Part shown: piece by piece, positions 1 through 64,000 of the stretch
Position numbering within the stretch: position 1 is the stretch's first letter
Layout of the letters: each line of letters starts with the position of its first letter
Assembly (NCBI GenBank): GCA_963805975.1
Contig: CAWDVR010000004.1
Coordinates: 1-64,000, forward strand
Direction: 5' to 3'
Length of the DNA stretch: 64,000 nucleotides
From: an uncultured Acidobacteriota bacterium
GTDB lineage: Bacteria > Acidobacteriota > Thermoanaerobaculia > Multivoradales > SZUA-115
Notes under the pieces: generated by a model
Seen by the model: only the letters and a program-made list of their open reading frames with translations
What the model was told of the DNA's origin: nothing
The model's database searches: none
Program-made: the position numbers and the translations under genes

Positions 1-692
1 GTTTCCGATGTCCTCGCTCTGCTCGACGCTGAACGCGACGAGCGGGGCATGAGCAACTGGGAGAAGCTGGGCTCGAGCACCGCGGGGATGAGGGACCCGG
101 AATACGGCTCACACGGCTGCGCAGGCTGGCGAAACGGATTGGGCGCAACCGGGGAGCTCGCGCACGCGCTCTGGAAGACCGACGTCTACGAAGCCAGAGT
201 GATCGCGCTTCTCGTCGACGACCCCGCGCGAATCACCCGTGACCAGGCCGAAAAACAGGTCGAGGAGTTGGCCGGCGGCATGCTGGCCCACGTGTTTTCT
301 TCCTGCGACGCGACGCTCGCGAAGACGTCATTCGTGGTCGAGCTTGCCGACCAGTGGGTCAGGAGCGACGATCCCGTACGCCGCGATTACCGGTACCGGG
401 CTGCTCTATGAGGCGTCGAAGTTCTCCGGTAAGAAGGCGCCGAGCGAGTCTCCTCGCCCATGTCGAGCGCATCGCGGACACAATCGGGACGGAGTCGGAG
501 AAGGTCCGGCCTGGCTATGGGTGCGGCGCTGATGGGGATCGGGAAGCGGAGCGCTGTGTTGAACGCGGCGGCCCTGAAGGTTGCGCGGGATGTGGGGCGA
601 TCGAGTTCACCTCCGCCAGCGGCGAGTGCGAGCCGTTCGACGTCGCAAAGCATCTGACCACCGACCGGTTGAAGGAGAAGTTGGGGGTGTAG
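1..692 (+). pseudogene. DNA alkylation repair (AlkD-like) protein, 5'-truncated by the window edge and frameshifted; probable integron cassette
   Basis: Consecutive fragments ELAHALWKTDVYEARVIA, GLLYEASK, LAHVERI, MGAALMGIGKRS and CEPFDVAKHL lie in different frames. R''-like GCCGAAC at 767-773. Confidence 0.6.
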
Positions 693-776
693 GTGTGCTT
701 GGCATGGCATCGCCGACGGCTTCGGTCTGAGCGAGAACAGTTGGTTGCTGCTGCTTGTGAATCGCCGCCGAACACG

Positions 777-939
777 TATGAGGCCCCCGGCTGTCAAGGG
801 CAAGACGCTCCAGCGGCGACCTCCGGATCGGTAGGTCGCTTGGGAGGCAGAAGTCGGTGAGAGGAGCAACCCTCCCCTGCTTGGTTTCGCATCGGCGCAG
901 CGGAGTGAAGCCGTCTGCACCAAACACGTATCGAAGCTC
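777..939 (-). mobile_element. Orphan IS110/IS1111-type non-coding right end, type A copy 1
   Basis: Homologous to 2339-2497 and 37464-37626. The minus strand ends CTTGAC..CCTCATA three bases from the attC R'' box. No transposase nearby. Confidence 0.65.
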
Positions 940-1129
940 AGCCGCCGCCGAGGCCACAGGTGCTCAAGTGGAACCTCTCCTTGGGGCGTGCGTTCTAGTA
1001 ACGAGGTGATGGCATGGTGCTCCGGTCGGCGGCCCGGGTTATTCCCTTCTTCGCCAGCGCGGTTCTTGTCGTCGGCTGTCTCGGCTCGTAGCGGCCAAGC
1101 GCAGGCGGGCGCTTTCGGACGTTGGAACC

Positions 1130-2170
1130 GTGTCGTTCGAGCTTGTCGACGCCAGTCGCAGCGACCCGCTTGAGAGCGGCCTCCCGAGACAATGGATGGT
1201 GCAGGTCTTTTATCCATCACGGCCATCCGTCGTCGTTTCTACGTACGTAGACGACCCCGCACTGCTGGAAGAGTTGATACGGGAGAACTACTACGACACA
1301 GGAGAAGCGGTCCTTCGATCGTGGGCCCGCTTGCCAGCCGTCACAGCCGAGAGAGCGATCCCAGCGAGCAGTACGCGGCTGCCGGTGGTGACTCTCTCCC
1401 CAGGTCTTGGCTTCGCGCGATTGAGCTATGCCCATATCGCGGCGGCGCTGACTCGTAGGGGCTACGCAGTGGTAGTCATCGACCATCCGTACATCGGCGT
1501 GAGCCGGCTTCCGGAGGGTCGTCTCCTCCGCGCGGCGGACGACCCAGCGACTTCGGGCCAGAACGTGGCCGCGGAATCCGAGCGCGTAGAGGAACGGGGA
1601 GAAGATATAGCAAGAGTTCTCGACCGTCTTCCCGCTGGGTCGGCGACGCCGATGATTGGGGGCCTAGCTCTCGACCTCGACCACGTGATCGCGACGGGGC
1701 ATTCGATCGGGGGCACCACCGTCCTGAAAGCCTGCGGCGAGGACCCGCATCGCCGCTTGCATCGACTTCGAGGGGAGCCTTCCTGCGGAGCCATGGGAAG
1801 GAGCGCGCAAGCCAACGCTCGTGGTTGTGAGCCGGTCTGGTGGTCGCCCACAGAGTTCGCCGATTGCTCCCGACCTCGCAGGCCAGATCGTGACTGCTCT
1901 CGACCGTGATGACGCTACCGCTTGGGTGGTAAAGGTCACCGGTGGAAGTCACACCAGCTACTCCGATGCGCCGCTCATGATGCCCGCGACGCTGTCGCGT
2001 TTCGGTGGGACCCTAATCAGTGCGGATCGATCTATTGCGCTGTACTCGGGTCTGGTAGACGCGTTCGCGCGGGCCTCGTCGCGGCGGCGACGAACTGCGA
2101 GTTGCGCAGCGTCCCTGGCCACCGCTCCCGAGGCCGACGGCCGCCATACTTACGAGCTGCGCGCTGAGAT
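1130..2170 (+). pseudogene. Alpha/beta hydrolase (PAF-acetylhydrolase-like), frameshifted; probable cassette
   Basis: Motifs VQVFYP, LPVVTLSPGLG, GYAVVVIDHP, GHSIGG, then GGSHTSYSD in a second frame (1821-2327). R'' GCCTAAC at 2329-2335. Confidence 0.7.
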
Positions 2171-2338
2171 TGTAGATGAACGACGACCTGCGGTCAGCAC
2201 GGCAGCGCCTCGATGTTTACCGCCGCTGAACTCAACGAGCTTGAAGCCATTGTCCGACCCGGACTGGACTCACGTCGACGGAAGCAACGCGTCATCGCGG
2301 TTGCCATCAGGAACACTAGCGGCGTGAGGCCTAACCCG

Positions 2339-2497
2339 TATGAGGCTCCCGACTGTCAAGGGCAAGACGCTCCCAGCGGCGACCTTCGGGTCGCGTAGGT
2401 GGCTTGGGAGGCGAATGAGGTGAGAGGATCGGGCTTCCCCTGTTTGACGCATCGGCGCAGCGTGGTGGATCGTCTGCACCAACGTGTATCGAAGCTC
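2339..2497 (-). mobile_element. Orphan IS110/IS1111-type right end, type A copy 2
   Basis: TATGAGGC..CTGTCAAGGGCAAGACGCTC...GTATCGAAGCTC shared with 777-939. Directly follows GCCTAAC. Confidence 0.65.
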
Positions 2498-2539
2498 AAG
2501 GGTCGCTGGCGGCGTTGATGATGCCGGCGTAACTGGCAG

Positions 2540-2612
2540 GAAGCGAAGGCGGGATCGGTCCAGATCCCGTCCGGCTCGAGTGGTTGAGCTTGACGGGAAC
2601 GGCCTACATCAA
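2540..2612 (+). mobile_element. Short remnant of the right end of the IS110 at 8296-9842 (type B)
   Basis: AGCTTGACGGGAACGGCCTACAT is identical to 9815-9837, preceded by a similar GATC hairpin. Confidence 0.7.
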
Positions 2613-2648
2613 GAGAGGGCGGAGAGCGACTACAACGGAGTTGCGCTC

Positions 2649-3065
2649 ATGTCAACAGAAAACCAAACCGTCATCCCGATGATCTCTTGCGAGACGAGTA
2701 TGCTTCCTCGAATAGCTAGCCAAGGCGTCGGCTTTGGGGAATAACATCCTGCGATCCCAACGGTCGGCTCATGCATGGCAAGCTAGCAGTTGGAATTTCC
2801 CGGCTTGGTTATGCTGGCCTCACCTACTCCGGACTATGAAGGTCCAAAACGGCATCGCGAAGGCTGCAACGCGCGAGGAGATGGTGATCTGTCCCGTGGA
2901 TTATCGATGGAGTTCTCGTCCAAGTGGACGACCTCGATGCACATCTTTGAGCGCGCGAAAACGTCGGGGGCAACAATACTTCTCAGAGAGGAGATTGAGA
3001 GACGGACCACCCAGGCAGAGGATACGGCAGGAAGATCCCGAAGGACACCGTTGGTTTTTTTCTAG
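2649..3065 (+). pseudogene. VOC/glyoxalase (PhnB-like) cassette gene, multiply frameshifted; paralogue of 9921-10331
   Basis: GLVMLASPTPDYEGPKRHR and EDPEGHRWFF match the intact copy. R'' GCCTAAC at 3083-3089. Confidence 0.75.
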
Positions 3066-3091
3066 AACGCGATCGTGGTATCGCCTAACAC

Positions 3092-3325
3092 AAACGTAGA
3101 TTCAGTAGCCCAGGGAGGGGTTAAGCCAGTTCACCGCCGAGGAGTCGAATGGGGTAGCTTGGTGCTCAGCCGAATCAGCCGACAGCGGATGAAGGTCCTC
3201 AGCGCAGTGCCGCATGACCCTCGGCGAAGCCCACAGCCCGGGCTCGGAGCAGGACGGAGAGGAGATCAGACCGGAGTCGGAGGCCATCGCTCAACGAAGG
3301 AGCTTGACAGCGGCCTACATAGAAG
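3092..3325 (+). mobile_element. Orphan non-coding right end of the type B IS110 family (partial bridge/seekRNA locus)
   Basis: Colinear homology to 9606-9842, e.g. GACCCTCGGCGA.GCCCACAGC and GCTTGAC..CGGCCTACATAGAAGGCGG. Confidence 0.8.
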
Positions 3326-3537
3326 GCGGGTTGCGCATACGAGAGACAAGGTACTCGCCCAGACCTGGACGAGGCCAACACTGAGCTTGGACGCGCGGCG
3401 CGCGTCACGAACCATTGGCGAGGATCGGAACCTTGCGTTATTCGGCCGCAGAGGGCTTAGAGGTAGGGACGAGGCTGTCCGCGCCTCTTGCCTGGCCTCG
3501 AGCGTGAACCCGTATGCGTGACCATGAGGAGACTGCA

Positions 3538-3940
3538 ATGAAACCCGAGCAGGTCGCGCCGAAGGACGTTTTTCTGAAGTTCAACTATCCAGAGCTGAAG
3601 GATCTAGGCAAGCACTTCCTAACGATCGCCTCCGCGACTGCGGTGTTCTTGGTTAGCTTTGTCGAGAAGATTGTCCGGTTGCCGGAGCCCGTGCCTGGGG
3701 ATAGTTCTCTGGGCCGACGGACTGTTCAAGACGACACTAGTCGCCTTGCTGGCGGCGATCGTCACCTCTGGCATCGGCCTCGTCACCAACTATATTGCCG
3801 GGGCGGGCGCGTCTGGCGCCATCATATGGGGTATTGGTAAGGACTTTCGGGCGCTTACCCGGCTCACCTATATAATGTATATTGTCGCCGGGTTCTGTCT
3901 GATTGCCGCCTACATCCTATTGGGCACATTGGCCTCGTAA
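3538..3940 (+). pseudogene. Small multi-TM membrane protein, frameshifted
   Basis: RBS GAGGAG and ATG. ELKDLGKHFLTIASATAVFLVSFVEKI continues as hydrophobic helices in the 3659-3940 frame. Confidence 0.5.
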
Positions 3941-4223
3941 GATAAATTTGTGCTAGCGACGGTCTTGGTTGAGACGGTGCACCTAGTGTGGGCTGTCTTG
4001 CGGTCCCTTGTGGTCTCGAGCTGGCCCGTGCCGCCTACCTCGGAGAACTGGCTACTACCTCGACTGTCGGTGGTGGGTAGGAGCTGCCTCCAGTGGACAA
4101 GTTCCGGCCTTAGGCCTTTTTGTTCGGGCACGCCGATCCTGGGTCGGACGAGGCGCGCCGTGACGCTCGTCGAATCGATGACCCTCCTATTGCCCCCTCC
4201 CGCCTCACGGGGGACCTGGACCA

Positions 4224-5211
4224 CTAAGTGCCGACCCCAGAAGAGGCAAAGACATCCTTTACAAAGGTCATGGGAAACCTGTAGCGGTCGTCTCGTGAGT
4301 CTTGAGGCTTTACGATCTCACGGTGACCAAACATTGGGTACTGGTCTGTCATTGCGCGAGAGAAAGTGCGCACTCTCAAGGGAAACTACGCCGTCATGAG
4401 GGCTGCCAATACCGTAGGTCTCTGGGGGTTTCTCTAGTCCGTTCCAGTAGACAGCAAGGGAAGCTAGAAACTCAGATCCGGGAGCAAGACTTCTCGCAAA
4501 GCCACGGCTAATACCTATCTCCTTTGCAAGCGTAGCTATTTTCGCGCCCTGATGGGGTGTGCCTATTGCGACAATTCCTCTAATCTTGGTAGTATTCTGG
4601 CCGAGCCGACTTTGAATAACCAATTCACGAGCTATTAGACCTCCCATACTATGCGCTACGATAGCTACGGCGTCGTACTTGTCAAGGACGCTATTCGCGT
4701 TCAGTTGCCGAAGAAGCCAGGAAACAAGCTGAGGAATATACAGGTTGCGACGCACCATAAAGGTTGGATAGGCTAGCGACAGCACATCACAGTTGTGGAA
4801 GATTGGATCCTCCAAAACTAGCTGCGGAAACCTATTCCACGTGGTAGCTCTATCTCCAGTCCATCCGTGGAGAAACACGATCAACTTTGTGTTGGCGTCT
4901 TCCTTGCGAGAAAACTCTGGAAGATGCAGCGCAACGGTCTTTGGGACCCGTGCAAAGATGCCGAACCATAGAATAGGAAAGATCAGTAGTAGAGGCGAGG
5001 AAACACTTAGGTAAGGTGTCCAGGAGTGAGAGGTGAGATCGAAGAAGTCGCTCGCTAGAGTAGCAACAAAATACAGACTCATAGCTGCTACCGCCAGGAA
5101 GAGAGGTCGCTGTACGCGAATCAGTAGATCGACCAAGCGAGAAGCAAGGGCGCCTAAGTCGGTGACCTGGGTGGTGCTATGCCTTCTGGATGGTGGTTCG
5201 AGGTCTACCAC
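4224..5211 (-). CDS. 2TM alpha/beta hydrolase (PGAP1/DUF676-like lipase), frameshift near 4345
   Basis: Two N-terminal hydrophobic helices, IVFLHGW, AHSMGG, GTPHQGA, DGVV. The catalytic-His motif GHREIVKP is in the shifted frame ending with TAG at 4224-4226. Confidence 0.75.
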
Positions 5212-5519
5212 GCCTGTGACCCTCGTGGAGATGACCAGAGAGCGTCGTCCCTGAGCAGGGCTCCGGCGGTTTCTGCGGCCTGGCCCAGGTGTAGAACCTG
5301 TGGGCCATTCTTCGGCAAGATCATCTCGATTCCGTGGCTAGCGGAACACAGGTTGAGGATGAAGGAAGCGAGATCATCGAGCCTGGCTACCTACCACTCC
5401 CGGTCTAGGAAGCGTGATTCTAGAGAGGGCAAGACAGGTAGCCGGCGGTTCGCGGCCTAAACTCGCGTGGGGCCTGACTTCGTCGTAGTCGTGTTTACAT
5501 GCCATCACGACACTCCTCG

Positions 5520-5680
5520 CCTTCTCCGGGTCGCGAAATCAGTGCTGTAAGAGGCACTCTCGGCGAACGATGCTGTTGAAGGCCTCGATATAGGCACTAT
5601 CGCTCGGTCGGCTAGGCCTGGAAGAGTCGAACTCGATTCCAGTACGCCCAGGCGTCCAGGGATCTCGATGTGAACTCGAG
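5520..5680 (-). mobile_element. IS3-family transposase integrase-core remnant
   Basis: Minus strand reads EFTSRSLDAWAYW...SRPSRPSDSAYIEAFNSIVRRECLLQH*F, a degenerate version of the IS3 PGKPTDNAYIESFN..RxECL motif. Confidence 0.7.
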
Positions 5681-5756
5681 GGGGCTGGAGCGAGGACGGC
5701 GATGAACGTCGACTGCTACTGCTAGAGAGTATTCCCGCGTTCAGTGCCCTAGAAGA

Positions 5757-6602
5757 TTAGTTGAGATCTAGTTCACAACTTCTCTTCCAGAGTGCTTCAA
5801 GGTAGTCGCGATAATAACAATAGGCGGCCTGATCGTGTCGCCATTCGATTCTGAAAACTGGTTTGTCAATCTCATCCTGCAAGCCGACCGGATGAAGGGC
5901 CAGAACGATCTCCCCGAGATGGCCGACCGAATCGCCGTAGCGAAGGATCGCTCCTACTGCCATCAGGAACGGTTAAAGTCGTACCTTAAGTCTCTCGGCC
6001 ATGCCTTCACGCTGGAGTTCTCTGGCAAGCTTTCTCACACCTTCAATCGCATGTTGTGCTTCAAGTGACTGGTCAGCCCACGTGTGCTGTGTACCCCACA
6101 TGTTTCTGAGTCTCTCTCGGCCTTCAGCATCTTGAATAGACTCCACGATGTGATAAAGTCCTGGGTCTGCAATGAGGATTCTTAACGTACAGGTCCGATT
6201 GGATCTTAGGACTTCCAAGAGCCTCTGCTGTCTACTGGAAAGAGCGAGTCGCCTGCTATGAGGTCCAACCATTAACAGGCCCGCTGCTCCAGCCCGGAAT
6301 TGGCTTTCCCAGACACCTTCTGACTGTTCAAATTCGCGATATCGGCAGTGTCTAAACTCATTCCTTGTTGCTACCGTCAAAGCGTCTCCGGTTCGCTCAT
6401 TCTCGAATACAAGATTCACCCTCTGCTGTTGCCACGTGGGATGCCCTAGTGGTTCGCTCTCTGGCCGAGCATTGATGCAAATCGCTGTACCGTTGTATCG
6501 ATCGGATATCTCTATTACGTTAAAGCCGGCGCCCTGATGGGAGGTGGCAGCGAGGGCGCCAAGGAGATGAAGATGTCCTGGCAACTCTGGGAGGAAGTCC
6601 AT
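5757..6602 (-). CDS. Hypothetical protein with DUF5919/PLD-like C-terminal domain, frameshifted near 5970
   Basis: ORFs 5973-6602 and 5757-5963 abut. LRILIADP, LKVRL and YxxYLEALWxRS pattern. Lower GC than flanks. Confidence 0.45.
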
Positions 6603-6665
6603 GGTGCTGGGGACTGACGATCAGTGACCTGGAGCTTCTCCGACGGACACCCGGCCAAGATCTGC

Positions 6666-6900
6666 TCAGATGGCCGGGAGGTTAAGCTTGGCGCTCGCGT
6701 GGCGCTGCACTGCTTCCCTTCGCCGGTCGTACCTCGCCGTCGTGACCGCGTCGGCGTGCCCTGCCAGCCGCTGGACGGTGAACACATCCACGCCGGCGTC
6801 GAGAAGGTCGGTGACGTAGGCCCTGCGGTACGAGTGCGGGGTGATTCCTTCAAGCCCCGCCGCGTGCGCTCCAAGGCCGATTTCAGGTACCACAGAAGGC
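6666..6900 (-). pseudogene. C-terminal remnant of an XerC/D-like tyrosine recombinase, same family as 41562-42495
   Basis: PHSYRRAYVTDLLDAGVDVFTVQRLAGHADAVTTARYDRR is identical to the 41.6-kb protein. Confidence 0.85.
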
Positions 6901-6940
6901 AGTTGGAGCGGGATTGACACTCATGCAACCCCACGGCTCC

Positions 6941-6993
6941 CTGTCGCAGAGCATCCCTGACACTCTGGGTCGAGCCACTGTCGCAGAGCATCC
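6941..6993. repeat. 16-bp direct repeat CTGTCGCAGAGCATCC x2
   Basis: Exact copies at 6941-6956 and 6978-6993. Confidence 0.85.
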
Positions 6994-7669
6994 AGGCGTC
7001 CCGTCACTCCGATCGGTAGCCAGGTGCTGAACCGTCGGACCTTTCGTCGTCCTGCGAACCAAGTAGGCAACGAAGCTCATCGGACGAAATCCTGTCCCAG
7101 AAGCTCCGAGTAACCCTCCGTACGGGGAGTTCACATCCTCGCCTGAACCGGGCCCACCTCGGGCTTCGCCCGTCGAAGGCCCACCGGTTCAACGAGTTCC
7201 GCAGGGCTTCGGATCGCCTCAGGCGCTGTCGTCTAATAGCTCGCTTCTCGAAGCTTCCGCCGAGCCCCGGCAAGGCTCTTCTGCGACACGCATTGTCGCG
7301 TTGCTTCCTATAGAGCGTGGTGTAGACTGCCACTAACTGCTGCCAAGCCAAGGAGTTGAACACGGCCCGATGCCGAGTCTTATCGCAGCCGACGCGACGT
7401 TGCTCGTCGGGTTAACACTGGGCAACTCAACGTCCCGCAAATAGAGAGGCGCAAGTTGGGCGGACGAGACACTGAGGAACGCATGCACCGATTCGTCACC
7501 TTCCTTGGGCGCGCCGCCGGCACCCCTGACGGTCCCCGACGCCACCCCGTCGGTGCCGAGAGACGATGAACGACCCGAACTGCCCATCGCTGCGTGTCGC
7601 TTCCCCAATGCTTCATGGCCGCCGCCGCAACTTCATTTTCGATAGTCCACGTCTCGTCAGGAGGTTCCC

Positions 7670-8119
7670 GTGAACTCAATCCCCCGCCCCGATCTTTCCG
7701 CCCGCCCGCTTCGAATGACCTGCGAATACACGGTCAACGCCAGGCCAGAAGAGGTCTACGCCGCCTGGACAAAGCGCTTCGACACCTGGTTCGCGCAGGC
7801 CGGAACGGTCGCCATGGTGCCAGAGTCAGGGCGGCCATACTTCTTCTACAACCGGGATGACTGGGGCAGACACCCTCACTACGGGCGATTCCTCGATGTG
7901 AAAGAAGGCCAACTCATCGAAATGACGTGGATGACGGGAAACGGAACCGCCGAGGGAACAGAAGGAGCCGAGACGGTTCTTCGGATTGAGCTTGTCCCCA
8001 AAGGCGGGGCTACGGAGATCCGCTTGACCCACTCCGGTTTCGTCTCCGAGAAGTCGCGCGACGGACACAAGGAGAACTGGCCACTGGCCCTCAAAATACT
8101 CAATGAAGCGGTGTCGTAA
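7670..8119 (+). CDS. SRPBCC/AHA1-like domain protein, integron cassette
   Basis: VNARPEEVYAAWT, IEMTW, TEIRLTHSGF and HKENW motifs. RBS AGGAGG. Followed by an attC. Confidence 0.85.
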   Translation: MNSIPRPDLSARPLRMTCEYTVNARPEEVYAAWTKRFDTWFAQAGTVAMVPESGRPYFFYNRDDWGRHPHYGRFLDVKEGQLIEMTWMTGNGTAEGTEGAETVLRIELVPKGGATEIRLTHSGFVSEKSRDGHKENWPLALKILNEAVS

Positions 8120-8235
8120 TCAACCTCTTGACAACCCTGGCGCCGCTCCATCGACGAGGTCGACTCCGAGCCCATGAATCGTCAGGAGGCCAGCCTCTTC
8201 TTCCGACTAGGAGTGGTTCCATGTTGGCCGGTGCC

Positions 8236-8295
8236 GCCCAACAGTCCGATGCAGCGGACCGGCCTCTGGCCGGCCGCTGATCGGCGGAGCGTTAG
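8236..8295 (+). other. attC site, interrupted in R' by IS110
   Basis: R'' GCCCAAC, L boxes CAGCGGAC/CCGCTGA around a hairpin, R' GTTAG followed by the IS. Confidence 0.85.
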
Positions 8296-8387
8296 ATCCT
8301 ATGCGTGGTCCGGGCGGTAGGTGGATCGGAAAGGAGCACGGGTCGTCCCGAGTAAGCTTCCTTTGAGACCAAGCAAAGGAGGAGCTT

Positions 8388-9530
8388 ATGAGCTCTCAGA
8401 CGACCCGTGGTAAGGAGTATAGCCAGAGGGCTGGGACGGTGTATCTGGCTTTCGAGCTGGGCAACACGGAGTGGAAGCTGGCGTTCACGGTGGGGCTGGG
8501 GCAGAAGCCTCGAGAGCGGACGATTCCGGCTGGTGAGGTTGGACGGCTGGCGGAGGAGATCGAGCGGGCGAAGCAGCGGTTTGGCCTGGCCAGTTCGGCC
8601 CGAGTGGTGAGCTGTTACGAGGCGGGGCGAGACGGGTTCTGGTTGCATCGGTTCCTGGGCGAGGTGGGGGTGGAGAGCCTGATCGTGGATTCCTCGAGCA
8701 TCGAAGTGCAGCGTCGAGGTCGGCGAGTGAAGACCGACCGACTCGATGCACGCAAGCTGGTGACGATGCTGATCCGCTACGACGGGGGTGAGCGCAAGGT
8801 GTGGAGCGTAGTGCGGGTGCCGGCATTGGAGGAAGAAGAGAATCGGCAGCTTCACAGGGAGCTGGGAGAGCTGAAACGCGAGCGGACGCGCCTGACGAAC
8901 CGGATCAAGGGCTTACTCGTGGGCCAGGGGATACGGATCGAGCTGAAGAGGGACTTCGTCGAGCGTCTTGGAGCGGCGCAGATGTGGGATAGCAGCCCTG
9001 TGCCGGCGGCGCTGCGCTGCCGGCTACTGCGGGAGTGGGAGCGCGTGGAGCTGATCAACCGACAGATTCGGGAGCTGGAAGACGATCGCGAGGAGCTGGT
9101 GCGGGAGTGGGACAGCCCGGAGGTCGAGAAGGTGCGCAGGCTGATGCAGCTACGCGGGATCGGGATCAACTTCTCCTGGCTTCTGGTCATGGAGTTCTTC
9201 GGGTGGCGACGGTTCCGCAACCGGCGTCAGGTGGGGTCTCTCGCGGGCCTGGTGCCGACGCCGTACCAGAGCGGCGCCAGCAGCAGGGAGGCAGGCATCA
9301 GCAAGGCAGGCAACGTGTGGGTGCGAGCGGTGGCCATTGAGATGGCCTGGGCCTGGTTGCGATTCCAGCCCCGCAGTGAGCTGGCAAGGTGGTACCGAGA
9401 GCGCTACGCTCAGGGCGGCAGTCGGATGCGACGGATCGGGATCGTCGCAGTGGCTCGCAAACTCTTGGTGGACCTCTGGCGGTACCTGGACTGGGGCGTG
9501 ATCCCAGCCGGCGCTGCCCTGAAGGCGTAG
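8388..9530 (+). CDS. IS110-family transposase/recombinase
   Basis: RuvC-like motifs LAFELG, CYEAG, KTDRLDA. C-terminal GIG, GLVPTPYQSG, ISKAGN, VAVARKL. Confidence 0.95.
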   Translation: MSSQTTRGKEYSQRAGTVYLAFELGNTEWKLAFTVGLGQKPRERTIPAGEVGRLAEEIERAKQRFGLASSARVVSCYEAGRDGFWLHRFLGEVGVESLIVDSSSIEVQRRGRRVKTDRLDARKLVTMLIRYDGGERKVWSVVRVPALEEEENRQLHRELGELKRERTRLTNRIKGLLVGQGIRIELKRDFVERLGAAQMWDSSPVPAALRCRLLREWERVELINRQIRELEDDREELVREWDSPEVEKVRRLMQLRGIGINFSWLLVMEFFGWRRFRNRRQVGSLAGLVPTPYQSGASSREAGISKAGNVWVRAVAIEMAWAWLRFQPRSELARWYRERYAQGGSRMRRIGIVAVARKLLVDLWRYLDWGVIPAGAALKA

Positions 9531-9539
9531 CAGAGTCGG

Positions 9540-9790
9540 AGTATTGATGAGAGCTGACGCTGGTGGAGGTGCCCGTTGTGCCGCCGGGTCTTCGAGTGAG
9601 GACCGAACGTTAGATGGGGCCACCCCGAGAGGGCTTCACCAGTTCGCCGAAGTCGAATGCAGGATTAGGTGCTCGGCCGAAATGAGCCGACACGGATAGA
9701 AGGTTGCTCAGGCGCAGTGACGCCTGACCCTCGGCGAGGCCCACAGCGACGGCTTGGAGTTGAAAACGAAAGCGGGGATCAGTCCGGATC
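9540..9790 (+). ncRNA. Putative bridge/seekRNA (boundaries approximate)
   Basis: Contains GTGCCGCC (9578), CGTTAG (9608), AGGAT (9661) and ATAGAAG (9696), which match the target flanks and element ends. Confidence 0.7.
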
Positions 9791-9920
9791 CGGAGATCCC
9801 CGCTCGAACCGAGAAGCTTGACGGGAACGGCCTACATAGAAGGCGGCGCGGCCGGCGCGGCAGTGCCATCGTGCGTGTTTGGTGTTCGAAACCTTCGTGG
9901 CATGGCGAAAGGAGAACAAG

Positions 9921-10331
9921 ATGCCAGACGTCGTTCCGTTTTTGACCTATGAGGATGGCATTGCCGCCCTAGAATGGCTGGCCGAAGTGTTTGGATTCAC
10001 GGAGACAGCTCGCTTCACGTCTACCGATGGGAGGCTTTCTCACGGAGAAATGTCGATTGGGGATGGACTAATCATGTTGGCCAGTCCGTCGCCGGACTAT
10101 GAAGGCCCCAAGCGACATCGCGGCAACTGCGAGATTGCCGCCTCATGGTCCGCTCTGCCATGGATCATTGATGGTGTTCTCGTCTATGTTGAGGACGTCG
10201 ATGAGCACTATGCTCAGGCGAAGGCTGCAGGAGCCGTTATCTTGTCTGAACCGGAAGATGGGCCGCCAGCGCGACGATATCGAGTTGAGGATCTGGAAGG
10301 ACATCGATGGATGTTCATGGCACGAGACTAG
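9921..10331 (+). CDS. VOC/glyoxalase (PhnB-like) protein, cassette
   Basis: VVPFLTYED, WLAEVFGF, HGEM, YRVEDLEGHRWMF. RBS AAGGAG. Confidence 0.9.
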   Translation: MPDVVPFLTYEDGIAALEWLAEVFGFTETARFTSTDGRLSHGEMSIGDGLIMLASPSPDYEGPKRHRGNCEIAASWSALPWIIDGVLVYVEDVDEHYAQAKAAGAVILSEPEDGPPARRYRVEDLEGHRWMFMARD

Positions 10332-10378
10332 TCCGCACGCTATTCACAATCGCAACGGGAGTGGAACGGGGTGCCGCC

Positions 10379-10439
10379 TTCTAACGTTTGAACTCAGCCG
10401 CGCCCGCTTGCAGGCGTCGGCTGGAGTGAATTCTTAGGT
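10379..10439 (-). other. attC site of the DHFR-like cassette (R'' degenerate)
   Basis: Minus strand ACCTAAG-aattcactc-CAGCCGAC...CGGCTGA-gttcaaac-GTTAGAA, the classical short attC pattern. Confidence 0.8.
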
Positions 10440-11032
10440 GGTAGCGTTCCGTGGCTCGCCACGAGTCCTCGCACCTCGTAACAAAGCTCCACCATGCCGC
10501 TCTTATAGGCTTTGACCTCCGCCAGATGGAGGGCGATGTCTCTGTCGAGTTTCTCGAAGAACGGCATCCCATCGCCAATCAAGATCGGCAGGATCGAATA
10601 GCGAACTTCGTCGGCTAGCCCGAGACGAAGGCATTCGCCGGAAACTACACCGCCTCCGACAAACCAGATGCTACGGAACGAGAGCCGCAGGCGCCCATTC
10701 ACGAACTGCGCAAGATCGCCAGAGTAGAACTCGACTGTATCCCGGCTTCGCGGCAGATCGCGACTGGTGAGGACGAAGGTGGGTTTGTCGCCGTACGACC
10801 AGCCCAATCCTCTGGCTTCAAAACGAAGCGCGGTCTCATAGGTTCGCGATCCCATGACGTAGCAGTCGATCGTCTTGAGGAACGCCTCGACGAATCCTGG
10901 GTCCAGGGTGTCGCCGCCTGCGAATTCGTCTGAGGTTTCGAGCCAGTCGACGCGCCCGTCCTTTCGAGCGATGAAGCCGTCGAGACTGGCGGCCATGTGA
11001 ATCGTTACGCGAGAACAAATGGTTGCCATCAT
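10394..11032 (-). CDS. Dihydrofolate reductase/RibD C-terminal family protein, cassette
   Basis: MAASLDGFIA, VMGSRTYE, IWFVGGG, LADE..PILIGDG. Confidence 0.9.
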   Translation of the reverse strand: MMATICSRVTIHMAASLDGFIARKDGRVDWLETSDEFAGGDTLDPGFVEAFLKTIDCYVMGSRTYETALRFEARGLGWSYGDKPTFVLTSRDLPRSRDTVEFYSGDLAQFVNGRLRLSFRSIWFVGGGVVSGECLRLGLADEVRYSILPILIGDGMPFFEKLDRDIALHLAEVKAYKSGMVELCYEVRGLVASHGTLPPKNSLQPTPASGRG

Positions 11033-11094
11033 GTCGCTCTGTCGTCGAGTGCCGTGGTTCGCAGCAGTGCTCGGAGCCGCCGCCGCTTGAGTCC

Positions 11095-11177
11095 ACCTAA
11101 CGATACTGCCGTTCAGCGACGAATGGGAGAGGGAGCGAAGCGACCGACCCGTTCGTCCGCTGCAATGATGGTTAGCC
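11095..11177 (-). other. attC site
   Basis: Minus strand GGCTAAC..CAGCGGAC...CGCTGA..GTTAGGT. The R'' is complementary to the attI core GTTAGCC. Confidence 0.9.
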
Positions 11178-11205
11178 AGCACAAGCGCCCGGGTCGGTGA
11201 GGCCA

Positions 11206-11598
11206 CTACTCATTGCGAGTCACCCGCCCCGCGCCGACGTAGGTAGCACCGTCCTTCGCCGGAACCTCGTCGGGCCAACCTAATGTGGCACGGACAGCGC
11301 GGGCTAGAACCCTGACGCGCTCCCATCGAACGTCCGACTCAAGCAGACTGATGTCGGTCCAAAACTCCTCGTTCTGGGGACCTGAGAGTTCGTTAAGGTA
11401 GGTATCGAGTGCCGACAGTGACGCGGCCTCCGATGGCGAGAGCGTCGCCTGGGTCTCCCGAAACGTTCGCATGGCATCCTCGAACTCCAACGCGAGTTCA
11501 TCGCCGACACAGGCAACGTCTGGGAACAAGGACACCTGTATCGCCCCAGGTTGAGCGAGGGCCTGTACGCACCGACGAAGCTCGATCAAAGCGTCCAT
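11206..11598 (-). CDS. Hypothetical 130-aa helical protein, first cassette after attI
   Basis: ATG lies 7 nt after the GTTAGCC core; bounded by an attC. Confidence 0.7.
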   Translation of the reverse strand: MDALIELRRCVQALAQPGAIQVSLFPDVACVGDELALEFEDAMRTFRETQATLSPSEAASLSALDTYLNELSGPQNEEFWTDISLLESDVRWERVRVLARAVRATLGWPDEVPAKDGATYVGAGRVTRNE

Positions 11599-11605
11599 GG
11601 TGTCT

Positions 11606-11680
11606 GGCTAACTGGTGCATCTACATTCGACGGGTCCAGTTATCCAGAATCCTTGAGACCCTCACTCGTCGCTGAAGTTC
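11606..11680 (-). other. Putative attI site, copy 1
   Basis: GTTAGCC core with no attC hairpin upstream. The upstream sequence is conserved with 41113-41190 and homology breaks down at the core. Confidence 0.75.
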
Positions 11681-11738
11681 CGAGAGGTCGAGGGGCGCCG
11701 CCCACTCGAAGTGCTTTCGGATGCCAGTAGTTAGGAGC

Positions 11739-11766
11739 ATTTTACGTCTACTTCAATAGGAGTCAA
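11739..11766 (-). promoter_or_regulatory. Sigma70-type cassette promoter (Pc-like)
   Basis: TTGACT-N16-TAAAAT facing attI, conserved at 41246-41273. Confidence 0.8.
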
Positions 11767-12204
11767 CCCGGCCCGAGAGTCCAGTTAGCGGAGCATCTTG
11801 ACCACCGGAAGGCTGGTCAAGTCGAAGTCGTTACACGGCGGTAAGGCTGCTTCGCGGAGGCGCCTGTAAGCCTCGCTGACAGAGGGGGATATGGCTGGCC
11901 TGGGCGATCCCGGACGGCTTGAGACTCGCCGGCCTGTGCTCTCGGAGAGGGGAGGGCGCGTTCTCCGCCTGCTGTCGTTCGCTGAACCTCCAGGGGCTCG
12001 CGGCGCTCGGACCCGGCGACTCAACTGAGCTGAGAGGACTTGCGGGCCACGAGGACCCGAAGGGCCTCGGCGCTTCACCGAAAAGGCGCCGGCCGTTCAG
12101 TGACTCAGAGCTTAGGCGGCCGGGTCTCAAGGCTCGACCTGGCAGCGTCGAGTTCAAAGACCTACTACTCGACATGTCCTGCGAGGCTCGACTGCACGGC
12201 GCTC

Positions 12205-12368
12205 TCGAGTGAAGGTCGGCCGGGCTCTTCACTCCTCGGCCGCCACGGTTGAGCACATGGGTGTAGATCATGATCGTTTTCAGGTGGTAGTGTCCCAGGA
12301 TTTCCGGCACGGTTCGAATGTCGTAGCCGTTCATCAGCAGGTGAGTGGCAAAGCTGCAGCGAGAACGT
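12205..12368 (-). pseudogene. intI: Integron integrase C-terminal remnant
   Basis: [44 protein letters not shown] matches the typical IntI C-terminus. Confidence 0.85.
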
Positions 12369-13911
12369 GGGCGAGAAGTACGGCTACTGGCTACGGGCCG
12401 CCGTCGAGCGCTGGAAAGAGCATAGGAAGGTCTTCAAGGAGCTCGGCATCCGGCCGGTGCTTTTCATCATGGCCGAGAAGAACGTGCTCGCCGACGCTAT
12501 CGGTGCCTATCTCTGGAAGACGCCGGAATTCGGCTTCAAGGAGTCCGAGGTCTTGGTCATCCACACCGACTCGTCCGGCGAGATGACGAAGAAGGACCTC
12601 GATCGCGCCCGCGAGGCGGCGCGCGATATCGACGGGCCGGCGAGTAAGACGAAGGCGATCGTCAGCGTGATGATGCTGCGCGAGGGGTGGGACGTGCGCA
12701 ATGTCTCCGTGGTCCTGGGTCTCCGGCCGTTCACAGCCAGGGCCGAGATTCTTCCCGAGCAGGTCATCGGCCGAGGGCTGCGCCTGATGAACCAGGTCGG
12801 GCCGGATCGCACCCAGACGTTGGAGGTGCTCGGCACCCGCAACCTGCTCAACGTGCTCCGCGATCAGCTCGAAGCCGAGGGCGTGGGGGTCAAGAGCACC
12901 AGGAGCGACCCACCCGTGGCTTTCATCATCTACCCGGTGAAAGAGCGGCTGGACTACGACATCGCCATCCCCATCACCAAGCCCCGCCTGGAGCACGACA
13001 TCCGCAAGCTCTCCGAACTCAAGGTCGAGGCACTCGGGCCGATCTACGAACAGGAGGAGGTGGACGAGCGCTTCCGCATCAGCCTGAAGCTCGAGTTTGC
13101 CACCACCGAGACGGAGATTCATCAGGCAGACATAGGGGCTGGTGAGTTGCCCACCGCGCAAGCACTGCTCGGCAGCATCACCAGCAAGGTCATGGAACGG
13201 GCCAAGCTCACCGCCTGCTTCGCCGAGCTCTATCCCCTGGTTCGGGCCTATGTGACGCAGCGCTGCTTCGGCCGCATTGTCGATCTGGAGCAAGAGACCT
13301 TGCGTTCCCACCTCGCCCGTCTGGAGCTCAAGGAGGGCATCGCCCAGTATCTGGCTCGGAGGATCGCCGCGCTGACGGTGGAAAGGAAGAAGATCGAGTT
13401 CGAGCGTGCGGACAACCGTCTGTCGGACACCAAGCCCTTCAGTTGGCGCCGCAACCTCCCGCCCCTGACGGTGACCAAGACCATCTTCAACTATGTGGCC
13501 ACCTACAACGACTTCGAGCGCCGCTTTGCCCACTTCCTCGACGCGGCGGACGACGTACTGCGCTTCGCCTCCCTGGGCACCACCGAGCAGGGCGACTCCG
13601 CCACGCAGTTCCGCGTCGACTACCTCAAGCCTAGCGGCGCCATCGGCTTCTACCACCCGGACTGGGTAGTGGTGCAGCGCCAAGGGACCGGCGAGGTGCA
13701 CTGGATCATCGAAACCAAAGGCCGCGTCTGGGAGGGCACCGAGGCCAAGGACCAGGCGATCGAAGACTGGTGCCAGCGTGTGACGGAAGCTACTGGCAAG
13801 GAGTGGCGCTACCGGCGTGTGAACCAGGTGGCCTTCGAGAAGCGGAAGCCAAGGAGGCTGGAGGAGGTCGTCACTTCCGAGGACGGCTCTTCGGGAGGTC
13901 TCGCCCTCTGA
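12367..13911 (+). pseudogene. Type III restriction enzyme Res subunit, N-terminally truncated
   Basis: MLREGWDV, EQVIGRGLR and YHPDW..IIETKG nuclease motifs. Walker A and DEAH motifs are absent. Confidence 0.85.
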
Positions 13912-13972
13912 AGGTCACCTAGGACGGAGATCACGTTGGGTTAGAAGTTCCGCAGGCCAAGCGAGATGCGAG

Positions 13973-15394
13973 ATGCACACAGCGATGGACGCCTTCCGCT
14001 TTGACTTCGACGACAGCCCGGCGACCCAGGACTGCCTGGGTTTCCAGGAGCCCGCGGAGAATCTCGCGCGGCAGCTGGCGAGCTCACGGCTGCCCTTGGT
14101 GCTGGGCCTTTTCGGTCGATGGGGCTGCGGGAAGAGTAGCTTCCTGGAGATGCTTGTGCGCGCCCTCGAAGCTGTGCCTGCCAACTTGCGTAGGATGAGT
14201 CCCGTCGCCTTCGAGCCCTGGAAGCTTCAGGACTCCTCGACCATCCTCCATGATCTCGTCAGCGCCATTCACCTGACTGTCACGAAGGACACCAAGCTTT
14301 CTTCGCAGTCCGACGACTGTGCAAGGCAGCTCTTTTCCCACCTCGGAGGCCTTACAGCGAGCTCGCTTCGAGAAATGTTACTTTCCGGTGCCGGTCATCT
14401 CGCAGAGTCGCGGTTGGCCCTCGGTAAGGAAGTGCGGACAGCCATTCACAAGATGCTGCGAACCCCTCCGGAGCGGATAGCGCAAAGTAGGGTCCAAGCT
14501 TCGCGAGCGTTGTCAGGGGCGTACGCTGCCTATCTTCGATCTCTACCCACCGTACCCGTTGTCGTAATCGACGACCTGGATCGATGCTCTCCGGCAGTGG
14601 TAGGACGGGTGCTGGAGGCGCTGAAGCTCTATTTGAGCGACCAGGATGCTCCTGCTCTTTACATTCTAGCGATGGACCATCAAATGGTTGTCAGTGCCGT
14701 ATGCGCGCACTGCGGCTTTGAGGACTGGAAAGATGGCTGGCAGTATCTGAGCAAGATATGCTCGGTCAACTACTTTGTTCCTCGCCCGCACCTCTCCGCG
14801 CTGACGGCCCACCTTACCGCCGAGATGCGCAAGGACCACGACGGTCTAAATGGGTTTTGGAAGTTCCTCTCAGAGGAGGAGACAGAGCGCCTCCTCTATC
14901 GTTCCGACTTGTACCTGCCCCGTCGCGTCAAGCGCGTGGTTCGCGAGCTCCACATGGCCTTGTCTCTTGGCGCTCATGGGCTCGTCAGGATTGTCCGTGA
15001 ACTCGCGGATCGCTATGCCGAGGAGGACAGGATTGAGCGACTCTGCTACCGCCTGCTACTCGGCGTTTTTCTCCTTCGAGAGGCATATCCGGAGGTTTAC
15101 TCGCAGATCGTGTACAGAACCCACACTCGAAGAGTCGACCTTCTCTTCGCGTTGGCTGAGGCAGCCGTCATAGCAGGAGCAGAATCTCGCACAGGCGCCA
15201 CAGCGGCGGTTCTCCAGAGCTGGTGCTTGTCTGGCCTGGCCCCTTACTTCTCCGAAACGGCGCTCCTCGATCTGGTAGTGGTGTTCTTTTCTCAGGAGGA
15301 CTATGGAACGCCAGCCGGAGCCCGTGATGGCAGCGACGCCACCGTGCCGCTTCATCCTCTAAACGCGCTCTTGGATCAGCTCATGGAGAGCTAG
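13973..15394 (+). CDS. KAP-family P-loop NTPase
   Basis: GLFGRWGCGKSS, FEPW, VVIDDLDRC, YLSKI, PRRVKR. Confidence 0.9.
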   Translation: MHTAMDAFRFDFDDSPATQDCLGFQEPAENLARQLASSRLPLVLGLFGRWGCGKSSFLEMLVRALEAVPANLRRMSPVAFEPWKLQDSSTILHDLVSAIHLTVTKDTKLSSQSDDCARQLFSHLGGLTASSLREMLLSGAGHLAESRLALGKEVRTAIHKMLRTPPERIAQSRVQASRALSGAYAAYLRSLPTVPVVVIDDLDRCSPAVVGRVLEALKLYLSDQDAPALYILAMDHQMVVSAVCAHCGFEDWKDGWQYLSKICSVNYFVPRPHLSALTAHLTAEMRKDHDGLNGFWKFLSEEETERLLYRSDLYLPRRVKRVVRELHMALSLGAHGLVRIVRELADRYAEEDRIERLCYRLLLGVFLLREAYPEVYSQIVYRTHTRRVDLLFALAEAAVIAGAESRTGATAAVLQSWCLSGLAPYFSETALLDLVVVFFSQEDYGTPAGARDGSDATVPLHPLNALLDQLMES

Positions 15395-17120
15395 CCCGCC
15401 CTTCTCACCACAAGCGACAAGCGGGGGGTTGTGGTGCGGCTGGGGGCGGTTTCGCTGTGCCAAGACGTAGTGGCAGTGGCTCGCCGGCGTGGGCTGCCGG
15501 AGATTTGTGATCCAAGGAGAGAGAGGTAGCCGGGAGCTGCTGTTTTCGAGGGCAGCTTCGCCAGGGCTTTACGAGTTTCGCGCGCGATGTCCCCGGCGTC
15601 GATCGTTCAGGCAGGGGCCGGTCCAGCTCGTCGGAGCTGATCGTAGGCGTGGGCGAAGAGAGCCTCGTAGGGATAGCCGCTGGCCATCGAGACCCAGACC
15701 TTGCGGACGGTGACCCGCACCAGGGCGCCGATCTTCAGCAGCTTGAGCCGGATTGTCGAGCAGCGGGCACGGGCGAAGGCGGTGCCGGCCAGGCCGAGGC
15801 GGCGTAGCTCGGACAGCAGCGTATAGGCCACGGAAGAGAGCCAGAGCCGTAGCTGGTTGACACGCATCTGCCGGGCCGAGGTGCGATCGGCAAACAGGTC
15901 CAGTTGCTGCTCCTTGATCCGGTTCTCCATCTCGCCGCGAGCGCAGTAGATCTCTTCGTAGAGCCTGCGGGCCCCGGCCTTGCGCCGAGACAGCGAGGTG
16001 ACCACGAAGCGCGGGTTTTCTCCACGTAAAGTGATCTCGGCCTTGCCGATCACGCGGCGTTCGCGGCTCCAGCTGTCGAGCGTGCTGTGCTGCCACTCGC
16101 CGTAGACCCGCTCGGGTTGACCCGACAGCTCGCAGCGCCGATGGGCTCGCTCGAAGGCTGGCTCCAGGGCGGCTTGGAGCCGCGGATTCTTGGCTAGGCC
16201 GAAGACGTAGTCGACACGGTTTTCCTCGCACCAGCTCATCAAAGCTTCGCGAGCGAAGCCGGAGTCGCCACGCACCAGGATGGCCGTCTTCGGCCAGCGC
16301 TCGCGGATCTGAGCGACGATGCGCTCGACCTCTTCGACACAGCCTGACGAAGCGTCGAGGTTGGCCCTGCGCAGACGGGCCAAGAGCAAGTGATCGCCAC
16401 AGAAGATGTACAGCGGCAGGTAGCAGTAGCCACCGTAGTCGCCGTGGAAGAAGCGGCCTTCCTGGTTGCCGTGGATCAGGTCGTCGGTGGCATCGCAGTC
16501 CAGAATGATCTGCTCTGGAGCCTTCGCCACACTGTCTAAAAACAGCTCGACGAAGAAACGATCGACCGCCTCACCGTCCACCGCGATGCGCCGGTATCGA
16601 TCCTTGCCGATCTCGCCCGAAACTCCCCATTCCAGCCGGTTCAACGTGCTCTTGCCCGCCAAGGCACGGCCCCGGTCCCGCTCGCGACGACGATCCTGGC
16701 CCGTCGGATCTTGCTTGCCTACCACCGCCGCCAGCAGCGCATCCCGGCGCAGCTCGTCGTGATCGTTGAGATCCTCACACCCCAACGCCAGAGCGAAGAC
16801 GCGCTGACGCAAGAGCTCCTCGACGGTGTGCTCGATCGCCCCAGGGTCGCGAGCATCCACAAAGCACGCCACGAAACGCTCGACGATGCTCCGGCACCGA
16901 TCCACCTCGCGCAACAGCACCACGCCACCGTCCGAGCTGATCCGACCGCCGTCGAAACCCGCCAGAATCTCTCGTCTCCCAACCCCTTGAAACTCGTAGC
17001 GCCGACCGATACAGTCTGTCGTCAAGGGCCGTCCCCTTTCGCTCGCTGTAAGTCGTTCTAGACAAGCAACTTATAGCACGAAAAGACGGCCCTTCTTGCG
17101 GCCCTGGTGAGAGATCCAGG
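15395..17120 (-). mobile_element. IS1380-family insertion sequence with CTAG target duplication
   Basis: Imperfect terminal inverted repeats CC..TCTCACCA. CTAG at 15391-15394 and 17121-17124. Confidence 0.85.
15607..17025 (-). CDS. IS1380 DDE transposase
   Basis: FDGGRISSDGG, LDCDATDD..HGNQEG, VRGDSGF, YCARGEMENRIKE. Confidence 0.95.
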   Translation of the reverse strand: MTTDCIGRRYEFQGVGRREILAGFDGGRISSDGGVVLLREVDRCRSIVERFVACFVDARDPGAIEHTVEELLRQRVFALALGCEDLNDHDELRRDALLAAVVGKQDPTGQDRRRERDRGRALAGKSTLNRLEWGVSGEIGKDRYRRIAVDGEAVDRFFVELFLDSVAKAPEQIILDCDATDDLIHGNQEGRFFHGDYGGYCYLPLYIFCGDHLLLARLRRANLDASSGCVEEVERIVAQIRERWPKTAILVRGDSGFAREALMSWCEENRVDYVFGLAKNPRLQAALEPAFERAHRRCELSGQPERVYGEWQHSTLDSWSRERRVIGKAEITLRGENPRFVVTSLSRRKAGARRLYEEIYCARGEMENRIKEQQLDLFADRTSARQMRVNQLRLWLSSVAYTLLSELRRLGLAGTAFARARCSTIRLKLLKIGALVRVTVRKVWVSMASGYPYEALFAHAYDQLRRAGPAPA

Positions 17121-17379
17121 CTAGAGATCGCGGGCTCAGCGGCTCTGTACGCAAGGTCGCACTTGCCCCTTGCAGCCGCTTCCTCCTTGGGGGGAATGGG
17201 GTGCCGAGACGAGGAGCATCACGTCTCCCTCGAGGTCCCTGAACAATGAGCGCAGATCCAGACCGGGCACAGCGCCATAGGGATCGCGCGGAGGCGGCTG
17301 CCGGTGCTCGGCGATGAGCTTGCTCGTTTGGGTTCCGCGGGCAGGCAGGGTGAGGCTGACCTCAGCCCGCCCGGTGGTG

Positions 17380-17520
17380 GGCGCTGTCGGCAGCCGAGGG
17401 CAGGCCAGCAGCCGTCCGGGGCGCTGGTGGGCCGGGGCTAGAAGGGGCGAGCTCGTGCTTCGGCCGCATCTGCGGCCAGCACCACTGAGGCGGGCTGGCG
17501 ACTGGAGTCAATGAGCCGGG
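17380..17520 (-). repeat. Conserved non-coding promoter/hairpin leader, shared with 56395-56540
   Basis: Identical CGGCCGCATCTGCGGCCAGCA at 17461 and 56480, with a minus-strand TTGACT at the same 45-nt offset in both. Confidence 0.6.
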
Positions 17521-17714
17521 AGCGGGCTGCCGGTACGGCCCTCGCCCGAGGGTTGGTCCCGCTGGGGAACAAGGATCCGGGGCGCTCGGCGGCAGGGCGC
17601 AACCTACGCCCGACTGCTCGTTCTGGTGTTTGCGCTATGTTTGCTCGCCTCGGACGAGGCTTCGCTGAGGGCCAACGGGAGTGCCTCTAACTCTCTGAGG
17701 AGAAAGCGGTTACC

Positions 17715-17760
17715 TGGTGCACCCTGCAGGACTCGAACCTGCAACCTTCTGATCCGTAGT
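17715..17760 (-). repeat. att core: 3' half of tRNA-Arg(ACG), left boundary of the middle island
   Basis: Minus strand ACTACGGATCAGAAGGTTGCAGGTTCGAGTCCTGCAGGGTGCACCA has the anticodon loop, T-arm and CCA but no 5' half. Identical to 57984-58029. Confidence 0.9.
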
Positions 17761-17908
17761 TAAGTTCCCCTACAAGTTCTCATCGAATCTCGCCCCTTCT
17801 CGCCGGGTCTCATCCGGGCTCATGGCAAGAGCCCTATCCGATTGAGGCATCTAGACTTAGAGCCTTCTTACCTCTTACCATCAGGGCTTACATGCCCCCG
17901 CCGAAGCT

Positions 17909-17941
17909 CATGTTTTCTGGCAACGATAGAGCAACGACAGA
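17909..17941. repeat. Putative integrase arm-binding site, 33 bp, three identical copies
   Basis: CATGTTTTCTGGCAACGATAGAGCAACGACAGA at 17909, 57888 and 58188, with an internal tandem GCAACGAyAG. Confidence 0.75.
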
Positions 17942-18043
17942 TCCCATCGTTGCAGGGGACCCCCACCAGGGGCCAGACGGCGCCCGGCGAGCCGGCTAAG
18001 CCGCGCCCAGGGTGGGCCCTCGCCCGGACCCCAAGAGGTGACC

Positions 18044-19345
18044 ATGACGCTGACCGACCGGCAGATCACCTGCGCCAAGTGCCCTTCCAACCTGAACCAA
18101 TACGACCTCCGGGACGAACAGGTCCGAGGGCTCGTCCTTCGGGTCTACACCCGGGGCGCCAAGTCCTGGTTTGTCTTCTACCGGCGCCGGCAGGACAACC
18201 AGCGGCGCATCCTCAAGCTGGGTGCCTACCCGGGCCTCTCGCTCAAGCAGGCCCGCGACCGGGCTGAGATCGAGCTCGGCCGGATCGCCGCAGGAGAAGA
18301 CCCCCAGGCCGAGCGCGAAGAGGTGCGCTCCCGAGGCAGCGCCTCGACGATGGCCGAGGTGGCTCAGGAGTACCTGGACCTCTACGCCAAGGAGCACAAG
18401 CGGCCGGCCAGCTACAGCATGGATCGCTGGCAGCTCGAGACGTACGTCCTGCCTCGGTGGGGCAAGCGGCCCGTCGTCGAGGTGACGAGGCGCGATGTCC
18501 AGGCCCTCCTTGAGGACGTTGCCAGCGGGAAGGTCGCGGCCAGAGGACGGCCGACGAAGGTCGCGCCCCGCAACCTGAAGGCGCTCCTCTCGAAGCTTTT
18601 CGACTGGGTAGCCGATCGGGGAGTCCTCGCCGGCAATCCGGCCGCCGGGGTGAAACTCCCGACGAGTGTCAGGGAGCACCTGAAGCGAGGCGGCCGGGAC
18701 CGAGTGCTCACCGACGAGGAGATCCGCACGCTATGGGAGGAGTTGGACCGGCTGGAGCAGGACCGCCGGACACAGGACTATGGCGCCGCTACGGCTGCGG
18801 CCTTCCGGCTGATGCTGCTCACCGCCCAGCGGTCCGGTGAGGTGCTCTCCATGCGGTGGAAGGACATCGAGGGCGGCGAGGTGTGGGTGGTCCCGGCCGA
18901 GGTGGCGAAGAACGGCGAGGCGAACCGCGTCTACCTCTCGCCCCAGGTGCAGGCGATCCTCCGAAGCCTGAAGACCGAAACCGGCGGCTCCGAGTGGGTG
19001 CTGGCGAGCGGGCGCAAGCCTGGGCACCATCTGACAACCGTCAAGACCGCAACCCAAGCAATCATCCGGCGAAACGACCAAAGGCATTGGACGCCCCACG
19101 ACTTGCGACGCACGGCGGCCTCGAAGATGCGGGCGATGAATATCTCGCGGCTCGTCGTCCAGGCGATCCTCAACCACAAGGACCGGAGCGTCACCGCCGT
19201 CTACGACCGCTACGGCCAAGACCCGGAGAAGAAGGCGGCGCTCTGCGCCTGGGGGCGACGGGTCGAGGAGATCGTGCGTGGCGGAGCGCCAGGGGCGGCT
19301 GTGGTGAGATTCCCGATCGGGCTAGAAGCCCGACTGGCAGTGTAG
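18044..19345 (+). CDS. P4-like tyrosine integrase with an arm-binding domain
   Basis: LRDEQVRGLVLRV, LGAYPGLSLKQAR, LLTAQRSGE, KNG, HDLRRT, LNH, VYDRY. Confidence 0.95.
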   Translation: MTLTDRQITCAKCPSNLNQYDLRDEQVRGLVLRVYTRGAKSWFVFYRRRQDNQRRILKLGAYPGLSLKQARDRAEIELGRIAAGEDPQAEREEVRSRGSASTMAEVAQEYLDLYAKEHKRPASYSMDRWQLETYVLPRWGKRPVVEVTRRDVQALLEDVASGKVAARGRPTKVAPRNLKALLSKLFDWVADRGVLAGNPAAGVKLPTSVREHLKRGGRDRVLTDEEIRTLWEELDRLEQDRRTQDYGAATAAAFRLMLLTAQRSGEVLSMRWKDIEGGEVWVVPAEVAKNGEANRVYLSPQVQAILRSLKTETGGSEWVLASGRKPGHHLTTVKTATQAIIRRNDQRHWTPHDLRRTAASKMRAMNISRLVVQAILNHKDRSVTAVYDRYGQDPEKKAALCAWGRRVEEIVRGGAPGAAVVRFPIGLEARLAV

Positions 19346-19439
19346 GCGAGCATCCCCGCCGACTTGATCCCGAGCCAAGACTGAGAGCTTGCATTGCCAA
19401 CGGACCTTCCTAGTGCGACGGCGACACGCTGAAGGAGAA

Positions 19440-20294
19440 ATGATGGGTGAGAAGTCCTCAAAGACTCCGCGTGTTGCTCCCCACGTGAGCATTGAAAACC
19501 GTAGGACCGTCCAGAGAGCGAAGGGAGGGGATCCTGAGGCGCTTCGCGAGATCCTTGCCGATCTCGAAGCCTCTCTGCGTGGCAAGAAGAATCTCGACCC
19601 TGCTTTCGGCCACTACTGCGCGGATGCCCTGAAGCAGCTTCTGGGGAACTCCAACTCATGGGCGGGCGCAGCAAAGGAGTTTCAGCTGCTCGATCGATCT
19701 AAGGTCTCGGTGAAGAACCGCGTCGCGCGACAGGGTCCCCGGCTGTCCCCGAACACACTCAAGAGGATTGACAACATGTTCGGTCGTGCCTTTGGGCTCA
19801 GTAAGCCACAAGGCAAGGACGCCGGAGCGTACCATTTCTTGCTTACACCTCTCTCCGTTTGGAAGATTTTCGACCTGCGACTCTATGGAGCGTCGTTACC
19901 GCACTCAACGAAAATAGTGCGCAGTGTTTGTGACATCAAACTCTCTGATCGCAAGGTCAAAGAGTGGTTCTTGCGTTGCTCCTGGCTCAAGCTACCTGAG
20001 GTTGGAACGCATGAATTCTCTTGCGGCCAACATCATCGGAGATTGAAGCTTGCGGCTCGATTGGTGCACAGAACGGTCCGGGATATGAGCTTCGGCGAAG
20101 CTTGCAGTGATGTTGCCAAGATCGCGGTCACAGACCTTTGTTTCCTCCCTGGGGCGACGGTCCACCTTAAGCCCGGAAGTGTCAAGTCAGCTTACAACTA
20201 CGCTGTAGCTTGTGGCGATCCGCGATGGGAACGTGCAGAACGATTGATCAGGCGATTTGCCCTGCAAAGCCAGCAGGTCGTAGGGAAGCCTTGA
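19440..20294 (+). CDS. Hypothetical protein
   Basis: Long ORF with RBS AAGGAG between int and alpA; lower GC. Confidence 0.55.
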   Translation: MMGEKSSKTPRVAPHVSIENRRTVQRAKGGDPEALREILADLEASLRGKKNLDPAFGHYCADALKQLLGNSNSWAGAAKEFQLLDRSKVSVKNRVARQGPRLSPNTLKRIDNMFGRAFGLSKPQGKDAGAYHFLLTPLSVWKIFDLRLYGASLPHSTKIVRSVCDIKLSDRKVKEWFLRCSWLKLPEVGTHEFSCGQHHRRLKLAARLVHRTVRDMSFGEACSDVAKIAVTDLCFLPGATVHLKPGSVKSAYNYAVACGDPRWERAERLIRRFALQSQQVVGKP

Positions 20295-20717
20295 TCTGAC
20301 GAGTCGCTCGATTCGCTCGGTCTGCATCCCCAACCCTCCATAGTCCACGCAGACTTTCCCACTACTGCGCCTTGAGGAAGCGGCTCTAAGCCTCCCAATT
20401 GCGGTGCGGAGCGCTCCGACGCCTGGCAAATGATCCACAATCGGTAGCCGCGCCGACCGGCCCGGCGCCAGCGGCTCCCGCCGACGCCGCAACTCCCTCC
20501 GATTCGCGCAGGATCTACCCGCTCCAGCCACTTCCATCCCCACGCCGTCGCGACCCTTCCCCTTTCAACCAAGCTCAGCGGTGCTGGCGACGGTCCCGGC
20601 GGTGGTCGGGCAGTTTCGCCGGAATTGACGGACCGCCCCCCGCGTCTCGTAAGTTGTCCCGGCTGGAGCGAGATGCCGCGTGAGTAGAGCTGAGAACGCC
20701 GATCCGGGAGGTCGCCT

Positions 20718-20933
20718 ATGGAGATAGACCGCATCCTCCGCCTGTCCGATCTCCTACAGGTCACCGGTATGTCGAGCGCCACCCTCTATCGATGGATCGG
20801 GGAGGGGCAATTCCCTGGGCCTTTGAAGCTGGGCCCGAACTCCGTCGGCTGGCGGGCCTCGGCGGTGCAGGCGTGGATCGACAGCCGTGAGCCGGCGGGA
20901 GTAGGGCCTGATCCGGAGACCGTAAGAAAATGA
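20718..20933 (+). CDS. alpA: AlpA-family regulator/excisionase
   Basis: RILRLSDLLQVTGMSSATLYRWI..GQFP..LGPNSVGW. Confidence 0.9.
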   Translation: MEIDRILRLSDLLQVTGMSSATLYRWIGEGQFPGPLKLGPNSVGWRASAVQAWIDSREPAGVGPDPETVRK

Positions 20934-21694
20934 GCTGGACACGCCCAAACCTCCTAGGCGCAGCGGCCATTCAATACGCCGGTCTCGGGTTCGCGGTCTT
21001 CCCGTTGCAACCGGGCGGCAAGGCGCCCAGAACGACCCACGGTCACCTGGACGCCACCACCGACCCGGCTCTCATCCGCCTCTGGTGGGAGTCGTGCCCA
21101 GGAGCCAACGTCGGCCTGGCGATCCCTATTGGCCTACTCGTCGTGGACATCGACGACCTCGATGCGTTGCTTCGCCTGAAGGCCGAAGACCGAGAGCTGC
21201 CCACGACGGCGAAGAGCCTGACCGGGCGGGGCTTCCATCTCTTCTATCGCACCGCAGAGGAGATCCGCAACGCTGTGAGCCTCTTTCCCGGCGTCGACCT
21301 CCGAGGCGTGGGTGGGTACGTAGTCGTTCCGCCGTCGGTCCATCCCTCGGGTATCCGCTACCAGTGGGAGGAGCCCCTCACGGAGTCGAGCGTCGCCGAG
21401 GCACCGGCCTGGCTGGTCGAAGCCGCGCTCGAGCGGAGCAGGCCGCGGGCCCGCCCTCCCGAGGAGTGGCGGGCGCTGGTCTCCCGGGGGGTGACGGAGG
21501 GCGGCCGCAACAACGCCGTTGCCACACTGGCCGGGCATCTGCTGCGCCGGGACGTCGATCCCTGGGTTGTGCTGGGCCTGCTGCTTTGCTGGAACGCGAC
21601 CCGGTGCCGGCCACCCCTCTCCGAGGCGGAGGTTACCCGTACCCTGGACAGCATCGCGGGGCGAGAAGTCCGCCGGAGGGAGCACTGTGCCTAG
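20930..21694 (+). CDS. Bifunctional primase-polymerase with PriCT-1 domain
   Basis: VFPL..GGKAP, ATTD, VVDID, TGRGFHLFY, DLRGVGGYVVVPPSVH, EGGRNN, PPLSEAEV. Confidence 0.9.
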   Translation: MSWTRPNLLGAAAIQYAGLGFAVFPLQPGGKAPRTTHGHLDATTDPALIRLWWESCPGANVGLAIPIGLLVVDIDDLDALLRLKAEDRELPTTAKSLTGRGFHLFYRTAEEIRNAVSLFPGVDLRGVGGYVVVPPSVHPSGIRYQWEEPLTESSVAEAPAWLVEAALERSRPRARPPEEWRALVSRGVTEGGRNNAVATLAGHLLRRDVDPWVVLGLLLCWNATRCRPPLSEAEVTRTLDSIAGREVRRREHCA

Positions 21695-23048
21695 GCCCTC
21701 CAATCTCGCGACCCTGGCGGCTCTCCAGGCCCAGGGCCCAGCAGAGGTTCCCCCCGTCATCACGCCGGCTTGGCCGAAGCTCGCCCCGGAAGCGATGCAT
21801 GGCCTCGCAGGGCAATTCGTCACGGCCATCGAGCCTCACACGGAAGCCGATTCCGTGGCGATCCTGGTCCAGTTCCTTTTGCTCTACGGCAACGTAATCG
21901 GCCGCAAGGCCCACTTCGTGGTGGAGGCGGACAAGCACCATCTCAACCTTTTCGCCATCCTGGTTGGAGAAACCTCGAAAGGCAGGAAGGGGACTTCTCT
22001 CGGCCAGGCTCAGCGCCTCTTCGAGAGCATCGACAAACCGTGGTCCGAGACCCGGATCGAGTCGGGTCTTTCAAGTGGAGGAGGCCTCATCTGGGTCGTC
22101 CGCGATCCCATCGAGAAGCTGGAGCGTGTCAAGCAGGGAAGCCAGGGCACCCGGTACGAGACCGTTCTCGTCGACCCCGGCATCGACGACAAACGGCTCG
22201 TCGTGGTCGAGGCCGAGTTCGCCTCCACCTTGCGGGTGCTGGCGCGGGATGGCAGTACCCTGTCGCCGATCATCCGCAAGGCCTGGGACACCGGAAGTCT
22301 CAGCTCGTTGACCAAGAACACTCCTGCGCGGGCGACCGGCGCTCACGTCTCCGTCATCGGTCACGTAACTCGCCAGGAATTGCTCCGCTACTTGACCTCT
22401 ACCGAAGCCGGCAACGGTTTTGGAAATCGGTTCTTGTGGGTCTGCGTCAAGCGGTCGAAGTGCCTCCCGGAAGGAGGGAGGTCAGACACGCTGGACCTCA
22501 GCGCTCTGAGCCGGGAGCTTCACGAAGCCGTGAGGTTCGGCAGGGCGACGGACGAGATGTGTCGGAATGACGAGGCACGTGAAGTCTGGGCGGAGGTCTA
22601 CGAGGAGCTGTCCGAGGGCAAACCGGGCTTACTGGGCTCGATGATCGCCCGCGCCGAGGCGCAGACGATGCGCCTGGCCTGCATCTATGCGCTTCTGGAC
22701 CGATCCGGCCTGGTTCGGAGGGAGCACCTCCTGGCAGGGCTCGCGCTCTGGGACTACTGCGAGGCCTCGGCTCGGTACATCTTCGGCGACACCCTCGGCA
22801 GTCCGGTGGCGGACGAGATCCTGCAGGCACTGACGGAGGCTCCTCAGGGGATGACCCGAACAGAGATCCGGAACCACTTTGGGCGCAATCGCGGGGCTCC
22901 GGAGGTGAACCACGCTCTCGGTCTGCTCTCCGAGAAGCACCTCGCCGAATCGCGCAAGGAAGAGACAGGGGGCCGGCCTGTGGAGCGTTGGTTTGCCTCG
23001 GCGATGGCCAAAGACGAAGCCGACCGAAACGAGCGGAGGAGGAACTGA
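21687..23048 (+). CDS. DUF3987-family replication helicase/ATPase
   Basis: TEAD, LVGETSKGRKGT, GLSSGGGL, GNGFGNRFL, and a C-terminal winged helix with GGRP. Confidence 0.8.
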   Translation: MPRPSNLATLAALQAQGPAEVPPVITPAWPKLAPEAMHGLAGQFVTAIEPHTEADSVAILVQFLLLYGNVIGRKAHFVVEADKHHLNLFAILVGETSKGRKGTSLGQAQRLFESIDKPWSETRIESGLSSGGGLIWVVRDPIEKLERVKQGSQGTRYETVLVDPGIDDKRLVVVEAEFASTLRVLARDGSTLSPIIRKAWDTGSLSSLTKNTPARATGAHVSVIGHVTRQELLRYLTSTEAGNGFGNRFLWVCVKRSKCLPEGGRSDTLDLSALSRELHEAVRFGRATDEMCRNDEAREVWAEVYEELSEGKPGLLGSMIARAEAQTMRLACIYALLDRSGLVRREHLLAGLALWDYCEASARYIFGDTLGSPVADEILQALTEAPQGMTRTEIRNHFGRNRGAPEVNHALGLLSEKHLAESRKEETGGRPVERWFASAMAKDEADRNERRRN

Positions 23049-23233
23049 GCAGGGCTTCTCGCGTTTCTGTCGTTTTTCGCGTAACCCCAGTCTGGAGACC
23101 AAGGACATGAAGACCACTCAAACACGAGGGAGTAAGGAGCCAACCGGGCGGGTAAGGAATAGACCTACGACCGAAACGACAAATACGACCAAAGGGGACC
23201 CGTCCCGTCGTGGTCGGCTGCCGCGAGATTGAG

Positions 23234-23485
23234 ATGAGCTACCTTGAGAAGGCAAAGCGAGTCGTCGCCGTCTCGGCCCTATTCGCCGGGCGGCCTGAGT
23301 GTTCGGACTGCCAGGGACTGGCGGCCAAGGGGGTCACCGTCCTGCGGTGCCTCCGCTGTGGGTACAGGGCCAGCAAGCCCTGCCACCACCCGACCTCAGC
23401 GCACCTCGTCCGTTCTCTGGCCCGCTCCCGCGATCGGGTTGCCCTTCAGCTTCGCCTAGCTCTGACGGAGGCCGGCGATGCCTGA
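23234..23485 (+). CDS. Small Cys-rich (zinc-finger-like) protein
   Basis: Two CxxC pairs; translationally coupled to the next gene. Confidence 0.5.
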   Translation: MSYLEKAKRVVAVSALFAGRPECSDCQGLAAKGVTVLRCLRCGYRASKPCHHPTSAHLVRSLARSRDRVALQLRLALTEAGDA

Positions 23486-24053
23486 CGAACGTCTCGAGCT
23501 CCGCTACGTACCCCTCTCCCAGGCTCGTCGCTGGGACGAGAACCCCAAGCGCCACGACCTCCCGGCGCTCACCCGCTCGATCGAGAACTACGGTTTCGGC
23601 GACCCGCCGAAGTTTGACGCCACGCTCGAAGCGTTGGTCTACGGCAATGGTCGCACCGAGGCCCTGGAGGTCATGCGGAGGGATGGCAAGGAGCCGCCGC
23701 GCGGGATCGGCGTCCTCGAGAGCGGGGAGTGGGCCATTCCAGTGATTTTCGGCGTCGACGCCAAGAGCCGCGCTCAGGCCGTCGCCTTTGCGATCGATCA
23801 CAATAATTTGACGTTGCTGGGTGGGAGTCTCAAGCTCGAAGACGTGCTCGCGATCTGGGACGAAGAGGGATTGAAGCGTGTTCTGGAGGAACTACCGGAC
23901 GCCGGTGCGCTGCTTGCCAGCATGGACGGCGCCGACCTCGACAGCCTGCTCTCGGGCCCGAAGTTTGATCCCATCGGCGGCGACGAGCAGCCCCGGCTCG
24001 ACGAGAAAAAGCTGGTCACCTGCCCGGAGTGCGGGCACGAGTTCAAGCGATGA
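23478..24053 (+). CDS. ParB/Srx-like nuclease-domain protein with a C-terminal zinc ribbon
   Basis: NPKRHD, SIENYGFGDP, GNGRTEAL, IDHN, CPECGHEF. Confidence 0.75.
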   Translation: MPDERLELRYVPLSQARRWDENPKRHDLPALTRSIENYGFGDPPKFDATLEALVYGNGRTEALEVMRRDGKEPPRGIGVLESGEWAIPVIFGVDAKSRAQAVAFAIDHNNLTLLGGSLKLEDVLAIWDEEGLKRVLEELPDAGALLASMDGADLDSLLSGPKFDPIGGDEQPRLDEKKLVTCPECGHEFKR

Positions 24054-24751
24054 ACACCCTGCACCTCGACTTCTGCTCACACGAGGCCGCCAAGCACGCG
24101 GTCATGCGTTGGCACTATTCGAGGCAGATGCCTAAGTGCAAGCTCGTCAAGGTGGGCGTCTGGGAAGAGAAACGCTTCGTCGGCGTCATCATCTTCGGGC
24201 TCGGCGCCAACCGCCATCTGGCCAGTCCGTTCGGTCTCCAGAGCACCGAGGTCGCGGAGCTGGTGCGCGTCGCCCTCGCATCGGGCCGAGCGCACCCGAC
24301 CTCGAAGTGTGTCGCGATCTCGCTCAAGCTGCTCCGCCGTCAGTCGCCGGGCTTGAAGCTGGTGGTCTCCTACGCCGACCGCGGGCAAGGCCACGTTGGC
24401 ACGATCTACCAGGCCGGCGGCTGGCTCTACCTGGGCGCGAGCGAGCAGGCCTACCTCAAGGTCAAGGGCAAGATCGAGCACCCACGGACGCTTTACGACC
24501 GCTACGGACGCCAGGGCCAGTCCATCCCATGGCTCCGCCTGCACGTGGACCCACGCGCTGAGCGCGTCCCCATGGCACCCAAGCTCAAGTACGTCATGCC
24601 CCTTGAGCCGGCGATCCGACGCCAGCTCGAAACGCAGGCAAAGCCCTATCCGAAACACGCGGCCGAAGTGACACGTAGCGACACGCCCGGTGTCCAGCCG
24701 GGAGAGGGGGGTGCGACGCCCACCCGGCCGCTCCATTCGGAAAGCCCATGA
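24050..24751 (+). CDS. Mom-like (GNAT-fold) DNA modification protein
   Basis: WHYS, ELVRVAL, VVSYADRGQGHVGTIYQAGGWLYLG resemble phage Mu Mom homologues. Confidence 0.8.
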   Translation: MNTLHLDFCSHEAAKHAVMRWHYSRQMPKCKLVKVGVWEEKRFVGVIIFGLGANRHLASPFGLQSTEVAELVRVALASGRAHPTSKCVAISLKLLRRQSPGLKLVVSYADRGQGHVGTIYQAGGWLYLGASEQAYLKVKGKIEHPRTLYDRYGRQGQSIPWLRLHVDPRAERVPMAPKLKYVMPLEPAIRRQLETQAKPYPKHAAEVTRSDTPGVQPGEGGATPTRPLHSESP

Positions 24752-25215
24752 TCGAAGCGAACGGCCCCGGCCGCCCCTCCAAGCTCACCCCGAAGGTGCA
24801 AGAGACGATCGTTGCTGTGATCCGTGCGGGCAATTACTCCTCCGTGGCAGCGGAGTACGCCGGCATCGGGCGGTCCACGTTCTACCACTGGCTGGAGCTC
24901 GGCGAGGAGCAGGAGTCCGGCTGTTATCGGGAATTCCTGGACGCGGTGCGAGGCGCGGAGAGCGAGGCTGAGATTCGAGCCGTCGCCACGATTCAAAGGC
25001 ATATGCCGAAGAGCTGGCAAGCGGCGATGGCCTACCTCGAGCGCAAATTTCCGCACAGGTGGGGGCGGCGGGTGGACGTGACCACGGCCGGGGAGCCGAT
25101 GGGGACGATCCGCCTAACCGTCCTGGACCCGAAGACGGGAGAGGAGGCTGAGATGCGCCTGCCCCCGTTGGGCCCCGGCAAACCCTACAGGAGAGACGAG
25201 CAGGCATCGCGGTGA
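24748..25215 (+). CDS. Terminase small subunit-like HTH protein
   Basis: GRPSKLTP, AAEYAGIGRSTFYHW, WQAAMAYLERKFP..WG. Confidence 0.7.
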   Translation: MIEANGPGRPSKLTPKVQETIVAVIRAGNYSSVAAEYAGIGRSTFYHWLELGEEQESGCYREFLDAVRGAESEAEIRAVATIQRHMPKSWQAAMAYLERKFPHRWGRRVDVTTAGEPMGTIRLTVLDPKTGEEAEMRLPPLGPGKPYRRDEQASR

Positions 25216-25259
25216 GGCAGGCGGGTTCGGACCGGGTCCCTCGTCGTTCTCCTCGGCGC

Positions 25260-26085
25260 CCCAGAAGGCGGCCAGCTCACCTGGGACGAGCGCGAGCAGG
25301 AGCACGCCTGCTCCTTCGGCGGAGTCTCCGGCCTCAGGGTCTTGCGCGCCGACGCCGAGAAGGTGCTCTACGACGAGACAACCCCTGAATGGGTGGAGGT
25401 GTCCGAGAAGGCCCGGAGCACTTGGTCCCACCTCGGCGTGATGGACTTCGGGAGTGGCCCCTCCTGGACCGTGTTCACTCTCTTCCTGCTCGACTGGCAG
25501 CGAGACGACGCAATCCCCTCGGCCTGGGTGGACCTGTGCCTGATCTGGCAATCGGAGCCAGTGGACACGATCGCCGAGGAGATCAAGGCCGCCCTGGGCG
25601 AGTACGGTGCTGGCCGCCGCTGGCTCGTCGGTGACCCGGCCGGCGTCAACCGCGAGAGCAACCAGGAGTCTTGGATCTCCAACCTCAACCGCTGCGGGGT
25701 GCCAGTCGCGGCGCTCGATCCCTGGTACAACTCGGACTACGGGATTCGCAAGACCCTGGAGGACTTCCAGCAGCTCCTCGACATGGGCAAGCTCCGCGTC
25801 CATCGGAAGCGGGCGGGCATCTTCTGGGATGCCATCGAGGGCTGGCAGTTCAAGGCGCCGGAAGGCGTACCGCTCCAGCTCCTCGAGCTCGCGAGGCTCA
25901 GATCCCGCAAGGACCGGCACTCCCACCCTGGGGAGATCGGGCGCTACGGTTCCGGTGCGATCCGACGGCTGCTACGGCGACCGGGGACCAGGAGTGACGA
26001 CGGTGCACAGATCCTGTCGCGGCTGCTGCTTACCAAGAGATCGGGCTTCCATCGGCTGCCCGCCAGAAACGTGGGTTGGCCGTGA
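25260..26085 (+). pseudogene. Terminase large subunit nuclease domain; ATPase domain missing
   Basis: REQEHACSF linker, GVMDFG, GDPAG, KDRHSH..GRY. No Walker motifs upstream. Confidence 0.6.
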
Positions 26086-26306
26086 GATCGGGCAAGTTCA
26101 CCCGCCAGCCCTACCGGCAGGCTGGCCTCGGCGGAGCTGAGCAAGGGGAAGGAACTCCTCAACAGCCTCGGCCCCGGTTGCTGCTACGCTGGCGCGGTAG
26201 CGTGGTACCCATCGAGATCTGTCCGGACCTAGCCCAGGTAGACGACACGACGGACCCTGGACGCCACTGCGCTCCACGGTAAGCTTGGCTTCGAGGGAGG
26301 TTGGCC

Positions 26307-27197
26307 ATGACCCGCAAGACCGCTCACGACTACGACCAGGAGCTGCTCGCTCTGTTCGACGCCTACGTGCATGGTGACATCGACCGGCGAAAGTTCCTCG
26401 AGCGGGCGGCGAAGTTCGCCGTGGGCGGTGTGACCGCGGCCATGCTGCTCGACCAGCTGTCGCCCGACTTCGCCGCCGCGCAGGTCCTCCCTCCCGACGA
26501 CAAGCGCCTGGCCGCCGCCCGCGTCGAGATCCGCTCGGCCGCTGGCAACGGCACGGTGCGCGCGTACCACGTGCGGCCGGCCGAGGCGAAGGACAAGCTC
26601 CCCGGCGTGCTCGTCATCCATGAGAACCGCGGCCTGAACCCGCACATCGAGGACGTCACGCGCCGCTTCGCGCTCGCCGGCTTCGCGGCGCTCGCGCCCG
26701 ACGCACTGACCTCGCTCGGCGGCTATCCCGGCAATGAGGACGAGGCGCGCGCCACCTTCCAGAAGCTCGACACGGAGAAGACGCGCGCCGACTTCGTCGC
26801 TGCCTTCGAGTGGCTCGGGGCGAGCGATCGGTCGACGGGCCGGGTCGGTGCGGTCGGCTTCTGCTGGGGAGGGGGGATGGTCAACTGGCTCGCCACCCAG
26901 CGCGCCGACCTCGGTGCGGGCGTGCCCTTCTATGGCAGCGCACCCGACCCGGCGGAGGTGAAGAAGATCAAGGCGCCGCTTCTCATCCAGTCGGCCGAGG
27001 TCGATCCGCGCATCAACGAGAGCTGGCCGGCGTTCGAGGCGGCGTTGAGGGCCGCCGGGGTCCCCTTCGAGCGCCACCTCTACCCGGGCACTCAGCACGG
27101 ATTCCACAACGACACTACGCCACGCTACGACGAGAAGGCAGCGAAGCTCGCCTGGGAGCGGACGACCGCCTGCCTCGACCGTCACCTGCACGGCTGA
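26307..27197 (+). CDS. Dienelactone hydrolase family protein (YghX-like)
   Basis: FDAYVHGDIDRRKFL, HENRGLNPHIEDV, GFCWGG, HGFHNDTTPRY. Confidence 0.95.
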   Translation: MTRKTAHDYDQELLALFDAYVHGDIDRRKFLERAAKFAVGGVTAAMLLDQLSPDFAAAQVLPPDDKRLAAARVEIRSAAGNGTVRAYHVRPAEAKDKLPGVLVIHENRGLNPHIEDVTRRFALAGFAALAPDALTSLGGYPGNEDEARATFQKLDTEKTRADFVAAFEWLGASDRSTGRVGAVGFCWGGGMVNWLATQRADLGAGVPFYGSAPDPAEVKKIKAPLLIQSAEVDPRINESWPAFEAALRAAGVPFERHLYPGTQHGFHNDTTPRYDEKAAKLAWERTTACLDRHLHG

Positions 27198-27632
27198 CCC
27201 CAGCCACGCGAATCCTCGCGTCGTCATAGAGCGGCGCGGCGGACACGGCGCTCGCCTGTGACGTCGCCGGCGCAGCGACGACCTGCGCGAACACCGCCGA
27301 CACGGTGTCGTTCCCTGACGGCGACCTGCTCTCCGCCCGTTACACCGAAACCGGGTCGGTCCCCGGCCGCGTCCGCTTCGGTTCGAGTATCGCTCGCCGT
27401 AGGGTCGTCGGTGCTGCTCAGCTCCGTCCGCGGCAGAGCTGAGCAGCGCTCGCGTGAAGGCTGCCGCTACAACACTATGCCGTCGTTTGCGCGAGTGGTG
27501 TCCGCTCCGAGAGCGAGAACCCGCACAACGCCGGAGCGCGGTGAGGCTGAAGCGCGGCTTCGAAAGGCCGCCGGCTGCTTAGGATTCGCGGCCGACTGAA
27601 CTGGTCGGGCCAGCTCTGACTGTAAGGATGGT

Positions 27633-27660
27633 GGGTCAGGGGTCAGGGGTCAGGGGTCAG
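27633..27660 (+). repeat. Tandem heptamer (GGGTCAG)4
   Basis: Seen directly in intergenic DNA. Confidence 0.9.
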
Positions 27661-27814
27661 GACCAGCGCAACCATCCACCCGAGGAAGAGCGGCAAGGAC
27701 AATCCCAGACTGCTCCGGAGAGAGCCACGCGAGTTCATCACTCCGTTCGCCTCTGCGCGCTTCTGCGCTTCAGGCTAGTTCCAGACTGAAAACCACTTGG
27801 TGATTGCGGGCTCT

Positions 27815-29703
27815 CTACTCCATCCTTCCTCTGAAACTATTCCGTCGCTTAAGCGGAATCACACCTCCATCGACAGATAAGCTGAACCGCGCCGATCCCA
27901 GGGCACGCCTTGCAAGCTGAATCTTGTCCGTGAGTGACAGCCAGCTATAGATGGCCTCGAAGTCCCTACCTTCCAGCTCTATGCGAACATTTGGTCGGCT
28001 GAGGTATTCCAGTGCAGGCGCCGTGAAGGAACTCGTTGTGGCGACTATACCGAGCGTACCTCCATCACCGTGGAGAACTCCGTGCAGCCGCTGCACAATC
28101 GCGATACCAACCTTGTTCTCCTGCGAGTAGCGCTTGCACTCAATGAGATACCGTATGGAAGTAGGAGAGTGAGATACGGCAATTACATCGCGGCCAAGAT
28201 CGCGCGTCGGTGAGGTCACCTCTACTGCAAAGCCAAATCGTTCAAAGACAGTGGCTATCAGAATCTCGAAGTCATTCGGGTGCAGCTTGTAGAGGAGAGT
28301 CGGTTGCGCTCGAAGCCGAGAGATTAGCTCCTCGGTGATTGCGGATCGAAGCTCTAGGATGGTAGAGCCCCCTATCGGCTGATGGAGGTCAAAAGCCAGA
28401 TGTGATGCAAAGACAGATTGCGAGAATGGCGTCCGGCGGCGACTCGAGCGGGAGTACATCCTGTTGAATTTCTTGATGTCTGTCTGACGCTCACAGTAGC
28501 GGAAGGCAGCCTGAGCATCTCGCTCGATGTCTGGACCGATGGTTCGTCCTTGAAGCCGAGCTGCAGCATCAGAGTAGACAACCGCTGCTCGGGCATATCT
28601 TATGGCATCGTCATAGCTCTCTGCCCATACACACCTCACCGCGCGTCCCAGGTTATAGAGTGCCAGGCCGACTGGTTCGTTTGAACTACTGATTTTATTC
28701 TCCTCGGAAGCGTCACCTCCCAGCTCAGTCAGGAGATGGGACAGATCCAGTAGGGGATCCCCCCAACCTCGGCGACTAGTATCCTGGAGACAGACTAGGC
28801 CATTGTAAGCGCGAATTCTCAGCTCTTCTGGAAGTGTGTCGATTGCTCTGAGGACTTGGCGTGATGTGAGAGCCAGGAGACCATGCTCCGGCATGTCTGC
28901 GAGCTGCGAGATTGGAAGCACGTAAGAGACTGGAAGCTCCCGGCTCAGCAGTGCCGCCTGCCGGGCTGCCTGGTCGACTATGACAATCGACCCGTGGGTT
29001 TGCTGTCGCTCCTCATCGAAGAAGGTGCGAGAGATCATGCTAAGGTGATCCCAGCGACCTTTGACCACTCCTAACTGAAGCTTCCGTAAGTCGACGCGCT
29101 GGGCAGCTCCGACCTCCGCTGCTCTCTCTCCCAGCCTTTCGAGCGCCGCCGCAAGGGCGCAGCGCGCACTTTCGCAAGCTGCCATGGACTCGTGACCGAT
29201 GGCACAGTCCAGTGTACAAAGAACCGAGAATAGAGCGAAGACTCCTGCACTCTTCTGAAGTCCGATCTCCCAGGATTGTCAGCTGGTGACCAGGGAAGGA
29301 CAGAGTGAAGGGCGCTTTCTAGGTCAGGTTTAAGGGGACTGCCAGCCGCTGCTTTCTCTACCTCGTCAAGTACTAGAATAGCAACCCGCAGGGCATCCGG
29401 ACCTGTGTCATCGATGAACTGGAGAGTCTTGCGCGAGCATCTCGCCGCGAAGGCCACACGCGCCAAGGCGGGAAGTGCCTCGAGTTCGTATCTCTGAATG
29501 TCGGTTCGACTCCCGAGTGAGGGCCTTCGCAAGCTGAGAGCCGGGAAGGTAAACCGCGTTAACGAGGCAGGGGAACGAAGCCAGCGCCTGAGTGTTGTAG
29601 CGGCGATTCCGAGCTCTGCTGAAGCCTGGAGCAGCGAGTCGCTGTGCACAGCATAGTAGATGGCTGATGCACGCTGAGCCTCTGAGAACGGTCGGTGGGG
29701 CAT
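27815..29703 (-). CDS. HTH, helical domain and Mrr-type restriction endonuclease fusion, frameshift near 29190
   Basis: C-terminal FEILIA..F, TRDLGRDV, IECKRY, ATTSSFT. N-terminal ASAELGIAATTLRRW lies in the overlapping ORF 29071-29703. Confidence 0.75.
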
Positions 29704-30239
29704 CTCACACCAGGGCTTCAGTTCGACTCACTACGTACAGACACTATACCTCAGCGGTCGAAACTAGCGAGCCTCCCGGCAATGCTCAGACTGACTCTGC
29801 CGTGTCAGCAGACGCGAGCGGCGCCTTGTAGAGACGACCAGAGTATGGAGCTTCAAGACACCTGGCAGCGCTTCGCCTTGGCTCCGAAACTGACCCAGTT
29901 GAAGCCTCGAGAAGGCCGGCGCTCTCAACCTGGAGCCATCGGCCTCATTGGGTGTCGCTTGCAAAGCGTCAGTAGCGGCATTGGGTTTCCACCTGCAGTG
30001 TTCAGCATCTAGGCGACTAGCTCTGCTTGAAACTCGGCAGTTCCTCGCTCCCCGCTGGGGTCATTTGTATTCTGGCCGAGGCGCTATCGCCTTCGACCGG
30101 CGCTCTGCACTCCGACCCGAGGCTGCTCGCGATTGACCCCGACTCCTGCGCAGGCCTAGACTTTCGCGAGGAGCATCGGTCCATTAGGCAGGTTTGGTGG
30201 CGCATTATGTCGACGTATCGCTTGATTTCGGAGAGGCCA

Positions 30240-31487
30240 ATGAGAACGTACCTTTTCAGGTGGAACCCTCGCAAATCGCCTTGGCCTACCTTGGGAGCGG
30301 AAGTCGATCGCATTCACGGTGGAAGAGAGTTGAAGAGGCGCTGGTCTTGCGGGAACGCGAGGAGCATCTCACGGGGCGACCAAGTGTTTCTCCTGCGAAC
30401 CGGTAGCGAACCCCGGGGGATCATGGGCTCAGGTGTTGTGACGCGGCCTTCGTATCCCGACTCCCACTGGGACCCGGATCGCAAAGCTCTCGGAGACCAG
30501 GCTTACTTCGTTGACATTCGCTTCGACGCTCTGCTTCATCCCGAACGGGAAGCCCTCCTCACCCTTGAGGACATCCCAACAAGCCATCTCGTCTCCCCTT
30601 ATTGGCGCATGCGAGCATCTGGAGTCACCATCCCGCCACCAATCGCTCGCGGGCTCCGAAAGACATGGACCGCGTTTCTGGCATCTCGGCGGCGCCCGCC
30701 GAGAGAATCACGCCCGGACCGCCCCGTCGCGAGACGCTCGTCGCCCGGGAAGCTCCCGCCCGCTGTCTTCGCAGAGGCCCTCGAGACAGCCCGAACTCGG
30801 ATCACGAAAGCACAGTGGCGCATGCTGCAGGCTCACTTCCTTGCGCCAGACCACACGATCACCACTCTTGAGCTGGCTGTCGCAGCGGGATTTCGTGGCG
30901 ACAACCATAGCGCGGTGAACCTGCACTACGGGCGTCTCGGCTCTCTGCTCAGGCAGGCTTCCGACACCCTCGGCGCCCTTCAGGGGCAGCAGTCCCATGT
31001 CGTAGCAACGTTCCTCGCCCCAGTTGAGGCCCATGCTCGCTGGCGTCTACAGATGCACCGTCCGCTCTCGAAAGCACTGACTCGTCTCGGATGGTTCGCT
31101 GATGATCCTGAGGGTGCCCTACCGTCCGATACCTGGCCCAAGACGGCGACCGAGGGTGAGCTTCGGCAGCGGCTTATCTGGCACCGAAGTCGAGAGCGGA
31201 GCCTGCGGTGGGCCAAGCTCAGGCAGGCCCGCGCACTTCATCCTGAAGGACGGCTTGTCTGCCAGGTCCCAGGCTGCGCATTCGACTTTGAGGCAATGTA
31301 CGGCGAGATCGGCAGAGGCTTTGGGGAGGTTCACCATCTCCTTCCGCTTTCGGAGCCGATCCACGCTCGCGAAACCAGACTGCAAGATCTCGTCGTTGTC
31401 TGCGCCAACTGCCACCGAATGATTCATCGGGCAGGTGAGTGTCGACCCCTAGACGGCTTGATCGCGAGTCGGACCGCCTTCAGCTGA
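30240..31487 (+). CDS. EVE/PUA-like domain plus McrA-type HNH endonuclease
   Basis: YLFRWNP..W, WSCG, GDQVFL, GIMGSG; then CQVPGC.FDF..YG..EVHH, VCANCHRMIH. Confidence 0.85.
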   Translation: MRTYLFRWNPRKSPWPTLGAEVDRIHGGRELKRRWSCGNARSISRGDQVFLLRTGSEPRGIMGSGVVTRPSYPDSHWDPDRKALGDQAYFVDIRFDALLHPEREALLTLEDIPTSHLVSPYWRMRASGVTIPPPIARGLRKTWTAFLASRRRPPRESRPDRPVARRSSPGKLPPAVFAEALETARTRITKAQWRMLQAHFLAPDHTITTLELAVAAGFRGDNHSAVNLHYGRLGSLLRQASDTLGALQGQQSHVVATFLAPVEAHARWRLQMHRPLSKALTRLGWFADDPEGALPSDTWPKTATEGELRQRLIWHRSRERSLRWAKLRQARALHPEGRLVCQVPGCAFDFEAMYGEIGRGFGEVHHLLPLSEPIHARETRLQDLVVVCANCHRMIHRAGECRPLDGLIASRTAFS

Positions 31488-31529
31488 TGCGGTACGCGGC
31501 GTAGCTGGACCTACAATTGCCGCAGGCCG

Positions 31530-31880
31530 ATGCTCTACGAGAAGCTCAACCCGGACATGCAGCGAACGGTAGACGAGTTCACCGAGCGAATACGACCCCT
31601 CCCTTGGGCGCGGAGGAGCGATCTGCTTGTCGAGGCTTCCCAACCCTTCGCCGATCAGTTCGAGGGCGACGCGGCACGCCTGGCGAGCAAAGGCTTCTTG
31701 ACCGCGGTGATAGAGCGTCTCGCCCCCGAGCAGGTCGACGACCCACGCCAGGCCTGCCTCTTCACCCTCTCCCTCAATGCGGAGCACCGGGCCATGGCCG
31801 ACCGTTACCTGGCCACTCACCCGGAGTTGCACGAGCTGTTGGAGAGGGACAGGGCTGGGACCGAGCCTGGCGATCCCTGA
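31530..31880 (+). CDS. Hypothetical protein
   Basis: 116-aa ORF with an ATG start directly after the HNH gene. Confidence 0.55.
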   Translation: MLYEKLNPDMQRTVDEFTERIRPLPWARRSDLLVEASQPFADQFEGDAARLASKGFLTAVIERLAPEQVDDPRQACLFTLSLNAEHRAMADRYLATHPELHELLERDRAGTEPGDP

Positions 31881-32184
31881 TCGGCCACCCACTCCGAGCT
31901 CAGCTCGTCCCAAGGTAAAACCTCACGAGAAGTCGGAAGCGGCTTCAGCCCAGCCCCATAGCCTCACGCGCATGGACGTATTTGACAGCGTAGGACCAGC
32001 TAGGCAGAGTCTCTGTCGCTACCAGCAGAGGAAGTTGTGCGGAACGAGTGGAGGGGCGGCCAGACTTGGGCGGGTCCATGCGACCGACTGTCGCTGCTCC
32101 TCCCCAGAACGGGAGTGGGAGTGCGCTGTGAAAAGGCGTCGGTTCTCAGTGGATGCGAATTCCACTCGGCAACTTGTCACTCTA

Positions 32185-32484
32185 TTCCGATGGCTGCGGC
32201 GCAAGCACAAAGTGCGGGGTCCGGGCTACGCACGCTTCTCGGACCAGTACCTGCACGAGGAGCTCGGCCTCGAGCGCCTCACCGTGCGCACTCGCAGCTT
32301 CCCGTGGGCGACCGCGTGATGTCCTGTCCGAGAGCCGGATGCGGGAGATCCGCACGTCCGGTTCGACGAGCGGGGAAGAGGAGCCGGAGCTATGGCGGAG
32401 ACTGAGGCACCGGCATCACGGCGAAAGTCGCCGGTAACAGCTACTCCCTCGGCCTGGAGCTACCGCACCTCTCCTCGACTCTAC
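32185..32484 (+). mobile_element. Group II intron 3' remnant (maturase tail, domains V and VI)
   Basis: RWLRRKHK..YLHEELGL..FPWA*, then domain V GAGCCGGATGCGGGAGATCCGCACGTCCGGTTC, a long domain VI and terminal CTCTAC. Confidence 0.85.
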
Positions 32485-32762
32485 GTCGCTTCGTCCGCTT
32501 AGCCAAACCGACGGAGCCATGATTGACGCTGAAAAAATGATAGCGGGGTGATGGCTGTGCCGAGTATCTGCTGAGGGCTGAGGGATGCCGAGCGAGGCGG
32601 CAGCCAGCACGACGAAGATTGCCAGGTTAACCGCACTCACCTCGGCCGCCGCGTAATCCAAGAGGCGATTCTTAGGCCGACAGGAAGACATTCACATAAG
32701 TGACGGGATTCTTCGAGGCCATGGCCGTGCCCTTGGTACCTTGTCAGAGGAGAGAAACCGAT

Positions 32763-35700
32763 ATGTCTGAAAGGCACGAAAAGCAACGGTCCGCGAATGT
32801 GCGCTCACAGAGCGCGAAGGGTAACCGTATCGATGGCGGCGTCTTGCGATTGGCAAAGACTCTGGCCGCAGCACGCCGAATCAAGGTGGGCGAGGTGCTT
32901 GTGCCGCGAGCCGTGGCCGCTGCGGGCCGCGACCTGGAGCGCGCACGTGCGCTGGCGCGGCGAGCAATGCAGGGCGATCGAACCGCTGCAGAGCAATTCG
33001 CGGCCAAGATCGGCGGCAGCGGTCCGCTGCCCAAAGGCCACCAATTCCCGAGGCGGCCGCTCAGCCTCCGCGCCTCCGCATTGATGGCTGGCGCCCAGGC
33101 TGGTCCGGTTGCGGGAATACCGTGCCTCGGCCAAGTACACGCGGACCTCGAGCTGATTCATGCCGCGTTCAAGCTTGATGCTGAGCTAGGGTATCGTGAC
33201 GCGCGTCTGACCAGACGAGCCGGTGACTTCGTCCGCGAGCGCCGCGACCAGCTTGCCGCATTCGAACGGGACGACTGGCGGCCGAAAGCGGCGTCGACAG
33301 GCGGCCGTGGTCGAGTGGACGTGGGCGACCTTGGGCGAACCCCACAGGGCGGGCGCGGCGAATTGCCGCCGGGGACCGACCGTCCGGTCCCGGATGGCTT
33401 TGGTCCCAACTCCGGTCCGGGCAGGCTCCCACCAGGCGACAGCGTTCCACTGCTGCCACCCGACGCCAATTTACCCGGCGTGGGCGATCCACTCGAGCCG
33501 CCGCACGACGAGGATTTTTGCCTCGACATCAGCGATGTTTGCCTCCAGTTGTACCAAGATTTCGCCGCCGCCGCGTTGGCCGAGGACGATGCCCAATTGA
33601 TCGCTTCGGTAGGGCCGAACTGCCTCTGCGCCGCCGACCTCACCGACAATACGGAGTTCACCGCATGGCCCGACCCTGGACAATTCCCCGCGGATCGCGA
33701 TGACTACTCGTTGCTTTTCCGCGGCGCCGACATCACTGATCGCATCATCTCATGGCAGCCCGACGCCATTCGCTTCACCATTCCTGCCGGCTCCCGCACC
33801 GGCTACGTTGAACTCCGCCGCCCAATCAACACAGGCTCGCGGGCCATCGGCGGTACGCTGGCTAATCTGTGCGGGTTTCCTGACCTGGGAGGGGGCGGTC
33901 AGCTACCCTCCCCATCGCCGCGTGCAATTATCTCGATCATCCATCGGCCGGTCGTCGAATCGTTCACCGTGAACGGTGCCGGCGGGCCGGTTGCGGCCGA
34001 AGCGTGCACGGCGGTCTGGTTGAACTGGGCGGTGCGCCTCGAACACCAGCAGCTTGGTGCGCTGTTGCCGCCCTGCTGCACGATTCAGGTCGAAGTTCGC
34101 GATGCGGCTGGCGATGTTCTGCATCGTTCAAGCGACGAGATTGGCGGCTGGAACGACAATCCCGTCGACGACATCCGCTACCGGATCGTCGCGACAAGCA
34201 TGGCCGGGAACCACGCGTGTGGCACCGACCAGTCAGGCTGGATCGACGTCGGCCGTGAACACCGCTTATACGTCGAACCCGGGGAGCCGGCGAGCGCCTC
34301 CATAGTCGCCGCCAAGCCGGGCACACTGATGATCCGGCTCTCGTGTCCGGCGCCAGCGGCTGGCGCGCTGGTTATGCTAAGCTCGAGCAACCGTGACGTG
34401 CTGCATGTGCCCAACACGGTGACTGTGCTGCCCGGCGAGCGCTCAGCGATCGTTCAGTTCGCGACCTCTCGTGCTCGTTTCGGTCGCGTGGCAATCACCG
34501 CACGTTTGGCCAACCATCACGACGGTGTGCTGGATTACGAAGTGGTCGAGAATCTGACCGCGATTGTATTGTCGGGGGGCGGCGCAAAGGGCAGCTTCGA
34601 GGTCGGCGCGCTACTGTATCTGCGCGAGATCTGGAACGAGATTACGCCGCGGATCATCTGCGGCACCTCGGTAGGGGCCATCAATGCCCTCGGTCTGGCA
34701 GAAGCCACCCATTCCGGCGGTGTCGACAAGATTGAACGGATCTGGCTTGGCCTCCAATTCAATACGGACATGTATGTGCCGTCGCTGGAACTGCAGCGGG
34801 CCTCCGAGATCCTGGAAGTGCCGATCGCCGATATTCTCCTGCGCGGCAAGAGCTTCGGTGGCTTTGGCGATCTGTATCTCAATCTCATCGAGGTCACGCC
34901 AGAGGCGGCTGCCTGGGCGGCGACTGGCCTGGTAGTTGCCGGTCAGGTTGGCGCCCTTGTCGGCGGCCTCGCTCAGGTCTTCATCGACGAACCGGCCGAC
35001 AAGGTCGACGATGCGGTCCAGGAACTGAAACGAGCGAACTATCTTCTTGATCTGACGCCCACCCAAGACAAGATTACAGCGACCGATGGCTCTGGTATCG
35101 ATCTCGATGGCATCGCCAGCTCCGGCATGAAGCTGCGCCTGGCAACTGTAGCGCTGGAGGATGGCAAGCTCTATTACGTAACTGAAGCCTCCCGGTTGAT
35201 TCGCGGCAATGCACGCCGCTTGGAGTTCGACGAACCTATTACTGCCACGGGCGTGCATCCGCTAGTGGACGGCGCCATGGCGTCGTCCGCAATTCCGGTC
35301 TTCTTCCAGCCGCGCCGCATCAGCACAGTCACCACCTCAATGTTCCACGTGGACGGCGGCGTGCGCGAGGTACTGCCATCCCAGGTGGCGGTCGAGCTTG
35401 GTGCGCAGCTACTGTTCACCATCGCGGCCGGGCCGAGCGCTCCGTCAATGGCGAAACTTTCAGTGAACGCAGAAGTCGCCGGCTCGTCCAACCCTCTGCT
35501 AGGCACGCCAGGCCGATCGTTCGGCGATCCAGGCCGTCTCTTCGAAATAGGCCAACGTGGCATCGACCTCGCCGTCAATGAGGTGTTGTCCGAAGAGCGG
35601 CTTCCACGAGCCGGCTTCTGCGATGACCGCGAGCGCGTGCTGATCCAACCTTCGTTCGAGGTACACGACACCATCGAAATAGATCCCGGACTGATCCGTA

Positions 35701-36218
35701 TCAACATGGCCTACGGTTTCTTCCGGGCTTTCGACGCAGACCAGTTTCGTCGCGGCAACCTCAACGTGATCCAGTATTATCTGTGGCAGCTATGGACCGA
35801 CGACTTAATTAGAACCCGCGGCGAATGTCATGCGGTCGAGATGAACGGAGAAATGCGGTATGCGCGCGGGACCAGGCTCTTTCACCACAACACGCTGCAG
35901 GCCATCCGGGAGCGAAAGAACCACATCGCCGAGTTGATCGAAACACGCTTCGACACGTTCGGCGCCGCTGCATTTCCGCGCCAATTCGTGAGCGCTGTGA
36001 TGGGCAATCACAGCGTGCTGAGTTGGTGCGACACCTGGGAGATACATCAGGATCCGCATCGCAGCTTCCTCAACGGCATCGACCTGTGGCAGCCGCAGAT
36101 GCTGGAGTATCCGATGTGGGTCGAGGACGGCACCAGCTACCCGGCGATTCTCGAACCTACTGTGCTGGGCAAGTACCCGTTACCGGTGGGTATGCGCGAC
36201 GGTTTGCTGTTACGTTAG
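32763..36218 (+). CDS. Large multidomain patatin-like phospholipase
   Basis: LSGGGAKG, GTSVG, ASSAIP, VDGG. N-terminal Pro/Gly-rich linker and Cys-containing beta-rich (Ig/IPT-like) segments. Confidence 0.85.
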   Translation: MSERHEKQRSANVRSQSAKGNRIDGGVLRLAKTLAAARRIKVGEVLVPRAVAAAGRDLERARALARRAMQGDRTAAEQFAAKIGGSGPLPKGHQFPRRPLSLRASALMAGAQAGPVAGIPCLGQVHADLELIHAAFKLDAELGYRDARLTRRAGDFVRERRDQLAAFERDDWRPKAASTGGRGRVDVGDLGRTPQGGRGELPPGTDRPVPDGFGPNSGPGRLPPGDSVPLLPPDANLPGVGDPLEPPHDEDFCLDISDVCLQLYQDFAAAALAEDDAQLIASVGPNCLCAADLTDNTEFTAWPDPGQFPADRDDYSLLFRGADITDRIISWQPDAIRFTIPAGSRTGYVELRRPINTGSRAIGGTLANLCGFPDLGGGGQLPSPSPRAIISIIHRPVVESFTVNGAGGPVAAEACTAVWLNWAVRLEHQQLGALLPPCCTIQVEVRDAAGDVLHRSSDEIGGWNDNPVDDIRYRIVATSMAGNHACGTDQSGWIDVGREHRLYVEPGEPASASIVAAKPGTLMIRLSCPAPAAGALVMLSSSNRDVLHVPNTVTVLPGERSAIVQFATSRARFGRVAITARLANHHDGVLDYEVVENLTAIVLSGGGAKGSFEVGALLYLREIWNEITPRIICGTSVGAINALGLAEATHSGGVDKIERIWLGLQFNTDMYVPSLELQRASEILEVPIADILLRGKSFGGFGDLYLNLIEVTPEAAAWAATGLVVAGQVGALVGGLAQVFIDEPADKVDDAVQELKRANYLLDLTPTQDKITATDGSGIDLDGIASSGMKLRLATVALEDGKLYYVTEASRLIRGNARRLEFDEPITATGVHPLVDGAMASSAIPVFFQPRRISTVTTSMFHVDGGVREVLPSQVAVELGAQLLFTIAAGPSAPSMAKLSVNAEVAGSSNPLLGTPGRSFGDPGRLFEIGQRGIDLAVNEVLSEERLPRAGFCDDRERVLIQPSFEVHDTIEIDPGLIRINMAYGFFRAFDADQFRRGNLNVIQYYLWQLWTDDLIRTRGECHAVEMNGEMRYARGTRLFHHNTLQAIRERKNHIAELIETRFDTFGAAAFPRQFVSAVMGNHSVLSWCDTWEIHQDPHRSFLNGIDLWQPQMLEYPMWVEDGTSYPAILEPTVLGKYPLPVGMRDGLLLR

Positions 36219-36220
36219 CC

Positions 36221-36460
36221 GGTGTACCGTCAACCTCATGCGCGACACTGAGCTATATGGGAAGATTCTCAGCATCGAGTCTCCGTGGCAGGTCGACGAG
36301 GTGGAGCTCGACGGCTCTGGCGGCGAGGTGCGAGTTCATCTGAGCCACGGCAAGCCGGGGCCGCCGTGTTCTGAATGTGGCGGGCCGGCCTGGGGCTACG
36401 GCAGCCGGTTTCGGCGCTGGCGACACCTCGACACCTGCCAGTTGCGGACGATCCTGGGTG
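36221..36460 (+). mobile_element. ISL3-family 5' remnant
   Basis: MRDTELYGKIL..PWQV..CSECG..RRWRHLDTCQ..T.L, then truncated. Confidence 0.8.
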
Positions 36461-36549
36461 GCGCAAGGCAAACGAGGATCGCTCGCTGCACGAGGTGCCG
36501 GTTCACGCGGAGCTGCTATGGCGCGTCGAGGAACCGGGACCGTCGCCCA

Positions 36550-37425
36550 AACAGTGAGAGGTCTTGGAGCTTCTCATTCTTCAGCTCGCACCTCGCGTCC
36601 GCCTGGGCGACTCCCCGGCCCGCTGGAGCGATTCGCCGCTGTGAAGGGGACCTTGATGTTGGAAGTCACTCTCCACGCGAATGGGACGTTCGATCTGAAG
36701 TGGTACCTCCTTGGCCAAGTCTATGTGAACCCGCTTCGAGGCAGATGGTCAGACCGTAACAATAGATACGTGACTCTAAACTGGGCGGGAGAGGATCGTT
36801 ACGGTTTCACCTACGAATCCGGGCATCTTGCCTTCTACCATCATCCTAGCCCTAGTGGAGTAGTAGATGAGCGCACAGCGCTTAGATTCGTGCTGCAAAG
36901 GACCGCGTCTGCGTTAACCGATCGCGAGGAAGCTACAGTAGCCCTTATTGCGGCAGTCAAGGTTCATGACCTTGATTCGGTGCGTCGGTACGCGAGAAAC
37001 GGCGGGAACCTCAACGCAGTCGACGACATGGGGTGGCCCATGCTCCGGTACGCGGTATTCCATGACCAAGCTGACCTTGCCGTGTTGCTCCTAGAACTTG
37101 GGGCAGATCCAGACGTCCATGATGGACTCGGCGGCTCCCCCCTTCATGCAGCGGCCGAAAAGAATCGTATAGAGTTGGCGCGACTCCTTATCCCGAGGGG
37201 TGCGGACGTAAATGCACGCTCGATATCGGTTGGACTCCGCTTCACGAGGCCGCATCGAACGGTTTGGAGGAATTCGTACGACTTCTTCTCTCGAATCATG
37301 CAGACGTAAACGCGATCCAGGACCTCAATGGAACTCCGCTTGACATGGCTGAGAGATGGGACAGGCCCAACGTAGTCACGACGCTACTCGGACATGGTGC
37401 GAGACGACGGGACGAGCTTAGATGA
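36550..37425 (+). CDS. Ankyrin-repeat protein, frameshifted; probable cassette
   Basis: LLLELGADPD, GSPLHAAA, GADVNA, WTPLHEAA, GTPLDMA. R'' GGCTAAC at 37454-37460. Start uncertain. Confidence 0.7.
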
Positions 37426-37463
37426 GCCTCGGTGAGGGATCCGCAGTCCGTTGGGCTAACATG

Positions 37464-37626
37464 TATGAGGCCCCCGCCTGTCAAGGGCAAGCTGCTCCGC
37501 AGGCGATCTCTGGGACGGTAGGTCGCCAGGGAAGCAGAAGCCAGTGAGAGGATCGCTACTGCTCCACTTGGTTTCGCCTCGGCGCAGCGTGATGGAATCG
37601 TCTGCGCCAAACACGTATCGAAGCTC
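37464..37626 (-). mobile_element. Orphan IS110/IS1111-type right end, type A copy 3 (may extend to about 37790)
   Basis: Homologous to 777-939 and at the same 3-nt offset from R''. Confidence 0.65.
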
Positions 37627-37963
37627 TGACGCCGGCCAAGCGGCGTCGCCGAAACCCTCTGGACTCTGGTGGCTTAGAAACGATTCGGTGGCCTCGGGCT
37701 AGCCCCCTATCACGCGGACCTCTTTGGAGCGGGCAACGCCAGTTACTGTGTCGGGAGCACGCCGTCCGAAGAACTTGTGCCTACGCCCTAGAACCCACAG
37801 TCGAGGTAGGTCGCTTCCGGTGCTTCGATTGGGATGCGAATAAGACTGATCAGCTCGACGCTGGCAATGCAAGGACAGCGATAGGCACCCACATGGGTAC
37901 TTGCATTCTGCTTTGTTGATCTCGCTTGTCGTTAGTCATGTGCCTCAACCGTCCTTTCCTGAC

Positions 37964-38064
37964 GCCGAACGTCCTTGAGCTCAGGCGCAGCACTTGAGGT
38001 CTGACTCGAGCCGCAGGCCCGAGAGGAAGGCTGATGGTGCTGCGCCTGCGGCGAATTGTTCGGC
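37964..38064 (-). other. attC site
   Basis: Minus strand GCCGAAC..CAGGCGCAGCAC...GTGCTGCGCCTGA..GTTCGGC. Confidence 0.85.
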
Positions 38065-38088
38065 GGCAGCCTTCCTGACTCCTAGCCA

Positions 38089-38943
38089 TCAACGGTATGG
38101 CGAAGAGGATCTCCTCACTGAGACTCCCTTGAGACCTCGCCGCACCAGCTCCTTACGCACTTCCGACACGGGATGCGGATTCCGAGGGCCAAGCACTACG
38201 CCGCTGATCACCTGGCCAGGGTCCATCGCAATCGCTATATAGGGTGTCGGCACACCCCGCGACAAACGATAACAGATCGGCACTGCCGCTACGACATCGA
38301 TCGCGCCTATGTGTCCGCCCGGGTCTTCAAGGACGCCATCTCGCTCGACCAGGAGATGGACGAGGCGCACCTCCTGCTCCTCGAAGAAGCTCGGATGCTT
38401 CAACGAGAGAAGATCCACAGCGAGCCAAGGCAAGTTCTCGATGACAGCCTGAGCGCCGGCCGCGCCCCTAGCCCACCAGGAGGCGAACAGCTTCAGACTC
38501 GCCCGTACAAGTCGCCCCTGTCTCTTTCTGTCGTACTCCACTAGCTTCATGCGTACGGGGAGGTTGGCTCCCAAGCGAACGGCATTGAATTGGATGGCCA
38601 CGCCTTCGCCATCAGTAGCGTAGGCTCGCCATTGACTGAGCAGATCGCCGTTACGCGACAGACTAAACACTAGCGGCAGCACGTTCAGATGCGTCCCGAC
38701 CATGACGATTCGCACCGCCAGCGGGAAGTCCCCTGGATATCGGAACTTGTTCCTCTGGAGCTCGCGAAGCAGGATCTGCCGACCCCACAGCAACTCCACC
38801 GAATCGTTAAGGCACTTGATACTTGACAACCAGAGCGAGCAACTATCGAGAATAGCCCACAGCGTCGCTGTGGGGCAGTAGTGAAAGAGCTTCTCTCCAG
38901 GGAGTGGCTCGAAGCTCAGAGACGATAGGTCAAGGGCTGACAC
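38089..38943 (-). CDS. DUF2971 protein, cassette
   Basis: LFHY, LNDSVE, FSLS..GDLLSQWRAYA..GVAI, KH..F.EEQEVR, VVLGP. Confidence 0.9.
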   Translation of the reverse strand: MSALDLSSLSFEPLPGEKLFHYCPTATLWAILDSCSLWLSSIKCLNDSVELLWGRQILLRELQRNKFRYPGDFPLAVRIVMVGTHLNVLPLVFSLSRNGDLLSQWRAYATDGEGVAIQFNAVRLGANLPVRMKLVEYDRKRQGRLVRASLKLFASWWARGAAGAQAVIENLPWLAVDLLSLKHPSFFEEQEVRLVHLLVERDGVLEDPGGHIGAIDVVAAVPICYRLSRGVPTPYIAIAMDPGQVISGVVLGPRNPHPVSEVRKELVRRGLKGVSVRRSSSPYR

Positions 38944-39003
38944 ACTCTTCTAGCTCGCGCTTCTCAAACTTGCGAGAGCTCCTCGACCAGTCTTGCAAGT
39001 GCC

Positions 39004-39095
39004 GCCGAAAGTCAAGCATCAGCGCGCGCGCGACGGCGTGAAGGAAAAACGGAACTATTCCGCTGCGCGCGCTCCGCTGCATGCGCTAGTTCGGC
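39004..39095 (-). other. attC site with degenerate R' (TTTCGGC)
   Basis: Minus strand GCCGAAC..CAGCGGAGCGCGCG...CGCGCGCGCTGA..TTTCGGC. Confidence 0.8.
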
Positions 39096-39100
39096 GCTGT

Positions 39101-40222
39101 CTATCCGTAGGCAAGTTTCCAAACAGGAGTTCTCCGGCTGAGATAGGGGCTCAGTACTGAGAATGGAATAGTCGCTTGTGCGATCTTGACAACGAATGGT
39201 CCAACAAATGAGAACGACAAGCCTTCCTTAGTCACATTGAACAGCTTGAATCGGGAAGCATCGTCACTCTGCCAATCGTCGATAACAGGACTGAAGGTCG
39301 CCAAATCGAATTCGCCTTCGAACTCTTTCTTGATCTGCTCGTCGCAGAGCTCGATCAAGCGCGGGACAAAGTTGGTGTCGTACTCAAAGATGTCGTCTAC
39401 CAGGAGTTCAGCGACGGGCTTGAGAGTGAACGTAAGTGTACGACGCCAAAAGTTCGGATGGGCCGCCGGATAGTTGTAGTTTGAGAGATCAAACACGACG
39501 CTTACGAGCTCGGCAGACGCGTATGTAACCTGGGAGACACCTTCCAGAGTGGAGGTCGGCACGATTGGATGATCCTCGGTGCCCAATGTCTCACTGAACA
39601 GAACACGGCGAGCCCCATGAGCCTCGTCGAGCATGCGGCTCTTGATACGAGCGTTCACCTCATCGAGACCCAGGTCAACCGGGCCCTCAATCTGTGGGTA
39701 CTCGAGAGAGATGTCATATTGGCGTGTCGAGTCGGACTGATCAACAAGGCTCTCGTGACGAATGGTGATCCCTCCACCCGCAGCTTCGCGCTTCTCTTCA
39801 GCACGCCTAAGACGTCGCGCTCCTTCGTCAACTGCTGCACAGAGCCTGTTGAATCCATCCTCTGAGAAGAGGTCGACCCACTCGAAGTCGGACAGCGACT
39901 CAGGAACTTCGCAGTTTTCAAGTCGAGCTGGAATGATGTAGATGTCGTCATCGAACTTCTGCTGCCAGACGGAAAGTGCTTGGCGGATCTCTTTCTGAAG
40001 AAAGCCGCGTTTGCCAATTGATCGAGGCGAGAGAAGGGCTATGAAGAGTTCGGCTCGCTTTACGGCACGCCAAATGCTCTGCTCCCACTTCTCGCCTGGT
40101 AGAATGTCTCGCTTGTCCATCCAGGGCTGATACCCAGAATCCTGAAGCTGTCGGTAGAGAGCATCGACGGCCTCGTAGTCCTCGCTCGCGTAGCTCAGAA
40201 ACAGACGAATGGGCTGTGGCAA
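39101..40222 (-). CDS. TIR domain fused to a DUF4163/DUF3298 (RsiV/PdaC-like) domain, cassette
   Basis: LFLSYASED, PWMDKRDILPGEKW, FLQKEI; then YPQI..VN..I, LVSV..Y..AAHPN..TF, DDIF, FNVTKEGLSF. Confidence 0.75.
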   Translation of the reverse strand: MPQPIRLFLSYASEDYEAVDALYRQLQDSGYQPWMDKRDILPGEKWEQSIWRAVKRAELFIALLSPRSIGKRGFLQKEIRQALSVWQQKFDDDIYIIPARLENCEVPESLSDFEWVDLFSEDGFNRLCAAVDEGARRLRRAEEKREAAGGGITIRHESLVDQSDSTRQYDISLEYPQIEGPVDLGLDEVNARIKSRMLDEAHGARRVLFSETLGTEDHPIVPTSTLEGVSQVTYASAELVSVVFDLSNYNYPAAHPNFWRRTLTFTLKPVAELLVDDIFEYDTNFVPRLIELCDEQIKKEFEGEFDLATFSPVIDDWQSDDASRFKLFNVTKEGLSFSFVGPFVVKIAQATIPFSVLSPYLSRRTPVWKLAYG

Positions 40223-40268
40223 TCTTGTGGACCTCCGTCAGAGAGTGACCCGGACCTATGCGCGAGGC

Positions 40269-40333
40269 GCCGAACGGTCCGCCGATAAGCTGCGGGCGCC
40301 GAAGGCGACCGCCGCTTCATCGGCTTGTTAGAC
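40269..40333 (-). other. attC site
   Basis: Minus strand GTCTAAC (overlaps the stop codon)..AAGCGGCG...CGCAGCTTA..GTTCGGC. R'' is complementary to the attI core GTTAGAC. Confidence 0.9.
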
Positions 40334-41092
40334 AGCCCCCTTCCGCCCTCGATCGGATGTCTCAAAGTGCATCCTCTCCATGAAGATGTAGAAGAGATTC
40401 GCCTTCCTTCCTAACTCGCTCGACAGGTTGACGAGGTCCTCTTCGTAGACCGTTCGCTTGTAGGTCTCTTGGCAGGCCTTGAGCGTGGCGCGAACCCGAG
40501 TCGCGCCCCATGCGTCCTGGTTATTTTCACCCAGTCGCTGGATCTCTCTCGGCAGGAGCTTGTCGAACCATTTGAACCACCGAGTGAGAAGGGCATTTCC
40601 TTCGGTCGGAGTGATCGCCGCTTGATGGCCGACGATGCGCGGACCCTCTTCGGTCCATTCCACTGACAGGCCGCGACCTCGCTTTGGCTTCTCACCACGA
40701 ACCCCCATCGCATTGAGAAGGCCACGAACATTCAAGGAGAAGCCCCTGGGATCGCGGAAATCCGCGTACAGTTTGTCCCCCAATGGCGATGGCATGGGTG
40801 TCTCATCGACCCGCACCGGTAAGACCGACACCGACTGCCGTGAAAGTTCCTTTGACATAGCCAGGCTTAGTTCCTTCTGCACCCAGGGCGAGCGCGCTGC
40901 GTTTTTCGACATGACCACGATGACGAAGTCGACATCACGGATCGCTTCGGCGACACGATCGATAATCGAGTCGCCGATGCGAAGCTTCGCTTCGTCCAAC
41001 CACACTGAGATGCCGTGCGCGGCAAGCCTCTTCGCAAGCCGCCTGGCAAACGGCTTGTCGTGGGTGTTGTGGCTGAGGAATACAGAGGGCAT
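40328..41092 (-). CDS. TIR-domain protein with an unknown C-terminal domain, first cassette
   Basis: VFLSHN..DK.FARRL, VWLDE..IGDS, SPWVQKEL, LYADF. Confidence 0.9.
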   Translation of the reverse strand: MPSVFLSHNTHDKPFARRLAKRLAAHGISVWLDEAKLRIGDSIIDRVAEAIRDVDFVIVVMSKNAARSPWVQKELSLAMSKELSRQSVSVLPVRVDETPMPSPLGDKLYADFRDPRGFSLNVRGLLNAMGVRGEKPKRGRGLSVEWTEEGPRIVGHQAAITPTEGNALLTRWFKWFDKLLPREIQRLGENNQDAWGATRVRATLKACQETYKRTVYEEDLVNLSSELGRKANLFYIFMERMHFETSDRGRKGAV

Positions 41093-41112
41093 CGCCAGTG
41101 CCTCTCGGGGCT

Positions 41113-41190
41113 GTCTAACTAGTGCATCTACATTGGACGGGTTCAGCGTTCCAGGATCCCTAGACTCGCACTCGTTCGCTGAAGCTCCGA
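41113..41190 (-). other. Putative attI site, copy 2
   Basis: GTTAGAC core; GTGCATCTACATT.GACGGGT.CAG shared with 11606-11680. Confidence 0.75.
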
Positions 41191-41245
41191 GAGGGGGCAG
41201 AGCGTCGCCCACTCGAAGCGCTTTCGGATGCCAGTAGTTAGGAGC

Positions 41246-41273
41246 ATTCTATGCCTACTTCAATAGGAGTCAA
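41246..41273 (-). promoter_or_regulatory. Sigma70-type cassette promoter (Pc-like)
   Basis: TTGACT-N16-TAGAAT facing attI. Confidence 0.8.
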
Positions 41274-41561
41274 CGCGGTGGTGAGGTTCGGCTATCGGGC
41301 ACCTCGGCTGCCGGGAGGTTGCCTGGTCGAAGTCGCCACGCGATTCTGAGGCAGCTTCGCGAAGGCTCATAACCCTACCTCCACCTTGGACGAGGGAGAA
41401 CGGGGCGTGTTGTCCGGCTGCGGTCGTTCGTTGACCCTGGAGGCTTGCGGTGCTCCAGCCCAGCGACTCACGTGGTACTTAGGCTACGGGATCCGAGCGG
41501 CGTCGGCGCTTCCCTGAGTGCCGCCGGCCGTTGAACGCCTCGAGCCTAGACGACGGGAAGC

Positions 41562-42495
41562 TCAGAGGTCCGAAGGGACCGGAAGGCGAAGTTTGGCGCT
41601 GGCGTGCCTCTGCACCTCGCCCCGCCGTCGGTCGTACCGGGCAGTCGTGACTGCATCGGCGTGTCCCGCCAGCCGCTGGACGGTGAACACGTCCACGCCA
41701 GCATCCAGGAGATCGGTGACGTAGGCCCTGCGGTAGGAGTGCGGCGTAATCCCTTCGACACCTGCCTGCTGCTGACGCCGTCTGAGGATGTACCACAGCG
41801 ACTCGCCCCGCATACGGCTAACGCGCACCTGGCCCGAGCTGCTCACCGGGCAGAAGAGCGCACCTGGCTCTGAGCCCCGCTCCCGGGTCCAGGTCTGGAG
41901 GAATCGGCAGACCTGCGGCGTCAGGTACACCGTCCGATCCCGCCGGCCTTTCCCGCTCCGTACGGTGAGCATGCAGGCCTCGGCGCCGAAGTCTGCCAGG
42001 TCGAGCCCGCACAGCTCTGCCCGCCGCAGGCCACCGCCATAGAGCACGGCGAGCATGGCGGCGTCGCGCCGGCCCGCTGGTGACAGGTCAGCCGCACAGA
42101 CCTTGAACAGCGCCCGGAGGCTCCTCCTGCTCAACGGCCCGCCCGCTCGGCAGCGTCTTCGCCTTGACGTTCTCCACGTCCACAGCCCGGGCATACGTCT
42201 CGTGGTCCAGCAGGCCGAGCCGCCAGGCGTTCTTGAGGACGCACCGTAGCGCCGAGAGCATCCGGTTCACGGTGGACGGGGCGAAGCGCTGAGTGAGCGC
42301 CGCCCTCACCGCCGCGGTGTCGCGGTAGCGGACCTTCCACCAAGGGTAGGTCCAGGGGTCGGTGCCGTCGCCGCCGAGGAGGCAGGCGACAGTCTCGAGC
42401 GAGTGCCGCACGGCCCAATAGCTTCCGGGCGCCAGAGAGTCGAGGTAGACGCGGGCAGGGTTGTCCTCCTGCTTGCGGCGTCGGGGCGTCGTCAT
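41562..42495 (-). CDS. XerC/D-like tyrosine recombinase (not IntI), one frameshift near 42120
   Basis: APSTVNRMLSALR, RDAAML..GLRRAEL, GKG, HSYRR, AGH, TTARYDRR. Lacks the IntI-specific insertion. Confidence 0.85.
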
Positions 42496-42755
42496 GGGGT
42501 GGTCTCCTGTCGGTCGGAATGTCTGTCCCACAGGCCCTTGGGGCTGGCCTGGGCCAGAGGCGGGTGCCCACACTCGACCGGTACGCGTCAGGCACCTTGG
42601 CGGGCCTCCCAGGGCCGGTGGGACAGGCTCTCCTCGGTCGGTCAGGATCTCCTGGGCCGGCCGAGTGGGGCTGGGTCATGGATGGGGATCGATGGACAGT
42701 AGAGGGAGGGCCGGGCGGCCAGGACACGGGCTCCAGACCGCCCTCCAAGGTCGGC

Positions 42756-43193
42756 TCAGGCGGCGCCCTTGCGCTTGCCACCGCGGACCGGCTTGCGCTC
42801 GACCGGCTCGACCTCAGCCGGGGCTGCTGCTCCTGGCTCGGTGAACCGGAAGCCCACGATTCCCTGGCCGAACGCCTCAGCGTCGAAGGTCCGGGCCTCG
42901 GCCAGCGCCAGCCCATAGTGAGCGAAGAAGCGGCGGCCGTCCACCAGACCCGAGCGGTTGGCCTGCTGGCGGAGCCTGTAGCGCCCTCGGCTCCCCTCAG
43001 GCGCCGGGCGCATGCCGACCGTCTTGGTCACCGTGTCGTAGCCGAGCTGGACGGCGGTGACTCCCTCGCCGAGCAGGGCCACGGCCGCGCCGGTCAGGGA
43101 CACCTGGCCGCTACGTCGGACTGTGATCTTCGGCGCCCGGTTGTCGGTCCTGGCGCCCTCGAAGAACTCGAACTGGTCGAAGCTGGTGCTCAT
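42756..43193 (-). CDS. Hypothetical protein, possibly AbrB-like DNA-binding
   Basis: RBS AGGAGG; KITVRRSGQVSL; basic C-terminal tail. Confidence 0.6.
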   Translation of the reverse strand: MSTSFDQFEFFEGARTDNRAPKITVRRSGQVSLTGAAVALLGEGVTAVQLGYDTVTKTVGMRPAPEGSRGRYRLRQQANRSGLVDGRRFFAHYGLALAEARTFDAEAFGQGIVGFRFTEPGAAAPAEVEPVERKPVRGGKRKGAA

Positions 43194-43671
43194 GGGCTTC
43201 CTCCTGGGAAAGAGTGGAGATCAGGTCGGGCTCAATCGCCCGGCTTGTCCGTGAGCCGAGTGGCTACGGGACTTCGCGCCGGATCGTCAACCAGCGGAGC
43301 GCGGAAATCTCGCGGGTTCAGGGCGGCCTCAAACCTACGACCCACCCCGCGGCGCCCGAGCCTCGGAGAGCTTCGAGATCCAACCCGTAGCCCCGGTGCC
43401 GAGAATCCCCAAGCTCGGCACTGGCCACAGCCTGACCCTTGGCCAGCTCTGGCGCTGTGAGGAAGTGGGGCGGATCAGTGGGTGGTTCGTGAGCGGGTAG
43501 GAGCACCCACTTGCCCGCGGGGCGCCTCCCGGCCAGGTCGGACGTCGGCACCTCCGAAGCGGCGTGCATCGCGTAACGGAATGATGGCCACAGCGACGAA
43601 TCGAAATAACTACTCGCGGTGGCTTGACCGGGGTGCGTCGATGCGCTCGCGGTGGAGGAGGGGTCTACGCG

Positions 43672-46217
43672 ATGAGAGTCCGGAGTCTCGTGTTGTTCGC
43701 CGCCGTGGTGTCCGGCTGCTGCCTCCTCAAGCCCGATCGGCCGGTGCAGCCGATCCCACCGAGCAGCAAGTTCCTCACCTACGCCGGGAGCGAAGCTGAG
43801 ATCGTCCCCGGCAGCTACTTCGTGCTCTTCGACGACGCGTTCGTGCCCGCGGCCGCGGTGAGGAGCCTCGCCGACTCCCTGGTCGCGGGCACCGGCGGCA
43901 AGGTCTCCTTCGTGCTCACGGAGAGCATCCGCGGCTTTGCGGCGGAGGGCCTCGCCGACCCTTGGGCCTACGCCGTCAGCACGCGGCAGGACATCAAACT
44001 GGTGCGCAAGGACGTCCGCGTGGCCGGCAAAGAGATCCGTGGCAACCCTTGGGGGCCGCCGCCGTGGAACCTCGACCGCATCGATCAGCGCGCAAGCTTC
44101 CAGCAGGACCGCGACTACCGCTACAAGACCGGCAGGATCGGCAGCGGCCCGCAGGTTCCGATCTACGTCGTGGACAACGGCGTGTACAAGGCGCACTCCG
44201 AGTTCAGCGACGGGGCAACGACCCGGATCGTCGACGTGGCGGATGCCACCGTGCCCGTCGGCACTCCCGGCTTCAACCGCTGCGTGCTCAACGTGCCGGA
44301 TGCCCATCACGGCACCGCCATCGCTTCGATCGCAGCCGGCAAGGGCCTCGGCATCACGCCGACGGCAATCCGAAACGTCAAGGTGCTGGACCGGGACCCC
44401 TTCGGCAGCTCGTGCACCGCGGGCACAACCAACCAGGTTGCGCGCGGCTTGGACGCGGCCTTCAGCGACATGCAGAGCAACGGCTTCACCAAGGCGGTTT
44501 TCAACCTCAGCCTCGGCTGGCCGGTGGCGGTACCGGATGTGGCGATGCAAATCACCCGCTTGCAGGGCATCGGTGCGGTGATTGTCGCCGCTGCCGGCAA
44601 CGAGAACCGCGACGCGAGCACCCTCACGCCGGCCAACCTGCCGGGCGTGGTGGCGGTGGGTGCAACGTCGCAAGCCGATGTGCGCTGGGTGTTTTCCGCG
44701 GTCATCGGTTCCAACTTCGGCAGCACGGTGGCGCTGTGGGCGCCCGGCGGGAACATCCTGGGGGCGACCTGGCCAACCCCGGCCGCGCCTCAACTGCGGG
44801 ACTCCTTCGACGGCACGTCGATGGCGGCGCCGCACGTGGCGGGCGCGTTGGCGCTGCTCTGGCAGCAGAATCCGAACATGAGCGCTACACAGGTGGTGGC
44901 AGCCCTGCGGGCGCGCGCCACCCGCAACATGCTGACCGCGCTGGGCGCGGGTTCGCCCAATGCCTTGCTGTACGTCGGGGAGGATGCACCCTCTCCCAGT
45001 CAGGTTCGACGCCTCCCGCAGACGGGGGGCGACGGCTTCCTCCGCGCGGTGCACTGGGACGGTTACCCCGCTCGCCGGCAGGTGCTGCTCGCGGGCGGCG
45101 ACGACGCCGGGCCGACTCCTTTCGCCTTCGCAACGGTCGGAGAGACGGCCCTCTCCAACGGGCCGCTGACGCAGGGCAACGTCACTCCGGCGGTGTCCAG
45201 CTGCACGGCGATCAGCGTCTCGCCCTCGGCCAACTTCTTCGGCTGTATGCGCCCGATCGCCGGCGGGCGCGAGGCGGTGGTGGTGGCAACGGGTCCGGCG
45301 AGCATCGCGCTCCCGCGCTGGCTGGCTTCCCTGGGACCGGCATCGTCGATCGACGACATCACCTACGGCTACCAGTACGTGAGCTTGGGGCAGGTGAATG
45401 AGCGGGTGTACGCCGTCGTGACCCGGCCGCGCGCGGCGCCGGCCAACGGCAGCGAGGTGGTGGTGTTTTGGCTCGATACCGAGACCGGGCAGCAGGTCGG
45501 TTCCCTGGTGCTCACCGCTCTGGGTTCCAGGAAGACTTCCACCGCGGGGTGGAAGCGGTGTTGCTCGAAGTCGTGAGCTCGACCACCTCGGAGTTGGTGG
45601 TGGCGACCTACAGCGACCCGCCGGGGCGGGACAAGACGTTCGTCTGGAAGCTGGACCCGGTCGCGAGGAGCATCGTCGAATGGCGCGAGGTGCCACCCCC
45701 CTCGCTCGCGGTGGACGGCATGTTCGCCACCTCACTCGCGGTGCAGGCGCGGGAGGACAACGGCAACGGCACCATCATCCCAGCCGAGGTTTTCCTCTCC
45801 GCGACCGTGCAGGTTGTGGACGGCGGCCGGCGTTTCCCTTGGGCCTACATCTTCCGCATGAACCAGGACCGGGTCACGGTGCACAGTACGATCGAGGTGG
45901 TCAAGGACTCGCAGATCACGACCCTCTGGTCCGAGGGCGGGGACCTCTTCCTCTGCGGCAGTACGACCCGCACCTTTGCCGCGGGTGATCTCCAAGGCGT
46001 GCCGAAGCCCGGAGCGAACCTGGACTACGACACCTTCCTCGGCAGGAGCGAGGGCGTGGTCAACACCCGGCACTGGATCACGACCTTCAATCCGACCCCT
46101 CCAACCAATCCGACCATCGAGAACGACATCGGCTTCTGCCACTTCGACGGCAGCCGAGCGTATCTCGCCGGTAGCGATGCTGACGGCTTCTTCGTGGTCG
46201 AATACCCGGTGTTCTGA
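43672..46217 (+). CDS. Exported S8 subtilisin (proteinase K-like) protease with a C-terminal beta-rich domain, frameshift near 45520
   Basis: Signal/lipobox-like LFAAVVSGC, I9-like prodomain, WNLDRIDQR, VVDNG, HGTAIA, AAGN, GTSMAAPHVAG. Confidence 0.9.
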
Positions 46218-46258
46218 GGAGGGGTCAAAGAGGAACCTAGCCGCGCAGCGCGGCCCTC

Positions 46259-46861
46259 TCAGGCCTCCAGCTCGCTCCTCGCCGCTCTTGGACGGAGGAC
46301 CACGCCGCACCTTCCAAGCGCCCGGCGGAGGCGAAACAGGATGCTGTCCACGCTCCCCGGGCGTAGGCCCACTCGCGCGCCGACCTCTCGGTTGGTGAAG
46401 CCTGCAAGGTAGGTCAGCACGAAGATCCGGTACTGTCGGGTCGAGAGCTCCCGCCGACACTCGGCGAGCTTGTGGTGCAGGGTGTCGCGGCCCATCAGCG
46501 TCTGCTCTGGCGTAGGAGGCCACGCGGCCACGAGCCCGGCGCTCTCGCCGTTGGTCGAAGCGGGCGCCTCGCGCTTCTTGGCTCTGCCGCGACGCACGGC
46601 GTCGATGGTCAGGTTGCTAGCGGCGCGAAGCACGTAGGCCGGGAAGTCCTCGACCTCTTCCGGCACACCGCGCTCCCAGAGACGCAGCAGGAGATCCTGG
46701 GCCAAGTCGTCGATGGCGTCGTCCTGGAGGCGGACTCCACGCACTGCGGCAGTCCACCGGATGAGCCTGCGGATGCTGGCGTGAAGGTCCGGGCTCAGAC
46801 TGGTCGTGAAGAGGTCGGGGTCTGAGCCCACACCTTTCCCTTCCACGAGTCGCCGTGTCAT
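46259..46861 (-). CDS. ECF-type sigma-70 factor
   Basis: DDLAQDLLLRLW, AYV..AASNL.ID..R, region-4 HTH (LSTRQYRIF..GFTNREVG). Confidence 0.85.
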   Translation of the reverse strand: MTRRLVEGKGVGSDPDLFTTSLSPDLHASIRRLIRWTAAVRGVRLQDDAIDDLAQDLLLRLWERGVPEEVEDFPAYVLRAASNLTIDAVRRGRAKKREAPASTNGESAGLVAAWPPTPEQTLMGRDTLHHKLAECRRELSTRQYRIFVLTYLAGFTNREVGARVGLRPGSVDSILFRLRRALGRCGVVLRPRAARSELEA

Positions 46862-47032
46862 CAGCTCCTCCGCGCCTTGCGGGTCTGTGGGTCGAGTCCG
46901 GGCCGGTGCTAGCCTGGTCGTGGGGGCAATGTCTGGGAGGGCCGGAGATGCCTGGACGCAGCTGAGGTAGGTCTCCCAGGCATCGATGCCTCGCCGGCCT
47001 CCCAGAACCTCCCACGCCCCTTGGACCGGCGA

Positions 47033-47557
47033 TCAACTCTCGGCCGTGGGCTCCTCGGCCTGGGCCTCAGCAGCCTTCCGCTCCCCTGTCCGCGCCTTGA
47101 GCCGGTCGGCCAGGATCACCCCGGCGCGACGCAGCGCCGTGGACCCTGCCGCCTCCAGGAGAAGCGCCAGCGAGGCAGGCGAGAGCGCGAGGTGCAGACC
47201 GCTGTGGAGGCAGACTAGAGTCTCGGGGTCGAACGTGGCCAGCCAGCCCACCGTCTCGGGCTTCGTCCCTGAGGCCAGAGCGCTCACAGGGAAGCCCTGG
47301 GCTTCCGCCTCGTCGGAGAGGACAAGGCGAACATCTCTCCCGGTCGCCGGGAGTATCGCCGCCGCCAGTAGCGCCAGTTCCCGGTCCTTGAACACGGCAT
47401 GCGGAGCCGCGTCGCCGTCCTGCACAACGCCCCAGCGCCCTCGGTCGAGTGTGACCACCCGCCAGGGTCCAGAGGTCGAGGCTTCGAGGCCAGTCGCCGG
47501 TTCGTCGTGCTCGGCAAAGTGGTCGAGGAACTCAGGGGCGAAGGCGTTGGGCTCCAT
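47033..47557 (-). CDS. Hypothetical protein
   Basis: RBS AAGGAG and ATG; co-oriented with the sigma and recombinase genes. Confidence 0.6.
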   Translation of the reverse strand: MEPNAFAPEFLDHFAEHDEPATGLEASTSGPWRVVTLDRGRWGVVQDGDAAPHAVFKDRELALLAAAILPATGRDVRLVLSDEAEAQGFPVSALASGTKPETVGWLATFDPETLVCLHSGLHLALSPASLALLLEAAGSTALRRAGVILADRLKARTGERKAAEAQAEEPTAES

Positions 47558-48100
47558 GGCAAGGCTCCTTCTCGGGTGCTCCGAGAGACAAGCCGGGCCT
47601 GGGGCTGGAGATCGCTCGAGCCTCAGGCCACAGGCAGTGGTCATGAGGCTGGTAGCAGTACGGGGACCGGCGCCGGCTGGTCAACCGGGGCGAGAGCTTT
47701 AGCAGTGGGGAGCTAAGCTCGAGCCAGGCGCGGGCGGCGCGTCTGCATCCCTACCGTCTATCTGCCGCCGATCTGAGCCGCCTATTCGCTGCCACTTCCT
47801 CTCCGGCTAGCGGCGGGCAGAGGACTGGCCCGGGCCAATCCGTGGTTGAGTTCGGCTGCGGCGGACGCTCGGCTCCCGACCGTCTCTACCTGAGGTCTCC
47901 AGTTCGTGACCATTACCACGCGGTAGGCGGCCGGAAGTCAGGCAGATCCGCAGCCTTGCACTGTCCTCACTCGCAGTTCGTGACAACCCGCCGTTCACCC
48001 ATTTGGCGTGGTGGCGGCAGGGGCAGGTGCATAGAGAGTTCGGCTAAGATCGAGTCCAATGGTTGAGCCAGTTCAGGAGCGCGCCCAGCATGAGCTGCGA

Positions 48101-50092
48101 ATGGATCTCCAGGGGAGACTCCGCAACACTAAGGTCGCAGCTCAAGACGCCTTTCTCCCGCTCTTCGAGGCGGTGGTCAACGGCATCCATTCGACTGAGG
48201 ATCGCTTCGGTGTCAACGTAGAGACCATGGGGCGAGTCAGCATTCATGTGCACCGCGTCCAGCAACACGCAATTCCCGGAGCTACGGGCAGACCGCCTAT
48301 TGAGGAGCTTGAGGGCTTCACGATCGTTGACAATGGCGAGGGCTTTACTGACAAGAATCTCCGGTCTTTCGAGACGGCGGACAGCGATGCCAAGCTCGCT
48401 AGGGGTGGAAAAGGGATCGGCCGTCTTACCTGGTTGGTAGTTTTTCAGCGGGCTGAGATCCGAAGCACCTTCCAGCAACCCAACGGGAGCCGAGCTCAGC
48501 GGGCCTTCACGTTCAGCCCGACACCGACCGGAATCACCGATTTCGAGGAGCACGCCTCCGCACCTGATGCCGAACTGGAGACCCGGGTTCGCTTGGTCGG
48601 TACGCGGAGCACCTACGCACAGTACCTACGCAGAGGCACCGAAGTAATCGCGGAGCGCGTCTTCGAGCACTGTTTCAACTACTTCGTTCTGGGCCGTTGT
48701 CCCCGTGTGACCATCATCGATGAGGGGGCGGATGGTCAGACGACTGCCATTTTGAACGAGCGCCGCCGTGAACTCAACATCAGCGATAGGGAGCCCCTGA
48801 CTGTTGGAGACCACGCGCTGGACCTGCGGCATGTCCGGCAACGATATGCCACGGGGCGTCGGCACATGGGCCACCTTCTCGCCAATGACAGAGTGGCGTG
48901 TTCGTTCTCTCTCGCTGATGTATCTGACCTCAGCAATGATCCCATCCCCAGTGAAGCGGGGGAACCGCAAGTTCATCACGTCTACGTCGCTGGAGCCGCA
49001 CTCAACGAGGCTGCCGATAGCACGCGGACGCACTTCGTGCTTCCCGACGGCGAGCCGCTTCTCGAGGCAGCCGGCAGTCTCGACCTCAAGACTCTCCGCG
49101 AAGCCGTGGGGGCCAACGTCAACGAACAATTGGCGGTAGTGCTCGCAGCTGAAAGGGAGGAAACCCTCCGCAAGGTCCAAATTCACATTCGGACACAGCA
49201 GCCCGAGTATGCTCGGCTCCTCGAGCAGAAGCGAGAGCAGCTATCCAGAATCAAGTGGTCAGACAATCCGAGACAGCTCGACGAGGCGCTCTACAAATTG
49301 AAGCAGGGATGGGAGCTGGAGATCAGAAGCCAGCAGTCCGAAGTGGAGCGGAAGCTAGTCGCCGAACAGACTGAGATAGAGGACATCGCCGAGCAGCTTT
49401 ACCGTGTCGTCTCTGAGACGAATCTTGCTGGTCAGGATGACTTGGTACGGTACGTGGTCAAACGCCGAGCGGTGCTCCAGCTGCTAACGCAACTAACCTC
49501 AAGATTCCGGAGCGCTCTCGAAGAGGACATCCACAAGATCGTGTTTCCTCTGAAGACAACGAACGGCCAAGTCGCCTACGACGATCACAACCTGTGGCTA
49601 GTGGATGACACGCTCTCCTTCTACGAGTTCATCGCTTCGGATACCCCTCTCAACGCGCAGGAAGCGGCGGTGATCGACTCCAGGAGGAGGCCCGATATCC
49701 TGGCGTTCAAGGCAGGCGATCCTTTTCAGCACGTCTCTTTGGTCGAGTTCAAGAGGCCAGACCGCACCGACACGAAGAGTCCAGTCGAGCAACTTGTAGG
49801 CTACGCACGGCTCCTCCGGCGAGGCGGTGAGGTAGACGCCCAAGGCGTGACGATGCCCAAGGTAGGGATGAATGTCAGGATCGATGCCTACGCCATCGTT
49901 ACTCTGACTCCCCAGATGGAAGAGCTGCTATCCATCGGACCAGGCGAGATGAAGGAAGTCGAGGGAGAAGCCCGCTGGTATGGTGGCCTGTCTAGCCTCA
50001 ATATGACGATCGAAGTTCTTGACTTCACTGCCTTCGTCCGTCGTGCACAGCAACGCAACCAGGCGTTCTTTCGTGCGCTCGGCTTAATCTGA
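48101..50092 (+). CDS. GHKL (HATPase_c/MORC-like) ATPase fused to a PD-(D/E)xK nuclease
   Basis: EAVVNGI, DNGEGF, GGKGIGR, a coiled coil, then RPDIL..LVEFKRP. Confidence 0.85.
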   Translation: MDLQGRLRNTKVAAQDAFLPLFEAVVNGIHSTEDRFGVNVETMGRVSIHVHRVQQHAIPGATGRPPIEELEGFTIVDNGEGFTDKNLRSFETADSDAKLARGGKGIGRLTWLVVFQRAEIRSTFQQPNGSRAQRAFTFSPTPTGITDFEEHASAPDAELETRVRLVGTRSTYAQYLRRGTEVIAERVFEHCFNYFVLGRCPRVTIIDEGADGQTTAILNERRRELNISDREPLTVGDHALDLRHVRQRYATGRRHMGHLLANDRVACSFSLADVSDLSNDPIPSEAGEPQVHHVYVAGAALNEAADSTRTHFVLPDGEPLLEAAGSLDLKTLREAVGANVNEQLAVVLAAEREETLRKVQIHIRTQQPEYARLLEQKREQLSRIKWSDNPRQLDEALYKLKQGWELEIRSQQSEVERKLVAEQTEIEDIAEQLYRVVSETNLAGQDDLVRYVVKRRAVLQLLTQLTSRFRSALEEDIHKIVFPLKTTNGQVAYDDHNLWLVDDTLSFYEFIASDTPLNAQEAAVIDSRRRPDILAFKAGDPFQHVSLVEFKRPDRTDTKSPVEQLVGYARLLRRGGEVDAQGVTMPKVGMNVRIDAYAIVTLTPQMEELLSIGPGEMKEVEGEARWYGGLSSLNMTIEVLDFTAFVRRAQQRNQAFFRALGLI

Positions 50093-50358
50093 CGGCAACC
50101 TGCTTGCAATCGGATTGATCTTACTACTGCCGGTCTGCGGCTAGGTCGCTTCCTGACAGAAACTGCTGGGCGGCGCGACCCGGTACGTTCTGGAAACGCG
50201 GTTCTGGTGAGCGGAATTCATCAGGCCCGACGCTGGACTCGCTCGGACTTGACGAGATAGGCGCCTCGATCGGCTTCCTTGCGAGACTCAGAGGCGCGAG
50301 TGACCGCCCGCAGAAATCGCCCTCGACTCACTGCGAACTCGCCTCGCGGCCGAGCCCC

Positions 50359-51051
50359 TTAGATCTTTCCTCGCTGGTGCAGCGACACCCACCGTCCCAG
50401 CTCACCAAGGATCAGATGGTCCTGGAGTCTGATCCCGACTGTCGCTGCGGCCTCCACCATGCGACGGGTGAACAGGATGTCCTCGCTGCTTGGTTGCAGA
50501 TCTCCACTTGGGTGCGTGTGGAACAGGACGATGACCGAGGCGCCCGCAAGGATCGCTTCCTTGAGGATCGCTCGGGGCTCGACAGCCGCGTGGGTCAGAG
50601 TGCCGCGGTAGATCTCCCGGCACGCCAGCAGGCGGTAGCAGCCGTTGAGGAGAAGGGCGCCGAGCACCTCTTGGTTCTGATCGCCGTAGGTGAGGGTCAG
50701 GTAGCGCGCGACCTCGGCAGCTCGGGTCAGTGGATAGCGCCGTGGGATCTCAGCGAAGGCCAGACGTCGCGCCAGCTCGATAGCCCCCAGGACCGCCGCG
50801 GCCTTGGTCTCGGTGAGACCGATCCGGACCAGCGAGTGGAAGCTCAGCGATGGAAGGCCGGCGATTCCACCTATCTCGGCGAGCACTCCCTGCGCGAGAA
50901 GCTGGGTGTCGGCCCGGTGGTGCCCGTTGGCAAGGCACAAGGCGAGGAGTTCCAAGTCCGCGAGGGTGCCGGCTCCGTGCGCTACCAGCCGGTCTCGGGG
51001 GCTCTCCGGGGCCGGGGCTTTACGCAGGGGACTGGATCGAGGCCGCCGCAT
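50359..51051 (-). CDS. radC: RadC/JAB-domain protein
   Basis: PRDRL..G...L.D.ELLAL, QEV, GTL, HTHPSGD..PS.ED, LQDHLI. Confidence 0.95.
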   Translation of the reverse strand: MRRPRSSPLRKAPAPESPRDRLVAHGAGTLADLELLALCLANGHHRADTQLLAQGVLAEIGGIAGLPSLSFHSLVRIGLTETKAAAVLGAIELARRLAFAEIPRRYPLTRAAEVARYLTLTYGDQNQEVLGALLLNGCYRLLACREIYRGTLTHAAVEPRAILKEAILAGASVIVLFHTHPSGDLQPSSEDILFTRRMVEAAATVGIRLQDHLILGELGRWVSLHQRGKI

Positions 51052-51474
51052 GTGCGGCCAGGACTAGTACGGGGGAACTAAGCTCGATGTCAATCATCGC
51101 AGCCGCAAAGCGTAGGCAGGCAGCGACGGCCGAGACAAGGGCGGCAAGGTGTCCAGCTTTCGACTCAGGAGGTTTCCCCGGAGAGCCACGGATCACATCA
51201 GGTCATGGTGTCCATCACGTCCGATCCACGAAGGCGCTGATCCCCTCCGGTTCGGGTGCGGCCACGAGGAACGGCGTTCTTAGGCTCCAGTGGCCGACCT
51301 CTGTCGAGCCTCCCAGAACTGCGGGCCCAGCTGGAGGTGGGGAGGGTCGAACGATTCCGTCCACATTCTCTTGACGGGGCTCACAGCCTGCGCCAGCATG
51401 GCCTTCGAAAGCTACAGAGAACGCGAGATTGCAGGAGGCACTGAACGCGGAGCTAGCCTCCCACCGCTCAGCCG

Positions 51475-64000: not shown

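Follow-up and report, generated by a model that had tools for sequence, protein, structure and literature searches.

The window analysed here, 64,000 nucleotides at the start of contig CAWDVR010000004.1 from an uncultured Acidobacteriota bacterium (assembly GCA_963805975.1), contains a jumping gene, an IS110-family insertion sequence that sits inside the R' box of an attC-like site (Table 1). A sequence-only reading of the same DNA had placed the element at 8236-9850, an interval that contains it, but the true span is 8296-9842 (1,547 nt counting one core), the rest being the attC arm and the right flank. The left flank ends in CGTTAG (8290-8295), the left end begins ATCCT at 8296, the right end and core read ATAGA-AG (9836-9842), and the right flank begins GCGGCGC at 9843. 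There are no long terminal repeats, and the 2-nt core is present at both ends, as in the IS110 family. The left end also holds one copy (CTATG) of a 5-bp subterminal repeat, together with most of the -10 box predicted for a junction promoter.

A second full copy in the same genome (G000:C2:1595-3141) is 99% identical, and the flanks of the two copies diverge exactly at AG on either side. This fixes the ends at 8296 and 9842 independently, and supports the target CGTT-AG-GCGGCGC and predicted circle junction ATAGA-AG-ATCCT that had been reconstructed earlier. Differences between the C2 copy and the window copy are confined to the first 260 nt, where some are frameshifts that might stem from errors of assembly, and the identity of the two across 8558-9842 points to recent movement. 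A candidate third insertion, C6:1-2015, was ruled out; it is 94.7% identical to C2:1-2027, flank included.

Table 1. Coordinates of the element, the occupied site and neighbouring features in the window (RNA modules, guide roles and promoter are predictions)
Feature	Position	Strand	Remarks
Shorter right-end remnant	2541..2614	+	76% identical; precedes frameshifted glyoxalase-like gene
Sibling-element remnant	3109..3325	+	decayed donor module and right end; 76% identical; right flank begins GCGG
attC-like site, 5' part	8236..8295	+	stem-loop between L'' and L'
R'' box	8236-8242	+	then 5-nt spacer
L'' box	8248-8255	+	then stem-loop
L' box	8276-8282	+	then 8-nt spacer
First five bases of R', GTTAG	8291-8295	+
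Left core copy, 2 nt	8294..8295	+	AG on gene strand, CT on the other; junction common to both full copies
Left end, 92 nt	8296..8387	+	begins ATCCTATG
IS110-family recombinase, 380 aa	8388..9530	+	E23, E78, D117, D120, S295
Predicted target-binding module of bridge RNA	9559..9643	+	constrained fold; compensatory pairs in closing stem
Segment A, candidate target guide	9578..9585	+	against right flank, 0.62 matched vs 0.30 shuffled, 28 clusters, p 0.001
Segment B, candidate target guide RTG	9608..9615	+	left flank and core; handshake bases AT at 9614-9615
Predicted donor-binding module of bridge RNA	9644..9737	+
Segment C, candidate donor guide LDG	9661..9665	+	complement of left end
Segment D, candidate donor guide RDG	9696..9704	+	right end and core; handshake bases GT at 9703-9704
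Predicted -35 box TTGACG of circle-junction promoter	9818..9823	+	18 nt before the -10 box starting at core G
Right end terminus and right core copy	9836..9842	+
Right flank	9843..9849	+	last two R' bases and bases extending the attC stem
Integron integrase C-terminal fragment	12215..12361	-	TIGR02249 positions 275-313 of 315; E 7e-14, far under cut-off

The occupied attC-like site

The site at 8236 obtained the best score of our home-made attC detector, and its bottom strand is predicted to fold as a hairpin (z -4.1; 0/200 shuffles) with two bulged bases, 6 bp apart, on the R''/L'' arm. The position of the bulges sets the site orientation as plus, which is also that of the transposase and of the flanking SRPBCC/AHSA1 and glyoxalase-like genes, and in both full copies the insertion lies in the R' box and runs in the same direction as the genes on either side. 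When the flanks are rejoined, the R box is restored and the stem is lengthened, with predicted energies of -29.8 kcal/mol for the empty site and -22.9 kcal/mol after insertion (-24.7 and -18.5 kcal/mol, respectively, for the C2 site). That the empty site regains the full hairpin provides an independent check of the target reconstruction.

The extrahelical bases of attC are usually G and T and its spacers 5-6 nt long (PMC5027507), whereas the bulged bases here are C and T, so that the first is C rather than G, and the spacers are 5 and 8 nt; the arm and the 6-bp spacing are as in attC. These departures, together with an upstream gene that ends 116 nt before R'', a whole-genome search (genome 96% complete) in which no full-length integron integrase matched over the cut-off, and the home-made nature of the detector, could be taken to mean that the element lies in a palindrome that only resembles attC, either decayed or unrelated to integrons, the integron link being incidental. 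We consider this very unlikely, as both R boxes of the reconstructed site fit the R'' RYYYAAC and R' GTTRRRY consensus and are complementary, and the two bulges lie on the proper arm at the proper distance. Similar attC-like sites are occupied by the second copy and by seven homologues, against 5 calls at 960 control points drawn at random from flanks with a stricter version of the detector. Within 4 kb there are, in addition, further attC-like sites on the minus strand (10380-10440 and 11095-11177) and the integrase fragment. Beyond the downstream gene, no attC was seen on the plus strand.

The IntI crossover falls between G and TT of R' (PMC5027507), which places it here between 8291 and 8292, with the element two bases further on. 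The idea that the insertion is harmless is only partly supported by the modelled structures: the junction motif is kept, in that the left junction after insertion still fits GTTRRRY and the L boxes and bulges are retained, and the R-box helix is lost from the predicted fold.

Candidate guide segments and their covariation with targets and ends

The non-coding end downstream of the gene had been proposed to hold four guide segments for target and donor, and all four are present where they had been placed: segment A, GTGCCGCC at 9578, which is a 7/8 complement of the right flank whose lone mismatch reads as a U:G wobble; segment B, CGTTAG at 9608; segment C, AGGAT at 9661; and segment D, ATAGAAG at 9696. 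The four in this order were obtained in 0/20,000 dinucleotide shuffles of the non-coding end, while single segments are common by chance (27%, 4%, 34% and 1% of shuffles). As the segments were picked after the targets had been seen, covariation in homologues is the real test of their role. The unconstrained fold of the non-coding end is no better than that of shuffles (z -1.44), and an Rfam search of positions 1-14000 of the window (E up to 0.1) gave no match. The consensus fold contains 11 pairs, nine with compensatory changes (36 rows, of which row L046 is incomplete), located in the closing stem of the target loop and in a hairpin within the donor loop, and opening the guides in the predicted fold costs 5.4 kcal/mol.

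Loci were fetched from genome contigs (80), metagenomes (80) and relatives (30), and filtering left 167 loci of at least 43% identity, 155 with the donor-loop anchor and 99 with both ends and flanks. With L047 and L049 excluded as misaligned, the covariation set comprised 97 elements in 28 clusters (70% protein identity), the null being 1,000 shuffles across clusters; the end-finding patterns demanded AG, so elements with other cores are uncounted. Segment A matched the right flank at 0.62 (null 0.30, maximum 0.43) and segment B matched the last four left-flank bases at 0.82 (null 0.37; p 0.001), as expected from the earlier proposal that guides should covary with flanks across homologues. For the donor, segment C matched the left end at 0.69 against 0.56, a signal that comes from position +3 (0.81 against 0.33); positions +6 and +7 fail to match, and the pairing is limited to five positions. 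Segment D matched the right end at 0.98 against 0.92 (0.96 against 0.67 at position -1). The first handshake base of the donor loop tracks right-flank position +1 (0.83 against 0.48) and was matched in 14 of 17 further loci. The target-loop handshake is nearly invariant and does not covary significantly, at 0.83 against 0.79 (p 0.053), with matches in 12 of 16 further loci.

Cognate pairing beat swapped pairing in 32 of 33 disjoint within-cluster pairs with differing guides and lost in one; this comparison was designed to limit kinship, and pairs from the same subgroups are not fully independent. Loci fetched afterwards behaved alike, segment B scoring 0.87 against 0.33 (15 loci) and segment A reaching at least 6/7 matches in 65% of cases against 8% (17 loci), although among them L198 duplicates L040 and the misparsed left end of L206 depresses the score. 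Natural covariation thus strongly supports the bridge-RNA reading for both target and donor, and it shows that the predicted guides have been reprogrammed in nature.

The downstream position of the non-coding region and the order of its target matches are also those of IS1111 elements (Siddiquee et al., 2024), and the left-donor pairing is short. The working RNA might accordingly be a short seekRNA, comprising the target loop alone as in IS1111, with the ends read mainly by the protein and the donor matches of secondary importance. This we judge improbable, since at the two variable positions given above the donor segments change together with the ends and the donor-loop handshake base covaries with the target, and since a copy of the ISMno20 family (see below) alters its donor guide and right end together. 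In IS1111, subterminal inverted repeats of 11-13 bp lie 7 and 3 bp from the ends (Siddiquee et al., 2024); the longest repeat here is just 5 bp, and a search for an IS1111-type repeat gave six matches in 13. The two-loop bridge RNA therefore remains our preferred reading, and the non-coding tail is likely to be the guide RNA of a programmable recombinase.

A promoter scan of the linear element (8100-10500) found none. In 85 of 99 elements, a TTGACA-like hexamer occurs 17-18 nt ahead of the core G; the -10 hexamer beginning at that G is most often GATACT or GATAAT, from which a junction promoter facing the gene is predicted.

Recombinase, core strand and known systems

The element has a single long reading frame, which is intact and carries all five catalytic positions, in agreement with the earlier call of an intact recombinase. 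The product matches Pfam PF02371 above the cut-off (E 1.4e-17) and NCBIfam NF033542 at 192.7 bits (cut-off 140), whereas the match to PF01548 (E 3.4e-6; 27.4 bits) is under the cut-off of 29. The sequence-only reading had noted Glu in LAFELG as the first catalytic residue; this is E23, and Glu is found at that position in 143 of 156 full-length relatives, with Asp in seven. The remaining positions are conserved in nearly all of the 156 (E78 in 154, D117 in 155, D120 in 153 and S295 in 155), and S295 aligns with the SG motif of IS621. In place of a D-E-D-D motif the protein thus has Glu first with the other three residues conserved, and this comparison indicates that Glu for the first Asp is a trait of the clade, not a quirk of one copy. 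In a protein model built from a 50-row alignment (pLDDT 85, pTM 0.75), E23 and E78 lie at strand ends, E23 at the end of strand 1, and D117 and S295 fall in low-confidence loops; the loops of D102 and S241 in IS621 are described as mobile (PMC11208158). The best fold matches are IS621, over the whole length, and ISCro4 (E 6e-13 and 1e-12; 21-22% identity).

On the gene strand, the non-coding end presents in order a complement of the right flank, a match to the left flank, a complement of the left end and a match to the right end. Read on the opposite strand, this becomes LTG, RTG, LDG and RDG around a CT core, which is the order and core described for IS621 (Durrant et al., 2024, PMC11208160). 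The bases that follow the core copies in the RNA are AT and GT, with GC in the target and AT in the donor at positions 6-7, and the wild-type handshake bases of IS621 are AU and GU with partners GC and AT (Hiraizumi et al., 2024, PMC11208158; PMC13626964). The commonest donor of the clade (46 of 99), in the CT-strand reading, differs from the IS621 donor at 2 of 14 positions, where the right half of the IS621 donor was taken from the element start and the left half from a segment of Supplementary Table 1 (PMC11208160) that is, in our reading, the left donor guide. The AG core is accordingly the CT core of IS621 read on the other strand. The clade carries its predicted RNA in a right end of median length 437 nt, with a left end of 93 nt. 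From the CT-strand match it follows that the gene and the RNA have an inverted orientation with respect to the ends, the RNA lying downstream of the gene, and this inversion gives rise both to the "AG" core and to the IS1111-like order of target matches.

The element had been described as an AG-core recombinase, and AG is indeed what the gene strand bears; the label implies a new chemistry, however, and is to be corrected, as the opposite strand presents the CT core, loop order and handshake bases of IS621. A stronger version would be a chemically distinct AG-core recombinase in which Glu for Asp alters metal binding or the first strand cut. The near fixation of E23 across the clade, the low identity to IS621 (~21%) and the role of D11 of IS621 as a Mg2+ ligand (PMC11208158) are compatible with this idea, but the opposite-strand core, loop order, handshake and most donor bases match IS621, and the seven Asp-bearing members of the clade fall in three branches and have the same ends. 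A distinct chemistry therefore has, in our view, only a slim chance of being correct, and we retain recombination at a CT core opposite the gene strand.

In summary of its relations, the element shares with IS621 and ISCro4 (PMC11208160, PMC11208158, PMC13626964; PDB 8wt6-8wt9 and 9t56) the fold, the Ser loop and, in the opposite-strand reading, the two-loop RNA order, the CT core and handshake bases AU/GU meeting GC/AT, as well as a short subterminal repeat and a junction promoter, which is predicted here. It differs in protein sequence (~21% identical), in its Glu, in its target (attC against REP) and in layout: whereas IS621-type IS110 elements have the RNA in the left end and CT on the gene strand, here the RNA is in the right end, downstream of the gene, and gene and RNA are antisense to the CT strand. 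Earlier work has already noted IS110-type elements whose region of this kind lies downstream (Siddiquee et al., 2024).

The IS1111-attC elements (ISKpn4, ISPst6, ISPa21, ISPa25) resemble it in their attC targets, downstream non-coding RNA and order of matches, the top-strand match coming first, but they are described as inserting antisense near the attC 5' end (PMC3001079), at the spacer/L'' boundary (PMC13604230), whereas both copies here lie in the R' box in the sense orientation. The recombinase is 27% identical to IS5708 and 23% identical to part of IS4321, with no full-length relatedness to IS1111, and the clade separates at 100/100 from 11 outgroup rows, one of them a named IS1111 member. 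According to Siddiquee et al. (2024), ISKpn4, ISPst6 and ISPa21 are 20-22% identical to ISMno20, and the catalytic domain of ISKpn4 begins with Asp; our tree has no row for ISKpn4.

The nearest named relative is a copy of the ISMno20 family on NC_011892 (48% identity over 313 aa), which falls within the clade. It has the downstream layout and the AG core, and its predicted guides match the right end and the right flank of that copy itself, but it is without its 5' part and lies outside attC. ISMno20, ISAzs35 and ISRel9 share one row of the tree table of Durrant et al. (2024, PMC11208160), and the six worked examples of that paper include none of the ISfinder names tied to the clade. No published account of the RNA, core or catalytic change was found for these three ISfinder entries, nor, in a mostly non-subscription literature, a description of the clade RNA, its Glu or attC targeting outside IS1111. 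Group IIC-attC introns (PMC3001079) are likewise mobile elements that use attC as an address, but they are retroelements that insert in the bottom strand, opposite to cassette transcription. The present element is thus a variant by layout, catalytic residue and target position, and the mechanism itself is known.

Site choice and proposed mechanism

The detector was applied to the reconstructed target sites of the clade, where it called attC in 8 of 102 sites and in 3 of 15 later ones. It required G as the first bulge, or G/C in the later run, and misses real-looking sites, for example that at 10380-10440. On our own judgement, L007 and L216 were set aside as palindromes that lack an R-box junction, and attC insertions were accepted for nine of 117 clade elements with both ends. 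The R' sense insertions are the two copies of this genome, L023, L061 and L206 (the last a close call, 17 for sense against 16 for antisense), and the four antisense insertions lie in R'' (L077, L207) or L'' (L053, L057, from one genome). Most of the clade targets sequences other than attC. The proposal of a co-oriented insertion into R' stands for both copies here, but with nine of 117 elements in attC and mixed orientations, co-orientation is no rule of the clade.

The nine insertions occupy three positions and fall in four branches of a 64-row tree, and in three of these branches the guides of relatives also spell GTT-AG (trees were built without L069, L177, L179 and L166, which are fragments or long branches). 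A topology that unites six of the attC-inserted rows in one clade was rejected (p-AU 2e-61). Repeated gain of attC targeting is a simpler reading of the tree than one early gain followed by many losses.

Within the genome, the core-proximal 9-mer of the target occurs empty only twice in 5.36 Mb, against 6-12 expected under Markov models, and one of the two empty occurrences is an attC-like 3' half. Both used sites match this 9-mer perfectly, and its rarity makes sequence alone a usable address. The C2 site has three mismatches to the 13-nt guide target, whereas 57 empty sites carry one or two, so a count of pairs is insufficient, and site choice calls either for a seed rule or for a contribution by the hairpin. 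The latter would mean that guide pairing is real but that the attC hairpin, as a cruciform or single strand, aids site selection, and it would suit the hairpin-forming sites of both insertions in this genome, the use of C2 in preference to better-paired sites and the palindromic appearance, by eye, of many clade targets. Yet a seed rule suffices, given the perfect 9-mer at both used sites and only two others genome-wide, and two insertions cannot tell the models apart; we think hairpin assistance rather unlikely, though well short of negligible.

Taken together, these data indicate that the element is very probably an IS110-family insertion sequence with a downstream IS621-type two-loop bridge RNA and CT-core recombination opposite the gene strand. 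By pairing both with the target and with the joined ends, the RNA would guide recombination to that core. As judged from IS621, rare excision would yield a circle whose junction would form a sigma-70-like promoter for the recombinase gene, with the RNA expressed by read-through; cleavage beside the core would be carried out by a tetramer with a composite RuvC-Ser site, and strand exchange helped by the handshake bases, one pair before and three after, would insert the circle. Target guides that spell the most conserved stretch of attC, with a 9-mer that is rare in the genome, would explain the preference for the site.

We further put forward, tentatively and as something possible rather than probable, that this EEDD clade represents a bridge system of the IS621 type in which gene and RNA have been turned round with respect to the ends, so that the reversed order seen in IS1111 is a matter of layout and not of mechanism; that attC became its target through reprogramming on several independent occasions; and that, as the R' branch inserts two bases past the integrase crossover and leaves a junction that is still R'-like, integrases could go on using the site and carry the element along with the next cassette. 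Siddiquee et al. (2024) noted that the order of target matches is reversed between IS1111 and IS110 and that their mechanics may differ, and an IS621 scaffold that shows the IS1111 order by inversion bears on this question. The clade would represent a widespread group of naturally occurring bridge recombinases that share ~21% identity with the two of known structure. The predicted RNA with its handshake bases, the ends, the core and the predicted promoter can all be read straight from sequence, and in this clade attC appears to be addressed, at three positions, by predicted RNA-guided elements beyond the IS1111-attC group.

Targets and right ends within the clade

Among the relatives of the window's IS110 recombinase, which mostly carry Glu as the first catalytic residue (EEDD), the non-coding right end ranges from 287 to 1,054 nt, and in five homologue loci (L009-L013) a palindrome-rich insert of ~240 nt separates the stop codon from the predicted bridge RNA. 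A clade member in Cupriavidus necator (L196; NC_015724.1, locus 1-2650) lies just past a gene on the opposite strand that is annotated as a group II intron reverse transcriptase, and the element's guides match its own flanks at 7/7 and 4/4 positions. The element is probably placed inside the 5' region of this intron. Two further elements in a single genome (L053 and L057) are inserted antisense at the L'' end, near the position used by the IS1111-attC elements; their donor loop is a variant, and the non-coding end holds a second right-end-like motif.

In the source genome itself, G000, the best match to the guides of the 8296-9842 element is an empty attC-like 3' half at G000:C6:73200-73290, a candidate for an unused target of this element.

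Remnants and the integrase fragment in the window

In the region 2541-3325, a frameshifted glyoxalase-like gene has a decayed right end on either side, both from the clade of the 8296-9842 element, and the stretch 2541-3070 is parallel to 9764-10331. An R''-like sequence at 3082 continues directly into the decayed RNA of the right-end remnant, a layout that resembles the outcome of a deletion removing attC, left end and gene.

The region 10394-12361 holds cassettes on the minus strand (RibD-like and an unknown gene), located 3' of the integrase fragment, which has the same orientation. Directly next to this fragment is part of a restriction-type gene on the plus strand (12367-13911), an arrangement that suggests either rearranged DNA or an assembly join.

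A repeat in cassette-like regions

A repeat of ~190 nt was observed in cassette-like regions of the window and at G000:C4 in the same genome.

Copies of the ~190-nt repeat in the source genome
Sequence	Positions
Window	767-954
Window	2329-2498
Window	37458-37634
G000:C4	74634-74725
G000:C4	75932-76015

Read on the minus strand, the repeat terminates with a TTGACA box plus a conserved terminus that adjoins an R''-like sequence, and inside the repeat lies a segment similar to this terminus/R''-like junction. In another genome (contig G059:C100), a DEDD-type IS110 gene is followed ~480 nt downstream, on the same strand, by a copy of the repeat. These repeats probably represent either right ends or mini-elements belonging to a second IS110 lineage having its own guide.

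Follow-up and report, generated by a model that had tools for sequence, protein, structure and literature searches.

Clusters of attC sites without an intI gene, and single attC sites of this kind, have been described as CALIN and SALIN (PMC4889954; 10.1101/2022.09.11.507474), and service of CALIN by an IntI from elsewhere has been proposed (PMC4889954; PMC9668308). Published origins of CALIN include loss of intI, rearrangement and insertion at secondary attG sites, and both the origin of CALIN and the expression of their promoterless cassettes are treated as unsettled (PMC4889954; 10.1101/2022.09.11.507474). Chromosomal integrons with a co-oriented ('inverted') integrase are known (PMC4889954), and in archaeal integrons attI is located downstream of intI (PMC9668308).

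Here we analyze a window of 64,000 nucleotides, the whole stretch of DNA under study, from the genome of an uncultured Acidobacteriota bacterium (G000). PICI-like satellites are characterized by an AlpA/Stl-type regulator and a size of 10–20 kb, and carry defence hotspots. To our knowledge, standard tools are blind to attI sites outside a few classes. We propose, as the probable explanation of the array at 37964–41572, that an integrase-less copy of an integron platform and three cassettes occupy the cargo slot of an island and were loaded by an IntI encoded elsewhere, the adjacent recombinase being just a bordering gene.

The array resembles a CALIN in that it is short, contains three attC sites (at least two) and has no intI nearby. 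In contrast to a CALIN, it retains an attI and a predicted Pc of its own, and pads of this type number 13–15 per genome in three genomes; repeated dispersal of a platform is not among the published CALIN origins named above. The features of a complete integron are partly present: the attI G|TT and the attC cassettes are found here, whereas an intI with the IntI-specific insertion is absent. The complete form is seen in the relative G002, which has the same promoter/attI motif and, as in inverted integrons, places attI beyond the 3' end of intI. Unlike that form, this locus lacks intI, and so does G000 to the extent that it has been assembled.

The platform and the surrounding island

The platform at the head of the array (Table 1) aligns with copy A at 78% identity (41111–41366 against 11604–11861) and 70% identity (41403–41552 against 11954–12118). 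An earlier reading of the same DNA, made from the sequence only, had reported homology of 41113–41500 to 11606–12050 that ends at the GTT crossover. This is what we observe: 28 of 31 nucleotides at the crossover are identical (26 nt before and 5 nt from it), and identity past it drops to 22 of 60. The intI remnant that the same reading placed upstream of the 11.6-kb copy is confirmed as well, and the nearest intI remnant to the array is 29 kb off. The G|TT motif at 41119 is the same as in the attI of the intact G002 integron, where the crossover also follows the −10 box at the same spacing of approximately 130 nt.

The predicted Pc, whose consensus and conservation suggest an orientation toward the array, is the sole sigma-70-like match in a scan of 37800–42700. 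Since shuffled sequences yield 0.7 matches, the scan alone is weak evidence, and the argument is carried by conservation. A promoter-motif scan of viral contigs returned one match in an AT-rich tail-fibre-like gene, which we judged to be chance. We rejected the platform as coding DNA, because some indels between the copies have lengths not divisible by three. An Rfam search assigned no family to the platform; the only match was a group II intron end at 32330–32484.

The island had been called satellite-like, and the tRNA-Arg repeats, integrase, primase, helicase, ParB, Mom and small terminase support this description. A PHROGs scan of 33 island ORFs detected primase, helicase and terS, and neither capsid nor large terminase. 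One island helicase gave a weak match to the PHROGs category 'scaffolding'. In its gene content, the island shares with PICI-like satellites a tRNA-targeting integrase, primase/helicase, small terminase and variable defence-like cargo, along with the lack of capsid and large terminase among the scanned ORFs. It differs from them in its size of approximately 40 kb, in that no AlpA-type regulator was found, and in that it carries an additional tyrosine recombinase and a sigma factor and its cargo slot houses an integron pad.

The right arm, with the order RadC, ORF, sigma factor, small ORF and recombinase, is also present in G001:C180 and G002:C27, again at tRNA-Arg att repeats. G001, a genome of the same genus, has the homologous island, and there the corresponding slot is occupied by another platform subfamily and other cargo: the right arm gives way to a decayed intI tail, which precedes a type II platform and another gene.

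Table 1. Coordinates of the integron parts, cassettes and island features in the window.
Feature	Position	Strand	Remarks
3' fragment of second recombinase copy	6672..6860	(-)	Same recombinase as 41562..42495; truncated beside type II platform, opposite orientation
Type II platform	6899..7463	(+)	Heads AHSA1 cassette, attC 8236-8297
Platform copy A (type I)	11606..12120	(-)	Heads two other cassettes; outside island
intI 3' remnant	12215..12361	(-)	~50 codons; 87% identical to G002 IntI residues 268-313
Left boundary, tRNA-Arg(ACG) 3'-half copy	17704..17760	(-)	Repeat
Island integrase	18038..19345	(+)	Arm-DNA-bind_3 and phage integrase domains
Island left arm	20930..25215	(+)	Prim-Pol, primase/helicase, ParB-like, Mom-like, terminase small subunit
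attC 3	37964..38064	(-)	Intact
Cassette 3	37970..39009	(-)	DUF2971 (ADP-ribosyltransferase-like) protein, ORF 38943-38089
attC 2	39004..39095	(-)	R' reads TTT, not GTT
Cassette 2	39010..40274	(-)	TIR fused to PdaC/DUF3298 (RsiV-like fold), ORF 40222-39101
attC 1	40269..40333	(-)	Intact
Cassette 1	40275..41118	(-)	TIR protein, ATG 41092 to 40328, plus C-terminal domain
attI core	41113..41145	(-)	Crossover G 41119 / T 41118
Integron platform, type I subfamily	41119..41572	(-)	intI-attI spacer, Pc, attI; 5'-truncated, no intI tail left
Predicted Pc promoter	41246..41273	(-)	-35 at 41273-41268, -10 at 41251-41246, 16-nt spacer
Non-IntI tyrosine recombinase	41562..42495	(-)	Island right arm; ~307 aa in relatives
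Small conserved ORF	42756..43193	(-)	Accompanies recombinase
ECF-like sigma factor and upstream ORF	46259..47644	(-)	Right-arm module
RadC/JAB gene	50359..51051	(-)	Island right arm
Right boundary, tRNA-Arg(ACG) 3'-half copy	57973..58029	(-)	Repeat

attC sites and cassette genes

Our attC scanner, a heuristic that misses degenerate sites such as 11107–11176, scores the three sites at 22.25–24, against a maximum of 20.0 in three shuffles of the window. Bottom-strand folding gave z values of −3.6, −1.6 and −2.7 for attC 1, 2 and 3, and the R'' box in each cassette is exactly complementary to G followed by the first six bases of the cassette. The earlier count of three attC-bounded cassettes stands on these grounds, except that the crossover of attC 2 has lost the G of GTT in R', by mutation or sequencing error.

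The identities proposed for the cassettes (TIR, TIR-DUF3298 and DUF2971) agree with the domain matches. TIR_2 is matched in cassettes 1 and 2 (E=5e-30 and 3e-27) and DUF2971 in cassette 3 (E=5e-8). The DUF3298 match of the cassette 2 protein itself reaches only E=0.014; its full-length homologues have the composition TIR+PdaC+DUF3298, and its predicted structure resembles RsiV and DUF3298 structures. A PDB sequence search with the C-terminal part of this protein gave no match, and an Atlas search with the C-terminal domain of cassette 1 gave no informative match (best score 0.79).

Among known anti-phage systems, no full-length match to the cassette proteins was found. PADLOC and NCBIfam matches to Thoeris or other named TIR systems are confined to the TIR domain, all of the NCBIfam ones below cut-off, and the array contains no ThsA. 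The single-gene anti-phage system Aristaios is a DUF2971 protein with a predicted ADP-ribosyltransferase fold (PMC11381338); cassette 3 shares this Pfam domain, the comparison with the described system being one of domain alone. All three cassettes are likely anti-phage genes. A pad occupies the cargo slot of a satellite-like island together with defence-type cassettes, linking two known reservoirs of anti-phage genes.

Dispersed platforms and loading in trans

G000 holds 13 distinct copies of the promoter or promoter-attI unit, among them the platform at 41119–41572. A platform model (R1) yields 14 matches in this genome, 13 in G001, 15 in G002, 5 in G006 and 1 each in G003 and G004, 25 of these 49 having served to build the model; G005, G007 and 33 genomes of other families gave none. 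An attI part is contained in 37 of the 49 matches, 13 of which have lost the GTT, leaving 24 that keep it. A same-strand attC within 3.5 kb accompanies 15/24 of the GTT-keeping matches versus 3/25 of the others (p=0.0003), the controls being 4/49 on the opposite strand and 2/49 upstream. An attC was called for 16 platforms; in 10 of these, R'' is exactly complementary to the attI junction, and the 7-mers involved vary. In this count the scanner was mis-anchored on G001:C54. The first ORFs behind the platforms (n=46) include only one homologous pair, aside from a contig-overlap duplicate. Such a lineage-specific attI/Pc model reveals that pads are multi-copy and that many short arrays come with a pad of their own. 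We found no description of a multi-copy orphan attI pattern in the literature.

The platforms have ragged 5' ends and often begin directly 3' of the stop codons of unrelated genes. When four G001 insertions were compared with the empty sites in G000, the junctions lay near gene ends with small replacements, and the four sites had no target duplication or GTT signature in common, a result that neither supports nor counts against IntI-mediated or transposon-like movement of the pad.

G002 combines an intact intI with a spacer and cassettes and shares the promoter motif and attI seen here; it also holds 14 orphan platform matches. Within this class, the co-oriented layout predominates wherever an array is seen: 15 of 31 intI loci have a same-strand attC downstream (13 of 29 when two unpublished genomes are left out), and 1 of 31 has the classical layout. 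Loading of the G002 orphan platforms in trans is well supported. The G000 assembly (96.35% complete) contains no intact intI or IntI-specific domain, although its contig C4 begins within a cassette array whose head is unassembled, and the G002 IntI as query retrieved no intact intI from G001, G003, G004 or G006. Since G000 has no intact intI in its assembly, loading of its platforms by IntI in trans, itself likely, was probably historical or occasional. The sequence-only reading had suggested that a mobile island captured an attI/promoter landing pad served by IntI in trans; the integrase-less pad in a mobile island is upheld, whereas a present-day host IntI is not.

We infer that the platform goes back to the 3' portion of a co-oriented integron resembling the one in G002, of which fragments with ragged 5' ends may have been copied to many intergenic sites. 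Selection on the orphan attI sites would imply that an IntI acted on them in trans, at least at some earlier time or when supplied by incoming DNA. The predicted Pc would drive constitutive expression of the cassettes and provide the island with exchangeable defence cargo, while the recombinase may serve the island itself, for example by resolving the excised circle. Loading in trans is directly testable with the cognate IntI of a relative. More tentatively, and as a possibility we would not rate at even chances, integron function in this lineage could be distributed, with at least a dozen promoter-attI pads per genome loaded by one shared or transient IntI. If true, a family of phage satellites would have such a pad in its defence hotspot and would shuttle defence cassettes of integrons from cell to cell while lacking intI themselves.

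The pads might alternatively have broken off or been copied from a master integron with the cassettes they then held, with no exchange since and the promoter serving useful cargo. Such a pad would be a CALIN retaining attI and Pc. We consider this unlikely. It agrees with the lack of intact intI in G000 and G001, the changed crossover of attC 2, the interruption of attC-like sites elsewhere in the window by repeats, and the 12 of 49 matches without attI. Meanwhile, one unit, the type II platform with its AHSA1 cassette, recurs in G000 and G001 but occupies a different locus in each (85% DNA and 91% protein identity), and no two of the genomes compared carry orphan pads of one subfamily at a shared locus with differing cassettes. 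On the other hand, the orphan attI is more conserved than the adjoining spacer. With pairs chosen after the data had been seen, attI ends and middle spacer are conserved at 25/28 versus 61/87 positions between this copy and copy A (p=0.047) and at 28/28 versus 63/85 between the intact and an orphan copy of G002 (p=0.002), a third comparison being not significant (27/29 versus 67/86, p=0.09). The R''/R' complementarity is intact despite 20–30% platform divergence, and the intact intI of G002 stands beside its orphan matches. This alternative probably describes G000 as it is today, but not the way in which the arrays formed.

The recombinase beside the platform

The last codons of the recombinase overlap the platform, and its reading frame is shifted by one extra base near 42128; 2 of 25 G001–G000 ORF comparisons also show split frames, some of them perhaps in shadow ORFs. 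It had been described as an XerC/D-like gene without the IntI insertion. The insertion is indeed absent, and the gene has the tyrosine recombinase fold and catalytic motifs of XerC and XerD. In contrast to these, it is island-borne, and an intact homologue (P0002) scores far below both NCBIfam equivalog cut-offs (122 versus 335 bits for XerC, 108 versus 330 bits for XerD) and also below that of TIGR02249 (75 versus 265). The family occurs in 24 of 201 genomes of the order, with up to 10 matches each.

Could this recombinase recombine or mobilize the attI platform as a substitute integrase? In both genomes of the genus its 3' end abuts integron DNA, a second recombinase fragment (6672–6860) lies approximately 40 bp from the type II platform, and in G002:C27 the recombinase stop is followed by a motif of approximately 17 nt resembling the beginning of the type II spacer. 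An 11-nt spacer motif tried as a recombinase site has 86 matches genome-wide, mostly genic, and is merely suggestive at G002:C27. However, no cassette array was seen at 20 loci of recombinase relatives (13–14 kb of sequence) or in a second set of 29 loci, several of them short and at least one repeating a locus of the first set. Adjacency across genomes, proposed as a check, was found for 3 of 48 distinct platforms, one truncated and oppositely oriented, and most G000 copies lie far from the family. The pads that abut it in the two genomes are of different subfamilies and have different join points, ragged 5' ends do not fit site-specific mobilization, pads commonly begin behind the stop codons of unrelated genes, and the gene here lacks the IntI insertion and is frameshifted. 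We regard a new recombinase-attI pairing as highly improbable, and the novelty of a non-IntI integron recombinase is not supported. The recombinase is likely a resident island gene that borders the cargo slot and is functionally unrelated to the platform.

A long-read misjoin between recombinase and platform deserves very little credence: the assembly is error-prone (the overlapping ends of C6 and C2 are just 94.7% identical), but the platform is unique in the genome, with its nearest copy at 78%, so there is no repeat to misjoin, and the independent assembly of G001 has a platform in the same slot.

Organization of the array and its platform

The genome studied (G000; 5.36 Mb in six contigs, 96.35% complete) carries the window at C4:1-64000. 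Judging by how homologous proteins are labelled, it probably belongs to Thermoanaerobaculia. The array is preceded by a platform, or pad, consisting of the intI-attI spacer, a predicted Pc promoter and attI. A sequence-only reading had reported that about 400 bp of attI, promoter and spacer are homologous to a copy at 11.6 kb. We recover this homology at 70-78% identity, and the similarity stops at the crossover.

The same reading described three attC-bounded cassettes (TIR, TIR-DUF3298 and DUF2971). All three attC outscore every window shuffle in a heuristic attC scanner and fold into bottom-strand hairpins. In each cassette, the R'' box is exactly complementary to G followed by the first six bases, as IntI-type integration would predict. 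The description is less secure at the middle attC, which folds weakly and reads TTT where GTT is due. Barring an error at this base, the TTT may mean that cassettes 2 and 3 are fused.

Features of the studied locus and of related elements (C2, C4, C5 and C6, contigs of G000; plain coordinates, window)
Feature	Position	Strand	Remark
Recombinase gene	42495-41562	minus	first in minus-strand order
Platform	~450 bp	minus	non-coding; between recombinase and crossover
G/TT crossover	41119	minus	then three cassettes
Platform homologue	11604-12118
TIR-RsiV-like fusion	39101-40222		~20 full-length homologues
Degenerate type II attI	32572-32683	plus	second attI inside the island
Patatin (1172 aa) and ankyrin genes	32700-37450
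Decayed cassette array	1-4000	plus	contig start
intI remnant	12290-12365
~175-bp repeat	767-940; 2329-2498; 37453-37634; C4:74631-74725
IS110-family element	8290-9845; C2:1589-3144		99% identical
Group II intron 3' end	32330-32484; C4:586315-586613		near-identical
KAP NTPase (PifA-like)	13973-15394		defence-like
Mrr-type nuclease	27815-29185		defence-like
EVE-HNH	30027-31487		defence-like
MkoC-like helicase	51475-54660		defence-like
Intact tRNA-Arg(ACG)	C5:1-177		start of C5
att repeats of this tRNA	C4:57884-58029
Platform copies in other islands	C6:1356-1493; C4:571321-571491
Four platform copies in 7.5 kb	G002:C8:17740-25052

As an attC cluster without intI, the array is a CALIN as the term is defined in PMC4889954. 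CALINs have been proposed to arise by loss of intI, by rearrangement or by insertion at attG secondary sites (PMC4889954; 10.1101/2022.09.11.507474), and capture in trans is mentioned (PMC9668308). Our literature search, which covered listings and selected passages of mostly open-access papers, found no description of multi-copy orphan attI-Pc pads or of phage satellites carrying an attI pad.

On the other strand, the degenerate type II attI heads the patatin and ankyrin genes, which converge on the studied array; the ankyrin gene ends in an interrupted attC.

The recombinase and the satellite-like island

As the sequence-only reading stated, the tyrosine recombinase in the intI position lacks the IntI-specific insertion, the feature that distinguishes IntI (PMC4889954). 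Family cut-offs rule out XerC or XerD identity. Relatives are 306-307 aa long, and the family occurs in 24 of 201 genomes of the order. In the window copy an additional base is present near 42128, perhaps through an assembly error. Among close relatives, similarity stops at the stop codon, two codons past a conserved LP, and the DNA 3' of the gene is different at every locus.

The island is bounded by tRNA-Arg(ACG) repeats. Its left arm carries integrase, primase, helicase, ParB, Mom and small terminase genes, and its right arm runs RadC, unknown ORF, ECF sigma, small ORF, recombinase. The same arms are found again in a same-genus genome (G001:C180) and in a relative with an intact co-oriented integron (G002:C27). 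The recombinase is an island gene, and the stretch from small terminase to recombinase is a variable cargo slot.

Downstream of the G001 recombinase come a decayed intI tail of 70 bp, a type II platform whose crossover is degenerate, and a different gene; type II platforms form a clade (99/99 support) separate from type I, to which the studied copy belongs. In G002, a short spacer-like motif follows, with no platform or array. The slot thus holds integron DNA twice, with different content, and the recombinase-adjoining platforms of G000 and G001 are the sole pair with a common upstream flank among all platform copies, which supports the slot being a hotspot for integron DNA. A new recombinase-attI pairing is not supported, because the recombinase lies upstream of only 3 of 48 distinct platform matches, one of the three truncated and reversed. 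Arrays are likewise absent: none of 20 recombinase loci has a downstream attC or platform within 13-14 kb of sequence (7 kb at one, 11 kb at another). None of 29 further loci, several short and at least one repeating a locus of the first set, has at least two attC; three have a single marginal match.

The intI remnants in the window and past the recombinase on G001:C180 share a start motif, a single-base deletion and a His-to-Cys substitution, which suggests one ancestral pseudogene in the genus. The placement of the intact tRNA-Arg(ACG) on C5 and its att repeats inside C4 implies a rearrangement or an assembly break in a tandem island array.

Platform copies across genomes

IntI occurs in 141 of 301 genomes of the class (including unpublished G044, G199 and G203). 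At 15 of 31 loci, intI lies on the same strand as the array, co-oriented where an array is seen (13 of 29 without G199 and G203). Within the family, only G002 among eight genomes has an intact intI; its integron spacer contains the same promoter motif, and attI follows the -10 box at a distance of ~130 nt.

A sequence model derived from 25 platform copies gave 49 matches in 6 of 41 genomes, all six in this family; two G000 matches represent one locus in overlapping contig ends. The 5' ends are ragged: copies begin anywhere between ~40 and 610 nt before the -10 box, in some cases with an intI tail still present, and often directly follow the stop codon of an unrelated gene. Promoter and attI are more conserved than the spacer between them. 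A same-strand attC lies within 3.5 kb downstream of 15 of the 24 GTT-intact copies versus 3 of the 25 others, and the first genes of the intact copies differ. The R'' box matches the attI junction exactly at 10 of 16 platforms, the intact integron among them.

The copies on C6 and at C4:571321-571491 belong to other integrative islands, which have P4-type integrases and small HTH genes. In the G002 cluster, a single gene without attC separates two copies. Some co-oriented integrons of the class (L061, L066, L071) have a conserved small ORF between intI and attI.

Proposed loading of the pad

The sequence-only reading had the pad serviced by IntI in trans. Over evolutionary time we consider loading in trans the better reading, given the situation in G002 and the selection acting on orphan attI ends. 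For the present genome the claim falls short, as no intact intI or IntI-specific domain was found in the six-frame assembly of G000. A hidden intI in its unassembled part is possible, because C4 opens partway through a plus-strand cassette array that lacks its head, and no contig end overlapping this start was found. This array is decayed, and its unassembled head possibly includes intI. We favour the pads being currently inactive in this genus, because G000 and G001 share one platform-cassette unit and many crossovers are decayed.

The anatomy and distribution of the pad are direct observations; its dispersal, loading, expression, defensive use and transfer, we infer, would have proceeded as follows. 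A piece from the 3' side of a co-oriented integron would have been copied into the cargo slot, clipping the last recombinase codons, since the platform homology reaches 41572, within the recombinase end. IntI from elsewhere would have put cassettes into attI one after another, Pc would transcribe them, the first most strongly, and with the island the loaded pad would reach new hosts.

Cassette products

Cassette 1 encodes a TIR protein whose C-terminal part has no assigned domain. Cassette 2 encodes TIR plus PdaC/DUF3298, the latter weak on the protein itself and clear in full-length homologues. Its model (mean pLDDT 83) has RsiV bound to lysozyme as the top structural match (E=1.5e-10). The TIR glutamate E78, presumably catalytic, is unchanged across 23 aligned sequences. 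Cassette 3 encodes a DUF2971 protein; this domain occurs in the lactococcal anti-phage protein Aristaios (PMC11381338) and belongs to an ADP-ribosyltransferase-like family (PMC12522546). Over their full length, none of the three proteins corresponds to a named defence system. A defence role is likely, and anti-phage genes are established integron-cassette cargo (10.1101/2024.07.02.601686).

Because RsiV binds lysozyme (PMC4183432), the TIR-RsiV-like fusion could act in the cytoplasm as a phage-lysozyme sensor linked to a TIR enzyme. No transmembrane helix is seen between the two domains in sequence or model, and our literature search found no paper on this fusion.

Probable mobile elements at attC sites

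The ~175-bp repeat starts about 2 nt past an attC R''-like box in its three window copies, and we take it to resemble attC-targeting IS1111-type elements. Each IS110-family copy begins directly at an attC R' box.

Follow-up and report, generated by a model that had tools for sequence, protein, structure and literature searches.

A TIR–DUF4163/DUF3298 fusion in an integron-type cassette of an uncultured Acidobacteriota bacterium: a likely mobile one-gene immune sensor

The fusion gene and its cassette array

We analysed a window of 64,000 nt, the first part of contig CAWDVR010000004.1 from an uncultured Acidobacteriota bacterium (assembly GCA_963805975.1). The gene under study lies on the minus strand at 39101..40222 and encodes, in an intact frame, a protein of 373 amino acids in which a TIR domain is fused to a DUF4163/DUF3298 domain. 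It starts with a TTG codon preceded by GGAGG 9 nt upstream, and homologues share this start position. Translation of 39101-40222 bore out the reading frame given in a preliminary description of the locus and all motifs quoted there: FLQKEI (residues 74-79), YPQI (175-178), AAHPN (253-257), and FNVTKEGLSF (328-337). No signal peptide or membrane segment was seen in the protein on inspection by eye, which supports the cytoplasmic layout proposed earlier.

The fusion gene is the middle one of three tandem genes (TIR, fusion, DUF2971; 37964-41119), each beginning at a core site complementary to its own downstream inverse core. Upstream of it lies attC1 (40269..40333, minus strand, 65 bp), whose core GTTCGGC (40275-40269) is the start of the fusion cassette. 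The cassette's own site, attC2 (39004..39095, minus strand, 92 bp), has an inverse core, GCCGAAC, that pairs with this start and a core, TTTCGGC, that is without the conserved G. The third site, attC3 (101 bp), occupies 37964..38064 on the same strand. All three sites fold into hairpins, with fold z values of -4.0 for attC1 (-5.3 in its circular form) and -2.6 for both attC2 and attC3. With attC sites on both sides, the fusion gene forms an integron-type cassette, a status overlooked in the preliminary description; the sites were assigned from core pairing and hairpin folding. Leaving aside one duplicate and one truncated locus, 4 of 18 fusion loci have the same cassette signature, compared with 1 of 21 non-fused ones; none of 306 mismatched pairs showed it. 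At 55% GC, the fusion cassette is poorer in GC than the part of the contig that lies outside the window (70%).

Cassette 1 (40328..41089, minus strand) holds a second TIR gene, the stop codon of which falls within the inverse core; its TIR is unrelated to that of the fusion (22% identity). The second TIR protein has a canonical WxxxE motif and an uncharacterised helical C-terminal part, and its best PADLOC match was PDC-S66 (E 7.5e-20). Cassette 3 (38089..38943, minus strand) holds a DUF2971 gene with a weak match to PADLOC PDC-S31, and a small ORF near 37940 may form a fourth cassette. At the array head (41113..41273, minus strand), pattern searches located a first core site, GTTAGAC (41119-41113), and a sigma-70-like promoter match (41273-41246) that is weak because it is at chance level (one found, 0.9 expected). 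This segment is possibly an attI/Pc remnant. The integron integrase model TIGR02249 stayed below its cut-off throughout the window's genome (96% complete), and the array is therefore CALIN-like. Upstream of the array, a tyrosine recombinase (41562-42573, minus strand) lies in two overlapping frames, apparently through a frameshift; it is not IntI by TIGR02249.

In a soil sequencing run, attC1 was found on many contigs with different flanks. That run also covers a relative of the DUF2971 cassette, while the fusion gene itself is uncovered there. It was the one DNA run listed, with a small share, and no RNA run was listed. One-gene defences are known to be stored in integron cassettes, and at least 18% of the tested V. 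cholerae cassettes were anti-phage (10.1101/2024.07.02.601686).

The window as a whole is a low-GC mobile region (63% versus 70%) with several tyrosine integrases. It includes a phage-like module at 18-26 kb, a KAP NTPase, Mrr, EVE-HNH, and RadC, as well as an ATPase (48059-50092) and a Mokosh-like helicase (51475-54660). At 32700-36218 on the plus strand, a 1172-aa protein combines a long unannotated N-terminal part with a patatin-like phospholipase domain behind it, which the PADLOC model of a CBASS effector matched at E 9e-11. An attC-like site (8236-8297, plus strand) lies just ahead of an IS110-like transposase gene (8388-9530, labelled by eye).

The TIR and RsiV-fold domains

The TIR domain occupies approximately residues 1-140 (39803..40222, minus strand), as delimited by Pfam TIR_2, PADLOC Aga_TIR, and alignments. 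TIR_2 spans residues 8-128 (E 3e-27), and the domain features BB-loop residues G43 and W46, a KRGxxQxE motif, and a predicted catalytic Glu78. Lys71, Arg72, Gly73, Gln76, and Glu78 were present in all 35 fusions of alignment A4, which comprises these 35 and 19 non-fused domains; an N-terminal TIR with a conserved Glu, as described earlier, was thus confirmed. The residue four positions before Glu78 was Phe or Tyr in 34 of the 35 fusions; many NADase TIRs have a Trp four residues ahead of the catalytic Glu, a difference that weighs against the reading proposed below. The nearest defence TIR was SPARTA TIR-APAZ, both in PADLOC (Aga_TIR, E 8e-16) and in profile matches to the PDB, and the Glu motif and BB-loop Trp of the fusion TIR align with those of TIR-APAZ. 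PADLOC ThsB models matched weakly. In SPARTA, oligomerisation lets a BB loop that ends in Trp46 complete the composite active site, and the E77A substitution abolishes activity (10.1101/2023.09.23.559129). The fusion TIR is a predicted NAD-destroying enzyme.

Pfam alone gave matches below cut-off for the C-terminal part, namely DUF3298 (E 0.011) and PdaC/DUF4163 (E 0.024). A family profile built from 26 full-length relatives matched 3CYG, 3S5T, RsiV 5JEN (E 1e-11), MPT64 2HHI, and 4E72, with 3S5T and 3CYG outscoring RsiV. For an AlphaFold model of the fusion protein (pLDDT 83), Foldseek ranks 1-6 were taken by 3S5T, 5JEN, 3CYG, and 4E72. VIA-align gave Z values of 14.7-16.7 across the matched PDB entries; the alignment to 5JEN (Z 14.7) covered residues 150-371, with 193 residues aligned at an rmsd of 3.8. 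By profile and model, the C-terminal part (residues 150-373; 39104..39775, minus strand; Foldseek, VIA-align, and profile alignment) has the predicted DUF4163/DUF3298 two-domain RsiV fold. The RsiV-like domain of the preliminary description, put forward there with the proviso that the fold might prove unrelated to RsiV/DUF3298, is upheld: all three comparisons match RsiV 5JEN, and the fold is related.

In RsiV, loops 163-171 and 255-261 grip the active site of lysozyme (PMC5014341). In the profile alignment, Ala254-His255-Pro256 of the fusion protein (loop 1) aligns with RsiV A167-S168-S169 and the family's loop-2 Tyr aligns with RsiV Tyr255, which places the residues conserved among the fusions on the lysozyme-contact loops and would seat them on the RsiV saddle. 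The positions of RsiV's contact residues (Q166-S169, Y255, P259-Y261) align, whereas the residues themselves differ in the fusion protein. The loops of the fusions carry the family-wide motifs GAAH and YQVxxYAxG, versus QASS and APGYMG in RsiV; judged by alignment, the saddle residues are those of the main DUF3298 family, unlike RsiV's own. His255 was present in 54 of 54 rows of alignment A4.

In the window protein, loop 2 is four residues short, and the counterpart of RsiV Y255 is among those missing. This deletion defines a clade of 7 of the 35 fusions, the window protein included, with a tree support of 100/100; 28 of the 35 keep the loop-2 Tyr. The loop-1 Gly is also lost in the clade. Both losses would fit a functional family in which the clade of the window copy is decaying or retargeted cargo, as would the attC2 core TTTCGGC and the lack of an integron integrase above cut-off in the genome. 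We give this explanation a small chance: the deletion is common to a well-supported clade, all seven members have the Glu and His intact, and the reading frame is intact. Because it is common to seven proteins that are 41-63% identical and retain both residues, the deletion was probably kept by selection.

Distribution, genomic context, and effector swap

A TIR and an RsiV-fold domain were both present in 25 of the 120 homologues listed, and these 25 were chosen for alignment A2. The ESM Atlas contained TIR+DUF3298 clusters of 62-116 members (scores 0.96-0.98). Fusions were detected in at least 2 of 401 genomes of the window's phylum and at least 1 of 401 genomes of a second phylum (that of G403), and none was found in 301 genomes of a third (that of G401) in a search at E 1e-60. 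These genome counts are lower bounds because the search missed one member found later. At least two plasmid records of cultured Rhizobiaceae (Agrobacterium and Rhizobium) carry a fusion; the copy on a Rhizobium leguminosarum plasmid is WP_207159497.1. The family is widespread but sporadic. No longer fusions (420-2000 aa) were found among 7,990 scored candidates, which is weak evidence, and no TIR fusions in the viral contigs or phage records searched; DUF3298 occurred in phage records only as a stand-alone protein (six records). The window's genome yielded no further DUF3298 match. As to a single origin of the fusion, the fusion and non-fused labels on the tree need two to three changes. One copy (L074:349-1809, plus strand) is split into two ORFs by a stop or frameshift.

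Defence neighbours were identified at six of the nine fusion loci having at least 4.5 kb of DNA, a small sample that was read by hand with no statistical test. These neighbours were Mrr, HNH, and TIR at the window locus; type I restriction-modification in G353 (read by eye); SIR2-HerA, directly ahead of the fusion gene, and restriction genes at L079; AIPR at L029; HEPN, GIY-YIG, and ATPase+S8 on the Agrobacterium plasmid; and a methylase and DarT on the Rhizobium plasmid. Loci L040, L073, and L117 had no clear defence neighbour. Among stand-alone DUF3298 plasmid genes, one of six had a defence neighbour and the other five were in ordinary contexts. A fixed two-gene system of the fusion with the neighbouring TIR or DUF2971 gene was considered and rejected, since these are separate cassettes and the association does not recur.

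A profile built from 13 C-terminal domains of TIR fusions gave 18,132 matches at E up to 0.001 among 1.84 billion representatives. The best 150 comprised 37 TIR fusions (Glu in 36 and His in all 37), 72 proteins whose N-terminus a crude test classed as hydrophobic, 14 with the domain alone, and 27 others; these shares are not family-wide because the profile was built from TIR fusions. Eleven of the 27 others have an HNH nuclease at the N-terminus (P0156, P0160, P0164, P0173, P0175, P0186, P0191, P0215, P0219, P0258, and P0267): seven above the Pfam HNH cut-off, two weak, and two by motif alignment only. Two HNH subtypes are represented among them, and both saddle motifs are retained. One HNH–RsiV-fold locus is L182:8340-9317 (plus strand), and one HNH fusion seen in genome context was low-GC cargo adjoining an integrase and an insertion sequence. 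The HNH–RsiV-fold proteins are a candidate sister system to the TIR fusions. Because a domain without an export signal moves between NADase-type and nuclease-type killers, it is most simply a sensor, and the effector swap would mark it as such.

Alternatively, the TIR could resemble Thoeris-like or TIR-coupled systems in making a signal (an ADP-ribose derivative) or in serving a distinct effector as a homotypic adaptor, in which case it would not itself kill by depleting NAD+. A second TIR gene adjoins the fusion in the window, one fusion copy directly follows SIR2-HerA, and the TIR may be an adaptor because its subfamily is found in numerous multidomain proteins, joined to many different signalling domains. 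We consider such a role markedly improbable: no partner gene recurs across the 18 fusion loci, the neighbouring TIR has a cassette of its own, SPARTA TIR-APAZ models match best among the defence models with ThsB weak, and an effector role is in keeping with an HNH nuclease taking the place of the TIR.

Comparison with known systems, mechanism, and ligand

RsiV, the anti-sigma-V factor and lysozyme receptor of B. subtilis, shares the DUF4163+DUF3298 fold and the conserved saddle-loop positions with the fusion (5JEN, PMC5014341). Unlike RsiV, the fusion has an N-terminal TIR and is without the sigma-binding part, the membrane anchor, and a sigma gene: where RsiV (ECF30) has an adjacent sigV, the neighbours here are TIR and DUF2971 cassettes. 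The output of RsiV is proteolysis, whereas that of the fusions would be a TIR or HNH domain. SPARTA TIR-APAZ, the closest defence TIR, is activated by oligomerisation (8QLO; 10.1101/2023.09.23.559129), but the fusion has no APAZ domain, no Argonaute was among the neighbours read, and its sensor is a protein-binding fold instead of a nucleic-acid guide. Thoeris differs in that it has a conserved ThsA-type effector gene, whereas no partner recurs at the 18 fusion loci. SpbK and other single-protein TIR abortive-infection systems likewise consist of one gene with a TIR NADase triggered by a phage protein (PMC12847820), with an unrelated sensor part. DUF3298 proteins with no ligand assigned (MPT64/Rv1980c, BF2082, PA4972, and 3CYG) share the GxH loop motif with the fusions but are exported or stand-alone and found in housekeeping contexts. 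The anti-phage integron cassettes of 10.1101/2024.07.02.601686 are likewise single-gene, streamlined, and placed between attC sites, whereas the array here is short and has no detected integron integrase; the main text of that preprint mentions neither TIR nor DUF2971. The fusion would work like one-protein TIR abortive-infection systems, but the features that define RsiV, SPARTA, and Thoeris set it apart from each of them.

The preliminary description knew of no system with this architecture, and the literature, outside subscription papers and supplements, yielded no description of TIR-DUF3298 or RsiV-TIR phage defence. No described defence system using the RsiV fold was found there, and no TIR fusion sensing a lysis enzyme was found in the literature on endolysin sensing and TIR triggers. 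By title, none of the DUF3298 papers among the matches listed concerned phage defence. A preprint on TIR systems (10.64898/2025.12.03.692087) does not name the family in its main text, although its supplements could list it.

Since the domain is joined to DNA-cutting enzymes in relatives, we read this mobile gene as likely an undescribed one-gene immune sensor that would kill the cell upon binding a phage protein. In an uninfected cell, the monomer would be inactive. At a late stage of infection, a phage cell-wall hydrolase would fold in the cytoplasm and be bound by the RsiV-fold saddle; the most likely candidate is an endolysin with a lysozyme fold that accumulates there. Binding would bring TIR domains together so that composite active sites form, NAD+ would be destroyed, and the cell would die before progeny mature, aborting the infection. 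We infer it to be quite probable that the protein defends against phage as an NADase that oligomerisation activates. The trigger is possibly the phage's own wall-cutting enzyme; given the rest of the reading, the chance of a phage cell-wall hydrolase as ligand is about even, and lower for the short-loop subclade than for the whole family. The full chain, with a phage endolysin as the ligand, falls a little short of even. The immune-protein proposal of the preliminary description thus fared differently in its two parts. A defence role gained from the HNH swap and the cassette context, whereas lysozyme sensing is the least secure part: the fusion loops are unlike RsiV's, the window's subclade is without the Tyr255 match, MPT64, which lacks the loop-2 Tyr, has both domains of the fold yet does not bind lysozyme, and RsiV, which binds C-type lysozyme, does not bind mutanolysin (PMC5014341).

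Exported relatives speak in favour of a wall-hydrolase ligand. A LysM-GH19 muramidase gene is directly followed by an exported GAAH-type DUF3298 gene in two genomes that belong to a single genus (L120:12647-15202, plus strand, whole; L121:7156-8459, minus strand, cut by the contig end). The paired enzyme resembles phage endolysins, and the two genes are likely a toxin-immunity pair. The L120 pair adjoins a type III CRISPR cluster (read by eye). The pairing was seen at 2 of 12 GH19 loci in 401 genomes, on which ground a general DUF3298-GH19 association was rejected. No muramidase neighbour was found at any of the six plasmid DUF3298 genes, and one GH19 query gave no match in the window's genome. 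Other exported DUF3298 members are fused to LprI (L122:9662-10717, plus strand) or to a chagasin I42 inhibitor domain (P0230). The exported one-family proteins of L005-L017 have an unannotated beta-rich domain ahead of the DUF3298 domain.

The saddle of the same sensor-NADase might bind something other than a hydrolase, such as another phage protein, an infection-altered host protein, or a cell-wall fragment, and the short-loop clade may have changed specificity. All defence evidence (neighbours, cassettes, and swap) fits this version, the GAAH motif is common to MPT64-like and housekeeping relatives without an assigned ligand, and loop 2 is remodelled in the window's clade. We nevertheless find it rather unlikely, as lysozyme is the sole ligand demonstrated for the fold (PMC5014341), the conserved residues are those of the lysozyme-binding site, and loop 2 is likewise altered or shortened in the GH19-adjacent relatives.

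A very slim chance goes to a guard against other invaders that bring hydrolases, such as conjugative lytic transglycosylases or the muramidase toxins of rival bacteria. The resemblance of the exported relatives to immunity proteins of GH19 toxins and the two fusion copies on plasmids would suit such a guard. Those enzymes, however, act in the periplasm, and the fusions are without an export signal; phage endolysins do fold in the cytoplasm.

Returning to the endolysin reading, we hold tentatively, and at clearly less than even, that a periplasmic lysozyme-inhibitor fold became a cytoplasmic endolysin-recognition module with interchangeable killers (a TIR NADase and two kinds of HNH) that spread as integron cassettes. 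Which phage molecules are detected by bacterial immunity is an open question; if this reading is true, the lysis enzyme would join the recognised triggers of immunity as a new one, and a ligand would be assigned to the large DUF3298 family (18,132 representatives), with a bearing on endolysin engineering and phage therapy. Should the ligand differ, the fusions would still form a family of one-gene defence candidates not described before, with plasmid copies in cultured Rhizobiaceae.
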